Source: Terriglobia bacterium (GTDB lineage: Bacteria; Acidobacteriota; Terriglobia; JAJPHL01; JAPKYU01). Taken from it: a stretch of 64,000 nucleotides of DNA. The first letter of the stretch is position 1, and each line of letters opens with the position of its first letter. The notes beneath the pieces are model-generated. The model was not told the origin of the DNA, made no database searches, and saw only the letters and a program-made list of their open reading frames with translations. The position numbers were made by a program, and so were the translations under genes. Below are positions 1-64,000 of the stretch, in pieces. The stretch spans positions 931,644 through 995,643 of the forward strand of contig CBDCKA010000002.1 in the NCBI GenBank assembly GCA_965218055.1, written 5' to 3'.

Positions 1-1
1 G

Positions 2-1552
2 GAGAAGCCGGAGGAGTTGATTGTCCACGGCGGCCAGGGCCGGGTGGCGCGGAACTGGGCCTGCTTTGAAGCCATTGTGCGCGAGCTCGAGCAGCTCGGC
101 AACGACGAGACCCTGCTGGTGCAGTCCGGCAAGCCGGTGGGAGTGTTCCGCACACACGAGTTTGCCCCTCGCGTTCTCATCGCCAACGCCAATCTGGTGG
201 GGCACTGGTCCAACTGGGACCATTTCGGGGAGCTGGAGCGCGCCGGGCTGACCATGTACGGCCAGATGAGCGCTGGCAGCTGGATCTACACCGGCACCCA
301 GGGAGTCCTCGCGGGCACCTACGAGACGTTTGCCGCGGCTGCCAACAAGCATTTGGGGGGCGAGCTGGCCGGGAAGCTGGTGGTCAGCGGGGGGATGGGC
401 GGCATGGGTGGCGCCCAGCCGCTGGCCGCCACCCTAAATGGCGCCGCCTTTCTGGGCGTGGAGGTAGACCCGGAGCGGGTGAAGCGCCGCCTGCGCGCCG
501 GTTACTGCGACATCATGGTTCACGACCTGGACGAGGCGGTTCGCATCCTAAAGAGGGCGGTGCGGAAGCAGGAAGCCACCTCGGTGGTGCTGGTGGGCAA
601 TTGCGCCGAGCTCATCCCGGAACTGGCCCGCCGCGGCATCGTTCCCGACCTGCTTACCGACCAGACCAGCGCCCACGATCCCCTCAACGGCTACATCCCG
701 GCCGGCTGCTCGGTCGAGCAGGCCGCCGAGCTGCGCGAGCGTGATCCCGCCGGGTACCTGAAGCGCAGCATGGACTCGATCGCGCGCCATGTCGAGGGCA
801 TCCTCGCCTTGCAGAAGCTCGGCGCTGTGGCCTTCGATTACGGCAACAACATCCGCACCATGGCCCACAAGGCGGGTCTCACGGGGGCCTATGCCTTTCC
901 CGGGTTTGTGGAGGCCTACATCCGGCCGCTCCTCTGTGAAGGGCGGGGACCGTTCCGCTGGGTGGCGCTTTCGGGCGAAGCGGCCGACATCGCCGTCACC
1001 GACGACCTGGCGCGCCAGCTATTCCCGGAGGACCGCGTTCTCGGGCGCTGGATCGAGCTGGCCCGCCGCCGGGTCCGCTTCGAGGGCCTGCCGGCGCGCG
1101 TCTGCTGCCTGGGATATGGCCAGCGGGCCACCTTTGGCCTGGCCATCAACGATCTGGTCCGGACGGGAAAGTTGAAGGCGCCGATCGTGATCGGGCGCGA
1201 CCATCTGGACTGTGGCTCGGTGGCCTCCCCCTACTGCGAGACCGAAGGCATGAGGGACGGCAGCGATGCAGTGGCCGACTGGCCTGTGCTGAATGCCCTG
1301 CTGAACACCGCCTCCGGGGCTAGTTGGGTTTCGTTGCACAATGGAGGAGGGGTGGGCATCGGATACTCACTTCATGCTGGGCAGGTAATGGTGGCTGAGG
1401 GCACCGCGGAAGGCGCGCAACGCCTGGAGCGCGTCCTCACCAACGACCCTGGCCTGGGCATCGCCCGGCATGCCGACGCCGGCTACGACGAGGCGCGGGA
1501 CTTTTCGCAAAAGGCGGGGTTGCGCATCCCCCTCAGCTTTTTTTCGAAGTGA
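2..1552 (+). CDS. hutU: Urocanate hydratase (urocanase) family protein, 5'-truncated by window edge
   Basis: Frame is open from base 2 ([11 protein letters not shown]). Urocanase motifs [36 protein letters not shown] and HNGGGVG are present. Several conserved positions diverge (see findings). Confidence 0.9.
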
Positions 1553-1760
1553 CCGCGAAGAAGCTGGAGAGCACCTGCTCCACTTTGCGGCTGTGGCACT
1601 TGGGGCACTTCACCTTACCCCGGCCGTACTCGCTGAGCGTTAAGATCGTCGAGAACCGCTTCTTACAATCGCGGCACCGGTAGTCGTAGTGGGGCATCTC
1701 GGGCTGCCTCCCTGCTCACTGGCCAGATCTTAGCACATGCTGGACGGAACGGTCGTACCC

Positions 1761-2678
1761 ATGAGAGCTCTGGTGGAATGCGTGCCCAATTTCAGTGAGG
1801 GGCGTGACGCGGCCAAGGTGGATGCTATCGCGGAGGCGATCCGCGGTGTGATTGGCGTTTACGTATTGCGCTGCGAAATGGACGCGGACCACAACCGCTC
1901 GGTGATCACCTTTGTGGGCAGCCCGGAGAGTATAGGAAAGGCAGCGCTGGGTGCCGTTGCCCGAGCAGTCGAGCTGATTGACCTGAACCAGCATCGCGGC
2001 GCGCACCCGCGTCTGGGCGCGGCCGATGTGGTGCCCTTTGTGCCGGTCGAGGGCGCGACGCTTGAGGACTGCGTGGTGCTGGCCCGGCGGGTGGGCCAGC
2101 AGATCTGGGAGCAACTCGGTGTGCCGGTGTACCTCTACGAGGCGGCCGCCACGCGCCCCGAGCGGTGCAACCTGGAAGACATCCGGCGCGGGCAGTTCGA
2201 AGGCCTCCGCGAGGAGATCGCCGCCAGCGACCAGCGCCGGCCGGATTTCGGCGAGCCGCGCGTGCATCCCACCGCCGGCGCCACCGTCGTCGGCGCGCGA
2301 AACTTCCTGATCGCTTACAACATTGTCTTGAACACTGCCGATCTCCAGGTGGCCAACAACGTTGCCCGGGCGGTTCGCGCTTCCAGCGGCGGCCTGCCCT
2401 GCGTAAAAGCCATAGGCGTGGAACTGAAGTCGCGCAATCTCGCACAGGTTTCCATGAACCTCACCGATTTTTCCCAGACGCCCATCCACCGCCTCTTCCA
2501 GGCGGTGGAGAGCCAGGCAGCACGTTACGGCGCGGCGGTGCTGGATAGCGAGATTGTTGGCCTCATCCCCAGGAAGGCCCTGGGGCCGGACGCTGCGTCA
2601 TCCCTGAAAATTAGCAATTTCGACCCCCAGCTCATCCTGGAAGACCGGCTGGCCGCTGTGCTCGAAGGCGAAGCCTAG
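1761..2678 (+). CDS. ftcD: Glutamate formiminotransferase (no cyclodeaminase domain)
   Basis: MRALVECVPNFSEGR N-terminus, DADHNRSVITF, HPRLGAADVVPFVP, PVYLYE, QVSMNL; lies downstream of hutU. ATG at 1761 chosen over the ORF-track start at 1737. Confidence 0.92.
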   Translation: MRALVECVPNFSEGRDAAKVDAIAEAIRGVIGVYVLRCEMDADHNRSVITFVGSPESIGKAALGAVARAVELIDLNQHRGAHPRLGAADVVPFVPVEGATLEDCVVLARRVGQQIWEQLGVPVYLYEAAATRPERCNLEDIRRGQFEGLREEIAASDQRRPDFGEPRVHPTAGATVVGARNFLIAYNIVLNTADLQVANNVARAVRASSGGLPCVKAIGVELKSRNLAQVSMNLTDFSQTPIHRLFQAVESQAARYGAAVLDSEIVGLIPRKALGPDAASSLKISNFDPQLILEDRLAAVLEGEA

Positions 2679-2775
2679 TGTTCCGTAACCGAAGCAAGTG
2701 AAACCAGGAAGGAATCCGCAAATTTCGCAGATTGCACAGATTCAAAGGACGATATCTCTGTGACTCTGTGGCGAT

Positions 2776-3889
2776 TTACGCGGGCTTGCTGTTGGTGCCG
2801 GGGCGGCGGGCCAGCAGGTAGGCGCGGATGAACCGCTCCAGGCCCCCGTCCAGGACACGATCCACGTCGCCGATCTCCACCCTGGTGCGGACGTCCTTGA
2901 CCATCCGGTAAGGCGCCAGCACGTAGGAGCGGATCTGGCTGCCGAAATTAATATCCAGCTTGGAATCCTCCACTCGCCGCGCTTCCTCGCGCTTCTTCTC
3001 CAGTTCCAGTTCATAGAGGCGCGAGCGGAGAATCTTCATGGCCACATCACGGTTCTTGTGCTGCGAGCGCTCATTCTGGCACTGCACGACGGTGCCCGTG
3101 GGCAGGTGGGTGATGCGCACCGCCGAGTAGGTGGTGTTCACTCCCTGGCCGCCGGGACCGGAGGAGCAAAAGGTGTCAATGCGCAACTCCTCGTCGCGGA
3201 TGTTCACCTGAATGGTGTCGTCAATTTCCGGCGAGACAAACACCGACGCAAAAGAAGTGTGGCGTCGCGCTGCCTGGTCAAAGGGAGAGATGCGCACCAG
3301 GCGATGCACGCCAATCTCGGACTGCAACAACCCGTAAGCGTAGTCACCTGTAACGGTGAAGGTGGCCGACTTAATCCCAGCTTCCTCGCCGGCCTGCAGG
3401 TCGTTCACGGCGGTCTGAAAGCCTTGCCGCTCGGCCCAGCGCAGGTACATGCGGAGGAGCATCTGGGCCCAATCCTGTGACTCGGTGCCGCCGGCCCCGG
3501 GGTGGATGGTGACGATGGCGTTGCGGCCGTCATGCTCCCCGCCTAGCAGGAGACGCGTCTCCAGGCGGTCCACTTTCCCCTGCAGCCGTCCGAGTTCCTG
3601 ATGCAACTCGCCGGAGACATCCTCGCCCTCGCGGGCCAGCTCAAAAAACGTGTCCAAGTCGGAGAGACGCCGCGTGAGCTCGCGGTCCGTTTCCACCACC
3701 TCGCTCAGACGCTTCCGCGCCTGCAGGACTTTCTGCGATTGGTCCGGGTTCTGCCAGAACTCAGGGCGGGAAATCTGCTGCTCGATCTCGGCTAGTTCTT
3801 TGCTGCGTGCGGGAGCGTCAAAGAAAACTCCGCACGTCGCGGATTTTTTCCTTCAGGGTGTCGTAGTCGCGTTGCAGTTCTTCCATCAT
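2776..3889 (-). CDS. prfB: Peptide chain release factor 2, programmed +1 frameshift (join 3889-3821, 3819-2776)
   Basis: Short ORF MMEELQRDYDTLKEKIRDVRSFL ends in CTT TGA C; the +1 frame continues DAPARSKELAEIEQ into the GAGGTE, SPF tripeptide and GPGGQ motifs. ATG overlaps the lnt stop. Confidence 0.96.
3817..3832 (-). other. prfB +1 ribosomal frameshift cassette (SD-like GGAG + CTT TGA C)
   Basis: Minus strand reads CGG AGT TTT CTT TGA C, matching the canonical RF2 autoregulatory site. Confidence 0.93.
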
Positions 3890-5565
3890 GATGGAGCACC
3901 TCCAGCTTCCTCAGCAGCTTCTTTAGCCCCCTGGCGCTTCTTGAACCACAGGGCCTTCAACAGCAGCCCCAGGACGGCCGCCGCCGCCAGCACCGGGAAC
4001 CAGTGGCCGAAAGCCACGTAGGGCGTCCGGCCATCCAGGTAGCCGAACTTACCGGTGAAAACAGCTCGCCGGTCGGGGGGAAAGGTTTCGAGCCGCCCGT
4101 AGGGGTCTACGATCGCCGTAATCCCGGTATTGGTAGCCCGCAGCAACCAGCGGCCGTTCTCAATCGCCCGCATGCGCGACATCAACAGCAGTTGGTACCG
4201 CGCTGCCGAATCCCCGTACCAGCTGTCGTTCGAGAGATTCACCAGCAGTTCGGCGCCGCCGGCGCTGAACTGCCGCACCAGGTCCGGGAAAATGCCCTCG
4301 TAGCAAATCAGTGCAGCCAGCGGGTGGCGCTCACCCAGCGGCACTGGCCGTGTGCCCGGCACGAAATCCCCAACCTCAGCGGTGAGCTTGCCCGCGAAGA
4401 AAAACAGCTTCTTCAGCGGGACGTACTCGCCAAAGGGGACCAGATGAATTTTATCATAACGGCCCAGTAACTCGCCGCCCGGGCTGATCAGCACCGCGGA
4501 ATTGAGCGGCTCTTTCCGTTCGGCGTCGGCAAAAGCAATGACGTTGACCAGGTGGTAGCTCCGGGTGAGGCGAGCCAGACGGTGCAGGCGCTCCCGCAAC
4601 GGTGGGTCGTCGTAGTAGTAGAACGAGGCGGGAATTTCCGGCCAGAGCACCAGGCCGGAGCGCGACTGGTTGCGCGCGTAGGTCGCCAGGACGCGGACCT
4701 CCAGGTCCGCGAGCAGTTTGTAAACCGACGCCACGGTCCATTCTTCGGCCAGCGAAGCCTCGGCCTGCACCAGGTAGGCAGTCTCGGGCGCCTCGGGCGT
4801 GGGCAGCAGGCTGCCCCCCAAAGATGCGGCGGCCAGCACAAGAAAGGCTGCCGCCAGCGCCATGCCGCGCCGCCGGGTTGGCTTGCGCGTCACCAGAAGG
4901 ATGCCGGTATTGAACAGCACCACCACAAACGACAGCAGGTAGACGCCGCCCAGCCGCGCCAGTTGTGCAGGCAGCAGGTGTTCGGCCAGCGCGTAGCCCA
5001 GCAGCAACCAGGGGAAGCCCGTGAACAGGTGCGCTCGCACAAATTCCAGGGCCACCCACAGCGCCGGCAGACCCCACAGGATGTGCCTCTCCGGCAGAGC
5101 CAGCAGCAGGCGTGCCAGCGCCGCGAACGCGCCAAAGAAGCAGGCCAGCACCGCCGCAAACAGCAGCAGGACCCCGGCTGCGGCCACCTCGCCCAGCCCG
5201 CCGAACTCGAGCATCACCAGGCGAACCCAGTAGATCGTGCCGGCGAAAAACACCACCCCACAGAGGTAGCCCAGACCAAAGGCCGCGCGCAAACCGGTGG
5301 CGCGCCCGAGGACCAGCAGCAGCGGCACCAGCGCAACCCAGGCCAGGAAGCCCAGATTCCATTTCGGAAACGCCGCCACCAGCAGCAGGCCGGTGGCAAC
5401 GCTGAGGAACCAGGGACGTAGACGGATCAGCACCGGCAGTCTCCTCAGGATTGGTAGCCTAGGCAGATGTGCGGGCTCCGATTTGCTCGGAAGCACCGCG
5501 AACTCTGATTTTAGCTGGTTCCGGTAGGGACGTCTTGCTCGATTCGCTCCTGGGGTCCGCGCCAT
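3886..5565 (-). CDS. lnt: Apolipoprotein N-acyltransferase (true start probably downstream, e.g. GTG near 5433)
   Basis: Multiple TM helices, TGFPWLLLGY, catalytic triad motifs WPE / YDKIHLVPFGE / ICYE, SND.W, RATNTGIT. Confidence 0.93.
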   Translation of the reverse strand: MARTPGANRARRPYRNQLKSEFAVLPSKSEPAHLPRLPILRRLPVLIRLRPWFLSVATGLLLVAAFPKWNLGFLAWVALVPLLLVLGRATGLRAAFGLGYLCGVVFFAGTIYWVRLVMLEFGGLGEVAAAGVLLLFAAVLACFFGAFAALARLLLALPERHILWGLPALWVALEFVRAHLFTGFPWLLLGYALAEHLLPAQLARLGGVYLLSFVVVLFNTGILLVTRKPTRRRGMALAAAFLVLAAASLGGSLLPTPEAPETAYLVQAEASLAEEWTVASVYKLLADLEVRVLATYARNQSRSGLVLWPEIPASFYYYDDPPLRERLHRLARLTRSYHLVNVIAFADAERKEPLNSAVLISPGGELLGRYDKIHLVPFGEYVPLKKLFFFAGKLTAEVGDFVPGTRPVPLGERHPLAALICYEGIFPDLVRQFSAGGAELLVNLSNDSWYGDSAARYQLLLMSRMRAIENGRWLLRATNTGITAIVDPYGRLETFPPDRRAVFTGKFGYLDGRTPYVAFGHWFPVLAAAAVLGLLLKALWFKKRQGAKEAAEEAGGAPS

Positions 5566-6452
5566 GCGCGGAGTTGTGCGCTTGCCCCTTCCGCTTCAAA
5601 AGAATCAAAAACGTGGTCGGCCATATAGGAACTGCGCACCAACGGGCCGCTGAAGACGGCCCGGAAGCCTAGTGAAAGGGCGTAGTCGCGGTAGTCGGTG
5701 AACGTTTCCGGAGGCAGGTATTCGACCACCGGCAGGTTCCGGCGGGTCGGCTGAAGATACTGGCCAATGGTGACCACCTCGCAATCCACCGCACGCAGGT
5801 CATCAAGCAGTCGCTTCACTTCGGCACGCGATTCTCCCAGCCCGAGCATGAAGCCGGACTTGGTCAACATCGCCGGCGCCAGGCGTCGGACGGTGGCCAG
5901 TAGCTGCAAGGAGCGGTGGTAGTCGGCCTGCGGGCGAACCCGGCGGTAGAGGCGCGCCACCGTTTCCATGTTGTGGTTGTAAACGTCGGGACCGGCAGCC
6001 ACCACCCCCGCCAGCGCCTCACGGTTGCCGCAGAAATCCGGCGTCAGCACCTCCACCCGCGCCCGGGGTAGCTGCTGGCGCAAGGCGGAGATGGTGGCAG
6101 CCCAATGGGCGGCGCCGCCGTCGGCCAGTTCATCGCGGTTGACGCTGGTGAGGACTACGTAGCGCAGGCCCATGGTGGCCGCCATGCGCGCCACGTTCTC
6201 CGGCTCCTCGGGGTCCAGCGCCTCAGGCCGCCCTCGTGGCACCGCGCAGAAGCCGCAACTGCGCGTGCAGGTGTTGCCCAGGATCATGAAGGTAGCCGAG
6301 CCGCGGCCAAAACATTCATGGAGGTTGGGACAACGAGCCGACTCACAGACCGTGTGCAGGTGGTAGCGGCGAAGTCCGGCTTTGAGCTGGTGCAGAGCGG
6401 CCCAGTTCGTTTGGGGATTTCGGAGCCAATCCGGGAGTCGCCCGGCCATCAT
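5511..6452 (-). CDS. lipA: Lipoyl synthase
   Basis: C-x4-C-x5-C (CESARCPNLHEC), radical SAM CTRSCGFC, HNMETV, TIGQYLQP, VRSSY. Confidence 0.96.
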   Translation of the reverse strand: MMAGRLPDWLRNPQTNWAALHQLKAGLRRYHLHTVCESARCPNLHECFGRGSATFMILGNTCTRSCGFCAVPRGRPEALDPEEPENVARMAATMGLRYVVLTSVNRDELADGGAAHWAATISALRQQLPRARVEVLTPDFCGNREALAGVVAAGPDVYNHNMETVARLYRRVRPQADYHRSLQLLATVRRLAPAMLTKSGFMLGLGESRAEVKRLLDDLRAVDCEVVTIGQYLQPTRRNLPVVEYLPPETFTDYRDYALSLGFRAVFSGPLVRSSYMADHVFDSFEAEGASAQLRAWRGPQERIEQDVPTGTS

Positions 6453-7015
6453 TTCTTGGTAATGGTCTTGAAGCCTTCCCGTTGCAGCCGCTGCCTCGTC
6501 TGCTCGACCTCTTTGGCCGAACCGAGGGGTCCCACCTGGACGCGATACAGGCCGTCGGCTTGCGAGCTGACCAGAACCACCGGGAACCCCCTGCCCTTCA
6601 ACAGGCTGAGCAGCGCTTCGGCGTCCTGCTTCTTGCTGAGGGCAGCCACCTGGAGGTGAACAGCCGGTCCTGTTGCAGCTCGAACAGGAATGCGGGCGCT
6701 TGACCGGGTCTGCAACCTGGCCGGGGATCCCTTCGTCTCCAGCGTGCGCTGAAAAGTCAGTTCGGCGGCCGGAGGGGATGTGGCCGCCCGAGCTTTCCCC
6801 GGGTCAGTCACGCCCGCCGGAGTAATGGCGTTCTTTTCCCCTGGAACGGTTGTCACGCCTGCTTCGGCCGGTGGAATATAGCCCATCGTGTTCTTCCCCA
6901 CGATGTAGCCAAGGGCGAAAAATACCGCGCACAAGACGACCACGGCAAAGAAGATGAGCGTAAGCTGGCGGTTTTCCAGGACCACTTCGTATTCCCCGCG
7001 GGCTGCTGCAGGCAT
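6449..7015 (-). CDS. Membrane-anchored SPOR-domain protein
   Basis: N-terminal TM helix (LIFFAVVVLCAVFFALGYIVG), Pro/Ala linker, C-terminal HLQVAAL...YRVQVGP SPOR pattern; overlaps the lipA start. Confidence 0.85.
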   Translation of the reverse strand: MPAAARGEYEVVLENRQLTLIFFAVVVLCAVFFALGYIVGKNTMGYIPPAEAGVTTVPGEKNAITPAGVTDPGKARAATSPPAAELTFQRTLETKGSPARLQTRSSARIPVRAATGPAVHLQVAALSKKQDAEALLSLLKGRGFPVVLVSSQADGLYRVQVGPLGSAKEVEQTRQRLQREGFKTITKK

Positions 7016-7144
7016 GAGAGCATTCTACTCGCAATCCTGCTCGCGGGACGAGCGAGTCCCGGTCACCAAAAAGGCACCCGGAGGTGGCGGCCTTTCAATG
7101 CCGAGGAGGCGGTCCGAGCCCCCACGTTTGGCGGTGCACACCCG

Positions 7145-7915
7145 CTAGGTGCCGGTGCCCGCCTCGGCCTTCCCCTGGAAAGCGGTCAGAATATCTACCG
7201 GCAGGGGGAAAACAATCGTGGTGTTTCGCTCCACACCGATTTCGGTGAGCGTCTGCAAGTAGCGCAGGGTGACGGCCGCTGGCTGCTCGGCGATGATGGC
7301 CGCGGCCGCTGTGAGGCGCGAGGCGGCCTGAAATTCGCCTTCGGCGTGAATAATCTTGGCGCGGCGTTCCCGTTCCGCTTCGGCCTGCTTGGCGATGGCC
7401 CGCTTCATCTCGTCGGGCAGGTCCACCTGCTTCACTTCGACCTTGGTCACCTTGATCCCCCACGGTTCGGTGTCCTCGTCGAGAATGGTTTGCAGCCGGG
7501 TGTTCAGCTTTTCACGCTCGGCGAGCAGCTCGTCCAATTCCACCTCGCCCAAGACGCTGCGCAAGGTGGTCTGTGCCAGCTGCGAGGTGGCGTACAGGTA
7601 GTTGGACACCTTCACCACCGCGTCGGGCGCATTCATCACCCGGAAGTACAGCACGGCGTTCACCTTGAGAGTGACGTTGTCGCGGGTGATGACGTCCTGC
7701 GGCGGGATGTCCATGGTTTCGATTCGCAGCGGGACGCGCACAATTTGATCAAGCGGCCAAAAGACAAAGATCAGGCCGGGGCCTTTAGCCGTGTCTAGCA
7801 GGCGCCCCAGGCGGAAGATGACCCCCCGCTCGTACTCCTTCAAGATGTTGATGGAGTTGAGCAGGTAGATAACAAGAATGACTATTCCAACCCCTAGGTA
7901 GCCGAGTCCGAACAT
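7145..7915 (-). CDS. SPFH/band-7 (stomatin/slipin) family protein
   Basis: [50 protein letters not shown]; GGAGG SD precedes ATG 7915. Confidence 0.93.
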
Positions 7916-7941
7916 AAGCACCTCCGTGCAAAATAGTAGGA

Positions 7942-9351
7942 TTAGATTCGGGGCCGAGTTTGCTCGGCCGGGACCGAGGGCGCGCTGCCGTCCGGTTCCA
8001 CCCGCAGCAGCAAGCCCTCAATGGCTCTCACCCGCACCCGGCCGCCTCGCAGCACCGGCGAGCTGCAGACCGCGCTCCAGATTTCCCCCTGGATGAAAAT
8101 CTTGCCCTCTGGCGTCAGGTCAGTCCGGGCGGTCCCTACGTCGTCCAGCAGCCCGGCATCCCCGGTCACGACCTTGCTCCTCCATGCCTTGAAAGCCAGA
8201 CGGAGCAAGAATACCGTAATCAGGCCCAGCGGCAGGGCAACCGAGAGTGCAGTGACCAGCTTAATTCTCAACTCCGGAATCGGACTGTCCACCAGAATGA
8301 GTGCGCCCAGGATCATGGACAGAATGCCGCCTGCGGCCAGCACCCCATGGCTCATAAGTTTGGCCTCCAACAGGAAAAAAGCAAAGGCAAGAATGATCAG
8401 CATGGCGCCAGTCCAGTTGATGGGCAGCAGCGACAAAGCAAACATGCCCATCAACAGCAGGATGCCGCCGGCGACGCCAGGAACGATCAGGCCCGGGTTG
8501 GAAAACTCAACGTAGAGGCCCAGTGCCCCCAGCGCCAGCAAAATGAAGGCGATATTGGGGTCAATGATCCGCCGCAGAAAGTTGTAGCGCGTGCTGGGCT
8601 GATAGGTGACCAGGTGCGCGCCGGCTAGCTCCAGCGTCACCGACTGGCCCCCAAACCGCTTGATGGTTCTCCCGTCGAGCTTGTTCAGCAACTCCTCGGG
8701 GGAGTCGGCAATCACTTCAATCAAGCGATTGTCGAGCGCTTCGGTTTCGGTGAAGGACTTGCTTTCCAGCACCCCCTTCTCGGCCAGTTGCGCGTTGCGT
8801 CCTCGCTTGCCGGCGATGGACCGGATGTAAGCGGCGGCGTCCTGCTCCACCTTCTGCCGCAGCAACTCGTCCATCTTCTGGCCGCCGATCAGCACCGGGT
8901 GGGCGGCGCCGGTATTGGTCCCTGGAGCCATGGCGGCCACGTCGGCAGAAAGGAGAATCAGAAAACCGGCCGATGCGGCCCGGCTTCCCCCCGGACCAAC
9001 CCAAGCCAGCACCGGAACCGGCGAGGCGAGGATTTTCTCTATGATTCGCCGCATGGCGGTGTCCAGGCCGCCGGGGGTGTTCAACCGCAGCAACACTGCG
9101 TCGGCCTGTTGGGCTGCTGCGGCCTGCAAGCCACGCTCGATATACTCGGCAGTGAGCGGGTGGACGATGGCGTCGAGTTCCAGCTTCAGGACGGTAGCTG
9201 GGGCTGAGCCGGCTGCGGCTGAGCCGGCAGTGGCTGAGCCGGCTGGCAACCGCAGCAACAGCACCATGACTGGCACCAGAAAAAACAGCCTGCGGCGCCA
9301 CTGCCCCCGGTCGCCAGGATTCCAGGCTCCGTGCTGCACACTTGCTCTCAT
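7942..9351 (-). CDS. nfeD: NfeD-family membrane-bound serine protease (ClpP class)
   Basis: [25 protein letters not shown], multi-TM region, C-terminal OB fold (GEIWSA...GLLLRV); adjacent to the SPFH gene. Confidence 0.9.
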
Positions 9352-10970
9352 GGTGTCCGCGTCTGGATTGTACTTAACACGGAGCGGGCGGCGGCATTCT
9401 CCGGCTCCACTTCGAGCGCTTGCTGCGCCTGCTGTTCCGCCTCGGCCAGACGCTCCTGTTGCAGGTAGATCTTAGCCAATAGCAAGTGGGCTTCCAGGGA
9501 ATTTTCCCCACTCAGGGCCAGCCGCGCTTCTCGGGCCGCTTCTTCACGGCGGCCACCCCGTTCGTGGAGCCGGGCAAGAAGGAGGCGGACACCCCCCTGG
9601 TTTGGGTTCAGCCGCACGGTTTCGCGTAGTTCTCGCAGTGCCTCAGTGTCCCTCCCCTCGCCGAACAGCTCCCGACCACGCTCCAGATGCGCCTCGGCGT
9701 GCTCCTCCGGTGGCAGGTGGGACAGGCTTTCTTCCCTCCGTATTTCCAGCACCAACTGAAGCTGGCGAAACCTGCGGCCGAGATAGTTCTGTTTTAGGCG
9801 CTCCAGGTCCTGGAAGGCCCCCTCGTCCAGGCCGGCGAAGCGGGCGGCATCAGGGTAATCCACCAGCAGCGCGCGTTCTCTGGCAGCTTCGGCATCGTTA
9901 CCCGCGCGTTCCAGAGATTTCACCAGCAAGGCACGGGCTTGCCCGTCGCTGGGACTGCCTTCCAGCGCCAGGCGAAATTGCCACGCAGCACTGGCGTACT
10001 GGGCCGACTTCCAATGCCAGTAACCCAAGTTGAAGCGGTAGTCGGGGTCAGCCGGGTCCCCTTCGGCCGCCTCGCGAAGGCTGTCCAGCGCCGCGGGCTC
10101 ATTGCGGCGCGACTGTGCCGCCCCCAGATTGTTGTAGGCTTCATTCAACGGAAGGCCCTCGGCCACTGTCCGGAACGCCGCTTCTGCCTTCCCGTATTTT
10201 CCCAGAGAGAAGTAACAGATTCCCAACAGAAACTGCGCCTCCAAAAAGCCGGCTTTCTCCCTCCCTAGCTTAGTGAACCAGGGGATGGCAGTCGGGAAGT
10301 CGCGATTCTGGAGATAGATCTTGCCCAACTCCAGGGCGGCGTTACCTAAGCCGGGGTCCCTTCGCGCGGCCCGGTGGAAGAGTTTCACCTGCTCGGAGCG
10401 CGAGGATGTGAGCAGGCCTCGGATGTAATTCTCCCAGGCGTCTAGACGGACACGCGGCTCGGGCATCGGCGCCAGGCCGCCCGGCAAGCTGCCGGGACCG
10501 ACTTCCAGGGCGCGGGAAATCACCACTGCCAGACGGTCCTGCAGCACCAGCAGGTCCGGCAGCGGGCCCGACTCACTAAATTTGGACCGCAGCCGGGGCG
10601 GGTGCATTTCTAACAGCCGCGCCCGGGCCTGTAGCTGGTTCGGGGGCGCTAAGGAGTACCGCCCTAGGATGACATAGTCGGCATCAATGGTTTCGGCCAG
10701 CTTGAGGATGGTTGCCCGGCTCAGGATTCTGGCGGCAGGAATGCCCAGCAGGTCGAAGGCCGCAGCGCGTTCTTCACGGCTGACAACGTAGAAAGAGGGC
10801 CCGCCCAAGCGCTCGGCCAGCCCTTCGGCGAAGCTCTCGCTGATCCACTCCAGTTGGGCGTTGCGGGTCTGGTTCTCGAAGGGAAGAATCAGGCAGGTGG
10901 TGCTGTGCGCTGTCCCGGCCAGCAGAAACCACATCAGCGCCGCCGATCCCAGGACCTGCCGAGCTTTCAT
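9348..10970 (-). CDS. Secreted TolB-like/CsgG-like + TPR protein
   Basis: Signal-like N-terminus, LILPFENQTRNAQLEWISESFAEGL, followed by many TPR helices; stop overlaps the nfeD start (ATGA). Confidence 0.75.
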   Translation of the reverse strand: MKARQVLGSAALMWFLLAGTAHSTTCLILPFENQTRNAQLEWISESFAEGLAERLGGPSFYVVSREERAAAFDLLGIPAARILSRATILKLAETIDADYVILGRYSLAPPNQLQARARLLEMHPPRLRSKFSESGPLPDLLVLQDRLAVVISRALEVGPGSLPGGLAPMPEPRVRLDAWENYIRGLLTSSRSEQVKLFHRAARRDPGLGNAALELGKIYLQNRDFPTAIPWFTKLGREKAGFLEAQFLLGICYFSLGKYGKAEAAFRTVAEGLPLNEAYNNLGAAQSRRNEPAALDSLREAAEGDPADPDYRFNLGYWHWKSAQYASAAWQFRLALEGSPSDGQARALLVKSLERAGNDAEAARERALLVDYPDAARFAGLDEGAFQDLERLKQNYLGRRFRQLQLVLEIRREESLSHLPPEEHAEAHLERGRELFGEGRDTEALRELRETVRLNPNQGGVRLLLARLHERGGRREEAAREARLALSGENSLEAHLLLAKIYLQQERLAEAEQQAQQALEVEPENAAARSVLSTIQTRTP

Positions 10971-11269
10971 TTCAGCCTCGCCCCCCGGCTATTATATCCG
11001 AAATGAGAAGCTCGGGTCCGAGGGGCGAGGCGGTGGAAGCCAGTGGCGGCGGCCGGATTTAGTTCGCTCCCGGACACAAATCTGTTTACGTAACGAACCT
11101 GTTGCGATACAATTGTTGAAGGTGCTCCGACAGCGGTCTTGTTCTGTCTGAAATTCGCCTGAACATTTCCAGAGAGTTCTGTTTGCTTTGGCGATTTCCT
11201 CAACCTTCCCAGTAGGCACAAAATGTTGTGGTCCTTTCAGCAGGCGCTCAAAATGGAGTGGGTTTTGCC

Positions 11270-11298
11270 TTTACAAAGCATTACTCCAGCGCTACTAT
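11270..11298 (+). promoter_or_regulatory. Putative sigma70 promoter for smc
   Basis: TTTACA-17 nt-TACTAT about 85 bp upstream of the smc start. Confidence 0.55.
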
Positions 11299-11383
11299 CC
11301 ACCCAGCGCCCCGAAAGGGATAGCCACCCTTCAGTAGCTGGGACCGGCATCCTGAACTGGGGACTCACAAAGGAAGATTCGCC

Positions 11384-14300
11384 TTGCTGAAGCTAAAGAA
11401 GGTCGAGCTCATCGGGTTCAAGTCCTTTTGTGATCGCACCGAGCTGTTCTTTAATGGAGCGGGAATCACCGCCGTGGTGGGTCCCAATGGGTGCGGCAAG
11501 TCGAATATCAGCGACGCCATCAGTTGGGTTCTGGGCGAGCAGTCGGCCAAGAGCCTGCGGGGTGGCAGCATGCAGGATGTGATCTTCAGCGGAACGCGAG
11601 ACCGCACACCGAAAGGATTTGCCGAAGTTTCCCTGACGCTGGTGAACACCGATTACCACGCCGAGGGCCCTCCCGCGCTGCCGGAAGCGGAGCCGGCGCC
11701 AATGGCCGTTGCTCCATCAACCGCGTCAGGCCCCCAGGACATGCCAAGCTATGTGCTCCCAAGCCGTCAGGCCGAGGAGCCTCCGTCCCGGCCTTTAGCA
11801 CCGGAGGTCGTCATCTGCCGGCGGCTGTTCCGCTCGGGGGAAAGCGAATACCTGCTTGACGGCAGGCCAAGCCGGCTCCGGGATATCCAGGATCTGTTCC
11901 TGGGTACCGGCCTGGGGCATGGCTCCTACGCCATTGTCGAACAGGGGAGGATCGGGCAGATCCTCAACGCCAAACCCTACGAGCGGCGCGCGCTGATTGA
12001 GGAAGCGGCAGGAGTCACCAAATACAAGAACAAGCGCCGGCTGGCCGAGGCCAAGCTGGAAAGCTCCAAGCAGAACCTGAACCGCGTGAACGACATCCTG
12101 GAGGAAGTGACCAGGCAGGTGAACTCGCTGAAGCGGCAGGCCTCCAAGGCACGGCGGTACTCGGAGTTGCGGGAGGAATTCCGTGGGCGGCTGCGGGCCG
12201 TGCTCTCCAGCCGGCACGCTGATCTGGAACGCCAGGCGGTGCAATCAGCTCTGGAGCTGAGCCTGGCCTCCAACCGCTCCAAAGAGCTGGCGGCGCGGGT
12301 GGAGGTCCTGGAGCAGGAGCACGTTGAGCTGAACCGCACCGGCTACCAGCAGGAGGAAGCGCTACGTCACCGGCGCGACAGCATCGCTGCCCTCGACATG
12401 GAAGCTGACCGCGCGCGCAATCAGGTGGCCTACCAGCGACAGCAGGCGACCGAACTGGAAAACCGTCTTCGCGAGCAGGAGGTGAAGCGGACCCAACTCG
12501 GGGCCCGTCTGGAGTCGCTCGAGCGTGAACTGTTGGAGTGCCGAACGGCGCTGGCGACTGCAGAGGCCGAAGAGCAAAGGGCGCAGGCGGAGGTCGAAGG
12601 GCGCACCGCTGAGTTGACGCGCGCCGAGCAACAGCTGCGCTCTCACGAGAGCGAACTGGACAACCTGCGCGCTTCCCTGCTTGTCCGGATGGGTGAGTTG
12701 GCCGAACTCCGCAACCAGCTGACCCAGGTGGAGGAGTACCTGGCTGGCCTTGAACGCCAGCGCGAACGCGCCGAGCGTGAGCTGGCAGCCGCGACTGAAG
12801 AGAATGCCCGCCTCGGCAAGCAACAGGAGGCGGTCCTGGCCCAACGGACGCAACAGCAGCTCGAGTTGCAGTACGTGAGCTCCGAGCGGGCCGAGGTGGA
12901 AACGCGGCTGGGTGAGCTGAAGGCAGAGGTGCACCGCGTCAGCCGGCGACTGGAGCAGCTCCGAGGAGACTACTCCGATGCGCGCGCGCGCCGCGACTCG
13001 TTGGAGCAGATCCTCTCGCACCGCGCCTATACGGCTGAGGCAGTCCGGAAACTATTTGCGTCCAACGGAGAAGGAAACACGCGTTTGCCCGGAGGGTTCC
13101 GCCCCTTGGGCATCCTGGCCGATTTCCTGGAGGCCGAGCCACGTTTTGAGAGCCTGGTTGAGGATTTTCTGGCCGAGGAGCTGGAGTACGTGGTGGTGAG
13201 GAGCTGGGAGGCAGCGCAGGAAGGCGTGCACCTGCTGCGCGCCGAAGGCGAGGGACGTGCGACTTTCCTGGTGCATCCGGACACGGCTCTACCTGCCGCA
13301 GGCAACGGCTTCGCCTCTTTGCCGCCGGGGCTCACTCCGCTGAAAGACTATGTCCGGCTGACCAACGGATTGTCGGCAGCCGCCGAGACGCTGCTGCCCA
13401 AGCTGGCCTTGTGCTACGTTGCGGATTCGGCAACCGCGGCCCGCGAGCTGGCTCAGGCGCAGCCGCAATGTTACTTCCTGGCTCCGGAAGGTGAGTGTTT
13501 CCACGGCTCCACGCTGGGTGGCGGCAAGCGGGCCGGGACTGGTCCGCTGGCGTTGAAGCGCGAGCTTCGACAGGTGACCCAGCAGGCCGGCGAGCTCGCG
13601 CAACACATGGACGCCTCTGCCGGCGCTTTGCGCTCCAGCGAGGAAGAATTGGGCGGCGTTGCGGCTTCGCTGGAGAAACTGCGTGGGAAGGAAGTGGAGC
13701 GGGAGAAGCTGGGCGTAGGACTGGAACAGGAACAGCGCCAGCTTGCTGGCCAACTGGCGCGGGCCACCGAGCGACTTTCGGTTGCCCAGCTGGAAATTCA
13801 GCGGCTTGAGCAGGAGCGCACGCGCGCTGCCGAGCATGCCGGCCACCTCCGGGTGGAGGCCGAAGGCCGGGAACTTGCCCGGAAAGAGCTGGAAGCACGC
13901 CTGGCGGAAACCGCCGAGGCCGCTGCTCGGGGTGGCGAGGCGCGTCTCGCCGCCGCTGCTGCGTTGGCCGAGGCGCAGGCCCGGGCCGCAGCCCTCGAGG
14001 AGCGCCGGCGTGGTGCTGCCGCAGCCGCGGCGCGCCTCGACGAGGTGGTGGTTCAAGAGCGCGCCCAGGCGGGTGAGCTGGAACACCAGATCGACTCCGC
14101 CCGGAAGGAACTGGAGCGGCTGGCGCGCGAGCAAGAAGAACTGGAACGCCGGACGGCCGAAGCGGTCGCCGGGCGCGCCGTTGCTGAGCAAACTGCTGCC
14201 GAGCTTCTGAAGGCACTGGAAGAAGGCCGGCAACGGCTGGCGGAGCTGGCAGAGCAGACCCGGGTGGTCCGAGCGGAGCTGGACGAGCACCGCGAGCGCA

Positions 14301-15148
14301 AGTCGGCCGCCGAAGTGGCCCTGGCGCGCCAACAAAGCGATTTGGCGCATCTGGGCGAAATCTGCCAGAACGAGCTCGGCCTCCAGGCAAAGGAACTCGC
14401 CGCCGATCCGGCCGAACTACTGACAGACGATGCCCTGGCCGAGGCCGAAGAGCTGACCCGCCGACTGCGCGCCCGCATTGAGGGGCTCGGCCCGGTCAAC
14501 ATGATGGCCCTGGAAGAGTATCAGGAGGCCCAGCAGAGGCAGGAATTCCTCACGACCCAGCGCCAGGATCTGCTGGACGCCATCCGCGACATGCAGCAAA
14601 CCATCGAGGAAATCGAGGCCGTCTCACGCAGGCAGTTCCTGGAGGCTTTCCAGGCCATCAGCGCCAACTTCCAGGAAACCTTCCGCACGTTGTTTGGTGG
14701 CGGGACAGGGATGATGAAACTGAGCGAGGAGGAGAATCCCAACGAGAGCGGCGTGGACCTGATTGCGCAGCCGCCGGGCAAGCGTTTGCAGAATGTCCTG
14801 CTGCTTTCCGGCGGCGAGAAAGCGCTGGCCGCCTTGGCCCTGGTGTTGGCAATCTTCCAATACCAGCCCAGTCCCTTCTGTGTCCTGGACGAAGTGGACG
14901 CGCCGCTCGACGATGCCAACATCGAACGCTTCACCAAGCTCGTCGAGCAGATGAGCCCCAAGACTCAGTTCATTGTCATCACCCACAGCAAGCGGACCAT
15001 GGAGGCAGCACCCGTGCTCTACGGTGTGACGATGGCGGAACCGGGGGTTTCGAAGCTCGTGTCGGTGAGATTAGGCCTAACCGAACCGGCCGCAATGAGC
15101 CATCAGCAGGCCGCTGGGCAGGGACAGGCCGTAGGCGCCACCGCCTGA
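11384..15148 (+). CDS. smc: Chromosome segregation protein SMC
   Basis: Walker A VGPNGCGKSN, long coiled coils with central hinge, signature LSGGEK, Walker B VLDEVDAPLD, ITH; TTG start. Confidence 0.96.
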   Translation: MLKLKKVELIGFKSFCDRTELFFNGAGITAVVGPNGCGKSNISDAISWVLGEQSAKSLRGGSMQDVIFSGTRDRTPKGFAEVSLTLVNTDYHAEGPPALPEAEPAPMAVAPSTASGPQDMPSYVLPSRQAEEPPSRPLAPEVVICRRLFRSGESEYLLDGRPSRLRDIQDLFLGTGLGHGSYAIVEQGRIGQILNAKPYERRALIEEAAGVTKYKNKRRLAEAKLESSKQNLNRVNDILEEVTRQVNSLKRQASKARRYSELREEFRGRLRAVLSSRHADLERQAVQSALELSLASNRSKELAARVEVLEQEHVELNRTGYQQEEALRHRRDSIAALDMEADRARNQVAYQRQQATELENRLREQEVKRTQLGARLESLERELLECRTALATAEAEEQRAQAEVEGRTAELTRAEQQLRSHESELDNLRASLLVRMGELAELRNQLTQVEEYLAGLERQRERAERELAAATEENARLGKQQEAVLAQRTQQQLELQYVSSERAEVETRLGELKAEVHRVSRRLEQLRGDYSDARARRDSLEQILSHRAYTAEAVRKLFASNGEGNTRLPGGFRPLGILADFLEAEPRFESLVEDFLAEELEYVVVRSWEAAQEGVHLLRAEGEGRATFLVHPDTALPAAGNGFASLPPGLTPLKDYVRLTNGLSAAAETLLPKLALCYVADSATAARELAQAQPQCYFLAPEGECFHGSTLGGGKRAGTGPLALKRELRQVTQQAGELAQHMDASAGALRSSEEELGGVAASLEKLRGKEVEREKLGVGLEQEQRQLAGQLARATERLSVAQLEIQRLEQERTRAAEHAGHLRVEAEGRELARKELEARLAETAEAAARGGEARLAAAAALAEAQARAAALEERRRGAAAAAARLDEVVVQERAQAGELEHQIDSARKELERLAREQEELERRTAEAVAGRAVAEQTAAELLKALEEGRQRLAELAEQTRVVRAELDEHRERKSAAEVALARQQSDLAHLGEICQNELGLQAKELAADPAELLTDDALAEAEELTRRLRARIEGLGPVNMMALEEYQEAQQRQEFLTTQRQDLLDAIRDMQQTIEEIEAVSRRQFLEAFQAISANFQETFRTLFGGGTGMMKLSEEENPNESGVDLIAQPPGKRLQNVLLLSGGEKALAALALVLAIFQYQPSPFCVLDEVDAPLDDANIERFTKLVEQMSPKTQFIVITHSKRTMEAAPVLYGVTMAEPGVSKLVSVRLGLTEPAAMSHQQAAGQGQAVGATA

Positions 15149-15205
15149 GTCCCCCTAGCAGAACGCAGAAAAAGGGCAACTGCTGAACTGCCGGGGGCGC
15201 CGTCT

Positions 15206-15360
15206 TCACGCAGAAACTTCACCGCCGCGTTTGACGCTCTGCGCGGCGGGGCAGCCTTTCTCGTGGATGCATCGCGATTTCCTGGGACGCACAGATCGAA
15301 GAGACAGCGGCCCCGCCCACCGCGCGCTCCCCCTCCGTCCGCTTTCCCTCAGCCACCTTC
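15206..15360 (-). pseudogene. Out-of-frame C-terminal remnant of the OsmC-like gene
   Basis: The +1 frame gives KVAEGKRTEGERAV and the +2 frame gives IHEKGCPAAQSVKRG (OsmC resolving-Cys CP motif), separated by about 50 bp of extra sequence. Confidence 0.55.
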
Positions 15361-15696
15361 AAGGTGATACCGGACGTGGATGGCGGTGATGAAGGGCTTG
15401 CCCTCCACGTTCTCGATCTTACCCTCGGCCTCGGCCCACAACCCGTCTTTGGGCACCGCGATATGGCGCGCTGCCAGCGCGCCGGCTAAGGTGCCCGTCA
15501 TTCAGCCGGCGACGGCGGCCACGATGTGGTCCAGCGTGGCTGGCAGCTCCTCCTCCGGCTCGAGCCCGTAAAACTTCTTGATGCCGCCATGCACCCCGTA
15601 GCGGACCGGCTCGGGGAACTCTTCGATGTAGGCGCGGCGCACCGGCCCCTCGTCCTTGTAAATGCGTGCACGCGACGTGTGAATCAAGTCTCCCAT
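15349..15696 (-). CDS. OsmC-like peroxiredoxin, probable selenoprotein (in-frame UGA at 15504-15502); C-terminus appears frame-disrupted
   Basis: AGGAAGGAG SD then ATG 15696; reads ...ATLDHIVAAVAG-TGA-MTGTLAGALAARHI..., with the TGA at the OsmC first-Cys position and the frame open for about 50 more codons; SECIS-like hairpin follows. Confidence 0.72.
15451..15496 (-). ncRNA. Putative bacterial SECIS element
   Basis: Directly 3' of the UGA: outer stem GGGCACC/GGTGCCC and inner perfect stem GGCGCGCT-GGC-AGCGCGCC; the loop starts with G, 26 nt after the UGA. Confidence 0.65.
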
Positions 15697-15819
15697 CTCA
15701 CACTCCTTCCTGCTGTGGGAAAGTATATAAAAAAACTTACGCTCCCGAAGACCGACACCCCGTGCGACGTTTCGAAGGCGACATGCGCGAGAGCGCATCA
15801 ATGCTGGCTTGCGCAGCGC

Positions 15820-15849
15820 TTGACAGAAATTTTGCCGATGCCGCAGAAT
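15820..15849 (+). promoter_or_regulatory. Putative sigma70 promoter for purC
   Basis: TTGACA-18 nt-CAGAAT, 21 bp upstream of ATG 15871. Confidence 0.45.
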
Positions 15850-15870
15850 GCAGGCTCTTCCAGAATATTC

Positions 15871-16791
15871 ATGGAGACAAAAAGCACAACCATCTTGCTC
15901 GAAACAGAATTCCCGGGCCTGGTTGCCTTCTCGAGGGGCAAGGTCAGGGACTTGTACGAGGCCGGCGATTCCGCGGACAACGGTGCGCTGCTGTTGGTGG
16001 CCACCGACCGCATCTCGGCTTTCGACTGCGTTCTGCCTACCGGCATTCCTGACAAGGGGCGGGTTCTGACGCAACTTTCCCTGTTCTGGTTCGAGTTCTT
16101 GGCCGAAGTGGTGCCCAATCATCTGATTACCGCCGACCCGGCGCGGTACCCGACGGCGTTCCATCCATTTCATGGGCAATTGAAGGACCGCTCCATGCTG
16201 GTTCGCCGAGCACGGATGGTGCCGGTCGAGTGCGTGGCCCGCGGCTACCTGTCCGGCTCAGGCTGGAAAGAGTACCGCCAGACCGGAAGCGTGTGCGGCA
16301 TCCCGCTGCCGGCCGGGTTGCAGGAATCGGAACGATTGCCTGAGCCTATTTTCACTCCGGCCACCAAGGCGGAAACGGGCCACGACGAGAATATTCCGTT
16401 CGAGGAGATGGTCGAGCGAGTAGGCAGGCAGGTGTCCGAGCGGCTGCGCGAGCTGACCCTCGAAATCTACCGTCGTGCCGCCAGCTACGCCGAGCAGCGG
16501 GGCATTCTGCTTGCCGACACTAAGTTCGAGTTCGGCTACGTGGGAGACCAGTTGGTGCTGGCCGACGAGGTGCTGACGCCAGACTCCTCCCGGTTCTGGC
16601 CGCAGGAACAGTACCGCCCCGGCAGCGCCCAAGTCTCGTTTGACAAGCAATACGTGCGCGATTACCTGGAGCAAATTGGGTGGAACAAGCGGCCTCCAGC
16701 GCCGCCACTGCCGGCCGAAGTGGCCGAGCGCACGGCAGCGAAATACCGGGAGGCGCTCCGGCTCCTGACGGGACGTGACCTGCCGAATTGA
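15871..16791 (+). CDS. purC: SAICAR synthetase
   Basis: RGKVRDLY, ATDRISAFD, PVECVARGYLSGSGW, PIFTPATK, LADTKFEFG, DEVLTPDSSRFW, FDKQYVRD. Start set at ATG 15871. Confidence 0.96.
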   Translation: METKSTTILLETEFPGLVAFSRGKVRDLYEAGDSADNGALLLVATDRISAFDCVLPTGIPDKGRVLTQLSLFWFEFLAEVVPNHLITADPARYPTAFHPFHGQLKDRSMLVRRARMVPVECVARGYLSGSGWKEYRQTGSVCGIPLPAGLQESERLPEPIFTPATKAETGHDENIPFEEMVERVGRQVSERLRELTLEIYRRAASYAEQRGILLADTKFEFGYVGDQLVLADEVLTPDSSRFWPQEQYRPGSAQVSFDKQYVRDYLEQIGWNKRPPAPPLPAEVAERTAAKYREALRLLTGRDLPN

Positions 16792-17324
16792 GCGCCTGGA
16801 GCATACTGGATTCGCTGCTGGTCGGCATTGTGGTGTTCTCGGTGATGTTCAGCCTCGTCAAGGGATTTACTCGGGAACTGGTTTCGTTAGTCGCCCTGGC
16901 CTGGGGCTTTGTCCTGGCCTGCTGGCTCTACCCAGTCGTGGCGCGGCAGTTACCCCACGGCCGGGCGCCTGAGCTGGCGGCGTTGACCGCCTTCGTGGGC
17001 ATCTTGCTGGCGGCTTTGATTGCTGGAGGGTTCCTCTCCCGCTATGTCGGCAAATTGGTGGACAGGGCGGGGCTGCGCTGGTTCGACCGCGCGCTGGGTG
17101 TCAGCGTGGGCTTGGTCCGCGGGTTCCTGTTTTGCATGGTCGTGGTGGTGATCTTGACTGTCTTCGCCCCGGAGGCGCGGCCGTTGGCGAGGTCGAGGTT
17201 GACGCCGTACTTGATTCACGGGGCGCGCGTGTTGGTTTCCGTGGCTCCGGCACAGATGCGGGACCGCTTCCGCAGCGGGTGGGAGCGGGCCCAGCAGGTT
17301 TGGCGAGGCCAGCCGGAGCGCTGA
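16788..17324 (+). CDS. cvpA: CvpA (colicin V production) family membrane protein
   Basis: ILDSLLVGIV...KGFTRELVSL, DRALGVSVGLVRG; coupled to purC, the usual purine-gene context. Confidence 0.85.
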   Translation: MSAWSILDSLLVGIVVFSVMFSLVKGFTRELVSLVALAWGFVLACWLYPVVARQLPHGRAPELAALTAFVGILLAALIAGGFLSRYVGKLVDRAGLRWFDRALGVSVGLVRGFLFCMVVVVILTVFAPEARPLARSRLTPYLIHGARVLVSVAPAQMRDRFRSGWERAQQVWRGQPER

Positions 17325-17415
17325 CTTCGCTGTTGAATGCGGCCGGGTACTGTTGGTCGATTACCAATGGGCAAGGCCGGCCGCGGAAGCTCTTGACCCA
17401 GAAGGAGATCGTTCG

Positions 17416-17640
17416 GTGAAAGACCAATTGGAATCATTGATCAGGCAATTGGTAGACCGGGGAGTCCCATTCCCGGCTGCCTTGCGGGAATTTGAGAAGA
17501 AATACATCCGTCAGGTGATGGCCCACACGCAGGGCAATCAGTCACGGGCGGCTCGCCTGCTGGGTATGCACCGCAACACGCTCAGCCGCAAGATGGAAGC
17601 TCACCAACTGCACGGGCGAAACGGGAACCGCTCCGGCTAA
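17416..17640 (+). CDS. Small Fis-type HTH protein
   Basis: AAGGAG SD + GTG; EFEKKYIRQVMAHTQGNQSRAARLLGMHRNTLSRKM is an HTH_8 signature. Confidence 0.85.
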   Translation: MKDQLESLIRQLVDRGVPFPAALREFEKKYIRQVMAHTQGNQSRAARLLGMHRNTLSRKMEAHQLHGRNGNRSG

Positions 17641-17890
17641 CGGGGAATTCGGAGCAAGATTGCCATGCGGGACATGGGTCTCGGCGTCGGAAAGCGCAGG
17701 CCGGGCGGGCGGTGACCTTACTCTGCTTCAGATTCTACGGCAGGTCGGAACTGGTGGAGGGAGCCTCGGAACGAGGCGCGCCTTCGAATTTCCTTTGTCG
17801 ATTTCCCTTGTGAAAGCTGGGTGCCGCCGATCCGGAGCGCCTATCAGCTTAGTTCTTTAGGCAGTTCGGCTTTTGGGCGGCCGGTTCAGA

Positions 17891-19123
17891 TTACTCCTCC
17901 TCGAGGGGGAGGATTTTTCCGTCTACGATGGAGAGCACGAAGGGATCCTCCTGGTACGAGTTCACGATACCCTCAAAGCGCACGAGTTTCCCCTCGAGGA
18001 CCCCGCGTGTAAGTGCGCCTAAGATCATCTCTACGTCGTAGCCTTTTTCAGGGTCCCGCTGGGCAGTTTCCGGCAGTACGACGAGGCGCACGGTACGTGC
18101 CCGGCGGGGTCCCGTAGCGGAAATAATGCCGCCCCTCGGAAACTCCAGCTTCACCCCTTCTATTTTTTCTTTGAGTTCCTTCCCCTTGGCGTCCCCCTTG
18201 AGTAGCATGTCGCGAATCTCCCTGAAGCTCAACTCTTCGGGGATTACAGGGGCGGCAGCGATCACTTCCGCCTTGGAGAGGACTTTGAAGTCAGAGGGTG
18301 GGAAGGGCTGCGCCTTGGCGTGTTGCTTCAACTGCGCGAGTCCTTCTTCGTCCGGGCCGTGGTACTGCTCGTAAACCTTCCGGAGGTAGGCATCCACCTG
18401 CTGGCGTCCCGCAGGCTGTAAGCCGGTGGGGCCATCCAGAGTGGCGGCCCGCGCAAAGGCCCAGAACGCCTCGTTGTATTTCGGGTCAGGACGCTCGGAA
18501 ATATAGGCGTTGGCGAGCTTGTAGAACAGCGCGCCCTCTTGCGGGGACAGTTCGGCTGCCCTACTCAACTCGGTCTGCGCCGTGTCGTACTGTTTGCGTG
18601 CCATGGCAACCACGCCCAGCGCATGTCGAAAAACAAGTTCGAAGGTCTTCTTTTGCTGTTCCAGAACCTCGGCGCTGACGTTGGGCACCTTGAACTGGGG
18701 CAGTTGCTCGAGCCCTCGCCGGGCCAGTTCCTCGCCTGCCGCCAGCTTCTTTTCCAGCTCCTGGTCGCTCGGGCTCAGCGGCGTCTGAAGGAAGAAGTAA
18801 CTAACCAAGAAGAGAGCACGCAGGTGGTTGGGATTCACCTCCAGCAGCTGGCGCGCGGCCGGTTCGGGGCTCTTTCCTGTTTGTTGCAGCGCACCCATCT
18901 TCATTTCCAGAACCTGCGCTTTCGCCGTGGTGTTCGGGTATTTGGCCAGGAATTCGTCTAGAAACTGGAGTTTTATGGCCAAATTCTTCTCGTTGAACGC
19001 CGCGACGTAGTCGTTGTATTCGATCGGATTGTCAATCTTCTGGCCAGCAGCCGGCGCTGGCGCCAAGGCAGATAGTGCGACCAGCACAATGATCCAAAGC
19101 AAACTAAAACGCTTGAGTTTCAT
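17891..19123 (-). CDS. Secreted TPR-repeat protein
   Basis: Signal peptide MKLKRFSLLWIIVLVALSALAPAPAAG followed by helical TPR-like repeats. Confidence 0.75.
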   Translation of the reverse strand: MKLKRFSLLWIIVLVALSALAPAPAAGQKIDNPIEYNDYVAAFNEKNLAIKLQFLDEFLAKYPNTTAKAQVLEMKMGALQQTGKSPEPAARQLLEVNPNHLRALFLVSYFFLQTPLSPSDQELEKKLAAGEELARRGLEQLPQFKVPNVSAEVLEQQKKTFELVFRHALGVVAMARKQYDTAQTELSRAAELSPQEGALFYKLANAYISERPDPKYNEAFWAFARAATLDGPTGLQPAGRQQVDAYLRKVYEQYHGPDEEGLAQLKQHAKAQPFPPSDFKVLSKAEVIAAAPVIPEELSFREIRDMLLKGDAKGKELKEKIEGVKLEFPRGGIISATGPRRARTVRLVVLPETAQRDPEKGYDVEMILGALTRGVLEGKLVRFEGIVNSYQEDPFVLSIVDGKILPLEEE

Positions 19124-19210
19124 AACCATTCCACTCCTGGAGATCGGTTTAACATCCCCGGCGTAGTGCACCGCCGGATTATACTCGACTGCGCAACCAG
19201 GTCAAACTCC

Positions 19211-20029
19211 TTACTCACCTCGACTCACCTGGGCCCACGACGTTTGAGGCTCCCGCTGGCGGCTGGCACGCCGGGCCTTGCCGGAGTGTACCAGGCGCCT
19301 CAGGTAGTGCCGCCGGTCGGCTGGCATGCGGCGGTCTGCGGTCAGATCCGCCAAGTCGTTCCTCTGCACCTGCTGGACCAGCGCCAGCACACGCCTCAGT
19401 GAGGTCGCCGGATGCCGGATCAGCGCCAGGCGCACCTCGTAGCGCAGGGACCAACGGGGGTGCTCGGCAATGTAGTCGACCACCTCCGGCGTCAGCCTCT
19501 CATCCGCCAGACTCTTTAGCACCCCTTCCTGGGTCAGCCGTGGGTTCTCCAGGACCGTGCGAAAGACCCGTGTTTCCGAATCGGCGAGCAGGGCCGAAGC
19601 GATGCGAGAGGACCCCTGGCGGGCCAGTGACAGGCGCTCGCCGAGCGACAGCGCGGTGACCCGGGCCACGACCGCTTCTTCCGCACCTCGCCGCAACTCC
19701 ATGGGCACTCCCGGCGTGGTAGCCACCTTCAACAGGTCGAACAGGTAGAGGTGCCGCACCAGCGCCAGCGACTTACTCCGAGGAGCGTGCGGGTGCCGAA
19801 CCAGCGCCAGCTTGACTGGATAGGAACGCCACAAGCGCTCTCGCCCTGCCAGCTCGCGCAGAAAGGTTTGACTCAAGTTCTTCCTCGACAGCAGCACTTT
19901 CAGGTGATCCTCGGTCAATCGCGGGTTGTCCAGCAGCACGAGCAACACCTCTTCGGACGGGTCGTAGAGGATCGTGCTCAACTCCTTAGCGCTCCCGCCG
20001 GCGCGGCGCAGCCGTTCCTCTAGCTCCAT
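19211..20029 (-). CDS. Hypothetical helical-repeat protein (Leu-rich repeat variant-like)
   Basis: 272-aa ORF with recurring LL.NP.L / LALVRHP.. motifs and host-like codon usage. Confidence 0.65.
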   Translation of the reverse strand: MELEERLRRAGGSAKELSTILYDPSEEVLLVLLDNPRLTEDHLKVLLSRKNLSQTFLRELAGRERLWRSYPVKLALVRHPHAPRSKSLALVRHLYLFDLLKVATTPGVPMELRRGAEEAVVARVTALSLGERLSLARQGSSRIASALLADSETRVFRTVLENPRLTQEGVLKSLADERLTPEVVDYIAEHPRWSLRYEVRLALIRHPATSLRRVLALVQQVQRNDLADLTADRRMPADRRHYLRRLVHSGKARRASRQREPQTSWAQVSRGE

Positions 20030-20118
20030 GTTCCCTCAAGTTAGCACAACTGCCGCAGTCAGCTCCCAACGTGGCGCAGCCGGAAGCTGTCTCCGTCCGG
20101 GTGGCCCTGCGAGCATGA

Positions 20119-21465
20119 TTACGGCAAAGTCTCCTCCCAGCCAGGAGGAAGTAACTTTACAATGTCGCTGTAGATCACAAAGCCCGCGATCAGCACCAGG
20201 AACACGAACCCCACCTGCACCATCCGCTCCTTCACCGCCAGGCTGAGGTCGCGGCGCATCACGCCTTCAATGGCCAGCAGCAGGATGACTCCCCCGTCCA
20301 GGATCGGAATCGGGAACAGGTTCAAGATCCCCAGATTGAGGCTGATGGCCGCCATCAGGTTGATGAGTTGGGGGAACCCTCGCCGGGCCGCTTCCCCCGA
20401 AAGCCGCGCAATGCCAATAGGACCCTCCAAAGTGCGCGGCGACATTTTGCGCTCCAGCATCTTTCCCAGTAAGTCAAAGATCAGCAGCGCGAACTTCTTG
20501 TTTGCGGTGACGGACTCGCTCAGCGCAGCGGGAAAGGAAAGTCGGCGCTCAATGACGTCGTTCTTCAGCTCGATGCCGATGCGCCACATTTGTTTGCCGC
20601 CCGGGACTGGGCCGAACACCGCCGCCACCTCGACCGGCAGGGTTTGCCCCTGCCTTTGGATCGTCAGTTCCAGCGGCTGCCCCTCGCTCTCCTGCACCAA
20701 TTCCGGCAGGCGCGGCCAGAACGTCAATGGCTCGCCGTTGACAGATGCCACCCGATCCCCGGGAAAAAGTCCCGCCTTTTCAGCTGGATAGCCAGGCTCA
20801 ATGCGTTTGACAATGGCTGGCAGGCGGGGACCCCACCCGGCGATGCCGACGCGGTGGCGCGGGTGGACCTCGGGAGTAATCGTGGTCCTGAATAGCTCTG
20901 CTTCGCGACGGGCGACGACCTCCAGCGGCTGGTCGGGACTGGTGATCGCCTGGATTTCGGCTGCCTCCCAGGTCGGGTTCTCCAGCTCACCGAGGCGAAC
21001 GATCAGGTCTCCCGGTCGAAGGCCCGCTTGCTCGGCAGCAGAATCCTTCTCCACATGACCAATTTCGGCCGGCCGCTCCTGGTAGGCAGGCTTTTCGTAC
21101 TTGACCATGTACAGGCCGGTCAGCAGCACGATGGCCAGCACGACGTTCATCGCCGGACCCATCAGGGCGATGATGAAGCGCTGCCACCGGGGCTTGGCCA
21201 GGAACTCGCCGGGGTCGCCGGTGCGTGGCTCGCCGGGGTTCTCCCCGGCCATCTTGACGTATCCGCCAAGCGGTAACATGCTGACCCGATAGTCGGTGTC
21301 GCCGCGCCGCCAACCCCACAGGCGCTTGCCGAATCCAATGGAAAACACGTCCACCCGTACCCCAAACCACTTGGCAGCCACGAAATGGCCCCATTCGTGG
21401 ATTAGGATCATCACGCCCAAGACCACCACGACGGCGACAATGTTAGTGAGGATGATGTAAGACAT
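20119..21465 (-). CDS. rseP: RIP metalloprotease RseP
   Basis: HEWGH, FSIGFG, PLGGYVKM, two PDZ-like segments, NLFPIPILDGG; follows dxr. Confidence 0.95.
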   Translation of the reverse strand: MSYIILTNIVAVVVVLGVMILIHEWGHFVAAKWFGVRVDVFSIGFGKRLWGWRRGDTDYRVSMLPLGGYVKMAGENPGEPRTGDPGEFLAKPRWQRFIIALMGPAMNVVLAIVLLTGLYMVKYEKPAYQERPAEIGHVEKDSAAEQAGLRPGDLIVRLGELENPTWEAAEIQAITSPDQPLEVVARREAELFRTTITPEVHPRHRVGIAGWGPRLPAIVKRIEPGYPAEKAGLFPGDRVASVNGEPLTFWPRLPELVQESEGQPLELTIQRQGQTLPVEVAAVFGPVPGGKQMWRIGIELKNDVIERRLSFPAALSESVTANKKFALLIFDLLGKMLERKMSPRTLEGPIGIARLSGEAARRGFPQLINLMAAISLNLGILNLFPIPILDGGVILLLAIEGVMRRDLSLAVKERMVQVGFVFLVLIAGFVIYSDIVKLLPPGWEETLP

Positions 21466-22644
21466 TTACCTGTTGCTCCGTTGCCGGGTGGTTTGGCGCG
21501 CCACCCGCCGCGCTTCCCGGTCGCAGTCCAGAATCTGGTCCAGCGTAGTTGCCGGACGGGGAGCCACCTTCCCCAGGGTTTCTTCGATCACCTCCGGCAT
21601 GGCCAGGAAAGGAATCTGACCGGCCAGGAAGGCCTCCACCGCCACTTCGTCGGCGGCGTTGAGCACGCAGGTAGCGGTTCCGCCGGCGGCCAGAGCTTGG
21701 TTGGCCAGATCCAGGCACCGAAACCGCTGGCGGTCCGGCAGCTGGAATTCCAGCTTCCCCAACGCCTCGGGCCCCAGGTGGTGATGATTGGTAGCTACCC
21801 GCTCCGGGTAGGTGAGGACGTATTGGATGGGGATCCGCATGTCGGTCGGGGAAAGCTGGGCCAGGATCGAGCCGTCCACGAACTCCACCAGGGAGTGCAC
21901 AATCGATTGGGGATGGATGAACACCTCCACCTGGTCCGGCCGGAAGCCGAACAGCCAGTGTGCTTCGATCACCTCAAAGCCTTTGTTCATCAATGTAGCC
22001 GAATCTATGGTGATGCGGTCTCCCATGCGCCAGGTGGGGTGGCGCAATGCCTGTTCGGCCGTGACTCCCTGCAATTCGGTTTCGGCCATGTCACGGAACG
22101 GTCCACCGGAAGCAGTCAGAATCAACCTGCGCACCTCTTCGCGCCGGCCTCCTCGCAAGCACTGGTGCAGCCCGTTATGCTCGCTATCGACCGGCAGAAT
22201 CTCCACGCCGGAGCGCGCGGCGACGGCGGTCATCAGTTCCCCGGCAGCCACCAGCACCTCCTTGTTGGCCAGCGCAACCCGCTTGCCCAGGCGGACGGCT
22301 TCGTAGGTCGCCGGCAGGCCCGCCACTCCCACGGTGGCCGAAACCACCAGATCCGCTTCCGGGTCCGAAGCCACCGTAATCATGCCTTCCGACCCGCTCA
22401 ACAGCTCCGGTAGCGGCACCCCCATCTGTGTAAGACGGCTGCGGAGCGCGTCCCGATTCGCTCCTTCTTGGATAGACACCAGCTTGGGGCGGAACCGGGC
22501 GATCTGTTCGGCCAGCAATTCCAGGTTTCGACCGGCGGTCAGCCCCTGGACGCGAAACCGCCCGGGGAAGCAATCGACGACTTCCAGAGTATTCCGGCCA
22601 ATGGAGCCGGTGCTGCCGAGAATGGCCAGATCCCTTGGTTTCAT
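21466..22644 (-). CDS. dxr: 1-deoxy-D-xylulose 5-phosphate reductoisomerase
   Basis: ILGSTGSIG, ALANKE, PVDSEH, LTASGGPF, HPTW.MG..ITIDSATLMNKGFE, NAADEVAV; ATG overlaps the cdsA stop. Confidence 0.96.
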   Translation of the reverse strand: MKPRDLAILGSTGSIGRNTLEVVDCFPGRFRVQGLTAGRNLELLAEQIARFRPKLVSIQEGANRDALRSRLTQMGVPLPELLSGSEGMITVASDPEADLVVSATVGVAGLPATYEAVRLGKRVALANKEVLVAAGELMTAVAARSGVEILPVDSEHNGLHQCLRGGRREEVRRLILTASGGPFRDMAETELQGVTAEQALRHPTWRMGDRITIDSATLMNKGFEVIEAHWLFGFRPDQVEVFIHPQSIVHSLVEFVDGSILAQLSPTDMRIPIQYVLTYPERVATNHHHLGPEALGKLEFQLPDRQRFRCLDLANQALAAGGTATCVLNAADEVAVEAFLAGQIPFLAMPEVIEETLGKVAPRPATTLDQILDCDREARRVARQTTRQRSNR

Positions 22645-23522
22645 TGCAGTGCCAAAAGCAAACGGGGGCTGCGCAGCGAAAGAATGTACCACAGGGTGGG
22701 CACAGCAAACAGCAGCGCGTCCACGCGATCCAGCAGTCCGCCGTGTCCGGGCAGGATGCTGGAAGAGTCCTTCACGCCGGCGCTGCGCTTGAGTCCCGAC
22801 TCGACCAGGTCTCCAACTTGACCGGCTACGTTGACCAGCAGGGCGGTGGCCGCGCTCCAGGTGTAGGAAACGCTGGCCAGGGAATGGGATGTGGTGATCC
22901 CGGCCTCGGCGATCCGCGCTATGAGGACCGGGTAGAGGATGCCAAACCCCACCCCGGCGGCCAGCGAGGCCAGGGCGCCTTCCCAGGTTTTGCCCGGGCT
23001 GATTTGTGGCGCCATCCGATGGCGCCCCGCCACGCGCCCTGCAAAATAGGCGGCCGTTTCGTTGACCCAGGTCAGCAGCAGCACGTAGAGCACCCACTGG
23101 GGACCATCCGGAAGCCGTCGCAAATCGGCCAGCATCGCCATGGGCAACCCGATGTAGAGGATGCCGAGGACAGTGGCCGCGGCTCCAGGCAGAACCTTGT
23201 CCAAAGAGCGCGGCGGCCGCAGAACCAGCGCCAGCGCCAGCATCACCAGCAGGGGAACGACGGTCCCCGCCCCCGGCGGCCAGACCACCAGAGCTACTAC
23301 GGCGACAAACGACAAGGCCCGCAGCGGCGCCTGTCCCGCCTTTCCCGCCAGGTCCAGATACTCACGCAACGTGAGCAGAGCGACCAGGACCACCACCACT
23401 TCGAACAGCACTCGCGGCGCTCCCACCACCAATGCCAGAATGATGGGAATTAGGACAGCGGCCGTGAGCACCCGGTTCCGGGTACTGCTGGGAGCCTGGC
23501 TGAGAACTGGTGCTTTGGCCAT
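22641..23522 (-). CDS. cdsA: Phosphatidate cytidylyltransferase
   Basis: AYFAGR, ISPGKTWEG, GDLVESGLKRSAGVKDS...PGHGGLLDRVD. Confidence 0.95.
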   Translation of the reverse strand: MAKAPVLSQAPSSTRNRVLTAAVLIPIILALVVGAPRVLFEVVVVLVALLTLREYLDLAGKAGQAPLRALSFVAVVALVVWPPGAGTVVPLLVMLALALVLRPPRSLDKVLPGAAATVLGILYIGLPMAMLADLRRLPDGPQWVLYVLLLTWVNETAAYFAGRVAGRHRMAPQISPGKTWEGALASLAAGVGFGILYPVLIARIAEAGITTSHSLASVSYTWSAATALLVNVAGQVGDLVESGLKRSAGVKDSSSILPGHGGLLDRVDALLFAVPTLWYILSLRSPRLLLALQ

Positions 23523-23578
23523 GGATTGTCGCTAGACGGGTTGCCGCTGGAAAGATGAGTGAATTCGGCCTGCCGCGA

Positions 23579-24412
<834 letters not shown>

Positions 24413-24537
24413 CGGTTCACTCTCTATTGCAAAGCTAATTCACTAGAATACCACAGACCAGGAAGCCTTCAGTGATCCGCCGCCAGTAAACATTTGAGTG
24501 CAAAGGCCAATCTGAGACAACGCTGAAGGCTGAACGC

Positions 24538-27500
24538 TTACTGAACGGCGATGGTGGCGGTGTTGCTTTGGAAGCCGCCCTGGGTGAGCACGACCGGCAC
24601 GATGTCGCCCGGTGTGATACCCGCAGGCACTTGGGCGTTGACCTGGTAGACGCCCACGAAGCGCGGCGCCAGCCCCGCAAAGCTTACCGTCGCCGGCTGG
24701 CCGCCGATCGTCACCATGACCGGCGTTGTCACCGTGGCCAGCGGACCGGCCGGCCCAGGGTCGCCCGAAGGCACCGCGGGCTCGGTAGCCCCCAGTCCTG
24801 TGCAGAAGATCGAGATGAAGCCGCCGATTTCGGCCGGCTCGCTGGGCACGTTGGGCGTCTCCGGCATCGCCAGGCGGTTGGTGTTGGCAATCAGGATCGC
24901 GCCCTGGTCGCCGAACGGCGGCCCTAGCGTGAAGATTCCGGGACGATTTGCGGCGGTCTGAAGCGGCTCAGGTGAGCTGAGCACCCCATTGGCCTCCACC
25001 AGCACCTGCAGCTGCCGGTCCGCTTCCAGCTCGAACGGCACCTGCGCGTTCACCTGCCCTGGGCCGGCGAAGAACAGCGGCGCTTCCTGGCCGCCGATCA
25101 GCACCCGCACCAGGCCAAGGGAGCGCGGTAACGGCAGTTCGGACGCGAGGTTGTTGCCCGCCGCCAGATTCTGCCCAAACAGCGAAACGATGCTGCCTGG
25201 GGCTAGGGGCCCGGGTGTAAAGCCGGCGCCCAGAACCACGCCTCCCTGGTTCAGGATGGCCGCCTGCGGATTCGGGTTCGGGACCACCTGAGCTGTGGCA
25301 GTGACCTCTCCCTCCAGGCCGCTGGACAAGCCCCGCGCCGTCACCACCACCTGCGAACTGGCCTGGTTGGGGCGCCAGGTCCCTACATATTGGCCATTCT
25401 TCAAGTCGGTCAGCGTCAGCGTAGGATCGCCGCTGGAGAACGACAGCACCACGGAGCCGCCCACCGCCGCGTTACCACAGTCGTCGCGCGCGTTCACCAA
25501 CACCACGGTGGGGAAGCCGACCTCCGAGCTGAAGTTGGCGAACAGGCTGGTGAACTGCAAAACCAGCTCCGTGGCAGTGCACTCCTCACTGCCCTGCGCC
25601 GGCCGGACAAAGCCGTCGCTCAGGGCGGCGGCGGATGCCGCCGCGCCTGGCGGCAGAACCAGGAACAGCAACCGCACCGGATGCAGTTCTCCGTCATTCC
25701 GCGTCAGTACGGTCAGCCCGGCCCGGTACACATCGGCCGTCAGGTCTCCCAGCTCCGGCTGCACCACGATCCGTCCAGGGGTGTCGCGAGTGGCCCTACC
25801 GACGTCCGGTGCGCGCTTCACCCATGGTGCGTCGATGGGCACGCTGATGAACTCCACCAGCTCCGCTTCGGTGGTGGCCACCGTTACGTTCTGTGAGCCG
25901 GGCGAGGAGCTGCCCTCTGCGGCCACGAAGATCATCCCGGTGGGTCGCACCACGTTGCCTAACCGCGTACCTGGCGGCAGCACTTGCAAATCCACCTTCA
26001 CGACTTGCGGCGAGTTGTTGGCCCCGGCCGATCTAACCTCGACCAAACCCACGTAGAAGCCAGCCGCTAGCCCCGCGGGATCCACCGAGACGGTCACCAG
26101 AGGGATCTCGCTGGCCCCGGCATTGCTGCTGCCGGCCGCCTGAGAAACACGCAGCCAGCTTGCAGTGGTCTCGGCCGTCCAGTCCAGGCTGCCGCTGCCG
26201 ACGTTCAGCACGCCGAAGGTCTGCGGCGGCTCAGACCCGCCAGCTTCCACAGCTCGGAATGGTAAGCCGGTCTCGCTGAGCAACAGCACCCCATCGGGCG
26301 CGGTAACAAGCAAGCTCACCGACACGGTGACGCTCTGGTTGGTGTCGGCGCTGCCCACGGTGATGGAGCCTGAATGCGAACCGGCCGCCAACCCTGCCGG
26401 GTTCACGTTGATTTGCAGGCTGACCGGCGTGCCGGCCGACACGCTGCCCGAAGTCGCTGAAACGGCCAGCCAATTGCCACTGACCGTGCTAGCCTCAGCC
26501 ATCCAGCCTATCGTGCCGCTACCGGTATTCTCGATGCGCAGCGACTGCGCCGGTGGCGCCGGCGCTCCGGCTACCACCTGGAAACTCAAGTCCGACGGTC
26601 CGACCGACAAGCTGGGCGGCTGCGCTTCCGTGACTGTGAAGGTGACCAAGATGGTCGCCAGCGAGGGCATCGCCGCCGGAGCAGAAATCTCGATGCTAGC
26701 TTGGTGGGTCGCCTCAGACAGGTTCGTCGCATCGGCGGAGACCGAAACCGTGGCCGGCATCTGCCCGGATGAGGACGACACACTCAGCCAGCTGCTGCCG
26801 GCAACCACCGTGGCCTGCCAGGGCAGACCGGCGACGCTGCTGCTCAGCGTCAGTTGTTCGGGAGCACCTGCAGTGGAGCCCGCAGTGGCCGAAAAGTCCA
26901 GGCTGGCGGGAGAGACGGAGAAGGAAGGCGCAGCGGCGAATAGAACCTTGCGGATGCGCTCGTTGAACTGGTCGGCGATGTAGAGGTTACCGGCCGCATC
27001 CATCGCCACACCGAGGGGGTTATTCAGCCTAGCGCTGGTGGCCGGACCCCCATCGCTGGAAAAGCCTCCAGCGTCAAAGCCCGTGGGTCCGCTGCCGGCC
27101 ATGGTGGTGATAATCCCGTCGGGGCTGACCTTGCGCACGCGCTGGTTGTACGTGTCAGCGATGTAGAGGTTGCCGGCCGCATCTACAACGACATCTCCGG
27201 GAAAGGCCAATGACGCGCTAGTGGCCGGACCACCATCGCCAGAAAAACCACCACCGTCAATGCCCGCAGCGCCGCTACCGGCCACGGTGGTGATGACCCC
27301 GCCGGTATCAACCTTGCGGATGCGGTGGTTCAACTGGTCGGCGATGTAGAGGTTGCCGGCCGCGTCCACCGCCACACCTGTAGGGCGTGCTAACGAGGCG
27401 TTGACCGCCGGTCCGCCATCCCCCGAAAAGCCCAAATCTCCATTGCCCGCCACGGTCGTGATCGTCCCGTCGAGGCTAACCTTGCGGATTCGGTCGTTAA

Positions 27501-28791
27501 ACGTGTCGGCGATGTAGAGGTTGCCGGCCGCATCTACTGCCACACCTGCAGGTCGATTTAGCGAGGCACTGGTGGCCGGCCCGCCATCGCCAATGTCAGG
27601 AAAGAGAGGAGACCCCCCGCCCGCCACGGCGGTGATAACGCCACCAAGGCTGACCTTGCGGACGCGGTCGTTGAACTGGTCGGCGATGTAAAGGTTACCC
27701 GCCGGATCCACTGCCACACCCGCAGCTTCATTTAGCGAGGCACTGGTGGCCGGCCCGCCATCGCCAATGTCAGGAAAGAGAGGAGACCCCCCGCCCGCCA
27801 CGGTGGTGATAATCCCACCAGGGCTGACCTTGCGGACGCGGTCGTTGAACTGGTCAGCGATGTAGAGGTTACCCGCCGGATCCACTGCCACACCCGCAGG
27901 TTCATTTAGCGAGGCACTGGTGGCCGGCCCACCATCGCCCCGGAATCTGAATCCTCCGTTGCCGGCCATGGTGGTGATAATGCCATCGGGGCTTACCTTG
28001 CGAATGCGGTCGTTACCATGGTCGGCGATGTAAAGGTTACCCGCCGGATCCACTGCCACACCCGCAGGTTCATTTAGCGAGGCACTGGTGGCCGGCCCGC
28101 CATCGCCGGAAAACCCTTCCTGTCCGTCGCCGGCCACCGTGGTGATAATCCCGCTGGGGTTGACCTTGCGGATGCGGTTGTTGAACGTGTCGGCGATGTA
28201 AAGGTTACCAGCGGGATCCATCGCCACACCTTCAGGCATATTTAGCAAGGCACTAGTAGCCAAACTGCCATCACCGGAAAAGCCTCCGGCGTCAAAACCT
28301 GTGGGTCCGCTGCCGGCCACGGTGGTGATGGTCCCATCGGGGCTGACCTTGCGGATGCGGTTATTACCAAAGTCGCCGATGTAGAGGTTGCCAGCCGCAT
28401 CTACTGCCGCACCTGCAGGTTGACTTAGCGAGGCACTGGTGGCCGGCCCGCCATCGCCAGAAAATCCGTGGAATCCGTTTCCCGCCACCACGGTGAGCAC
28501 GCCGGTGGGGGAAATCTTCACCACGAGGTTGTTGTCAGAATCAGCCGCGAGTACATTGCCGTCCAAGTCAACCGCAACGCCCCCGATTCTTCCCAGGGGC
28601 GCATCCGTCGCCGGCAGCGGTCCGGTAGGGAAGATCCACTCGCTGCCGGCCACGGTGGTGATGACGCCCTGGGCGTGGCAGTGAAAAGGGAAAAAGGCAA
28701 AAGGTAAAAGGATTGCCAGGCAGAGAATGGCAAGGGGGTGCTTTGACCTACGGACCAAGCCCGGCAGTCTGTGCCGCAGAATGCGCTTCAT
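24538..28791 (-). CDS. Large secreted NHL-repeat / BACON-Ig-like protein with Solibacter-type C-terminal domain
   Basis: Signal peptide; about 10 repeats of GDGGPATSASLN.P.GVAVD.AGNLYIAD; Ig-like/BACON modules (SWLSVS); C-terminal APGSIVSLFGQNL, PLFFAGPGQVNAQVP, FAGLAP.FVGVYQVN typical of the Acidobacteria-expanded C-terminal domain. Confidence 0.85.
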   Translation of the reverse strand: MKRILRHRLPGLVRRSKHPLAILCLAILLPFAFFPFHCHAQGVITTVAGSEWIFPTGPLPATDAPLGRIGGVAVDLDGNVLAADSDNNLVVKISPTGVLTVVAGNGFHGFSGDGGPATSASLSQPAGAAVDAAGNLYIGDFGNNRIRKVSPDGTITTVAGSGPTGFDAGGFSGDGSLATSALLNMPEGVAMDPAGNLYIADTFNNRIRKVNPSGIITTVAGDGQEGFSGDGGPATSASLNEPAGVAVDPAGNLYIADHGNDRIRKVSPDGIITTMAGNGGFRFRGDGGPATSASLNEPAGVAVDPAGNLYIADQFNDRVRKVSPGGIITTVAGGGSPLFPDIGDGGPATSASLNEAAGVAVDPAGNLYIADQFNDRVRKVSLGGVITAVAGGGSPLFPDIGDGGPATSASLNRPAGVAVDAAGNLYIADTFNDRIRKVSLDGTITTVAGNGDLGFSGDGGPAVNASLARPTGVAVDAAGNLYIADQLNHRIRKVDTGGVITTVAGSGAAGIDGGGFSGDGGPATSASLAFPGDVVVDAAGNLYIADTYNQRVRKVSPDGIITTMAGSGPTGFDAGGFSSDGGPATSARLNNPLGVAMDAAGNLYIADQFNERIRKVLFAAAPSFSVSPASLDFSATAGSTAGAPEQLTLSSSVAGLPWQATVVAGSSWLSVSSSSGQMPATVSVSADATNLSEATHQASIEISAPAAMPSLATILVTFTVTEAQPPSLSVGPSDLSFQVVAGAPAPPAQSLRIENTGSGTIGWMAEASTVSGNWLAVSATSGSVSAGTPVSLQINVNPAGLAAGSHSGSITVGSADTNQSVTVSVSLLVTAPDGVLLLSETGLPFRAVEAGGSEPPQTFGVLNVGSGSLDWTAETTASWLRVSQAAGSSNAGASEIPLVTVSVDPAGLAAGFYVGLVEVRSAGANNSPQVVKVDLQVLPPGTRLGNVVRPTGMIFVAAEGSSSPGSQNVTVATTEAELVEFISVPIDAPWVKRAPDVGRATRDTPGRIVVQPELGDLTADVYRAGLTVLTRNDGELHPVRLLFLVLPPGAAASAAALSDGFVRPAQGSEECTATELVLQFTSLFANFSSEVGFPTVVLVNARDDCGNAAVGGSVVLSFSSGDPTLTLTDLKNGQYVGTWRPNQASSQVVVTARGLSSGLEGEVTATAQVVPNPNPQAAILNQGGVVLGAGFTPGPLAPGSIVSLFGQNLAAGNNLASELPLPRSLGLVRVLIGGQEAPLFFAGPGQVNAQVPFELEADRQLQVLVEANGVLSSPEPLQTAANRPGIFTLGPPFGDQGAILIANTNRLAMPETPNVPSEPAEIGGFISIFCTGLGATEPAVPSGDPGPAGPLATVTTPVMVTIGGQPATVSFAGLAPRFVGVYQVNAQVPAGITPGDIVPVVLTQGGFQSNTATIAVQ
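27500..28200. repeat. Near-identical intragenic tandem repeats (168-174 bp NHL units)
   Basis: TTTAGCGAGGCACTGGTGGCCGGCCC recurs at about 27557, 27731, 27905 and 28073 (spacing 174, 174, 168 bp). Confidence 0.85.
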
Positions 28792-28997
28792 GGCATTGCC
28801 CCTTGCTGCCACGCATTCTAGCACGCGGTCACACGGACGGCTGCCATGTGTCCCACTGGGGGTCCAGCCTCGGCCAGGCGTATGATCCGAAGAGTTGGTT
28901 CAGCGGCAGATTCGCAGATTTCCCACAGCAACCCTGCCAGGGTATCTGCATCGGTGGACCCGCCTCTGGAATTTCGTGTTAATCCGAGCGATTCCCT

Positions 28998-30530
28998 TTA
29001 GATTTCGAAGTGGACGCCGTAGCGGACGGGCGCACCGTTCTCGCGCGGGATGATGCGGACGACGCGGCTCGGTGTCTCGAGTAAATCCGGCATGTCTTCC
29101 TGGTAGTGCAGCGCCACCCAGACCATGCTGTTCAGCTCATAGCTGTGGTCGCTCTCAAAACAGAGGCCGCGGCGTGAGACGTTGATGGGTTCCAAGACCT
29201 CGACCAAGTCCGGGCGGCGAATGCGCGCCCGGGTTCGCACATGGAGGCGGCGCGTGGTTCGCCGGTCATCCCATCTGACATTGCCGGAGAAACCGGCGAC
29301 AAACTGCTGGGTCGTTGTGAGCGACGGCCCGCGGCGCGCACCGGTAGCCGCCACAGGTTCGGCGGCCGCCACCGGTTCGGCAGCTACTGGCGCTTCAGCG
29401 GGCTGCGCCGTTGCCGCAGTTGGCTCGGCAGCCATCACTGGCTCGAGCACTGGCTCGGGCACCGGCTCGGGAGCCGCCACCGGTTCGGCAGCTACTGGCA
29501 CTTCGGCGGGCTGCGCCGTTGCCGCAGGTGGCTCGGCAGCCATCACTGGCTCGGGCACCGGCTCGGCGGCCAACACCGGTTCGGGCACCGGTTCGGCAGC
29601 TACTGGCGCTTCGGCGGGCTGCGCCGTTGCAGGACGTGACGTAGCGGCCGCGCGGGCCACTTCAGCGCGCACGGCAGCGAAGGCAGCCTCGGCCTGTTTG
29701 AGATGGCGGCGCGCCTCGACCAGCTTTTGGTCGGCGCCTTTCTTATCCGCACGCAGCGCTTGCAGGTCGCTGGTGCCAGCTGCGGCGCGCGCGCAAGCGT
29801 CGGCAGCTTCGCGGGTGAGCTTCTTCGCGCGATCGCGCACCAGTACGGCGCGGTCGGCCATCTCCTCCAGTTCGCCGCGGAGGGACTGGGCCGCACGCAA
29901 GGCAACGGCCATCGCTTCCCGCTGCGTCACTTCCAGAGTGCGGGTCTGCTCGGCGACGTGCGCGTCGAGCAGTTGCGTATAGTCGCCAGCGCGCACCACC
30001 GTGCCTTCGGCCTCGACAACGCAGGCGGCCGCTTCGCGGGCCGCCGCTTCGTCCGCCCCCGCACGCGGCGTTTCGCCGGCCGCCCCTTCGATCGTACCCG
30101 CACGCGCCGCTTCGCCAGCCGCCCCTTCGTCCGCGCCCGCACGCGCCGCTTCGGCTCCTGACCCTGTGGCTATCCTGGCGATGGCCGCCCTTCCCATCTC
30201 GTTCTGCTCGCGCGCCTCAGGGGTTTCTTCCGGCAGCGGCGGAGCCGACGCTGTCTCGTTTAGCTCCCAGATGTCCACCGCCGGGTCGGCCGGCGCCAGG
30301 CGGACCTGCCGCGGCGCCGGAGCGCTTTCCACTACGAAATCTGCCTGCCTGCCGTTCTCCAGGTTGTAGATCGTTAGCGTCGTCCCGACCACCACCGGGT
30401 GGCGGAGGAGGATGGTAGCCGCGGCAGGCCCGACAGTCAGCGTGTAGGTATGCTCGCGAAACGCACCCGTGTTCGGGTTCAGGTCAAAGACCGCAATGCG
30501 GATGCGCTGCTCGCGTTCGAGTAGGGCCAT
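28998..30530 (-). CDS. PilZ-domain protein with degenerate N-terminal PilZ-like domain, coiled coil and Ala/Pro/Glu repeats
   Basis: C-terminal DRRTTRR (RxxxR) and NVSRRG (NxSxxG). Start set at MALLERE (30530) because the ORF-track start overlaps the neighbouring gene. Confidence 0.72.
   Translation of the reverse strand: MALLEREQRIRIAVFDLNPNTGAFREHTYTLTVGPAAATILLRHPVVVGTTLTIYNLENGRQADFVVESAPAPRQVRLAPADPAVDIWELNETASAPPLPEETPEAREQNEMGRAAIARIATGSGAEAARAGADEGAAGEAARAGTIEGAAGETPRAGADEAAAREAAACVVEAEGTVVRAGDYTQLLDAHVAEQTRTLEVTQREAMAVALRAAQSLRGELEEMADRAVLVRDRAKKLTREAADACARAAAGTSDLQALRADKKGADQKLVEARRHLKQAEAAFAAVRAEVARAAATSRPATAQPAEAPVAAEPVPEPVLAAEPVPEPVMAAEPPAATAQPAEVPVAAEPVAAPEPVPEPVLEPVMAAEPTAATAQPAEAPVAAEPVAAAEPVAATGARRGPSLTTTQQFVAGFSGNVRWDDRRTTRRLHVRTRARIRRPDLVEVLEPINVSRRGLCFESDHSYELNSMVWVALHYQEDMPDLLETPSRVVRIIPRENGAPVRYGVHFEI
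29341..29640. repeat. Intragenic low-complexity repeats (AAEPV / ATAQPAEAPV)
   Basis: Repeated CCGGTTCGGCAGCTACTGGC / GGGCTGCGCCGTTGC blocks. Confidence 0.8.
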
Positions 30531-30699
30531 GGGAATGGGCTCACAGGGTGAACAGTATAGCACTGGAGAGCGCGGAGGAACCGGAAAGAAAGGATCCACC
30601 GCCGGGCGCGGGAATTCAGGTGCCATCATAGTCCTTCTTTGACGCGGTGGCGATTCCCAGGGCCATGTAGTCGGGCGGCTTCCCTCTGTAGGGACTGGC

Positions 30700-32325
30700 T
30701 TACCTCTTGCGGTTGTGCGGACTTCCTGCAATGGAGCGCTGCTGGTCAATCCAACTCACAACGCTATTAGGCGTGCGGACTTCCCCCCGCAACAACGCGA
30801 GGAGAAGATCGTGGGTCAGCACAGTGTTGAAAGCAGGCTCGTAGGTCATTGCTTCTTTCTGGCCGGCCATTTTGAGCAGAAAGGGAACCCGATGCCCAAT
30901 CCTGTCAGCAAAGGCAGCCTCCTCGCTGGTCGAAGACGGCTGCGAGCTGGACCCCTGCACCCCCTGCACCCCAGTTTTCCACCAATGATCACTCGTGACC
31001 AAAACCGCGGCAGTCTCCCAGGTACCCGTATCTTCCATAGAACGGCGCACTTCGCCCAAACTACGATCCATCAGTTCAAGGTTATCCAGGTAATTGCTGC
31101 CCTCAAACAATGCAAAATCGTCCTTTGTCCGGTCATAGATGCCGGGAGCATGCGGAATAGGCCAGTGCACCAAAATCAGATCAAGATCAGGATCGGTGGC
31201 TGCTTTCTTGGCATCGTGAAGGATGGCGAGATATGCATCCAGGTGCTTCTCTCTCCTCAGGCGTGCTTGCCCTTCGGTCATCATCCTGCGGGTTAAGCCC
31301 AACTCCGCGGCCAATGGAGTCACTTCCATTACATTTTGGATCTGTGCCACCATACAGTCAGGCACCGTCATTCTCCGATCATCCAACGGTCCGACTGTGA
31401 CCTGCCAGGAACAACTCGTCAAGGTGTCAGTAATCATCCTGCAATAGGGAAGATACCAACCCGCGACTGCGGAACGGAAGCCTGCTTCGCGGGCCTTCGA
31501 AAACACGTTGGGCTGAGTGCTCCAACGTACAGCCTCTTCGGTCCCTGCAAAGGTAATCATCAGTTCGTCTGCGTCGAGCGGTTTGGAACTAGAAACCAGT
31601 TGCCCGCTGAGAAGAGCAGGCATGGAGAGCAAAGTCCCGTCCGCAGGGGGATAGGCGTTGCTGGCGTAGATTGCCTGACTGCGTAGGCGATCTATTTCAG
31701 GAAGGTGCACTGTTGGCGGCCGCGCCGAGAAGGCCATCCTCTGATCCATCTCATCGAACACAAGCCACACAACGCGTGTCGCTGGTGTTTTTCCGGCGGG
31801 GGAAGGGGGAGCCAGCGCTTTGTCGCGAAGAGCAACCGTGGAGTCGGCCTTGGTCAAGGACCAGCCCACCTGGAAAAACGTAATCGGAACGAAGGGAAAC
31901 AGCACTAAGGCGATCCCTGCCGCGGCACTGAGGGGCTGACGATCCCACAATATGAGAGCTAGGACAACAACAACGAAAACGACAAAAAGTAAGACCAGAA
32001 AGCCGAGTATTCCGTACAGCGGGGGGAGACCCACGAGCTGAAGCAGAAGCTGAAGCAAGACGCCACAAAAGGCCATAAGTAGCACGAGGAGAAACACGGA
32101 TTGCCCAATTCTGCGGGAAACCACATTCGACGAAGGCCTGGCGAGAGACAACGCAGCCCATGTCAGGGCCGCGAGAAGACATACATTGAGCAGAATGGCC
32201 ACGAGATTGTTCGGGCTGGGGGGGAACTTCGTAAAAAATCGAAGGGAAGGATCGAGCAGGTTTTTCCACACTTCTATGAAGCATAGATTGGCGAGCGACA
32301 GAGCTATGGCCAAGTTCCTAAGCAT
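30700..32325 (-). CDS. Membrane-anchored alkaline-phosphatase-superfamily (sulfatase-like) protein, NoeB-like
   Basis: About 5 N-terminal TM helices, then VWLVFDEMD, GTLLSMPALLSG (Thr nucleophile position), HWPIPHAP and VTSDH metal-ligand motifs. Confidence 0.75.
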   Translation of the reverse strand: MLRNLAIALSLANLCFIEVWKNLLDPSLRFFTKFPPSPNNLVAILLNVCLLAALTWAALSLARPSSNVVSRRIGQSVFLLVLLMAFCGVLLQLLLQLVGLPPLYGILGFLVLLFVVFVVVVLALILWDRQPLSAAAGIALVLFPFVPITFFQVGWSLTKADSTVALRDKALAPPSPAGKTPATRVVWLVFDEMDQRMAFSARPPTVHLPEIDRLRSQAIYASNAYPPADGTLLSMPALLSGQLVSSSKPLDADELMITFAGTEEAVRWSTQPNVFSKAREAGFRSAVAGWYLPYCRMITDTLTSCSWQVTVGPLDDRRMTVPDCMVAQIQNVMEVTPLAAELGLTRRMMTEGQARLRREKHLDAYLAILHDAKKAATDPDLDLILVHWPIPHAPGIYDRTKDDFALFEGSNYLDNLELMDRSLGEVRRSMEDTGTWETAAVLVTSDHWWKTGVQGVQGSSSQPSSTSEEAAFADRIGHRVPFLLKMAGQKEAMTYEPAFNTVLTHDLLLALLRGEVRTPNSVVSWIDQQRSIAGSPHNRKR

Positions 32326-33799
32326 CGGTCGCAGGCTGTTTTTTCTGTAGCAGATAGAGCCAACGGCTGGTTCGACCTAGGCGCTGGCAACGAACAATCT
32401 CGAATCGCCGGCGGCAGACAGCTTCAAAACGAGATGGGGTCAGGTCGGTGAACAGGTGGTCTCGGCCCCGGGTGAGGCGACGAAACATAGGGTCATCCGG
32501 GGCAACGAACTCAATGACCAACAGTTGGGTAGTCAGTTCGGCGGCGAGATCAAGGATTTGCTGCAGAGGGATACGCTCGCTGACAAGCATGTGGTGGACC
32601 ACGGCCAGCATCAACACAGCATCAAAAGCGCCACGGGCACGGTCCAGAAATCCTGGGCACTCGTGGTTACGCCAGCCCAGAGCGGGAGTCGGGTGGGTAA
32701 GGTTCACAACCAATGGCAGAATATCCAGCCTCCGTGTACGAGCCGTTCGCCACAAATGGCCAACCACTACGGGATCGGTGTCAATCGCCACGACGCGGGC
32801 GCCCCTTTGAGCGGCGAGGACGCTAAAGTGACCCGTGTTACACCCTGCGTCCAGAACTTTGTTGGGAGAAAACTCAGCCATCACATTTTCAACGAAAACC
32901 TGCTTCTCCTGAAATTCCGCAGGGGTGTAGCTATGGCAGGAAATCATGTACTCCGACCACGCCGAGCCCTTCTTCGCCGTGGGCGACAAGCGATGGAGAG
33001 TTCGGCGCAACCGCTTCAGTAAGGAGCCCAGAATGAATCTAGCCCTCTCAGGATCAGGCAACGATTTCTTTTGATAGATTGTCGCGTCGTCCGGACTATG
33101 TCTGGCCGCGAGCCATGTCGGGATGGAAACCTGGGTCAGAACCGGCGGGATCAGTTTTCGGAGTGGCCCGCAGAGGCGGTAGACTTCCTCCGGCTCGATG
33201 CCGTCGCGGCGCGTGGTCAACAGCTGATCCAACCCTACACCGAAGTACTTGTTGACCAGCAACGGCAACAGGAAAGTGCGCGAAAATTGTGCGTACGGCA
33301 ACCAAACCGGGTCGCCAGGATCGCGACTTTCAACCGACGTCAGGTCAATGAAGATTGGTTCCGGGCCGCAAAAAAGAACATTGAAAGGGGTAGCGTCCTT
33401 GAGTCCGAACCCTTCGGCCAACAAGGCTTCTGCGAGACTAACAGTAAGGCGCCCGGCGGCCTCCAGCATTTCGGGCGGCCACTCGTAGGGAAAGCTGGCA
33501 AACGGCACCCGTTCATGCTCGACGATCATCCCGGCGCCCATCTCGTCGAACAGGCTGTCAAATTCAGGATTCTTGCGCAGCTTTTCGATTTCGGCGGTAT
33601 CGAGAACGCCTGTATGCACTAATCGACCCGCTTTAGCAAACTCCCGCGCTGTGGTCGAAGCTAGAAAAGCACGGAGGTGCTCTACATCCGGTTTCTTGAT
33701 AACGCGGATGATGCGCCCATCAAGTCTGACTAAGCAGCCTTCAGGGTCACGGAAGGAGATGCCCACAGGGATCGGAGGGGAAACGTCACCATGACTCAT
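32318..33799 (-). CDS. Kinase-like + class I SAM methyltransferase fusion, NoeA-like
   Basis: N-half SFRDPEG, FPYEW, LKDATPFNVLF, IFIDLTS; C-half VLDAGCNTGHFS, VAIDTD, LMLAVVHHM, LVIEFV. Confidence 0.78.
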   Translation of the reverse strand: MSHGDVSPPIPVGISFRDPEGCLVRLDGRIIRVIKKPDVEHLRAFLASTTAREFAKAGRLVHTGVLDTAEIEKLRKNPEFDSLFDEMGAGMIVEHERVPFASFPYEWPPEMLEAAGRLTVSLAEALLAEGFGLKDATPFNVLFCGPEPIFIDLTSVESRDPGDPVWLPYAQFSRTFLLPLLVNKYFGVGLDQLLTTRRDGIEPEEVYRLCGPLRKLIPPVLTQVSIPTWLAARHSPDDATIYQKKSLPDPERARFILGSLLKRLRRTLHRLSPTAKKGSAWSEYMISCHSYTPAEFQEKQVFVENVMAEFSPNKVLDAGCNTGHFSVLAAQRGARVVAIDTDPVVVGHLWRTARTRRLDILPLVVNLTHPTPALGWRNHECPGFLDRARGAFDAVLMLAVVHHMLVSERIPLQQILDLAAELTTQLLVIEFVAPDDPMFRRLTRGRDHLFTDLTPSRFEAVCRRRFEIVRCQRLGRTSRWLYLLQKKQPATDA

Positions 33800-33809
33800 T
33801 CACAATAGC

Positions 33810-34046
33810 CTATTCCTTGTTTTTCTTGGTCTTTCTCCAGAAAAACATCCGCGCGATGAACTTGCGGAAATAGAACAGACCCCCAAAGAAGGCAGCAAGC
33901 AGGGCTTGCAAAAGCAACGCCCCCGACCCCGGGTCGATATAAAAAGCGTAGGCTTCGGTCTCGGTCACGATCAATACAGCCAGACAACCAACTAGCCGAC
34001 CAGGTAGCCGACGCGGAACCGAAGCCGGTCCGGGAGCGATTGACAT
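33810..34046 (-). CDS. Small membrane protein with YIDPGSG motif
   Basis: GGAGG SD; hydrophobic leader ending AYA, then FYIDPGSG, a TM helix and a Lys/Arg-rich tail; ends 10 bp before the methyltransferase gene. Confidence 0.72.
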   Translation of the reverse strand: MSIAPGPASVPRRLPGRLVGCLAVLIVTETEAYAFYIDPGSGALLLQALLAAFFGGLFYFRKFIARMFFWRKTKKNKE

Positions 34047-34266
34047 ACGCTGATTGCCTCCGATGAACTTACCTAACTTAAGCAGGAATTTCCGACCTAG
34101 GCCCTCCGGCTCCGTTATGGTACACGCCTTCTTCTCTGGAACACAAAAAATTCACCCGGGCATTCCAACACCCCGATCCTGCAGCCCGTCTGCCGCCCAT
34201 GCTTCTAGAACCCAATCTCATGAGTGCGCGATAGGACTCGCGTAGCCAAACTGCGTTGTACCTCAT

Positions 34267-34318
34267 GGGCTGAAGCCCCCGTTTTGCGGCCGTCTCGCGG
34301 CACGGCTGAAGCCGTGCC
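34267..34318. repeat. REP-like palindromes
   Basis: Perfect hairpin GGCACGGC-TGAA-GCCGTGCC (34299-34318) and shorter GGGC-TGAA-GCCC (34267-34278) share the same loop. Confidence 0.6.
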
Positions 34319-34977
34319 CTGACACCTGTGTAAGGTTCGGCATTTATTGAGATGGGTTGATGGGTTCTGGTCCGAAAACCGGTACATTCCTGGGCAAAGA
34401 TGTGTTCCCGATCGGAGACGGTCGGGCTCAGAGGTCATAGGCCGTCTTCTACATTCGAATGCAATAGTTCTGGAGGGTAGGTTCACTAATCGGCAACCAT
34501 CGCCATGCGGTACCTGGCGTTAAGTGGCTGTCTTGCAAGGGAGTTCATCAGAGTGCAAGTTTGTCTGCTCTCCAGCTTCCATTTGGCACAACACGTGCTC
34601 TCACCGTTGAGCCAAAAGCAGGGGAAGGTACCGAAATGCACGAAGAAATCGGGAGGGCGCGGGGTTCCCCGCTGACGCTGGGGCTCAGTACCGACCGCCG
34701 CGGCGGGAGTACGGCGTGCCTGTCTGTCGACACCGAGACTGGCGATCTGCCCGACTTTCCGAATTCGAGGCCGAATTCGAGGGAGGACTCTGAGCGAACG
34801 TCGGTGTACAGTATTCTGGGGCGCGCGGCAGCCTCCTGGACTAGAATACTCCTCCGGGGCGTGTGTTCTGTCCTCTTGATGGACGACCAGATATTGCAAG
34901 GCCCGCGGGCGGCAGAAGGAGATCCAGAAGGAGATCAGGTCCAAGCAAATCAGCGAAGCAATCTTCCAGCGCAGACA

Positions 34978-36579
34978 ATGACTCCCGAAGAGAATCAAGA
35001 ACGCGCGCCAGAGTTTCTGCTTCCTACCGAACCGCGCCACCGAGCTCTTTGGGAAGGTACGAAGGTTTTGTGCAGTCGTTCCCAAAGCATAAGGTACCCA
35101 CCGCTCCCGTTGTTTTTCGGTCTGTCCAGGGCAAGAGCCTACAGACCATCTCGCGCGCTTTTTTGTTCTGTTCTGCTCCACTTTTCGCTGCCCTTCTTCT
35201 TCTTGCGCATGCCTTTCCTGTTGCTTTTTCCCACGCTGGCTTCCGTAGAAAATTGCCTTGTTCCACCGGACCGCGAAGTAAAAATTGTCAATATCGCTTC
35301 GTATCTACCGACGCTGCGAGCACCCGGGCCGTCCGGGAGTCCGGGGCGGGGCAATCGACCCGATCGGCCGCCTGCTCGGGGAAGTACCGTTTTCCATCCC
35401 CGGGCAACGATCATCTCGGCTCCACCTGCTCCCGATAATACTCGCCAGACAATCTTGCAACCTGATTCTCCCCCCGAACTGAAAATTCCGGTCGAGCTTC
35501 GCCTGCCCAACATAGTCCTTAAGGCGCCTTCGTCGCTTCCGAAAGCTCCTCTGCCGAATCCCAAGGTCAAAATCCGTGGTCAAAAGGCGCCGGCTCCTCC
35601 TGTTGCACCGGAGCCCGCAGAGTTGCAGCTTGTTCAGACCCCTCCCATTATGCGGCTGCCCACTCTTGAAGTGGCTGCGCCTCCGATGCCTCTGGGAGAG
35701 GAATCCGCCTCACAAAGGGCTTCGAGCGGACCAGCGACGCAGGGTGATCATCCGGAGTTACTCGTGCTGAGTGTCGAGCCTGGGGGCGCGCTTCCAAAGA
35801 TTGCGCTTCCCGCAGGAAACCGGTACGGCGCCTTCTCTATGTCACCCTTTGGTGGTTCTCCAGGCTCGCCGGGGGGAGTCCCTGGAGGGGACCCGCAGGG
35901 TGGAACTGGAGGCAGCGGCAGCGGAGGACAGAGGGGCGGCGGTTTCGGACCCGGCGGAGGGAAGGGAGGCGGCAGCCAGTCGGCGGATGGAGGTTTCGTC
36001 AGTATCAGCGGCAGCGGCGGTGCCCCAGGTGTTTCCGGAATAGAGGGTGTTTCCGGAGCAGAGGGCCTTAGCTCGGCGGCCATTGCTAGCCTGGTCTATC
36101 CCGTGCGACGTGCGCCTGGTCCTCGCCTGCCTAAGATGGTCGTCATGGCTGGTCCTTCCGGGGGCGGTGGGTTGGACGTGTACGGGGTGCTTCGGGGAGG
36201 CCGCGTCTACACGATCTCGCTCCCCATGCCCGGCAAGAACTGGGTTTTGCAGTATTGCCGTCGCAAGAATTCTTCTCCTGGTTCCAATGATGGAGTAGCT
36301 CGCAGGAACAGTACCAGCCTTCGACTCGAGCCCCGCTTGGGCTCGCCTTACGCTGAGGCGCAGTTTGACTTCAGGCGGGTATCTGTTCCCAGGGACAAAG
36401 CAAACCAAATGATTGTCTTGCGTGGAGTGATCCGAAGTGACGGGTCCGTAGGAAACGTGAAGGTCCTGCGAGGATTAGAGACGATCGCAGATCGAGCCGC
36501 GGTAGCCGCCTTCCGCCGCTGGAAATTCAGGCCGGCGACTCGGGCGGGAGTGTCAAGGACTGATTTCTTTAGACACTGA
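34978..36579 (+). CDS. TonB-family energy-transducer-like protein, C-terminus truncated by IS insertion
   Basis: TM anchor (FCSVLLHFSLPFF), Pro-rich then Gly-rich linker, TonB_C pattern VLRGVIRSDGSVGNVKVLRG...AAVAAFRRWKFRPATRAG; the last 9 codons and the stop come from the IS end. Confidence 0.7.
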   Translation: MTPEENQERAPEFLLPTEPRHRALWEGTKVLCSRSQSIRYPPLPLFFGLSRARAYRPSRALFCSVLLHFSLPFFFLRMPFLLLFPTLASVENCLVPPDREVKIVNIASYLPTLRAPGPSGSPGRGNRPDRPPARGSTVFHPRATIISAPPAPDNTRQTILQPDSPPELKIPVELRLPNIVLKAPSSLPKAPLPNPKVKIRGQKAPAPPVAPEPAELQLVQTPPIMRLPTLEVAAPPMPLGEESASQRASSGPATQGDHPELLVLSVEPGGALPKIALPAGNRYGAFSMSPFGGSPGSPGGVPGGDPQGGTGGSGSGGQRGGGFGPGGGKGGGSQSADGGFVSISGSGGAPGVSGIEGVSGAEGLSSAAIASLVYPVRRAPGPRLPKMVVMAGPSGGGGLDVYGVLRGGRVYTISLPMPGKNWVLQYCRRKNSSPGSNDGVARRNSTSLRLEPRLGSPYAEAQFDFRRVSVPRDKANQMIVLRGVIRSDGSVGNVKVLRGLETIADRAAVAAFRRWKFRPATRAGVSRTDFFRH

Positions 36580-36592
36580 TTCTGAGAGTTTT

Positions 36593-37390
36593 TTACGCGA
36601 CTAACGCATACCGTTTGGCGAATACCACAGGCGGCATGTTGAGCGCGGAGTGAATCCGCGTGTTGTTGTAGTCCCACAGGGTGCGGTAGATCTCCGCCAC
36701 TAGCTCCCCCAGTGTTTTGAAGCGGTTCGGATCTCCCAGGTCAACCTTGAATTTGTCGTAGAACGATTCCTGGTATCCGTTCTCCCAAGGGCACCCCGGG
36801 CGGCTCCGTGAAATCACGATGCCGCATCCATCAAGGATTTCAGTGAACGCCATCGCGTCATACTCCCTCCCGTTGTCGGAGTGGAATAGACCCGGGCGCG
36901 GATGATGGAGCAGGGCGTTGGAAAGCGCCTGAATGGTGAGCGCGGCTCCCTTTCTCACCGCAACCTGGATTCCCAGGATCCGGCGGGTGTAGAGATCGAT
37001 CACGGTCGCCACATAGACCTTCTTTCCGTGCTGCACGAACTCGGTGAAGTCCGTTGCCCAGATGTGGTTTGCATATGCGGGCATGAGCGCGAGCAGGAGG
37101 TTGGGATAGGTCCGGGAAACCTTGGATTTTCTCCATTTTCTGCCTCTCCTGCGGTAGGGCTTGATGCCAAACAGACGCATGACCCTCTGCGCCCGCTGGC
37201 GGCAGAGTCCCAGTGCCGTAGCAATTCGCCGGGAGCCGTAGGAGGGATGGATCTGCAGCTCTTCTTCCAGGCGGACCTTGAGGCGCCAGTCCTTCTCCTT
37301 CATTCTTGGGACGTAATACAGGCTCGCGCGGGATATGCCAAGGGCTCGGGCAAGCGCTGATTTGTTTCTTCCTTCGCTCAATTGTTTTTT
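36593..37390 (-). CDS. IS3 transposase OrfB (DDE integrase core), reached by -1 frameshift
   Basis: YGSRRI, WATDFT, VIDLYTRRILG, HSDNGREY, WENGYQESF DDE motifs. Confidence 0.9.
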   Translation of the reverse strand, partial: KKQLSEGRNKSALARALGISRASLYYVPRMKEKDWRLKVRLEEELQIHPSYGSRRIATALGLCRQRAQRVMRLFGIKPYRRRGRKWRKSKVSRTYPNLLLALMPAYANHIWATDFTEFVQHGKKVYVATVIDLYTRRILGIQVAVRKGAALTIQALSNALLHHPRPGLFHSDNGREYDAMAFTEILDGCGIVISRSRPGCPWENGYQESFYDKFKVDLGDPNRFKTLGELVAEIYRTLWDYNNTRIHSALNMPPVVFAKRYALVA

Positions 37391-37638
37391 TGAGTCATGG
37401 AGAGCTTGAGCGTGATCTCGCCCACGAGTTCCAGGAGTTCTCTGTTCTGCTTCTGAAGTCGGGAGAACTCCGCCCAGGACGGGGCACCGGTTGCTCCTTT
37501 TACCATCCAACCATAGATGCTCCCTTCAGAAATACCGTGATCCTTGGCGGCCTGGGCCACCGAGATGCCTTCTTCCTTGACGCGGCGTAGGATATCGGCT
37601 TTTACGTCAGCTGCAATACGATGATGTTTTTTGTTCAT
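37378..37638 (-). CDS. IS3 transposase OrfA (HTH)
   Basis: GISVAQAAKDHGISEGSIYGW HTH, leucine-zipper-like tail, ending in the slippery A AAA AAC. Confidence 0.88.
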   Translation of the reverse strand: MNKKHHRIAADVKADILRRVKEEGISVAQAAKDHGISEGSIYGWMVKGATGAPSWAEFSRLQKQNRELLELVGEITLKLSMTQKNN

Positions 37639-37771
37639 ATGACACCAGGGTAGTTAATTCCCAACCTCAGTGTCTAAATTACCCAGTCCAGGGCAACGCG
37701 AAGGTCCTACTCCGCCTGCCCCGTGCCCTTTACGGGGGGAAGTTCATACGCCGCAGAAGTTCTTTGTAGAG

Positions 37772-39649
<1,878 letters not shown>

Positions 39650-39737
39650 GGATGATTTCCCCCTACTAACTTGGTGTCCTGCCCGCGAAGCTATGAAACC
39701 CTAGGGCCGCAGCCGAGGAGCGCGGCACCTCAGGCGC

Positions 39738-42065
39738 CTACGACGGCAAGCCCATGCGGCGCAGCAGATCCTGGAAGCGCGGGTCCGGACGCAGGCTATC
39801 AAACGCGGGTTCCGCATTCAGGAACGGCAGGTAGTCATTGCGGTCCTCATAAGCCTTTTCCAGCTGTTCGAGCGCCTGTTCCTTCTCGCCCAGACCCATA
39901 TAGATAATCGCCGTCAGGAACGGAGATGTATAGCGTTGCTTTGCATAGCCGTTCAGCTCGTCGAGTAACTTCAGCGCCTCATCTTTCCTGCCCGCCGCGG
40001 CATAGGCATATCCCAGCAACGCTACCACGGCCGCGCGATCTGCCGCGAAGGACACTGCCTTTTGTACCTCTTGAATGGCTTCTTCATGCATTCCCTGCTG
40101 GCCGTAAGCCAACGCGAGGTCGAAGTGCACCGGAGGGAAGTTCGGGTCCATCTCAACGGTTTTTCGGAGTTGCTCGATCGCTTTCTCGTACTGGCGCACC
40201 AGGTGAAGGACGCGTCCCACGCCGGAGTTGATGGTGAGCGAGAGCGGATCCAGCTCCAGGGCCCGATTGATCTCCTTCACGGCCTCCTTAGCGCGTCGCA
40301 TGACCGCCAGGTAGATGGCATACCACTGATGAGCCGTCGGATAATCGGGGTTGAGCTCAATGGCCCGCTTGAATTCCCGTTCGGCCTCTACCCAGTCCCA
40401 ATCCAGTCGGAACCGCACGAAGGCCAGGGAGGTGTGAGCTTCCGCGAGCGTGTCATCCATCTCCAGGGCCTTTAATGCCGCGGCCTTAGCTCTTTGCATG
40501 GCCTCCTTGCTAGCTAGTGGAGTGGTGGCGCCAGCACCCAGCAGGGAGTAGCAGTCGGCCAACCCGGCGTAGGCCAGCGCGTAGCTGGGATCTTTTTCGA
40601 TCGCCCGTTGGAAGTGTTCGAGACCTCTCTTCACACCCTCCTGGGTTCTCCTACTCCAGTAGTAGCGACCCTTCAGGTAATGCTGGTAGGCTTCGGTGTT
40701 CTGCGTGGGTCGTTTGGTCAGCCGCTTTTTCTGCTCGCCAGTCAACTGCAGGCGCAATTTCTCAGAGATTTCTTTCGCAATCTCCTCCTGCACGGCAAAG
40801 ATGTCGGACAGTTTTCGGTTGTATTGAGCGCCCCAGATCTGCGATTCGTTCGCTACGTCCACCAGTTCGGTTCGGATGATCAGGGTATCGCCGCGCTGAA
40901 GCACTCTGCCGGCGAGCACCGCGCGGGTATCGAGATCGCGGCCAACAGCTTGGGGGTCCACCTCCCGGCCTTTGTAGCGAAATACGGTGGGCCGCGGCAC
41001 CACGCGTAGTTTGGGTAGTTGCGAGAGACTATTGATGATGGCTTCCGTGATGCCATCACTGAGGTATTCCGTATCCGGATCGTCGCTCGCGTTCTGGAAA
41101 GGCAAGATCGCCAGAGAATTGATCGCCCGGCCGCGACGGCGGGGCCGGGCGCGTGCCGCGTGTGGGGCTCTGCTGGTCGTGGTCACCAGTCCCGACTCCG
41201 TATCGCGTTTCAAACGCTTCAGGTCGGCCAATAGATCCGAGGCGGTCTGGTACCGTAGCTTGCGGTCTTTTTCCAGCGCATTTTGGATGATCCGCTCCAG
41301 TTCTGGAGGCAGCCCGGGATTCAGGCGCATCACTGAGCTCGGCGCCCGGCTCAGAATCGCCTCCAGCAAGACCCCGGAAGTGTTGCCGGGAAAAGCCTGC
41401 CGACCCGTGGCCATCTCGTAGAGCACGGCGCCGAAGGAGAACAGATCGGTGCGGGCGTCGAGTTCCTCTGCCCGCGCCTGCTCCGGCGACATGTAGGCGA
41501 GCGTACCGATGGCCACCCCTGGCAGGGTGACCAGTTCATCAACTGAGGCTGTCGGGAGAGTTGCGAGTCCTGGTGGCTCCCCGTCCGGCCGTTGCGGCGC
41601 GAGCTTGGCCAGGCCGAAGTCCAGCACCTTGGCCTGGCCACGCCAGGTCACGAACAGATTCATCGGCTTGATGTCCCGATGCACGATTCCCCTGGAGTGC
41701 GCCGCGTCCAGTGCATCGACGATCTGGATGCCGAGCTCCAGCAGCTGCTCGGTCTCCATCGGCTTGCCCGCGATGCGTTGCTTCAACGTCTGGCCCTCCA
41801 GCAGCTCCATGACAATGAACTGCTGGCCTTCGTGCTCGCCAATGTCGTGGATGATGCAAATATTGGGATGATTCAGGGCGGAGGCTGCACGGGCCTCGCG
41901 CCCAAAGCGCTCCAGCGCCTGGGGGTCGCGGGAAAGCTCCTCGGGCAAGAACTTGAGGGCAACCATACGGCCCAGGCGCATATCCTCGGCCTTGTAGACC
42001 ACCCCCATGCCGCCGCCGCCGAGCTTTTCCAGAATCCGGTAGCGTGAGACCGTTCTGCTGTCCAT
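39738..42065 (-). CDS. Hanks-type Ser/Thr kinase with TolB-like and TPR domains
   Basis: [45 protein letters not shown]; then SLAILPFQN...YLSDGITE and TPRs. Confidence 0.93.
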
Positions 42066-42267
42066 CGGGAAAGGACTGGCCCTTGGCCGGCCATCTTAGC
42101 CCCCGGCCGCGCGCAAGTCAACGTGCGGCGCGCTTAGCCCACGGTAGTGGAACGGGCCCTCGCACAGAGGTCCGCAATGACCTACCGTTACGCCAGAAAC
42201 AGGGTGGCAGGGTACCCGCGAACGTCCTGGCTTCGAGCATCTCGCACCCGCATGGTAGAATTGAAGA

Positions 42268-42606
42268 ATGCCGCTGTATGAATATGAATGCCAGCAGTGC
42301 AAGCGGCGCTTTGAGCTGATGCAAAAGTTCAGCGACACGCCGGCTGAGACCTGCCGGTCTTGCGGTGGCCCGGTCACCCGCCTGATCTCCGCGCCTGCCT
42401 TCCAGTTCAAAGGCACCGGGTGGTACGTCACCGATTACGCCCGCAAGTCGAGCGGAAAGGAGGCCTCCTCCTCGGGCGACGGCGACGTAAAGAAGGGCAC
42501 GGAGAGCAAGGACGACAAGAGCAAAAAGAGCGAGGCCGCGGACAGCAAAACGACCCCTAAATCGGAGAGCAAAACGAAGGACTCTTCAGGATCTCCTCCT
42601 AGTTAG
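42268..42606 (+). CDS. FmdB-family zinc-ribbon protein
   Basis: MPLYEYECQQC...CRSCGG...FQFKGTGWYVTDY with a Ser/Lys-rich tail. Confidence 0.9.
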   Translation: MPLYEYECQQCKRRFELMQKFSDTPAETCRSCGGPVTRLISAPAFQFKGTGWYVTDYARKSSGKEASSSGDGDVKKGTESKDDKSKKSEAADSKTTPKSESKTKDSSGSPPS

Positions 42607-42717
42607 CGTAGGGCTAGGTTCGCGAAGACCCAGCGCTAGGAGCAAGAGCCACTCTCGAACGACCTACAACCAAATGGCTCCCCGCCTGAGTCCCCAGCCC
42701 TGCTGCATCTGCCACGA

Positions 42718-43539
42718 ATGAGAAACAGGAAGTCCAAGACAGCGGCTGCCGCATTGCTCGGGCTGCTTATTTGCGCTTCAGGAGCTGTAGCAGCACGTGG
42801 CTTCTCGCCAGAGGAACTTGTCAAACAGGCTGACGAGATCGTCGCAGTGGAGATTGTTTCAACCGATTACACTGCAACGGCGGCGGATGGTCCTATGTAC
42901 GCCGAGGCCAAGGTGCTCAAGTCTGTGAAAGGGAACCTCAACCTCGGAAGGGTCATCCGCTTTGGAGCGAGCGCGTGGGTGGGGCCTTCCTCTCGGGCGG
43001 GCGAGCGCAGAATTGTCCTGCTGCGGCGACTGCCCGCCCGACACGAATATTTCCAGAGAGCTCGCTGGAGTAGTCTTGACGCGGGCAAATTGAATCTCTT
43101 TATCGAGGAACGCACCCTGGACAGCTTCTCCCTGTCATCGTTTTCGAACTTTCTTCACCGACTTAGCGAGGCGAGCAGGACAGGGCCGGCGATCAAGTGG
43201 ATAAGAATTGGCACGATGGCAGCCCTGACTCTTTCGGTCATCCTGCACAACGACAGCGATCAGACCTTGTGGCTGAACCGTTCTGACTTGCGGGTCAGTT
43301 TTCAGATGAGCGAAGTGAGACACCCGGGTGCAATCGAGTGGAATGTCGCCAGTGCAGGTCAGTGGATTGCCTTCCGTCCTGGTTCAACGCTTTCCGGTAT
43401 GGTCCGGATAAGGTCCAAGGATTTGGCAGGGCAAAGTGAAGGAACCGTCAGTCTTGAACACTGGAGCGCGCTGTTCCCACATGTCTCATGGGTGGGTGTT
43501 CAATCCGCCAAGGTACCATGGATTCCGGCTGGAACGTAG
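42718..43539 (+). CDS. Hypothetical secreted protein
   Basis: Signal peptide MRNRKSKTAAAALLGLLICASGAVAA; 273-aa ORF with no recognised family. Confidence 0.6.
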   Translation: MRNRKSKTAAAALLGLLICASGAVAARGFSPEELVKQADEIVAVEIVSTDYTATAADGPMYAEAKVLKSVKGNLNLGRVIRFGASAWVGPSSRAGERRIVLLRRLPARHEYFQRARWSSLDAGKLNLFIEERTLDSFSLSSFSNFLHRLSEASRTGPAIKWIRIGTMAALTLSVILHNDSDQTLWLNRSDLRVSFQMSEVRHPGAIEWNVASAGQWIAFRPGSTLSGMVRIRSKDLAGQSEGTVSLEHWSALFPHVSWVGVQSAKVPWIPAGT

Positions 43540-43540
43540 C

Positions 43541-44500
43541 TTAGGCTGGTTCTCGTAGCTGTTCGACGATCTCCTTCGCTGCCTGGCGCGCGCGCTCCAG
43601 AGCGCCCGGCTCGAAGCTGATGGCTCCCACCCGGGCATGGCCGCCGCCTCCGTAGCGTTCGCAGATCGTTGCCAGGTTGTGCATTCGTTGCGGGGTGTTC
43701 CAGGGATTCGAACCTACCGAGATTTTGGTGCGGAACGAGGAGGGGCTGATGCTGACGCTGTAGACCGACTCGGGGAACAGGTGGTAGGGAATAAACTTGC
43801 TGTAGCCTTCGATCTCCAGGCCGCTGAGATCGAAAAAGACCACCCCTCGGTCGCAACCGGCGCGCTGCCGGATCACGTCAACCGAGTCCAGGTGCCGGCG
43901 GTAGAGCGGCTGGAACAGCTCGGCGATCCCCCGGTCCTGCACGATGTCGCGCAAGCTGTGGGAGTTCATCATGGAGATCAGGCGGGAGGGCAGCGTGCGG
44001 TCTGGGCTGTTCTCGATAACCAACGACAACTGGGTGGCCGGCGCCTCCAGCTTCACAGCTGTGGCAGCATCCGAATATTGTGCTCCGTCAATGATGTCGG
44101 CCCACTGGATCAGTTCAGCCAGCTCAGGCGCCTCGAACCCGAACCGCTCCTGCGTCACCGTGGCAATAAACTTGGTGCACGACTTGTAGTTGGGGTCATA
44201 GAACTTCTTTCCGCTGCGGTCCTGCTGGAAATGGTGAGCGTCCTCGGGAGTCAGAAAAGCGCTTTGATGGTGGTCAAACCACCAGGTGAGCCGGGGTGAG
44301 CTGCAATACTTGAAGTCCACGATGGCGTTCTCGTCCCCATCAAACTCTGCCTCGTCGAATAGCTGCGAGGGCCGGTGGACTAAGCCCGTATAAATGAATT
44401 CTGCGTCGCGGTGAATCTTGGTGGCGTAGAAGCGACTGAACACAGCGGCGGATGCCGCTCCGTCGAAACAGTGATCGTGGAAGAAAACCCGCAGCCTCAT
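43541..44500 (-). CDS. DHH/DHHA1-family phosphoesterase
   Basis: FHDHCFDGAASAA, IVDF, FDHH and C-terminal GGGH motifs. Confidence 0.85.
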   Translation of the reverse strand: MRLRVFFHDHCFDGAASAAVFSRFYATKIHRDAEFIYTGLVHRPSQLFDEAEFDGDENAIVDFKYCSSPRLTWWFDHHQSAFLTPEDAHHFQQDRSGKKFYDPNYKSCTKFIATVTQERFGFEAPELAELIQWADIIDGAQYSDAATAVKLEAPATQLSLVIENSPDRTLPSRLISMMNSHSLRDIVQDRGIAELFQPLYRRHLDSVDVIRQRAGCDRGVVFFDLSGLEIEGYSKFIPYHLFPESVYSVSISPSSFRTKISVGSNPWNTPQRMHNLATICERYGGGGHARVGAISFEPGALERARQAAKEIVEQLREPA

Positions 44501-44644
44501 GTCCGATAGGGGTTTAGGCTGAACCCAAAGCCGGCGGGCGGCCCACCCAGGATAAGAGCCACATACTCATAGCTGATTCCAGGCTGGCGTGCAAGCGGAA
44601 AACAGGCCTGGCGGCGAGGAGTGTGACAGGGATGTTCTAGCGCC

Positions 44645-45190
44645 TCAGACTTGCTTTTCGGCCAGATCACCGATCACGGGAAGCTTCCACTTCTTGTTTT
44701 GATAGGCCTGGACCATCAGCACCACCCACAGGACCATGAGGCCCAGTGCGACAAACGGTGACAGAATCCATCCCACCCAGGGAATCATGGCCACCGCAAT
44801 GCTCACGACCATGGCCCCCACGCAGAAGAAGATGGCTTGGAAGGCATGGAAGCGGACGAAGGGGTCCCGGTTGTACGGTTCAAGGACCAGGAACAGGATT
44901 CCGGTGATCAGTGTCAACACGTAACACAACATTCCAGCTATGTTGCTAGTCATTTGGCCGCTGCCCGCGCTTGGTTGTGCTGCCGCCTGGGGAGTGGCAC
45001 CCGCGCCTGGTTGCGCTGCCGGCTGGGGAGTGCTGACTGTGCCCGGTTGCGCTGCCGGCTGGGGGGTGCTGGCCGTGCCCGGTTGGGCTGCCGGCTGGGC
45101 AGCGCTGGGCGCGCTCACCTGCTGCCCGCACTTCGCACAAAAGCCCGTGCCCGCGGGAACCTCGGTTCCACAATTGTTGCAAAATGCCAT
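44645..45190 (-). CDS. Zinc-ribbon + DUF4870-like membrane protein
   Basis: FCNNCG...FCAKCG, QPAAQPG repeats, then NIAGMLCY...FVRFHAFQAI...WKLPVIGDLAE. Confidence 0.8.
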   Translation of the reverse strand: MAFCNNCGTEVPAGTGFCAKCGQQVSAPSAAQPAAQPGTASTPQPAAQPGTVSTPQPAAQPGAGATPQAAAQPSAGSGQMTSNIAGMLCYVLTLITGILFLVLEPYNRDPFVRFHAFQAIFFCVGAMVVSIAVAMIPWVGWILSPFVALGLMVLWVVLMVQAYQNKKWKLPVIGDLAEKQV

Positions 45191-45595
45191 GACGTCCTCC
45201 TCGCTCCTCCCGCCCTACGGTTCCAACCAGATCTGCTGCTGGAGCAGAGCCTAGCACAGAAGCGCGCAGACAGAAATTAAAACCGCAACGCGGTTCGCTG
45301 GGGCACTGCAGTGCGCCGGCTCGGGGGTCGGGGAAGGGTGGAGTGGGGCTGGAAATATCGCCAACGAAGTTGCCGCCTAGTACTACAAGGACTTTCGGGC
45401 TATTGCGTTGAGCGCGCCAAAGCCGTTATGCTGAGCTCTGCCTAAGCTCCCCGCGAGAGGGCATTTGGGTGGCAGCGGTTGGAGCTTTGGAGTTCGGGTT
45501 TCCCCTGGGAGGTATGACGAGGGAGGGCTGGCCGCCAGCGGGCGCTCAAAAACAGCTTCCGCCGGACTAGGCGGATTCCCCCTCGGGAGGAGAGG

Positions 45596-45928
45596 ATGGA
45601 CAAGAGGCGAGCAAACCGATATTCATTCCGAATGAAAGCCCAGGTTGACTCGGTGGGCACCGGCGAGCTGAACGAGCCAATTGACACCTGGACACGCGAT
45701 GTCAGCTCCAAAGGACTCTTTCTGGAGCTGGACCAACCGCTGAACGAGGGAACGCGGGTGCAACTGACCCTGCAATTGCCCTCTGAGGTCACCGGCAAGC
45801 CGGTGCTCCTGCGTTGCCTTTCCCGGGTGGTGCGAGTGGTCCATGAGGGGGAGCAAAGGATCGGCGTGGGTGCGATCATCGAGAATTACGAATTCGTCCG
45901 GACTGCGGAAGAAGGCACACCCGCCTAG
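45596..45928 (+). CDS. Stand-alone PilZ-domain protein
   Basis: GGAGAGG SD; KRRANR (RxxxR) and DVSSKG (DxSxxG). Confidence 0.85.
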   Translation: MDKRRANRYSFRMKAQVDSVGTGELNEPIDTWTRDVSSKGLFLELDQPLNEGTRVQLTLQLPSEVTGKPVLLRCLSRVVRVVHEGEQRIGVGAIIENYEFVRTAEEGTPA

Positions 45929-46111
45929 TCGGCACCCGCTGGTAACCCGCACGGACGCTTGCCGCACAATCCCGTCCGTCGAGTGAAGCCCTGTCAGCAA
46001 TTGTCACCGTTGTTCAAAAGTCTTGGTCCGGCGCACGCGCTCTCTTCCCGGCGAGCAGTTTCTCTGGTCTTTCCGTGGGGATTAGCTGCTTGCTGGGAAG
46101 TAGTTTGCTAG

Positions 46112-47050
46112 CTATTTCGGGGCTTTACCTGAGTTCGATTCCCCCATCCCCAGCTGAACGCTGTTTCCGTCTGCTTGCTGCGCTTTCTCCAGCGCTCTCA
46201 TGGCCATCCCGGTGAGAGCCCCGACGGAAATGAAGATTTTCGTGTGGGAGACGCCGATGCCGACGGTGACGGAAAGTTGCTTCCCGCCAAAGGCGAAGGA
46301 GTAGTTTTCCACCGCCTGCCGCACCTTCTCCGCGGCCGCCAGCACGGTGCTTTTCTCGGTCTCCGGGAGGGCCTTGATGAACTCATTGCCGCCATAGCGG
46401 CCCAGCTTGTCGGTGCCGCGGGTGGTGCGCGCAAGCAGCTGGGCGACTTCGGAGACGACGTAATCGGCGCACTGCGGCCCGCGCTCTCGCCGCAGTTCGT
46501 CAAAATGGTCAATGGCAATCAACATGCACCCGATCGGGCGCCGGTAGCGCTTGGTTCGCAGGAACTCCTGCGACAGCCAGTCGAAGAAGTGGCGCCGATT
46601 GCTCAACCCGGTCAGGGTGTCGGTATTGCTCATCTGCTCCAGGCCGTGGGCCAGTTGCTTGAGGTTGTAAGCCAGCCGCCGCTTTTCCACCGCTCGATCC
46701 ACCGAAGCCAGCAAGTCCTGAATATTGCGCATGGGTTTCATCAGGAAATCATGGGCACCCATGCGTAGCGCGGCCAGCGCCGTTTCAAAGCGTTCCTTCT
46801 CGGCACCGGCCAAGATGAGCACCTGGATGGTTTCATCATGGGCCTTGATGCGCTCCAGCACCTTCAGCCCACTGATGCGCTCCAGCTTGACGTCCAAAAT
46901 GGCGGCATCAAAGCTGGTTTCATGTAGCCATTGCAACGCCTCCAGGGGGTCGGTGGTGGTGAAGGTCTGGTAGCCGCTCTTGCGCAGGGCCTTCTCGAGC
47001 ACCCGAAGGATCAGTTCGTCGTCGTCCACCACCAGGATATTTGCGGGCAT
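46112..47050 (-). CDS. Response regulator with degenerate GGDEF domain
   Basis: REC domain (ILVVDDD, ILDV, DFLMKP); DTLTGLSNRR; GGNEF in place of GG(D/E)EF; RGTD I-site. Confidence 0.88.
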   Translation of the reverse strand: MPANILVVDDDELILRVLEKALRKSGYQTFTTTDPLEALQWLHETSFDAAILDVKLERISGLKVLERIKAHDETIQVLILAGAEKERFETALAALRMGAHDFLMKPMRNIQDLLASVDRAVEKRRLAYNLKQLAHGLEQMSNTDTLTGLSNRRHFFDWLSQEFLRTKRYRRPIGCMLIAIDHFDELRRERGPQCADYVVSEVAQLLARTTRGTDKLGRYGGNEFIKALPETEKSTVLAAAEKVRQAVENYSFAFGGKQLSVTVGIGVSHTKIFISVGALTGMAMRALEKAQQADGNSVQLGMGESNSGKAPK

Positions 47051-47177
47051 CGGTGGCTCCTTGACTGCAGGGTCTCCGGGAAACCGAGATGGTATGCGGA
47101 AACGGGCAGTGAGTCAAATACCCGTCCCACCGGCCCTTGCGGTCGACATGACGGGTGCCCGGCGCAAGGCCAGGACG

Positions 47178-47567
47178 CTACTTCCTGGTGGGGATTAGCT
47201 TGGAAGGGCTGACCCGCACCAGGGCCTTGTGGAGGCGTTGCTCGTTCTCGGCGCTGCGGTTGAGCCATTCGCGGCGGACAAACTCGACGAACTCCTGGGT
47301 CTGTCGCTGCATCTCCAGCATCTTCTCCCGCATGTCCAGGACGATCTCCACCCCGGCCAAATTCACCCCCAGGTCGCGGGTCAGTGCGAGGACGGTTTCC
47401 AGACGCTCCAGGTCCTCATCCGTGTACAGGCGGGTGTTGCCCTCCGTGCGGGAAGGCTTCAAGAGCCCCTCGCGCTCGTACAGACGCAGGGTCTGCGGGT
47501 GGATGTCGTACTGCTTGGCTACTGCCGAAATCATGAAGGCCGCTCGGTCGCGTCGGGCTCGGGGCAT
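47178..47567 (-). CDS. hspR: MerR-family heat-shock repressor HspR
   Basis: ISAVAKQYDIHPQTLRLYEREGLLKPSRTEGNTRLY...LGVNLAGVEIVL; directly after dnaJ. Confidence 0.88.
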   Translation of the reverse strand: MPRARRDRAAFMISAVAKQYDIHPQTLRLYEREGLLKPSRTEGNTRLYTDEDLERLETVLALTRDLGVNLAGVEIVLDMREKMLEMQRQTQEFVEFVRREWLNRSAENEQRLHKALVRVSPSKLIPTRK

Positions 47568-47570
47568 GGC

Positions 47571-48755
47571 CTATTCCTTGATGAAGAGGGCGGCGCGCGG
47601 ATCTTCCGGATTCAACCGGGACAGTTCGCGCAGAATCTCCTTGGAGCGCTCGTCGCGGATGCGCGGGACCTGGACTCGCACTTCCACGTACTGATCGCCG
47701 CGGCGTCGGGTGCGCGCCGACAGCACACCGCGCTCGCGGAGGCGGAACCTCTGACCGTTCTGGGTGCCAGGCGCGACCCGCCACAGCGCCCGGCCTTCAA
47801 TGGTGGGCACTTCGATCTTCGCGCCCAGCGCCGCCTCGCTGACCGTGATGGGAACTGTGATGTGGATGTCGTCCCCCTCGCGGCGAAAGTAGGAATGTGG
47901 GTCGATGCGCACCACGATGAACAAATCGCCCGGTGGCCCGCCGCCGACACCGGCATTGCCTTTGGCGGCGATGCGCAGTCGGCTGCCGCCCTGGGCACCG
48001 GCCGGGATGCGCACCTCCAGCGATTCGGATCGGGGGCTGCGGCCCTCCCCATGACAGCCCGGGCAGATCTTTGGCAGTCTGCCCGTTCCGCGGCAGCGAG
48101 AACAGCTCACCTGAAAGCGCATGGCACCGGCGGCCTGGGTGAGCTGCCCGCTCCCCCCGCATTCGGGGCAGATGGCAGCCGCAGTGCTCCCGCCGGCGGT
48201 CCCGCTGCCGCCACAGGCCCGGCAGGTCTGGTGGCGAGGCACGTGCAGCCGGGTCACGGTGCCGCGGATAGCCTCCCAGAAACCCACCCGAACCTCGTAT
48301 TCCAGGTCTTCCCCGCGAACCGAGGCGGGTTCCGAAGCCCCCGTGGCGTGCGGCGAGAAGAACTGCGAGAACAGATCGCGCAGCCCTTCGCCGAAGCCTG
48401 CCTTGCCAGCGGACCGTCCCCCACGCGACGCGCCACCCGCGAAGTTGGAAAAATCAAAACCGGAGAAATCGAAGTTGGGCGGCGCTTGTCCCGGACGGGA
48501 ACCCCGGCGGGGCGGCATGCCCTGCTCGGAATAGAAGCCGAGCTGATCGTACATTTGCCGCTTCTTGGGGTCGCTCAGCACATCGTAGGCTTCCTGGATA
48601 CGTTTGAAGCGCTCCTCGGCCACCTTGTCTCCAGGGTTCAGATCAGGGTGGTGTTTCCGGGCCAACCGCTTGAAAGCCTTGCGAATCTCCTTCGCGCCGG
48701 CTTTCCGCTCAACGCTGAGCGTCTCGTAGTAATCCCGTTTAGTTGCGGTAGCCAT
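47571..48755 (-). CDS. dnaJ: Molecular chaperone DnaJ
   Basis: DYYETL, HPD, G/F region, four CxxCxGxG zinc-finger repeats, GDLF, GDQYV. Confidence 0.95.
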   Translation of the reverse strand: MATATKRDYYETLSVERKAGAKEIRKAFKRLARKHHPDLNPGDKVAEERFKRIQEAYDVLSDPKKRQMYDQLGFYSEQGMPPRRGSRPGQAPPNFDFSGFDFSNFAGGASRGGRSAGKAGFGEGLRDLFSQFFSPHATGASEPASVRGEDLEYEVRVGFWEAIRGTVTRLHVPRHQTCRACGGSGTAGGSTAAAICPECGGSGQLTQAAGAMRFQVSCSRCRGTGRLPKICPGCHGEGRSPRSESLEVRIPAGAQGGSRLRIAAKGNAGVGGGPPGDLFIVVRIDPHSYFRREGDDIHITVPITVSEAALGAKIEVPTIEGRALWRVAPGTQNGQRFRLRERGVLSARTRRRGDQYVEVRVQVPRIRDERSKEILRELSRLNPEDPRAALFIKE

Positions 48756-48891
48756 TTCCAACAAACTGTCATTGGCCCGGTGGAACCAGTGCGGGCGCCG
48801 CGCTTGGCACTGCCTCCACGCTAAGCCACTCCATGATCCCCGTCACCGGTAAAAACTTTTCACCAAACACCCGGAAGCTGACACTTGACGC

Positions 48892-50808
48892 CTATTTTTT
48901 CTCATCGTTTTCTACGTCTACAAACTCGGCGTCAATGACTTCGCCGTCCTTTTTCTTGTCTTCGTCCGCGGCCTTTTCCTCGGCGCCGCCCGCCGCGGTT
49001 TCGGCCGATGCTTGCTGCTTGTACAAGGCTTCCGCCAGCTTGTGGGTAGCGGTTGTCAGTCCGTCCACGGCGCGCTGGATATCGTCCGCGCTGCCGGATT
49101 CCATGACCTTCTTGGTCTCAGCCAGCGCGGCCTCAATGTTGCGGACGTCGTCTTCGCTGATCTTGTCGGTGTGCTCCTTCATCAGCTTTTCGGTGGAATA
49201 GATGAGCGCGTCGGCCCGGTTGCGCGCTTCGACCTCCTCGCGGCGGCTCGTGTCTTCGGCGGCATGCGCCTCGGCGTCGCGCGCCATCTTGGCGACTTCG
49301 TCCTTGCTCAAGCCGCTCGAGGAGGTGATGGTGATCTTCTGCTCCTTGCCCGTGCCCAGGTCTTTGGCCTGCACGTTGAGAATGCCGTTGGCGTCAATAT
49401 CGAAGGTGACCTCGACTTGCGGAATGCCGCGCGGCGCCGGTGGAATCCCCACTAGCTGGAATACGCCTAGCAGCCGGTTGTCGCGGGCCATGCCTCGCTC
49501 GCCCTGGTGGACGCGAATTTCCACTGAATTTTGGTTGTCCGAGGCGGTGGAGAAGATTTCGGCCCTGCGGGTGGGGATGGTGGTGTTGCGCTCAATCATC
49601 TTGGTCATGACCCCGCCCAGCGTCTCGACGCCCAACGTCAGTGGCGTCACGTCGAGCAACAGCACGTCTTTCACCTCGCCGCCCAGCACGCCTCCCTGTA
49701 CGGCGGCTCCCACCGCGACGACTTCATCCGCATTGACGCCTTTGTGTGGCTCCCGTCCGAAAACATCCTTCACCAGCTGCCGGATGCGGGGCATGCGGGT
49801 CTGGCCCCCCACCAGCACCACCTGGTCGATCTTGTCGGGCGTCAGGTCGGCATCCTGCAACGCGATCTTGCAAGGCTCCACCGAGCGCGCGACCAGCGGC
49901 TCGACCATCTGCTCCAGCCGCGCCCGGGTCAGTTTCAGCACCAGGTGCTTTGGCCCGCTGGCATCAGCGGTGATGAAGGGCAGGTTGATCTCGGTTTCCA
50001 GCACTGAACTCAGCTCGACCTTGCCCTTCTCGGCCGCCTCCTTCAGCCGCTGCAGAGCCATCTTGTCCTTGGACAGGTCAATTCCCTGGTCCCGGCGAAA
50101 CTCATCGACGATCCAGTCAATAACCACCTGGTCAATATTGTCGCCACCCAGGTGCGTGTCGCCGTTGGTGGACTTCACTTCCACCACACCTTCGCCCACC
50201 TCCAGGATGGAAATGTCGAAGGTGCCCCCGCCAAAATCGTAGACGGCGATGATCTGGTCCTTCTTTTTATCCAGCCCGTAGGCCAAGGCGGCCGCCGTTG
50301 GCTCGTTGATGATGCGCTTCACGTTGAGGCCCGCAATCTGGCCCGCATCTTTGGTGGCCTGACGTTGCGAGTCGTTGAAGTAGGCGGGAACGGTGATGAC
50401 TGCGTCGGTCACCTTCTCGCCCAGATGAGCCTCGGCGGCCTCCTTCAGTTTGCGCAAAATCATGGCCGAGATTTCCGGCGGGGTCCATTTCTTGCTGCTG
50501 GCCGAAACGACGGCGGCGCCGTTTGGGTCCTGCTCCACTTTGTAAGGGACCATCTTCATTTCTTCGTTTACCTCTTCGTAGCGGCGGCCCATGAAGCGCT
50601 TGATGGAATAGACCGTGTTCTCCGGATTGGTAATGGATTGCCGCTTAGCCACCTGACCCGCCAACTGTTCTCCTGTCTTGGCGAAAGCCACTACCGAAGG
50701 GGTTGTGCGGGCTCCCTCCTGGTTAGCAATCACATCCGGTTCGCCACCTTCTGTAACCGCCACTGCCGAGTTCGTCGTACCCAAGTCAATTCCGATGATC
50801 TTGCTCAT
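48892..50808 (-). CDS. dnaK: Molecular chaperone DnaK
   Basis: [60 protein letters not shown]. Confidence 0.98.
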
Positions 50809-50884
50809 TAATTTCTCCTGTGTTTCAAGTCTAACCTCGATGCTGGCCGCGAAGCAGAACCGAGAGGTTGCTTAGCAATATCGT

Positions 50885-50913
50885 AGTATAATATATGAGT
50901 AAGGCTCTGTCAA
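50885..50913 (-). promoter_or_regulatory. sigma70 promoter for dnaK-dnaJ-hspR
   Basis: Minus strand TTGACA-17 nt-TATACT. Confidence 0.75.
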
Positions 50914-50914
50914 G
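50894..50914. promoter_or_regulatory. HAIR-like HspR operator overlapping the -35 element
   Basis: Minus strand CTTGACA-N7-ACTCATA versus the HAIR consensus CTTGAGT-N7-ACTCAAG (5/7 per half site). Confidence 0.5.
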
Positions 50915-51077
50915 AAACTTTGTCCCCGTTTACTTATTTAGTGTCAATGATTTATCTGTCTATGAGTCCCTCATTATTAGGTCATAGTGGGGGTGGGATG
51001 TCTGCGGAATGTGCGCTTCCTGTGCTGAAATGGAACCTAATTGGAACGGCAACGTAAGACGTGCTCTGCAGCCCAGT

Positions 51078-52007
51078 TCAACCTCTGCCAAGCCGACGCA
51101 AGTGATCCCAGCCTTGGGGCGGCAATTTTTCTCTACGACCGTTTGGGTGTAGAAGCGTGATGCCACCAGTTGTCTTGGTGATCCGGCCGATTCGGGTTAG
51201 GCGAATGCCAGCCAGGGTGCGCGGAACCTTAGCCACCCGGTCGGGGGCGACAGTGAACAAAAGCTCGTACTCTTCGCCGCCATGGAGAGCCTGCTCTACG
51301 GATCCGGAACGCGGCAGGCGTATCAACTCAACTTCTGCACCAGTCCCGCTTTCTCTCGCGAGATGGTCCAGGTCGGTCGAGAGGCCGTCACTGAGGTCGA
51401 TCATGGCGGATGGCAGGCGGCGTCGGCGGAGGTATTCGCCCAACACGAGCCGTGGGCGGATCGGGGGCAATAGAAGTCCTGAGCCCAGAGCGCGGGCTGT
51501 GGCTCCCAGCCGTCCGGAAACAAACAGGGCGTCGCCGGGCCGTGCACCGGAGCGCAACACCGCTGTGCCTCGCGGCACACTTCCGCAGAGGATCGCGTCT
51601 GCCAGCAAGACTGGCGAGCCGGACGAACCGGTATCTCCCCCGACCAACAGCACCCGGTATTGGTGTGCTGCTGCGGCAAAACCTCGCAGGAACCCGCGCA
51701 CCCAAGCCGAATCAAACTCTTGGGGCAGCGCTAAGGACAGAAAAGCCCAGTGAGGTCGGCCACCCATGGCTGAGATGTCGCTGAGCGCGCGTCCCAGCGC
51801 CCGCCGCCCGGCGGCGGTCGCTGACAGCCACTCGCGCTGGAAGTGCACTCCTTCGGCGAACAGATCGGTGGTCACAATTAGATCCCGGCCGATGGGTAGA
51901 CGTAACACTGCAGCATCGTCACCCATGCCCACAACGGCACTTCTCGCTACTGGGCTTCTGCTCCGGAGACCCCGCAGAAAGGCCATGATTTCCCGCTCGG
52001 TCCTCAT
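51078..52007 (-). CDS. thiL: Thiamine-monophosphate kinase
   Basis: GMGDDAA, TTDLFAEGVHF, LSDISAMGG, GGDT, MIDLSDGL, GGEEYELLF. Confidence 0.92.
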   Translation of the reverse strand: MRTEREIMAFLRGLRSRSPVARSAVVGMGDDAAVLRLPIGRDLIVTTDLFAEGVHFQREWLSATAAGRRALGRALSDISAMGGRPHWAFLSLALPQEFDSAWVRGFLRGFAAAAHQYRVLLVGGDTGSSGSPVLLADAILCGSVPRGTAVLRSGARPGDALFVSGRLGATARALGSGLLLPPIRPRLVLGEYLRRRRLPSAMIDLSDGLSTDLDHLARESGTGAEVELIRLPRSGSVEQALHGGEEYELLFTVAPDRVAKVPRTLAGIRLTRIGRITKTTGGITLLHPNGRREKLPPQGWDHLRRLGRG

Positions 52008-52059
52008 CTCAACCGCCAACAGAGTTGGCGCCCAACCCCCCCCTTATGAAAATTCCGTA

Positions 52060-52089
52060 TTGACACAGTTCCGAGCGCTTTGCTAGATT
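52060..52089 (+). promoter_or_regulatory. Putative sigma70 promoter for the M23 peptidase gene
   Basis: TTGACA-18 nt-TAGATT, with TG just upstream of the -10. Confidence 0.5.
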
Positions 52090-52175
52090 GGCGCGGCTTT
52101 TGCAGCAAAAGGCCTGGGTTCGAGAGTACGTGTGCCATAAGCAGGATCTGCGCGACTCCCCCCGGGAGCGCTGAT

Positions 52176-53030
52176 TTGCGAAATACCTATTATATCTTTG
52201 TTGTAGCGCATAGCATTCGTGGTCGGATCCGGCGCATCCACATCCCACAATATTCTGTGTACGTGTGCGGCCTGCTTGCACTGATCGGCCTGTTCACGGT
52301 GCTAGCCGCCGTCGGCTCTTACGCACGAATGCTGCTGAAGGTGGTCAATTACAACCACATGCGCATGGAGGTGAATGCGCTTAGACAGAACTTCAGCAAC
52401 CTACAGGCCGAGATGGACCAGACCCAAACCCAGTTAACCTCCCTGCAAGACCTTGCCAGCGAAGTCTCGGTCGCCTATGGCATCCGGCGGGCGGGCAATG
52501 GAAGCCTTCCGGTAGCTGCTGAGTCAGAGCGAGCGAAGACTTTTGGGGCGACGGCGGAACACTTCCGGTTCTTGGTCCGCGCCTCCTACTTTGTCCTCCC
52601 CTACCGGCATGAGTTCTTAGAGGGGCGTTTCTTGACCACCGGCCTGCCCCTGGACTGGCCGTTGAAGGGCCGGCTAACGGGAAGCTTTGGGGACCGCTTG
52701 GATCCCTTCAATGGAGAAGGTTCGTTCCACGCCGGGGTCGACATCGCTACCTATTATGGAGCGCCGGTCCGGGCAGCCGCGGACGGTGTCGTACTCAATA
52801 CCTCTTGGGAATCTGGGTACGGCAGGGCAGTCACATTAGCCCACGGCCGCGGCGTACGCACTATGTATGCCCACCTGGCGGGATTTAATGTCGCTTCCGG
52901 CCAGGTGGTACTGGCGGGCGAGACCGTCGGCTTCGTGGGACGTAGCGGGCGTTCTACCGGCCCCCACCTCCATTACGAAGTCCGCATTCAGAATACTCCG
53001 GTGAATCCCACTCGGTTTCTCGGGGACTAG
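52176..53030 (+). CDS. M23-family (LytM) metallopeptidase
   Basis: TM anchor, coiled coil, HAGVDI (HxxxD), GYGR, YAHL, STGPHLHYE. Start set at TTG 52176. Confidence 0.9.
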   Translation: MRNTYYIFVVAHSIRGRIRRIHIPQYSVYVCGLLALIGLFTVLAAVGSYARMLLKVVNYNHMRMEVNALRQNFSNLQAEMDQTQTQLTSLQDLASEVSVAYGIRRAGNGSLPVAAESERAKTFGATAEHFRFLVRASYFVLPYRHEFLEGRFLTTGLPLDWPLKGRLTGSFGDRLDPFNGEGSFHAGVDIATYYGAPVRAAADGVVLNTSWESGYGRAVTLAHGRGVRTMYAHLAGFNVASGQVVLAGETVGFVGRSGRSTGPHLHYEVRIQNTPVNPTRFLGD

Positions 53031-53089
53031 ATCTGTTCCCGCTTTTCTGACCGTTCCCGCCATGGTCGCGACTCCGCCCTGGCTCCTCC

Positions 53090-54199
53090 TTAGAGTTCAC
53101 TTCCTGGCTTAGAGCTCACTTCCCTGGTAGCCTTCCCTGCGGGGGCGGCATGAGAGGTCGGCCGCGGCGAACCCGACTCCCGCAGCAGCCGCTCCAGCCA
53201 TGCCGCCTCCAGGCGCCAGCGCACGACGGCCGCATTTTTCTCCACCTCAATGGAGATGCCCTTCAGGGCGCTTGCTAGTTCCGCTCCCAGCCCGCTACCT
53301 TCTTCGCGTTCAGCGAGCGCCACCAGCAAGGCCCGCAGACCTGCAAGGGACCTCGCCACCTCTTGCGCGCCCGCACCGGAGTCACATTCAGCCACCATGT
53401 GGAAATCCACCTGTTGCTCGCCAATGCGCACCGCCAGCAAGCCCAGCCGGCTGCCGCGTAGCAATTCGATGCTGAGACTGGTCCCGGAGCCAACAGGGGC
53501 AGGCATCCTCCACTGCCCGGCGCGTTCCAAATCCACGGCCACCCACATCTGGCTTCCCTCCGGAAGGTGCTCCAGCACAGGGAGTTCTCGAAGGCGATCT
53601 TCGAGGTCTGGCGCCGGCCGTTCGGCCAGCTCGACCATCTTCTCAATGGGCCGCCGGTCGGGGGCATTGGAGAAGGCAACTCGTCCCGGAGCCAGGAAGG
53701 CCAGGCGAAATGGTCTGCCGGAGGGGCCAGTGAACAGGTTTATGCTGCGCCCCAGGTGGGTGCTGGTGTCCTGCCGGTGCTGTCGGCTGTAGTGCTCCAC
53801 CTTTTGCTGGTCGAAACGGCCCTGCAGAACGGCATGAACCACGCGCGCCCCCTCAGGGCCGGAAATTCCTAGCGAGACCGAGTCCAGATCACGCTCGAAG
53901 TCAAACCCGGTAGCACGCACGAATTCGGCGTAATCGCGCTCCAGTTGTGGCGGCGTTTGTCCGTCAAGCACCCGGCGGACCATCGAGCTGTTCCGGAGCC
54001 CGGCCAGGTCCAGGTTGATGGCCATTGTCGAATCGGGCGGAAGATAGCGGAAGGAGCGGAGGGCCTTCTGGCTGTGCGCCTCCATGTACCACCAGACCAA
54101 AGCCGCGGCTGTGGCACCGGCTGCGACAATGGCTGCGGGCAATATGACCAGCAAAGCTCTGCGGCGCAGTGGCAAAAAAATGCTTCCCTCTTTCTGCAA
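53090..54199 (-). CDS. Hypothetical membrane-anchored protein
   Basis: N-terminal TM helix, then alternating alpha/beta periplasmic region (YLPPDSTMAINLDL); no family recognised with confidence. Confidence 0.7.
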   Translation of the reverse strand: MQKEGSIFLPLRRRALLVILPAAIVAAGATAAALVWWYMEAHSQKALRSFRYLPPDSTMAINLDLAGLRNSSMVRRVLDGQTPPQLERDYAEFVRATGFDFERDLDSVSLGISGPEGARVVHAVLQGRFDQQKVEHYSRQHRQDTSTHLGRSINLFTGPSGRPFRLAFLAPGRVAFSNAPDRRPIEKMVELAERPAPDLEDRLRELPVLEHLPEGSQMWVAVDLERAGQWRMPAPVGSGTSLSIELLRGSRLGLLAVRIGEQQVDFHMVAECDSGAGAQEVARSLAGLRALLVALAEREEGSGLGAELASALKGISIEVEKNAAVVRWRLEAAWLERLLRESGSPRPTSHAAPAGKATREVSSKPGSEL

Positions 54200-54368
54200 T
54201 CTTGCTGTAGAATTTTACCTGAACCCGATGGACCAGGCCACCCCGCCTGGGAGGGTTTCGTGCCGAAGGGGGCCTGCGGCTTCCAGCGTAAGGGTGAGCA
54301 ATCCGGGCGGCAGAGGTGTGGGTGCGGCAATCGAAAGGCCGTTTTGGCAACGTATTGAGTTTCTGCGG

Positions 54369-54444
54369 GCTGGCGTAGCTCAGTTGGTAGAGCATCTGAT
54401 TTGTAATCAGAGGGTCGGGGGTTCGAATCCCTTCGCCAGCTCCA
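54369..54444 (+). tRNA. tRNA-Thr(TGT)
   Basis: GCTGGCG acceptor stem, CTGAT-TTGTAAT-CAG anticodon arm, GTTCGAATC, CCA end. Confidence 0.96.
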
Positions 54445-54555
54445 AGTGCCAGATTGTCTGCGGCCCCGACCGCAGCAAGCTTATTGCCCGGTGGAGGCAG
54501 GACTGACCAATTGGTTGTGGGCGCAGTGAGCGGAGAGGGCGACAGGGGTAGCGGG

Positions 54556-54630
54556 GCGGGAGTAACTCAGTGGTAGAGTCACAGCCTTCCAAGCTGTTGG
54601 TCGCGGGTTCGATCCCCGTCTCCCGCTCCA
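54556..54630 (+). tRNA. tRNA-Gly(TCC)
   Basis: GCGGGAG acceptor, CAGC-CTTCCAA-GCTG, GTTCGATC, CCA end. Confidence 0.96.
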
Positions 54631-54662
54631 ACGATTCCCGTTTGTGCCGGAAGGTGGGGTCG

Positions 54663-54738
<76 letters not shown>

Positions 54739-54782
54739 GGTTCTAGCGGCAGGGGCGAACCACGACAGCGATTTCAGTGCAC

Positions 54783-54871
54783 GGACAGGTGGCCGAGTGG
54801 TTAAAGGCAGCAGGCTGTAAATCTGCCGCCCCTTGCGGGCTACGGAGGTTCGAATCCTCCCCTGTCCACCA
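54783..54871 (+). tRNA. tRNA-Tyr(GTA)
   Basis: GGACAGG acceptor, GCAGG-CTGTAAA-TCTGC, long variable arm, GTTCGAATC, CCA end. Confidence 0.95.
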
Positions 54872-55065
54872 GCTTGCTGACTCAGGCGCCAAGCTGGTTC
54901 CATTGCGGCCGCTGCCAAGGTTTGCGGTGCAATGCTGGGGCAAGCCTGCTGCGGTGCAGCGGAATTTCCTTGACGCGATTTTCTCTCGGGTCCCCCCGCA
55001 GGGGCGGTCCCCGAGCCTGTAACGTTCCAGGCGGAGAGTCCTAGGAACACGGAGTAGAGGCGACG

Positions 55066-56253
<1,188 letters not shown>

Positions 56254-56265
56254 GGAGCCCATCGC

Positions 56266-56418
56266 ATGCCGCGCGACATCGTCACCCTACAGTGCATGGA
56301 TTGCAAGAACCGCAACTACACCACGGACAAGAATAAAAAGAAGACCCCGGATCGGTTGCAGTTCAAGAAGTTCTGTCGTACGTGCCGTCACCACACGGTG
56401 CACAGGGAAGTCAAATAG
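56266..56418 (+). CDS. rpmG: 50S ribosomal protein L33 (Zn-binding C+ form)
   Basis: [50 protein letters not shown]; too short for the ORF track. Confidence 0.96.
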
Positions 56419-56453
56419 ATTTCGGGAATTCGAGAAATCCAGAATGGAAACAC

Positions 56454-56528
56454 AGGGGCGTAGGTTCAACGGTAGACCGCCGGTCTCCAAAACCGGTTGT
56501 GGGGGTTCGAATCCCTCCGCCCCTGCCA
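56454..56528 (+). tRNA. tRNA-Trp(CCA)
   Basis: AGGGGCG acceptor, CCGGT-CTCCAAA-ACCGG, GTTCGAATC, CCA end; canonical position before secE. Confidence 0.96.
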
Positions 56529-56614
56529 GTCTTGCGGGGAGCTTGAAGTGAGTCGCCCGCGTCAGTTGGGCCCGGGCGGAAGCAGAGGCAAATGAAGCAA
56601 ACGAAGAAAGTACG

Positions 56615-56881
56615 GTGACCGGGGTGGCCCGAGAAGTCCGCCACGAGGGAGGCATTTGGGGCACCGTGGACACCGTGCGGTCCTGGCCTGGCCGGATGCG
56701 GGATTTCTATCATGACACGCGGCAGGAGCTGAAGCGAGTCACATGGCCGGAGCGCAGGCAGGTGCAGGCCACAACCGTGGTCGTCATCGTAACCGTGTTT
56801 TTCTTCGGCTTTTATCTGCTTTTGGCCGACGTGGTTTTTGGTCGCTTGATTGCGCTGGTGTTCCAGAGGTTCCAAGGGTAG
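56615..56881 (+). CDS. secE: Preprotein translocase subunit SecE
   Basis: ELKRVTWP, then a single TM helix; lies between tRNA-Trp and nusG. Confidence 0.92.
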
Positions 56882-56883
56882 AC

Positions 56884-57504
56884 ATGGCCGAGCCAGAGGC
56901 AGAAAGAGCGCAAGCAGAGTCGCAGGAGCTGCAAGAGGAGCAGGAGCGCCAGCCAGTCTCGGCTACGCCGACCGGCGCCAAGCAGTGGTTCATCATCCAC
57001 ACCTACTCGGGGTTTGAGCGCAAGGTGGCCGAGAGTCTGAGGAGCCGTGTGCAGGCCTTCGGGTTGGATGAGGAGATCGGGCGCATCGAGATTCCGCTGG
57101 AAACGGTGGCCGAGCGCCGCGCGGGAAAAACGGTGGAGACGCAACGGCTGTTTTACCCCGGCTACGTGCTGGTGGAAATGGAAATGAACGACAACCTCTG
57201 GCACTTGGTTAAGGCGACTCCTCGAGTGACCGGGTTTGTCGGGACCGGCCAAATGCCGACCCCGCTGTCCCCAGAGGAAGTGGACCAGATCCTGAACCGG
57301 GCCGCCATCTCGGCTGAGAAGCCACAGCCCAAGCTTAGCTTTGAGAAGAACGAAACGGTCAAAATTATTGAGGGGCCGTTTTCCAACTTCACCGGAGTTG
57401 TAGATGAGATCAACCCGGACCGGAACACGCTGCGGGTGCTGGTCACCATCTTTGGCCGGGGGACGCCAGTCGAGCTGGACTTCTTGCAGGTGGAGAAGCT
57501 TTAG
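56884..57504 (+). CDS. nusG: Transcription termination/antitermination factor NusG
   Basis: [53 protein letters not shown]. Confidence 0.96.
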
Positions 57505-57638
57505 AAACGGGCATGGGAGAGTTTCCGACCAGGTTTGCGCTGTGGAACGCGGTGAGCCCGCTGGGCTCCAATAAGGCGAGCGGTGGGGGCGGTGGGTCAA
57601 GAACCTGTTCGGCATGATTCAGGACTAGGTGGTGAGGC

Positions 57639-58091
57639 ATGGCAGTGGCGACACCCAGAGGTAAGAGAGTTGCGGCGCGGGTCAAGGTACTGATTCCAGC
57701 CGGCAAAGCAACGCCGGCCCCGCCGGTGGGGCCGGCCCTGGGCCAGCACGGGGTCAACATCATGGATTTCTGTAAGGCGTTCAATGCCAAGACCTCGGCC
57801 AAAGAGATGGAGGGTCTGATCATTCCCGTGGTATTGACGGTGTACGGGGACCGCTCGTACACGTTTGTGACCAAAACGCCACCGGCCTCGGTGTTGTTGA
57901 AGCGTGCCGCCGGAATCGCCAAGGGATCCGGCGACCCCAACCGGAACAAGGTCGGCCAGGTGACGGAGAAGGACGTAGAGGAGATCGCGCGCGCCAAGCT
58001 CCCGGATCTGAACGCGGCTTCGTTGGAAGCAGCCATTCGCAGCGTCAAAGGGACCGCGCGCAGTATGGGCATCGAGATCATGGGATCCTGA
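57639..58091 (+). CDS. rplK: 50S ribosomal protein L11
   Basis: [38 protein letters not shown]. Confidence 0.97.
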
Positions 58092-58116
58092 CCAAAGACC
58101 TGACCAAAAAATTGTT

Positions 58117-58821
58117 ATGCCCAACCATCGCCAAGGTAAGAACTACGTGAAGGCCCGCCAGCAGGTGGAAGCCCGAACGTACAAGCTGGAAGAAGCTGTT
58201 CCGTTGCTGAAGAAGATCCGGTACGCCAAGTTCGACGAAACCGTGGAGGTGGCGCTGCGGCTGGGTGTCGATCCCAAGCACGCCGACCAGATGGTGCGGG
58301 GGACGGTGGTGCTGCCGCATGGGCTGGGCAAGTCCAAGCGCGTGCTGACGATCGCCTCCGGCGAGAAGGTGCGTGAAGCTGAGGAAGCCGGTGCCGACTG
58401 GGTGGGGGGCGATGACATGGTAGCCAAAATCCAGCAGGGCTGGATGGGATTTGAGGCGGTCGTTGCCACCCCGGACATGATGAAGTCGGTGGGACGGCTA
58501 GGCAAGCTGCTCGGACCCCGCGGCCTGATGCCCAACCCGAAGACCGGCACGGTTACCTTCGAGGTGGCCCGCGCGGTTCGCGAGATCAAGGCCGGCAAGG
58601 TGGAATTCCGGACCGACAAGACCGGTGTCATCCACGCGCCGGTCGGCAAGATCTCGTTCGAGACAGAAAAATTGGTAGAAAATGCCGGCACCCTGATCAG
58701 CAGCGTCATCAAAGCCAAGCCGGCTGCGGCCAAGGGCAAGTACGTCCGCAGCGCCACCCTGTCGGCGACAATGACTCCCGGGATTTCGCTTGATGTAGCG
58801 GTGCTCGAGGCCAGGCCCTAG
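58117..58821 (+). CDS. rplA: 50S ribosomal protein L1
   Basis: [37 protein letters not shown]. Confidence 0.97.
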
Positions 58822-58933
58822 CACTGAGCGAATTCCGAAAGCGGGTGGTGGTTTCCCGGGGACTCCGCACAGTGGCAGCCGTGGTTGAAGGTGGACCGAG
58901 TGCAGCGTCGGAGCTGATTGAGAAGACTCAACG

Positions 58934-59461
58934 ATGAAGAACCGCGAGCAGAAGCAGAAGGAAGTGGAGACACTGAGAGCGGACCTGGAACACGTGCCCA
59001 ACGTGCTGGTGTCGGAGTTTTCCAAGGTGACCGTCGCTCAGGAGTACGAATTGCGCAAGCAGGTGCGCACGGCGGGAGGCAGATACCGGGTGGTTAAGAA
59101 CACAGTAGCCGAGCTGGCGGCTCGGGGCACTGCTGCCGAAAGCGCTCTGAAGAACCTGGTGGGCCCTACCGCCCTGGCCTACACCGAAAAGGACCCAGTG
59201 GCGCTGGCCAAGATCCTGGTCGCCTACGCCAAGGCCAATCCCTCGTTCGCCTTCAAGGCCGGCGTAGTGGAGGGGCGCGCGGTTTCTATCCAGGAAATTA
59301 GCGAGCTGGCCACTCTTCCGGGCAGGGAGGAGCTGGTCGTCCGAGTGCTGTACATGTTGAACGCGCCGGCCCGCGGAGTGGCGTCTGCTGTCGCGGCGGT
59401 CGCCCGCAGTCTGGCGTCGGTGGTCAATCAGGCTGTCGAGGCCAACAAGTTTGCCGAATAG
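58934..59461 (+). CDS. rplJ: 50S ribosomal protein L10
   Basis: LRKQVR...VVKNT, GPTA, LATLPGREEL; position between rplA and rplL. Confidence 0.94.
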   Translation: MKNREQKQKEVETLRADLEHVPNVLVSEFSKVTVAQEYELRKQVRTAGGRYRVVKNTVAELAARGTAAESALKNLVGPTALAYTEKDPVALAKILVAYAKANPSFAFKAGVVEGRAVSIQEISELATLPGREELVVRVLYMLNAPARGVASAVAAVARSLASVVNQAVEANKFAE

Positions 59462-59524
59462 ATAGGCAGTTCGAACGCAATTCGCTGGTCGCGCTTGGGA
59501 CCATGCACTTTTTGAGGAGAACAG

Positions 59525-59908
59525 ATGCCGGAGAAGATTGAAACCATCGTAGAACAGATCAAAGGCCTGTCCTTGTTGGAGGCCTCGCAATTGGTAAAGC
59601 AGTTGGAAGAGACGTTTGGCGTCTCGGCGGCCGCCGCTCAGGTGGTGGTGCCGGGGGCAGGCGCCGGCGGTCCGTCGGCCCCTGCGGCCGAGGAGCAGAC
59701 GGAGTTCAGCGTCATCCTGACCTCGGTGGGAACCAACAAGATCGGCGTTATTAAAGCCGTGCGCGAAGTCACCAGCCTGGGTTTGAAGGAAGCCAAGGAG
59801 CTGGTGGATAACGCCCCCAAGCCCATTAAGGAAGAGGTTACGAAAGAAGAGGCCGAGAGCCTGAAGAAGAAGTTCACCGAAGCCGGGGCCGGCGTCGAGA
59901 TCAAGTAA
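59525..59908 (+). CDS. rplL: 50S ribosomal protein L7/L12
   Basis: [45 protein letters not shown]. Confidence 0.97.
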
Positions 59909-60126
59909 GCGGTTTTTGACCACGGTTGCGGTCTGTCCGAGGACCGCGGCGCCGGGAGGTGCCCGGCGGAGCAGCAGAGCGAGAGACGACAGGGCTCGAA
60001 CAACAATTGACTGTGGCGTATTTCCCATTTACGCGGCGGGCAGATCCGAACCGGAGGTGTTCCCTTCAAGGGTCCTGCCCGGGACGTCGCGGCGCCCGAG
60101 TCCCCGCACCGGAGGAGAGTTGAGCT

Positions 60127-63100
60127 ATGCAGACCACGTTGTACGGCACGTCGGAGCGGATTGATTTTTCCAAGATCGGCACTGCTATTCCCATTCCCAA
60201 CCTGATCGAGGTTCAGAAGAAGTCCTACGATCGGTTCCTGCAGATGGACCGGCTTCCCAGCGAGCGGGAGGACAGCGGGTTGCAGTCGGTGTTCAACTCC
60301 GTCTTCCCCATCACCGATTTCCGCGGCATCTCGTCGCTGGAGTTCGTGGACTACTCGATCGGCAACTGGGAGTGCAAGTGCGGCAACTTCAAGGGCCTGC
60401 ACCATCTGCGCTCCACCTGCCAGAACTGTGCGGCCACGATCATCACCAATCCGTTTGCCATTGGGCAAGAGGTGCTGTGCAGCAGCTGCGGCACCTTCAA
60501 CCGCAACGTGGTCGCCTTCTGCAACAAGTGCGGCGATCCGGTCGGGTTGCAGCTGAAATACGATGTGGCCGAATGCCAGGAACGGGGCATGACCTACTCT
60601 GCCCCGCTCAAAGTCACCATTCGGCTGACGATCTACGAGAAATCCCCTGAGACCGGCGCGAAGAGCATCCGCGACATCAAGGAGCAGGAAGTGTTTTTCG
60701 GCGAGATCCCGCTGATGACCGAGAACGGAACCTTCATCATCAACGGAACCGAGCGAGTCATCGTCAACCAGTTGCACCGCTCCCCGGGAGTCTTTTTTGA
60801 GAGCGCCAACCAGCGCACCTACTTTCTGGGCAAGATCATTCCCTACCGCGGCTCCTGGGTGGAATTCGAATACGATGCCAAGAACGTGCTCTATGTGCGC
60901 ATTGACCGCAAGCGCAAGTTCCTGGGAACGATCTTCCTGCGCGCTCTGGGCCTGAAGAGCGACGAAGAGATCCTGCGCAGCTTCTACCAGGTGGAGCGAA
61001 TCCGCCTCGAGGGCAAGAAGCTGTACTGGCAGGTGTCGGAAGGTCTGTTGGGTCTGAAGCTTTCCCATCAGGTCCTGCACCCCCGCAGCGGCGAGGTGCT
61101 GATGCACGCCGGCAAGAAAATCACTCCGCAGGTGCTCAAGGAACTACAGAAGGCCCGAATCCCGCAGGTAGAGATTTCCCTCCATGATCTGGAAGAGGCG
61201 TTCACGGCGGCAGACATCGTGCACCCGGAGTCAGGGGAGATCCTGGCGGAAGCCAACCACGATCTGAGTTCGAATTTGTTCTCCACCCTGCAGGATGCCG
61301 GGATTTCGGAGCTGAGCGTCTTCTTCCCGGAACGCGATGAGATGGGCCCGGTGATTGGCCAGACTCTGAAACGGGACAACATCAAGACTTCCCAGGAGGC
61401 TCTGATCGAGATCTATCGGAAGCTGCGCCCGGGCGATCCGCCCACTCTGGAAACGGCCACCGCACTGTTCCAGGGGATGTTCTTTGATCCGCGCAAGTAT
61501 GACTTTTCGCGGGTCGGGCGGTTGAAGTCCAACATCAAGTTGGGAGCCGAAAACTCCCTGGACAACCGTACCCTGGAGCAGGAAGACTTCCTCGCCACCA
61601 TCCGCTACCAGCTCAAGCTGCGCCGCAATATCGGCAATGTGGACGACATTGACCACCTGGGCAACCGACGCGTGCGGGCGGTGGGCGAACTTTTGGAAAA
61701 CCAATTCCGCATTGGGCTGGTGCGCATGGAGCGGGCCATCAAGGAAAAGATGTCCGTCTACCAGGAGATTTCCACCGCGATGCCTCACGACTTGGTCAAC
61801 GCCAAGCCGGTGATGGCCGCCATCCGGGAGTTCTTTGGCTCGAGCCAGCTCTCCCAGTTCATGGACCAGACCAACCCGCTGTCGGAAATCACGCACAAGA
61901 GGCGTCTGTCTGCGCTCGGCCCGGGGGGCTTGAGCCGCGAGCGCGCCGGCTTCGAGGTACGGGACGTGCATCCCACCCACTACGGCCGCATCTGTCCCAT
62001 CGAAACCCCGGAAGGGCCCAACATTGGCTTGATCTCCTCGCTGTCCTGTTATGCGCAGATCAATGAGTTCGGCTTCATTGAGAGCCCCTACCGCAAGGTG
62101 GAAAAAGGGCGAACGGTGGATTACGTCACCATCCTCAACGGAGGTGATACCGGCCTCAAGGTGGGCGAGCACGTCGAGAAGCGCAGGCTGGAGGAGAGCA
62201 ACCGCGAGGCGAAGGCCCGGCACAAGCGGGGGGCCGAAAATGAACCCTACTGCTTCTACCTGTCCGCCTGGGAGGAGGACAAGTACGTCATCGCCCAGGC
62301 CAACGTAGAGCTGGACGAGCATGGGCGGATCGTGCCCGAACTGGTCAACGCGCGCCAAGCGGGCAATTTCGTACTGAAGAGCCGCAACGAGATCGACTTC
62401 ATTGACATCAGCCCGAAACAGTTGGTTTCGGTGGCGGCCTCGCTGGTCCCCTTCCTGGAGAACGACGACGCCAACCGGGCCCTGATGGGTTCCAACATGC
62501 AGCGCCAGGCCGTGCCGTTGCTGCGGGCTGGAGCGCCGGTGGTGGGCACGGGGATGGAGTACGTCACCGCCCGCGATTCGGGCGCCGTCGTGCTCTGCCG
62601 GCGCGATGGAACCGTGGAGACGGTGGACAGCGAGCGGATCATCGTGCGCGCCGAAGGGGAAGGGGAGCCGGGCACCATGTCGGCCGCCATCCACGCCGAT
62701 GTCTACCAGCTCACCAAGTTCAAGCGCTCCAACCAGAACACCTGCATCAACCAGAAGCCCGTGGCGCGCCGGGGCGAGCGCGTCCGTAGGGGCCAGGTGC
62801 TGGCCGACGGCCCCTGCACGCACCGGGGCGAGCTGGCCCTGGGCCGCAACATCCTGGTGGCCTTCATGCCCTGGCGCGGCTACAACTTCGAAGACGCGAT
62901 CGTGGTCAGCGAAAAGCTGGTCAAGGAGGACAGCTACACCTCGATCCACATTGAGGAGTTCGAGATCGAGGCACGGGATACCAAGCTGGGCCCCGAGGAC
63001 ATCACCCGCGACATCCCCAACATCGCGGAGAGCTTTCTGCGGAATTTGGACGAGAGCGGGATCATTTGCACCGGCGCCACCATCAGGCCAGGCGACATCC

Positions 63101-64000
63101 TGGTGGGTAAGGTAACCCCCAAGGGGGAAACTCAGCTGACTCCCGAGGAGAAATTGCTGCGCGCCATCTTTGGCGAGAAGGCGGGCGACGTGCGCGACGC
63201 CTCGCTGTACTGTCCTCCGGGCATTGAGGGCACTGTCGTGGACGTGAAAATTTTCTCCCGCAAGGGACAGGAGAAGGACGAACGTGCCAGGTCCATTGAA
63301 GCCGCCGAGGTGGTGCTACTGGAAAAGAACCTGGCTGACCAGATCAAGATCCTGACCGACGAGCGGCGGAACCGCTTGACGACCCTGCTGGGCGGAAAGA
63401 GGCTGCTGGCCGACCTGCATGATGAGCGAACCAATAAGCGCCTGCTGAGCAAGGGGACGGTGCTAGCGCCAGATTTGATCGCCCACGTGAAGTCGCGCGA
63501 CCTCAAACGCATGAAGATTGCCGACAGGGACCCACGGCTGAGCGAAGAGGTCGACGAAATCGAAGAGATGACGTCGCGGCAGATTGACGTGCTGCAGAAG
63601 ATTACTAAAGAAAAAGAAGAAAAACTGAAGAAGGGCGACGAGCTGCCACCGGGCGTGATCAAGCTGGTGAAGATCTACATCGCCATGAAGCGGAAGCTGT
63701 CGGTAGGTGACAAAATGGCCGGCCGGCACGGCAACAAAGGTGTGATCGCCCGGATTGTGCCCGAAGAGGATATGCCCCACCTGCCCGACGGCACGCCGGT
63801 GGAGATTGTGCTGAACCCGCTGGGGGTGCCCTCGCGCATGAACGTGGGCCAGATCCTGGAGACACACCTGGGGTGGGCGGGCCATGTGCTGGGGCTGCGT
63901 TTTGCCTCGCCGGTCTTCGACGGCGCCACCGAGACCGAGATCAAGAAGATGCTGAAGCAAGCGAACTTGCCCCTGTCCGGTAAGACCGTGCTGTACGACG
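60127..64000 (+). CDS. rpoB: RNA polymerase beta subunit, 3'-truncated by window edge
   Basis: Open frame from ATG 60127: [73 protein letters not shown]; absent from the ORF track because there is no stop in the window. Confidence 0.98.

Follow-up and report, generated by a model that had tools for sequence, protein, structure and literature searches.

Does the minus-strand frame that opens in these lines encode a selenoprotein, and does it do so as it stands? The frame belongs to a stretch of 64,000 nucleotides from an uncultured member of the Terriglobia (Acidobacteriota), called here the window, and resembles an OsmC-type gene that is interrupted by an in-frame TGA. The motif AAGGAG (15708-15703) precedes an ATG (15696-15694), and 64 codons (MGDLIH...DHIVAAVAG) lead to the TGA at 15504-15502; past this triplet, the frame reads MTGTLAGAL... 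(MTGTLAGALAARH...) and remains open for 50 codons, up to the stop at TGA 15351-15349. An initial annotation of the DNA had described an intact, hidden gene for an OsmC-like selenoprotein, with the UGA encoding selenocysteine (Sec) and a two-tier hairpin immediately 3' of it. The Shine-Dalgarno site, the ATG, the TGA and the hairpin were all found on the minus strand as described. The sequence comparisons support Sec at the UGA at the level of the gene family, but the copy in the window is not intact, being damaged by a frameshift and an inverted block. It is likely that the locus represents a widespread family of OsmC-fold Sec/Cys peroxidases of ~155 residues, and that the copy found here is a recently formed pseudogene with two lesions. 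A scan of the window for other genes split by TGA revealed none with a hairpin and long open frames.

Table 1. Features of the OsmC-type gene and of its remnants in the window
Feature	Position	Strand	Evidence
Shine-Dalgarno AAGGAG	15703..15708	-	6 nt before ATG; bases invariant in the alignment of syntenic relatives
N-terminal 64 codons of the OsmC-type gene	15505..15696	-	Translation; dN/dS 0.08-0.17 vs relatives
In-frame TGA, putative Sec codon at the first (peroxidatic) Cys position of OsmC	15502..15504	-	Homologue codon column and OsmC structure alignment
SECIS-like two-tier hairpin	15451..15496	-	RNAfold, rarity count, covariation
50 in-frame codons after the UGA, MTGTLAGAL...HVRYHLEGG, with premature stop TGA 15351-15349	15349..15501	-	Translation; orthologues have 89-93
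TT where all relatives have a single T (+1 frameshift)	15361..15362	-	Alignments; also in L171, L176 and L177
Out-of-frame remnant, still reading KVAEGKRTEGERAVG in the next frame	15317..15360	-	Translation vs orthologue P0005
46-nt block, exact reverse complement of a C-terminus segment (IAISWDAQIEETAAP)	15271..15316	-	Exact match to the forward block of L172
Remnant encoding IHEKGCPAAQSVKRG, with the second (resolving) Cys, TGC 15253-15251, in the third frame	15224..15270	-	Translation, orthologue profile
Ancestral stop TGA of the intact gene	15219..15221	-	Alignments

Decay of the window copy

The window was aligned with syntenic relatives from the Terriglobia, where purC, the OsmC-type gene and smc follow one another in this order. 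The alignment indicates that the extra T at 15362/15361 shifts the reading frame and brings about the premature stop at 15349. The "about 50 more codons" reported in the initial annotation are thus there (50 by count), but they reflect a truncation, since 89-93 codons are open past the TGA in all members of the family except the window lineage; in the window itself, the frame after the UGA is conserved for only 49 codons before the frameshift. The second lesion is a rearrangement. Normally, ...SVKRG is followed by 46 nt that encode IAISWDAEIEETAAP. In the window, these 46 nt are absent there and lie inverted at 15316-15271, displaced 47 nt upstream of their normal place and just upstream of the block encoding IHEKGCPAAQSVKRG (15270-15224), and the three coding remnants are now in three different frames. 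The longest possible product of the window comprises 115 residues and is devoid of the resolving Cys, because the codon of the latter (15253-15251) is out of frame behind the two lesions. In the model of orthologue P0002, the lost part corresponds to helices 121-134 and 136-143 and to strand 146-155. The frameshift and the inverted, displaced block therefore destroy the C-terminal third of the protein, including the second catalytic Cys, and the notion of an intact hidden gene in the window does not hold.

A search with the truncated 50-aa product found near-identical contigs that carry both lesions. One of them (L176; ENA ERZ25067264 ctg836080_44x_l) has a length of 1.02 Mb and a coverage of 44x, and differs from the window by 11 SNPs over 20 kb (99.945% identity); the lesions are also present in L171/L177 (6x, another sample; ENA ERZ25072670 ctg252978_6x_l). 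Recurrence in two other assemblies, one of them at 44x, indicates that the lesions are real. A sister lineage (L172, L173 and L175), which is 94% identical and includes a 4.4-Mb circular contig at 22x (ENA ERZ25766727 ctg362367_22x_c), possesses the identical 64-residue N-terminal half together with an intact C-terminal half of 93 residues, and its C-terminal block is the exact reverse complement of window 15316-15271. Since both lesions are shared by other assemblies and the sister lineage is intact, the window copy is, as judged from these sequences, most likely a recently formed pseudogene of a selenoprotein gene.

Two other readings of the damaged copy were considered. The window might encode a working selenoprotein as it is, with Sec inserted at the UGA and a functional product of 115 residues that ends at 15349; the Shine-Dalgarno site, the start codon, the UGA and the hairpin are all intact, and the first 113 residues of the product are ~90% identical to those of the intact orthologues. 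This is unlikely, given the greater length of every other member (89-93 codons past the UGA), the loss of the second catalytic Cys, two helices and the last strand predicted in the P0002 model, and the occurrence of two independent lesions within ~150 nt, which indicates relaxed selection. It is very unlikely that the gene is intact in the organism and that the frameshift and the inverted block are artefacts of sequencing or assembly. The relatives do come from long-read metagenome assemblies, some of low coverage (6x), and one of them (L001) has a frameshift in a neighbouring gene that is absent from the window; but both lesions are found in the window, in L176 (44x) and in L171/L177 (6x), three sequences that are not identical and differ by SNPs, one of which lies inside the lesion region, and a comparison with L001 over 10.4 kb revealed no other coding frameshift in the window. 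The frameshift of L001 (6x) is a 1-nt deletion at ~1869, corresponding to window 19623, and it splits a 272-aa gene that is intact in the window and in L003. Low-coverage contigs of this data set do carry occasional indel errors.

The breakpoints of the 46-nt rearrangement (window 15219-15320, minus strand) are each located at most 3 nt from a CGCGG motif; their sequences, with the breakpoint marked by a slash, are GCGCGGTGG/GC, ACGCGGC/AT and CCCCGC/GGTG, and the moved block begins with the palindrome ATCGCGAT. The arrangement is of a cut, invert and reinsert type that one simple inversion cannot yield. As a guess only, a microhomology-mediated template switch may have produced it.

Probable selenocysteine at the UGA in the family

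A pseudogene in the window leaves the question of what the UGA encodes in intact members. A protein search revealed three full-length homologues and ~68 half proteins, which end at ...AAVAG or begin at MTGTLAGAL. The half proteins abut at the same TGA, and gene callers evidently break the gene there in many assemblies. The public records examined contain two hypothetical ORFs, of 64 aa and about 90 aa, and a product identical to the 64-aa part of the window is called as a separate ORF on five public contigs; the expectation that standard callers would split or miss the gene was therefore borne out.

In 168 loci from at least six phyla, the homologous codon column contains TGA 152 times, Cys (TGT/TGC) 15 times and GGA once. 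Species-representative genomes, 80 in total and spanning Terriglobia, Vicinamibacteria, Methylomirabilota/Rokubacteria, Nitrospinota, Nitrospirota, Syntrophales/Desulfomonilia and others, have 77 TGA and three Cys codons, and the 77 metagenome loci found with a Cys-form query have 65 TGA and 12 Cys codons; at least 287 genomic relatives of the family were found altogether. The initial annotation had proposed to look for homologues with Cys or UGA at this position, and, apart from the single GGA, it is these two that were found, with none of the homologues functionally ending there. Thus, the UGA is aligned with Cys, and the frame downstream of it is conserved in the orthologues. Ahead of the TGA, the dN/dS ratio is 0.01-0.23, and past it 0.09-0.29, at dS values of up to about 2, and such low ratios on both sides indicate that both halves are translated in one frame. 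Taken as sequence evidence, these data support the assignment of a UGA-encoded Sec, in most members, to the first active-site Cys position of the family.

The one GGA codon belongs to a Methylomirabilota-type sequence (P0001, locus L170, ENA ERZ27254858 k141_1497368), where Gly replaces the TGA in an otherwise intact ORF of 154 aa; possible explanations are an inactive variant, a point error and the loss of the catalytic residue in nature. The Cys forms (L050, L052, L058 and L090-L101) read TLDY..AALGS-C-LTGTL and most of the Sec forms read TLDH..AAVAG-U-MTGTL. The replacement of His by Tyr nine residues upstream largely tracks that of Sec by Cys, and Tyr is also present in some Sec forms of Vicinamibacterales and Desulfomonilaceae.

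The hairpin as a candidate SECIS element

The outer arms of the two-tier hairpin are GGGCACC (15496-15490) and GGUGCCC (15457-15451), and the inner stem is a perfect 8-bp helix formed by GGCGCGCU (15483-15476) and AGCGCGCC (15472-15465). The small apical loop, GGC (15475-15473), contains G and lies 26 nt from the UGA; the spacing in the bSECISearch model is about 16-37 nt. RNAfold, which the initial annotation had suggested as a check, predicted the same two-tier structure (-33.6 kcal/mol). The total fold energy is unexceptional for GC-rich sequence when compared with shuffles (z = -0.54), and since the stability of the whole hairpin is uninformative in this context, perfect 8-bp hairpins were counted instead. 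These are rare (11 per strand in 64 kb) and occur at the SECIS distance after four of the 802 minus-strand TGA triplets, among which TGA 15504 is the only one with long open frames on both sides.

The inner stem of the window type is kept in 14 distinct sequences, with 94.6% of cells paired and three pairs changed on both sides, including a G-C to A-U change at 27-35 in five sequences. The covariation score is 0.251 vs 0.148 in shuffles, with none of 500 shuffles reaching the observed value, and slid controls collapse; the A-U covariation is probably one event in one clade. Three clade-specific hairpins share one region, at positions 15-40 after the UGA. The window type occupies positions 22-40 after the U of the UGA, the CGCUAGC/GCUAGCG type of Methylomirabilota positions 15-32, and the CUGGCC/GGCCGG type of Deltaproteobacteria and Nitrospirota positions 16-35. 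The SECIS-like hairpin proposed for the window is, accordingly, seen at the SECIS distance in every clade and shows some covariation. The hairpins of the Cys forms are weaker on average (-12.4 vs -14.9 kcal/mol, Mann-Whitney p = 0.0015, uncorrected for phylogeny), the conserved G-A-L-A/E-A-R codons dictate part of the stem, and it is also kept by several Cys forms. A scan of 15150-15800 against Rfam gave chance-level matches only, with no model for the hairpin. Altogether, the hairpin is of moderate weight as supportive evidence and ranks below the TGA/Cys column and the conservation of the frame.

OsmC fold and active site

Searches with the Pfam OsmC model (PF02566, cut-off 27.5 bits) indicate the relationship of the intact orthologues to OsmC (42.9, 59.3, 44.1 and 33.8 bits); the truncated read-through product of the window scores 24.1 bits, below the cut-off, and 27.6 bits when the frameshift is repaired. 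NCBIfam contains no model for the OsmC-type family described here. A profile of full-length members, compared with solved structures, finds the OsmC proteins of T. thermophilus and E. coli. In the alignment, the UGA/Cys column falls on the Cys of the AGCF motif of T. thermophilus OsmC (1ukk) and of the AACF motif of E. coli OsmC (1qwi), and the second conserved Cys (EKGCPAAQS) on that of GCPVS, Cys125 of E. coli OsmC. This aligned pair represents the two OsmC active-site cysteines, of which the first lies on the long helix and the second in a GCP-type motif; the peroxidatic one is assigned from what is known of OsmC/Ohr proteins. Both positions are present in the orthologues, with Sec or Cys at the first, and the frame of the window itself contains no second Cys. 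AlphaFold modelling of the Cys orthologue P0002 (pLDDT 75.8) predicted the alpha/beta fold of OsmC/Ohr proteins, and in a Foldseek search with this model, the top 48 PDB matches were all OsmC/Ohr structures, with E-values as low as 5.6e-07.

The following course of events may be suggested for intact members. A hairpin whose start lies about 12-20 nt past the UGA would serve as a bacterial SECIS element, and SelB with Sec-tRNA(Sec) would decode the UGA in place of release factor 2 (RF2). By analogy with OsmC/Ohr chemistry, the selenolate would attack the hydroperoxide, the resulting selenenic acid would be captured by the conserved second Cys of the GCP motif, and the enzyme would be regenerated by a dithiol reductant. 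The Terriglobia copy of the window keeps the two thirds of the gene nearest to the promoter, with the UGA and the hairpin. One extra T and the excision and inverted reinsertion of the C-terminal 46-nt block limit the output to at most 115 residues, which lack the resolving Cys as well as two helices and the final strand.

Sec machinery, gene neighbourhood and decoding of the UGA

ARAGORN and searches of the 27 window ORFs with Pfam and NCBIfam models revealed no selA, selB, selC or selD in the 64-kb window, and ARAGORN found no tRNA-Sec in the window or in any of the fetched loci; the five tRNAs of the window are specific for Thr, Gly, Thr, Tyr and Trp. They lie in a standard cluster (54369-58821) composed of tRNA-Thr, Gly, Thr and Tyr, tuf (55066-56253), tRNA-Trp and ORFs of ribosomal-protein size, with no tRNA-Sec in it. 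A protein with an AIRS domain (51078-52019) was considered as SelD and rejected, as it is ThiL (TIGR01379, 242 bits). Phmmer searches with approximate E. coli SelD and SelB probes against the ORFs of ~1 Mb of fetched flanks found only ThiL and EF-Tu, and none of the four sel genes was seen in these flanks.

The context purC, OsmC-type gene, smc is kept only within Terriglobia and differs in Nitrospirota and Methylomirabilota, and the gene neighbourhood gave no functional clue across the compared loci. In the sister lineage L172, L173 and L175, smc does not adjoin the gene, and transposase and integrase genes (rve, HTH_Tnp_1) are located nearby, which indicates a rearrangement of the neighbourhood in that lineage. 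Window 37351-37696 has a 98.6% match in a 346-nt piece of L175.

The UGA might be recoded to Cys or another residue instead of Sec, e.g., by a tRNA(Sec)-like tRNA(Cys) acting with SelB. SelC* tRNA(Cys) species of Nitrospirae and Deltaproteobacteria have been described as possible opal suppressors, unusual suppressor-like tRNAs have been reported for Acidobacteria (PMC5389517), and some phyla with reported tRNAs of this kind do carry the OsmC-type family. No such tRNA was found, however, in the window or the fetched flanks, Acidobacteria are documented users of selenoproteins (PMC1794560), and a TGA/Cys pattern combined with a SECIS-like hairpin is the usual hallmark of selenoproteins, all of which makes such recoding scarcely probable and favours Sec. 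Least of all can the UGA be expected to be an ordinary stop, either between two small genes or in a split OsmC that restarts at the adjacent AUG by UGA-AUG coupling: the TGA does directly precede ATG in most members and public annotations do show two ORFs, but a split would remove precisely the catalytic position, which is occupied by Cys in 15 homologues, the second half is preceded by no Shine-Dalgarno motif, the TGA is conserved across phyla at a synonymous divergence above 1, and the TGA is followed by Leu codons (CTG/CTC/CTA) in several clades, including Vicinamibacteria, Nitrospinota and other members, so that a restart at ATG cannot explain the second half.

Relation to known selenoproteins and OsmC proteins

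With Sec as the preferred reading of the UGA, the family can be compared with known systems. As a kind of selenoprotein it is not new, since OsmC-like selenoproteins were already published in 2005, when Zhang, Fomenko and Gladyshev reported three sequences from the Sargasso Sea (COG1765, UxxT; PMC1088965); they were found again in the GOS data (five sequences) and are listed in surveys of 2008, 2022 and 2026. A published sequence, AACY01145085, was taken from the supplement of the 2005 paper for comparison. Both it and the family described here belong to the OsmC superfamily, with UGA-encoded Sec in the same column, that of the first active-site Cys, with a conserved second Cys (..KQGCF.. in the published protein, ..EKGCP.. 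here) and with a hairpin right after the UGA. At the same time, the two share 25% identity over 116 residues, with an hhalign probability of 52%. The published protein is of 137 aa, was assigned to COG1765/YhfA, carries U-L-L-T (UxxT), and is marine and rare. The family described here comprises proteins of ~155 aa with a conserved N-terminal part of ~55 residues (GVHGGIKKFY) and the motif U-[ML]-x-G-T, has OsmC proper as its closest solved structures, and is common among the Acidobacteriota, Methylomirabilota, Nitrospirota and Desulfobacterota of soil and groundwater; its frequency far exceeds that of the published marine one. Its sequence around the Sec, U-M-T-G-T, places Thr at +2 and +4 and Gly at +3 and so departs from UxxT. 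By these sequence features, it is a subfamily different from that of AACY01145085.

The searchable literature appears to contain no description of an OsmC subfamily with U-[ML]-x-G-T. The chances are about even that this is a distinct, undescribed, Sec-dominant OsmC subfamily (U-[ML]-x-G-T, ~155 aa), with Sec in about 90% of the members sampled, spread over at least six phyla of soil, groundwater and sediment, and divided into two ORFs in the public annotations that were examined.

The OsmC/Ohr hydroperoxide reductases (1qwi/1nye, 1ukk and Ohr 1n2f) share the fold, PF02566 and both active-site Cys positions with the family, but about 90% of the sampled members have Sec in place of the first Cys, and the identity is about 15%. 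To our knowledge, there has been no experimental work on the chemistry of OsmC/Ohr proteins that carry Sec at the peroxidatic site. Other bacterial thiol peroxidases with Sec/Cys pairs (Sec-peroxiredoxin, AhpD-like proteins and GPx), decoded by way of a bacterial SECIS element and SelB, likewise carry the UGA at their redox-active residue and have Cys orthologues, and their SECIS hairpin lies within the coding sequence directly 3' of the UGA; unlike them, the present family has the OsmC fold, and its hairpin sequence differs among its three clades.

If the assignment is correct, either Sec was recruited independently in the OsmC fold or an ancient Sec form is far commoner than the rare marine family suggests, and the window catches one lineage in the course of losing a Sec-dominant OsmC protein. 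Gene callers systematically break selenoprotein genes, and recognition of the family would mend the annotation of many genomes of Acidobacteriota, Methylomirabilota, Nitrospirota and Desulfobacterota and would provide surveys of selenoproteomes with an abundant terrestrial selenoenzyme. For the study of OsmC/Ohr chemistry, natural Sec and Cys forms are at hand to be compared, and the decayed window copy, together with the intact sister lineage from the same samples, makes a small, clean example of selenoprotein loss. For a specialist in selenoproteins, the finding will be unsurprising; its use lies in annotation and in the natural series of Sec, Cys and pseudogene forms.

Other features of the window

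The RF2 gene of the window (ORF 2776-3699, minus strand) contains PCRF and RF-1 domains, with the match starting from profile position 38. The sequence CTT TGA C, upstream of this ORF at ~3816-3822 (minus strand), is the canonical site of programmed +1 frameshifting, and GGAG precedes it by a few nt. Positions 37772-39649 (minus strand) encode a full-length bacterial homologue of angiotensin-converting enzyme (Peptidase_M2, 762 bits).

Follow-up and report, generated by a model that had tools for sequence, protein, structure and literature searches.

One gene in the 64,000-nucleotide stretch of DNA that we analysed (the window) encodes a two-domain enzyme that combines an unusual kinase-like half with a methyltransferase half and is a member of the NoeA family. 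This fusion enzyme probably adds a methylated phosphate to a molecule of the cell envelope, and we give a probability of about 0.5 to the fuller reading that it is a cytoplasmic bifunctional enzyme in which the kinase-like domain phosphorylates and the WbdD-type methyltransferase then methylates the phosphate, within a module of three genes. The idea of a kinase-like domain joined to a methyltransferase is already known; because the architecture of the Lani_1194/NoeA family and its gene neighbours were published in 2022, with the family drawn beside WbdD (PMC9758233), the window protein counts as a further member of a published family. The three genes are arranged as follows.

30700..32325, minus strand: gene for a NoeB-like membrane enzyme, 541 aa, with an 8-nt overlap with the fusion gene
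32318..33799, minus strand: gene for the NoeA-family fusion protein, 493 aa, an ORF open throughout (coordinates re-translated)
33810..34046, minus strand: small ORF, 78 aa, 10 nt upstream of the fusion gene

The original prediction had reported the motifs LKDATPFNVLF, IFIDLTS and VLDAGCNTG in the second of these reading frames, and all three were present in the 493-residue product when it was re-translated. This product is 27% identical to S. meliloti NoeA over residues 9–488 (BLASTP, E 2e-57), and the annotated noeA on pSymA was recovered by tblastn; in 1995 Ardourel et al. (as cited in PMC9758233) assigned noeA and noeB to the host-range nodulation genes. The predicted fusion of a kinase fold to a methyltransferase, in the reverse of the order seen in WbdD, is borne out, the N-domain model being kinase-like and the C-terminal half a class I SAM methyltransferase. 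A full-length AF2 model (pLDDT 93.5, pTM 0.93) suggests that the two domains are rigidly packed; it contains no coiled coil, its chain ends at the methyltransferase domain, and a hydropathy scan predicted no hydrophobic or membrane segment in the 493 residues. A structure search with the full-length model returned methyltransferases only and was uninformative on the N-domain. The fusion itself is conserved, with a length of at least 430 aa in 89 of the best 150 cluster representatives found with the N-domain, and the methyltransferase is present in 94% of the family (PMC9758233). The N-terminal half contains the following features.

32990..33775, minus strand: atypical protein-kinase-like domain, residues about 9–270 (AF2 model and structure searches)
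33704..33706, minus strand: R32 on strand beta3, proposed to replace the ATP-binding Lys (PKA K72), invariant in 82/82 homologues
33380..33403, minus strand: catalytic-loop motif LKDATPFN (K134, D135, N140), all three residues invariant in 82/82
33335..33355, minus strand: IFIDLTS, residues 149–155, with the putative DFG-equivalent metal-binding Asp D152 and S155, invariant in 82/82

Neither Pfam nor NCBIfam gives a match in residues 1–270, and a query with the N-domain alone retrieved 3062 clusters at 50% identity from many phyla, nearly all annotated only as 'SAM-dependent methyltransferase', the sole label that the databases give the family. In its AF2 model (pLDDT 93.5) the N-domain adopts a two-lobed protein-kinase-like fold in which the catalytic loop and the metal-binding Asp fall in register, and the secondary-structure order is that of the kinase plan (beta1–3, helix, beta4–5, long helix, catalytic loop, beta7–8, Asp). 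The top 50 Foldseek matches to the model are all kinases (prob 1.0, E 4e-5 to 4e-4), with TM-scores of only 0.3–0.43, and VIA rescoring of these matches agrees on the kinase fold. VIA-align, run without Foldseek, gave 109 chains at Z of at least 8, and the top 50 of these are all kinases or pseudokinases aligned to residues 8–270 (Z 8.7–10.3, rmsd 3.5–4.5 Å, 155–200 aligned residues). A likeness to aminoglycoside/Kdo-type kinases had been proposed for this half, and it gains no specific support: the fold fits eukaryotic-type protein kinases and not specifically the aminoglycoside/Kdo type, the top structural matches listed being eukaryotic-type protein kinases and Rio2, with the pseudokinases IRAK3 and NFR5 among the best, and Pfam gives no APH, Choline_kinase or Kdo match. 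WbdD and the aminoglycoside, choline and Kdo kinases are absent among the 50 structural matches listed, where the differences in Z are within the tie range, so that their absence is no evidence of a difference.

These searches bear on one alternative, that the protein is a plain methyltransferase with a non-catalytic N-terminal substrate-recognition module and that its kinase-like motifs are coincidental. It would suit the database label, and sequence-profile similarity to kinases is indeed not significant, but two independent structure searches give only kinases over the whole domain and the motif residues fall at the kinase catalytic-loop and metal-Asp places and are invariant in all 82 homologues; we find this alternative scarcely credible.

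Residue conservation was assessed in 82 homologues of 36–95% identity, all of which retain R32, K134, D135, N140, D152 and S155. LKDATPFNVLF occupies residues 133–143, and the spacing of D135 to N140 (5) and N140 to D152 (12) is close to that in WbdD (D351 to N356, 5; N356 to D369, 13), in agreement with the claim that the two motifs are spaced like a catalytic loop and a metal-binding Asp. A D..N..D pattern by itself could arise by chance; here its residues do not vary across the homologues, and the pattern [KS]D[AG][TS]xxN...DxxS is found in 143 of the best 150 cluster representatives (50% identity) from the N-domain search. With HMMER and hhalign, LKDATPFN lines up with HDDVRPWN of WbdD and IFIDLTS with its IDFGS, in alignments that are not significant alone. 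We do not claim specific homology to the WbdD kinase (HMMER, -2 bits; hhalign with family profiles, E 0.38, Prob 0.15).

The canonical ATP-binding residues are missing from the N-domain, namely the Gly-rich loop, the beta3 Lys, the alphaC Glu and the DFG glycine, as is also stated for the family in PMC9758233. An FRDPxG loop occupies the place of GxGxxG, and there is no conserved Glu in the helix region 36–56 of the 82-homologue alignment. R32 lies within strand 29–35 of the model, and the same stand-in role has been proposed for R38 of Lani_1194 (PMC9758233). The idea survives the refuting check set with the original prediction, in that the model shows the kinase-like fold and retains the catalytic Asp, the Asn and the metal Asp; the canonical Gly-rich loop, beta3 Lys and alphaC Glu are not kept. 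Kinase-fold enzymes that lack canonical residues sometimes catalyse other reactions, and the fold could serve AMPylation or another nucleotide-dependent transfer, or binding only, as a pseudokinase-like substrate clamp, with the methyltransferase acting directly on an O or N of the acceptor. The Arg in place of the beta3 Lys, the loss of the other canonical positions and the pseudokinases among the best structural matches are all in keeping with such a role; however, the invariant D135, N140 and D152 argue for metal-nucleotide catalysis and not for a dead domain, and the methyltransferase half also bears on the question. Its features are listed here.

32336..32962, minus strand: class I SAM-dependent methyltransferase domain, residues about 280–488 (Pfam Methyltransf_23/25/11 above cut-off)
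32831..32857, minus strand: SAM-binding motif I, VLDAGCNTG, residues 315–323 (D317 in 81/82, G319 in 82/82)
32591..32596, minus strand: H402-H403, aligned with WbdD H132-H133 (hhalign and HMMER; each in 80/82)
32363..32365, minus strand: R479 in a C-terminal RxLY motif, aligned with WbdD R203 (hhalign; 80/82)

The nearest solved relative of this half is the WbdD methyltransferase (profile E 2e-8; 36 bits, with the next family at 28 bits), and an hhalign comparison with the WbdD family reaches Prob 98.6 and E 7.5e-16. The ability of WbdD to use a phosphate as nucleophile is ascribed to H132, H133 and R203; the substitutions H132A and H133A abolish methylation of the phosphate, and R203 is essential and is absent from sugar-OH methyltransferases (PMC3482155). 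NodS- or RebM-type methyltransferases share the HH pair, so that only R479 is discriminating, and its assignment comes from one alignment; an R479 equivalent is present in S. meliloti NoeA. For WbdD Y16, Y284 (81/82) is a candidate counterpart only, since the local alignment begins at WbdD residue 52 and forced global hhalign is unreliable N-terminally. The proposed analogy with WbdD is closer than could be told from the sequence alone: the WbdD methyltransferase is the closest solved relative, and its H-H-R residues are matched here by conserved ones. For the kinase domain no relationship is detected at the profile level. Because this H-H-R signature is held in common with the only structurally characterised phosphate methyltransferase, it turns a vague label of 'kinase plus methyltransferase' into a specific prediction, that of a methyl-phosphate product. 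The signature is also most simply understood if the substrate carries a phosphate made by the adjoining domain, which argues further against the kinase fold serving non-phosphotransfer chemistry or binding; we regard that alternative as unlikely.

The same methyltransferase profile also matches phosphoethanolamine N-methyltransferases (5wp5, E 2e-4), and Foldseek also matches the phosphatidylethanolamine N-methyltransferase 8ys9. These matches would be expected of a head-group pathway, in which the N-domain resembles an ethanolamine/choline kinase and is joined to a phospho-base N-methyltransferase, and the phospho-alcohol ends in a lipid donor from which the NoeB-like, EptA/LtaS-like enzyme transfers it onto an envelope target; the architecture of the partner enzyme is that of transferases using phospholipid head groups. 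We consider this pathway very unlikely, given that WbdD clearly outscores the phospho-base methyltransferases and that R479 corresponds to the WbdD residue tied to the phosphate nucleophile. Among the top structural matches listed there are no choline, ethanolamine or aminoglycoside kinases, and the module has no cytidylyltransferase or lipid synthase gene.

The gene order matches that of the NoeA/Lani_1194 family, where the same strand also carries a gene for a small protein upstream and one for an alkaline-phosphatase-fold protein downstream. The 78-aa ORF begins with a signal-peptide-like segment up to A-Y-A, followed by FYIDPGSG, one hydrophobic helix (about residues 42–60) and a basic tail. 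Neither Pfam nor NCBIfam assigns it to a family; it is probably homologous to Lani_1193 and to a 71-aa ORF upstream of S. meliloti noeA. In 9 of the 10 loci examined, a micro-ORF with A-x-A / Y-x-DPG[STA]G immediately precedes the NoeA homologue on its upstream side. Such a partner raises the prospect that the N-domain is a genuine protein kinase for the micro-protein or for some other protein of envelope biogenesis, which the methyltransferase would also modify, as could be suggested by the conservation of this micro-protein, with its invariant Ser/Thr/Tyr-containing motif, in those 9 of 10 loci and by the fact that the closest folds are protein kinases and not small-molecule kinases. However, the YxDPG[STA]G motif is probably periplasm-facing, because it is placed after the signal-peptide-like segment, and so would be beyond the reach of a cytoplasmic kinase; moreover, the tyrosine-kinase-like fold of WbdD phosphorylates sugars (PMC3482155) and the methyltransferase here resembles a phosphate, not a protein, methyltransferase. 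Protein phosphorylation consequently seems highly improbable.

The NoeB-like protein has four to five N-terminal hydrophobic segments (hydropathy scan) followed by an alkaline-phosphatase-superfamily domain (Pfam Sulfatase, 8e-13; Phosphodiest, 6e-7), within which the Thr of ADGTLLSMP is probably the nucleophile, as judged from the sequence. Its best PDB sequence match, a weak one, is the LTA primase LtaP. Pairwise BLASTP with S. meliloti NoeB falls short of significance (E 0.057); the link to NoeB is drawn from the Pfam fold, the architecture and the gene position, which the two have in common. Of 8 related genomic loci, 4 have a Sulfatase-fold gene as the immediate downstream neighbour of the NoeA homologue, and S. 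meliloti has one there too.

A PilZ-domain gene at 28998..30749 was considered as a fourth member of the module and rejected, since it has a higher G+C content and no homologue beside NoeA in nine related loci. A scan for promoters and terminators from 28.5 to 34.7 kb gave no excess over shuffled sequence. The neighbours within about 15 kb include genes for the PilZ-domain protein, an NHL-repeat protein, an IS3 transposase and an M2 peptidase, together with uppS, dxr, rseP and a TonB-like gene; no glycosyltransferases, wzm/wzt or O-antigen/ABC-transporter genes were found in that interval. The capping of glycans, which had been suggested by analogy with E. coli O9a, gains no support from this context or from the protein, which has no coiled coil.

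From the fold, the conserved residues, the homologies to NoeA and to the WbdD methyltransferase and the gene linkage, which the analysis shows, we infer the use of ATP, the transfer and methylation of phosphate, the nature of the acceptor and the roles of both partner genes; the most likely scheme is as follows. Residues about 9–270 form, in the model, a stripped-down kinase-like domain that keeps D135, N140 and D152 and has R32 at the place of the ATP-binding Lys. This domain would use ATP to phosphorylate a hydroxyl group on an acceptor associated with the membrane, which would be a glycoconjugate or a lipid head group. The methyltransferase domain, packed tightly against it, would then methylate the new phosphate to give a methyl-phosphate diester, as in WbdD. 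The micro-protein would be a small single-pass membrane protein, possibly a membrane tether or partner of the fusion enzyme, and the NoeB-like EptA/LtaS-type enzyme would handle phospho-groups on the membrane's outer side. Against this scheme, methyl phosphate is not a known substituent of S. meliloti Nod factors. For annotation, the models indicate that the first 270 residues of these 'methyltransferases' form a catalytic-looking kinase fold, and the fusion gene is best read jointly with its two neighbours.

A broader version of this scheme, which we think quite unlikely, is that the micro-protein, NoeA-like and NoeB-like proteins form a widespread, horizontally mobile two-compartment pathway, in which the fusion enzyme builds a methyl-phosphate (phosphodiester) on a membrane carrier or envelope precursor that is tethered or presented by the micro-protein, and the EptA/LtaS-like enzyme transfers or trims it on the outer side of that membrane. 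If true, this pathway would be a new kind of envelope decoration and would supply the long-missing biochemical function of the host-range nodulation genes noeA and noeB.

Among known systems, EptA/MCR-1, LtaS/LtaP and OpgB share with the NoeB-like protein a series of N-terminal membrane segments followed by a Sulfatase/Phosphodiest-fold domain, although there is no significant sequence-level assignment of the protein to any one of them; HHpred links Lani_1195 to EptA (PMC9758233). Another bacterial fusion of a kinase-like domain and a methyltransferase is the Lcin_0519 family (Legionella cincinnatiensis, wzm/wzt locus), which is predicted to phosphorylate and methylate envelope glycans (PMC9758233). 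That paper describes it as a separate family, with a WbdD-like make-up of kinase, methyltransferase and coiled coil and a location in O-antigen export loci.

WbdD of E. coli O9a, the kinase/phosphate methyltransferase that terminates O-antigen chains (PDB 4azs, 4azw, 4uw0), likewise joins a kinase fold to a class I methyltransferase in a single chain. Its methyltransferase domain is homologous to that of the window protein, the counterparts of H132, H133 and R203 are H402, H403 and R479, and the D..N..D motifs line up. In WbdD the order is methyltransferase, kinase and C-terminal coiled coil, whereas the window protein has the kinase-like domain followed by the methyltransferase and has no C-terminal coiled coil or membrane-binding region. 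It also has Arg for K252 and no equivalent of E274 or the DFG Gly, and profile comparison detects no relationship between the kinase domains (hhalign E 0.38). The partners differ as well, being WbdA and Wzt for WbdD and the micro-protein and EptA/LtaS-like enzyme for the window protein, whose gene is outside any O-antigen/ABC-transporter locus in the roughly 15 kb seen.

The closest system is the family of NoeA (S. meliloti nodL-noeA-noeB operon) and Lani_1194 (Legionella anisa; Krysinska et al. 2022, PMC9758233), of which the window protein is a full-length homologue. It differs in that the host is acidobacterial-type and not a rhizobium or Legionella, that no acetyltransferase (NodL/OafA) is beside the gene, and that S. 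meliloti NoeA has Ser at the position of K134, a residue that does not vary within the window's subfamily. The kinase-like N-domain with its beta3 Arg and D/N/D residues and the C-terminal class I methyltransferase are shared, as are the neighbours, a small membrane protein upstream and the alkaline-phosphatase-fold NoeB/Lani_1195 downstream.

The open reading frame on the minus strand is uninterrupted, and re-translation places within it all three motifs cited by the original prediction, which had read the product as a kinase-fold/methyltransferase fusion. That observation is confirmed at the following positions.

32318..33799 (-): fusion gene, open, 493 residues
Residues 133-143 of the fusion protein: LKDATPFNVLF
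Residues 149-155 of the fusion protein: IFIDLTS
Residues 315-323 of the fusion protein: VLDAGCNTG

The spacing of the putative catalytic residues (Asp to Asn 5, Asn to Asp 12) is close to that of D351, N356 and D369 in WbdD, the E. coli O9a kinase/phosphate methyltransferase (5 and 13). A D..N..D pattern could by itself arise by chance, but its conservation among homologues shows that it did not: across 82 aligned homologues (36-95% identity), R32, E106, W107, K134, D135, N140, D152 and S155 never vary, and of the 150 best cluster representatives retrieved with the N-domain alone, 143 have the pattern [KS]D[AG][TS]xxN...DxxS.

Pfam and NCBIfam see only a C-terminal class I SAM methyltransferase in the protein (Pfam Methyltransf_23, Methyltransf_25 and Methyltransf_11 above cut-offs, residues about 263-421), and neither database matches residues 1-260. 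These results taken alone would describe a plain methyltransferase, a reading that we consider highly improbable. The unmatched region constitutes a large family of its own: when residues 1-270 were used as query in an exhaustive HMMER search of 1.84 billion cluster representatives, 3062 clusters were recovered (E<=1e-3). Full-length members are mostly 455-520 aa, and 89 of the 150 best representatives have at least 430 aa, such that fusion with a methyltransferase is the rule in this family.

An AlphaFold2 model of the N-domain alone, built with these homologues, has a pLDDT of 93.5. Foldseek searching of this model against the PDB returned only protein kinases among the top 50 matches (Csk, TYK2, JAK1, CK2, PknI and others), with probabilities of 0.96-1.0 and E-values of 4e-5 to 4e-4, although TM-scores are modest (0.26-0.43). 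Independently of Foldseek, VIA-align found 109 of 48,161 representative chains with Z>=8; its top 50 are all kinases or pseudokinases (Z 8.7-10.3; 154-200 aligned residues across model residues 8-270), and a second VIA pass over Foldseek's matches had the same outcome. The order of elements is likewise kinase-like: three strands with R32 in the third, helices, two strands and a long helix, followed by the KD..N loop, two short strands and D152. In the model the N-domain thus takes a protein-kinase-like fold, its catalytic triad in place, so the refuting outcome named with the original prediction, an N-domain lacking such a fold, did not occur. Together with the Pfam methyltransferase, this bears out the predicted architecture, to which we assign a probability of about 0.9. 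The full-length model (pLDDT 93.5, pTM 0.93) indicates that the two domains are packed in a fixed arrangement.

The N-domain is nonetheless atypical. An arginine (R32) occupies the position of the expected ATP-binding lysine, no alphaC glutamate is conserved in the 82-homologue alignment, and an FRDPxG loop replaces the glycine-rich loop. These departures could point to a kinase fold with some other chemistry or none, which seems unlikely beside the invariance of the D/N/D residues.

A tblastn search of plasmids led to the annotated noeA of S. meliloti pSymA, whose product aligns with the whole fusion protein at 27% identity (E 2e-57). S. meliloti NoeA retains R32, D135, N140, D152, S155, the SAM motif, the HH pair and the C-terminal RxLY, but has Ser in place of K134. 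Krysinska et al. (2022) have described a 'Lani_1194' family, including NoeA, as combining a novel kinase-like domain with a class I methyltransferase; PKA K72 probably corresponds to an Arg, the ion-pair Glu could not be located, the counterparts of D166, N171 and D184 are conserved, an AlphaFold model has an extensive domain-domain interface, and the methyltransferase is present in 94% of kinase-domain homologues (PMC9758233). The main points of that description agree with the features reported here. The fusion protein is therefore a further member of a family that was reported to be kinase-like in 2022, and the architectural idea of the original prediction, while correct, had been published already. 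We found no biochemical test of any NoeA/Lani_1194 family member in the literature searched.

The fusion gene lies in the middle of three tightly packed minus-strand genes, between a small upstream ORF and a downstream gene for a NoeB-like membrane enzyme.

33810..34046 (-): micro-ORF, 78 aa, 10 nt upstream of the fusion gene, encoding a conserved micro-protein
L019:4763-4978 (a related locus): micro-ORF encoding the conserved micro-protein
30700..32325 (-): NoeB-like protein, 541 aa, overlapping the fusion-gene stop codon by 8 nt
28998..30749 (-): next gene, PilZ-domain protein, 583 aa, with a C-terminal PilZ (c-di-GMP-binding) domain
36593..37510 (-): IS3-family transposase (NF033516, E 1e-55), 2.5 kb from the module

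The 78-aa micro-protein has a signal-peptide-like start ending A-Y-A, an FYIDPGSG motif, one hydrophobic helix and a basic tail, a plan shared by the annotated 71-aa ORF that precedes S. meliloti noeA (AHA-YLDPGTGS). In 9/10 loci examined, from several phyla, the NoeA homologue is immediately preceded by such an ORF, whose product of ~65-80 aa has a signal-peptide-like A-x-A start, an invariant Y-x-D-P-G-[STA]-G motif, a single membrane helix and a basic tail, and matches no Pfam or NCBIfam family. It is probably Lani_1193, a hypothetical ~65-residue protein with homologues in 65% of Lani_1194-family neighbourhoods (PMC9758233). The kinase-only structural matches and this frequent companion could also be accommodated by a true protein kinase that has the micro-protein as its target, but we regard this as distinctly improbable.

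The NoeB-like protein shares its architecture with EptA and LtaS: 4-5 hydrophobic segments at the N-terminus and a domain of Sulfatase/Phosphodiest fold. Its best, though weak, PDB sequence match is lipoteichoic acid primase. S. meliloti NoeB likewise matches Pfam Sulfatase, although the two are too diverged for pairwise BLASTP. A Sulfatase-fold gene is directly downstream of the NoeA homologue in 4/8 related genomic loci, and Lani_1195/NoeB homologues (alkaline-phosphatase fold, HHpred to EptA) are reported in 38% of neighbourhoods (PMC9758233).

Several features suggest that the three-gene module was horizontally acquired. Its G+C content (about 30.7-34.05 kb, within a low-G+C stretch of about 30700..35000) is 0.55-0.57 compared with 0.62-0.69 in the flanks, the IS3 transposase is nearby, and homologues of the fusion protein are just 35% identical in two same-genus genomes but 50% identical in a same-order genome. 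Outside the window, a stretch at G000:C2:2779854-2780012 (+) is 60% identical to fusion-protein residues 435-488 (E 5e-12), and the open frame that contains it is just 113 aa long; this stretch is possibly the remnant of a second NoeA-like gene. The PilZ-domain gene has a higher G+C content (0.65-0.69) and was not found adjoining NoeA in related loci; ~490 N-terminal residues of its product have no family match, and its longest ORF extends 50 nt into the end of the NoeB-like gene.

Beyond the PilZ gene, and before uppS, lies a gene for a giant 1428-aa protein (24538..28824, -) with NHL/teneurin-type beta-propeller repeats, BACON domains and a C-terminal IPT/TIG. Also on the minus strand and downstream of the module is a housekeeping run (20119..24412, -) of uppS (undecaprenyl diphosphate synthase), dxr (with 150 additional N-terminal residues in the longest ORF called) and an rseP-type M50 protease; the closeness of the module to uppS is probably coincidental. 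Divergent from the module is a 672-aa Pro/Gly-rich protein (34561..36579, +) with only a C-terminal TonB domain, the called ORF of which may be over-extended in its long low-complexity N-terminal part, and at 37772..39649 (-) there is a full-length bacterial angiotensin-converting enzyme homologue (Peptidase_M2, E 6e-229, profile 3-580 of 581). No glycosyltransferase, wzm or wzt genes are near the fusion gene, so O-antigen capping for ABC export, the role of WbdD, is without support from context, and the glycan capping originally proposed is unsupported.

The relationship to WbdD itself is most evident in the methyltransferase. Among solved structures, the WbdD methyltransferase domain is the best sequence relative of the entire fusion protein (phmmer E 1.5e-3), and a family profile matches this domain with an E-value of 2e-8 (36 bits; next family 28 bits). 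We collected a WbdD-family set using a 78-residue WbdD stretch as query, aligned 32 proteins, and compared profiles by hhalign; the methyltransferase halves of the NoeA and WbdD families align over 155 columns (Prob 98.6, E 7.5e-16) and, from these profiles, are clearly homologous. The hhalign comparison pairs three residues, each conserved in 80/82 homologues.

H402 of the fusion protein: WbdD H132
H403 of the fusion protein: WbdD H133
R479 of the fusion protein, in the conserved C-terminal RxLY: WbdD R203, in RPMY

In WbdD these are positive residues around the SAM methyl group; H132A, H133A and R203A abolish phosphate methylation and keep the kinase step, and neither the O8 enzyme nor other sugar methyltransferases have counterparts of the three (PMC3482155). 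Two His or two Tyr do occur at the HH position in NodS or RebM (PMC3482155), so that R479 is the discriminating residue. An equivalent of Y16, the fourth essential WbdD residue, could not be placed.

The phospho-methyl chemistry of the original prediction is plausible, and we put the chances that the fusion protein carries out methyl-phosphate chemistry at about even. The kinase-like domain would transfer phosphate from ATP onto a hydroxyl of a membrane-associated acceptor, and the methyltransferase domain would then methylate the acceptor phosphate. The fusion protein contains neither a membrane segment nor a coiled coil, and the micro-protein may serve as membrane tether or partner for this soluble enzyme; the NoeB-like enzyme may handle a phospho-group on the outer face. 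This scheme draws on the fold, the invariant D/N/D and Arg, the rigid packing in the model, the WbdD-methyltransferase homology with H-H-R, and gene linkage. A kinase coupled to a methyltransferase could also serve a phospho-base pathway of the ethanolamine kinase/PMT type, but with WbdD as the closest solved relative of the methyltransferase this appears improbable.

At the profile level, the link to WbdD, whose domains are in the reverse order, holds for the methyltransferase halves but not for the kinase halves, which have no detectable profile relation (hhalign E 0.38), even though this non-significant alignment still pairs KD/DD, N/N and D/D. The fusion protein is accordingly not a WbdD with permuted domains. 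To the published account, in which the Lani_1194 architecture is drawn next to that of WbdD (PMC9758233), we add the near-universal upstream micro-protein and the profile-level tie of the methyltransferase half to the WbdD phosphate methyltransferase with its conserved H-H-R. As judged from these profile comparisons, the fusion protein is an independent joining of a WbdD-type methyltransferase to a different, minimal kinase-fold domain.
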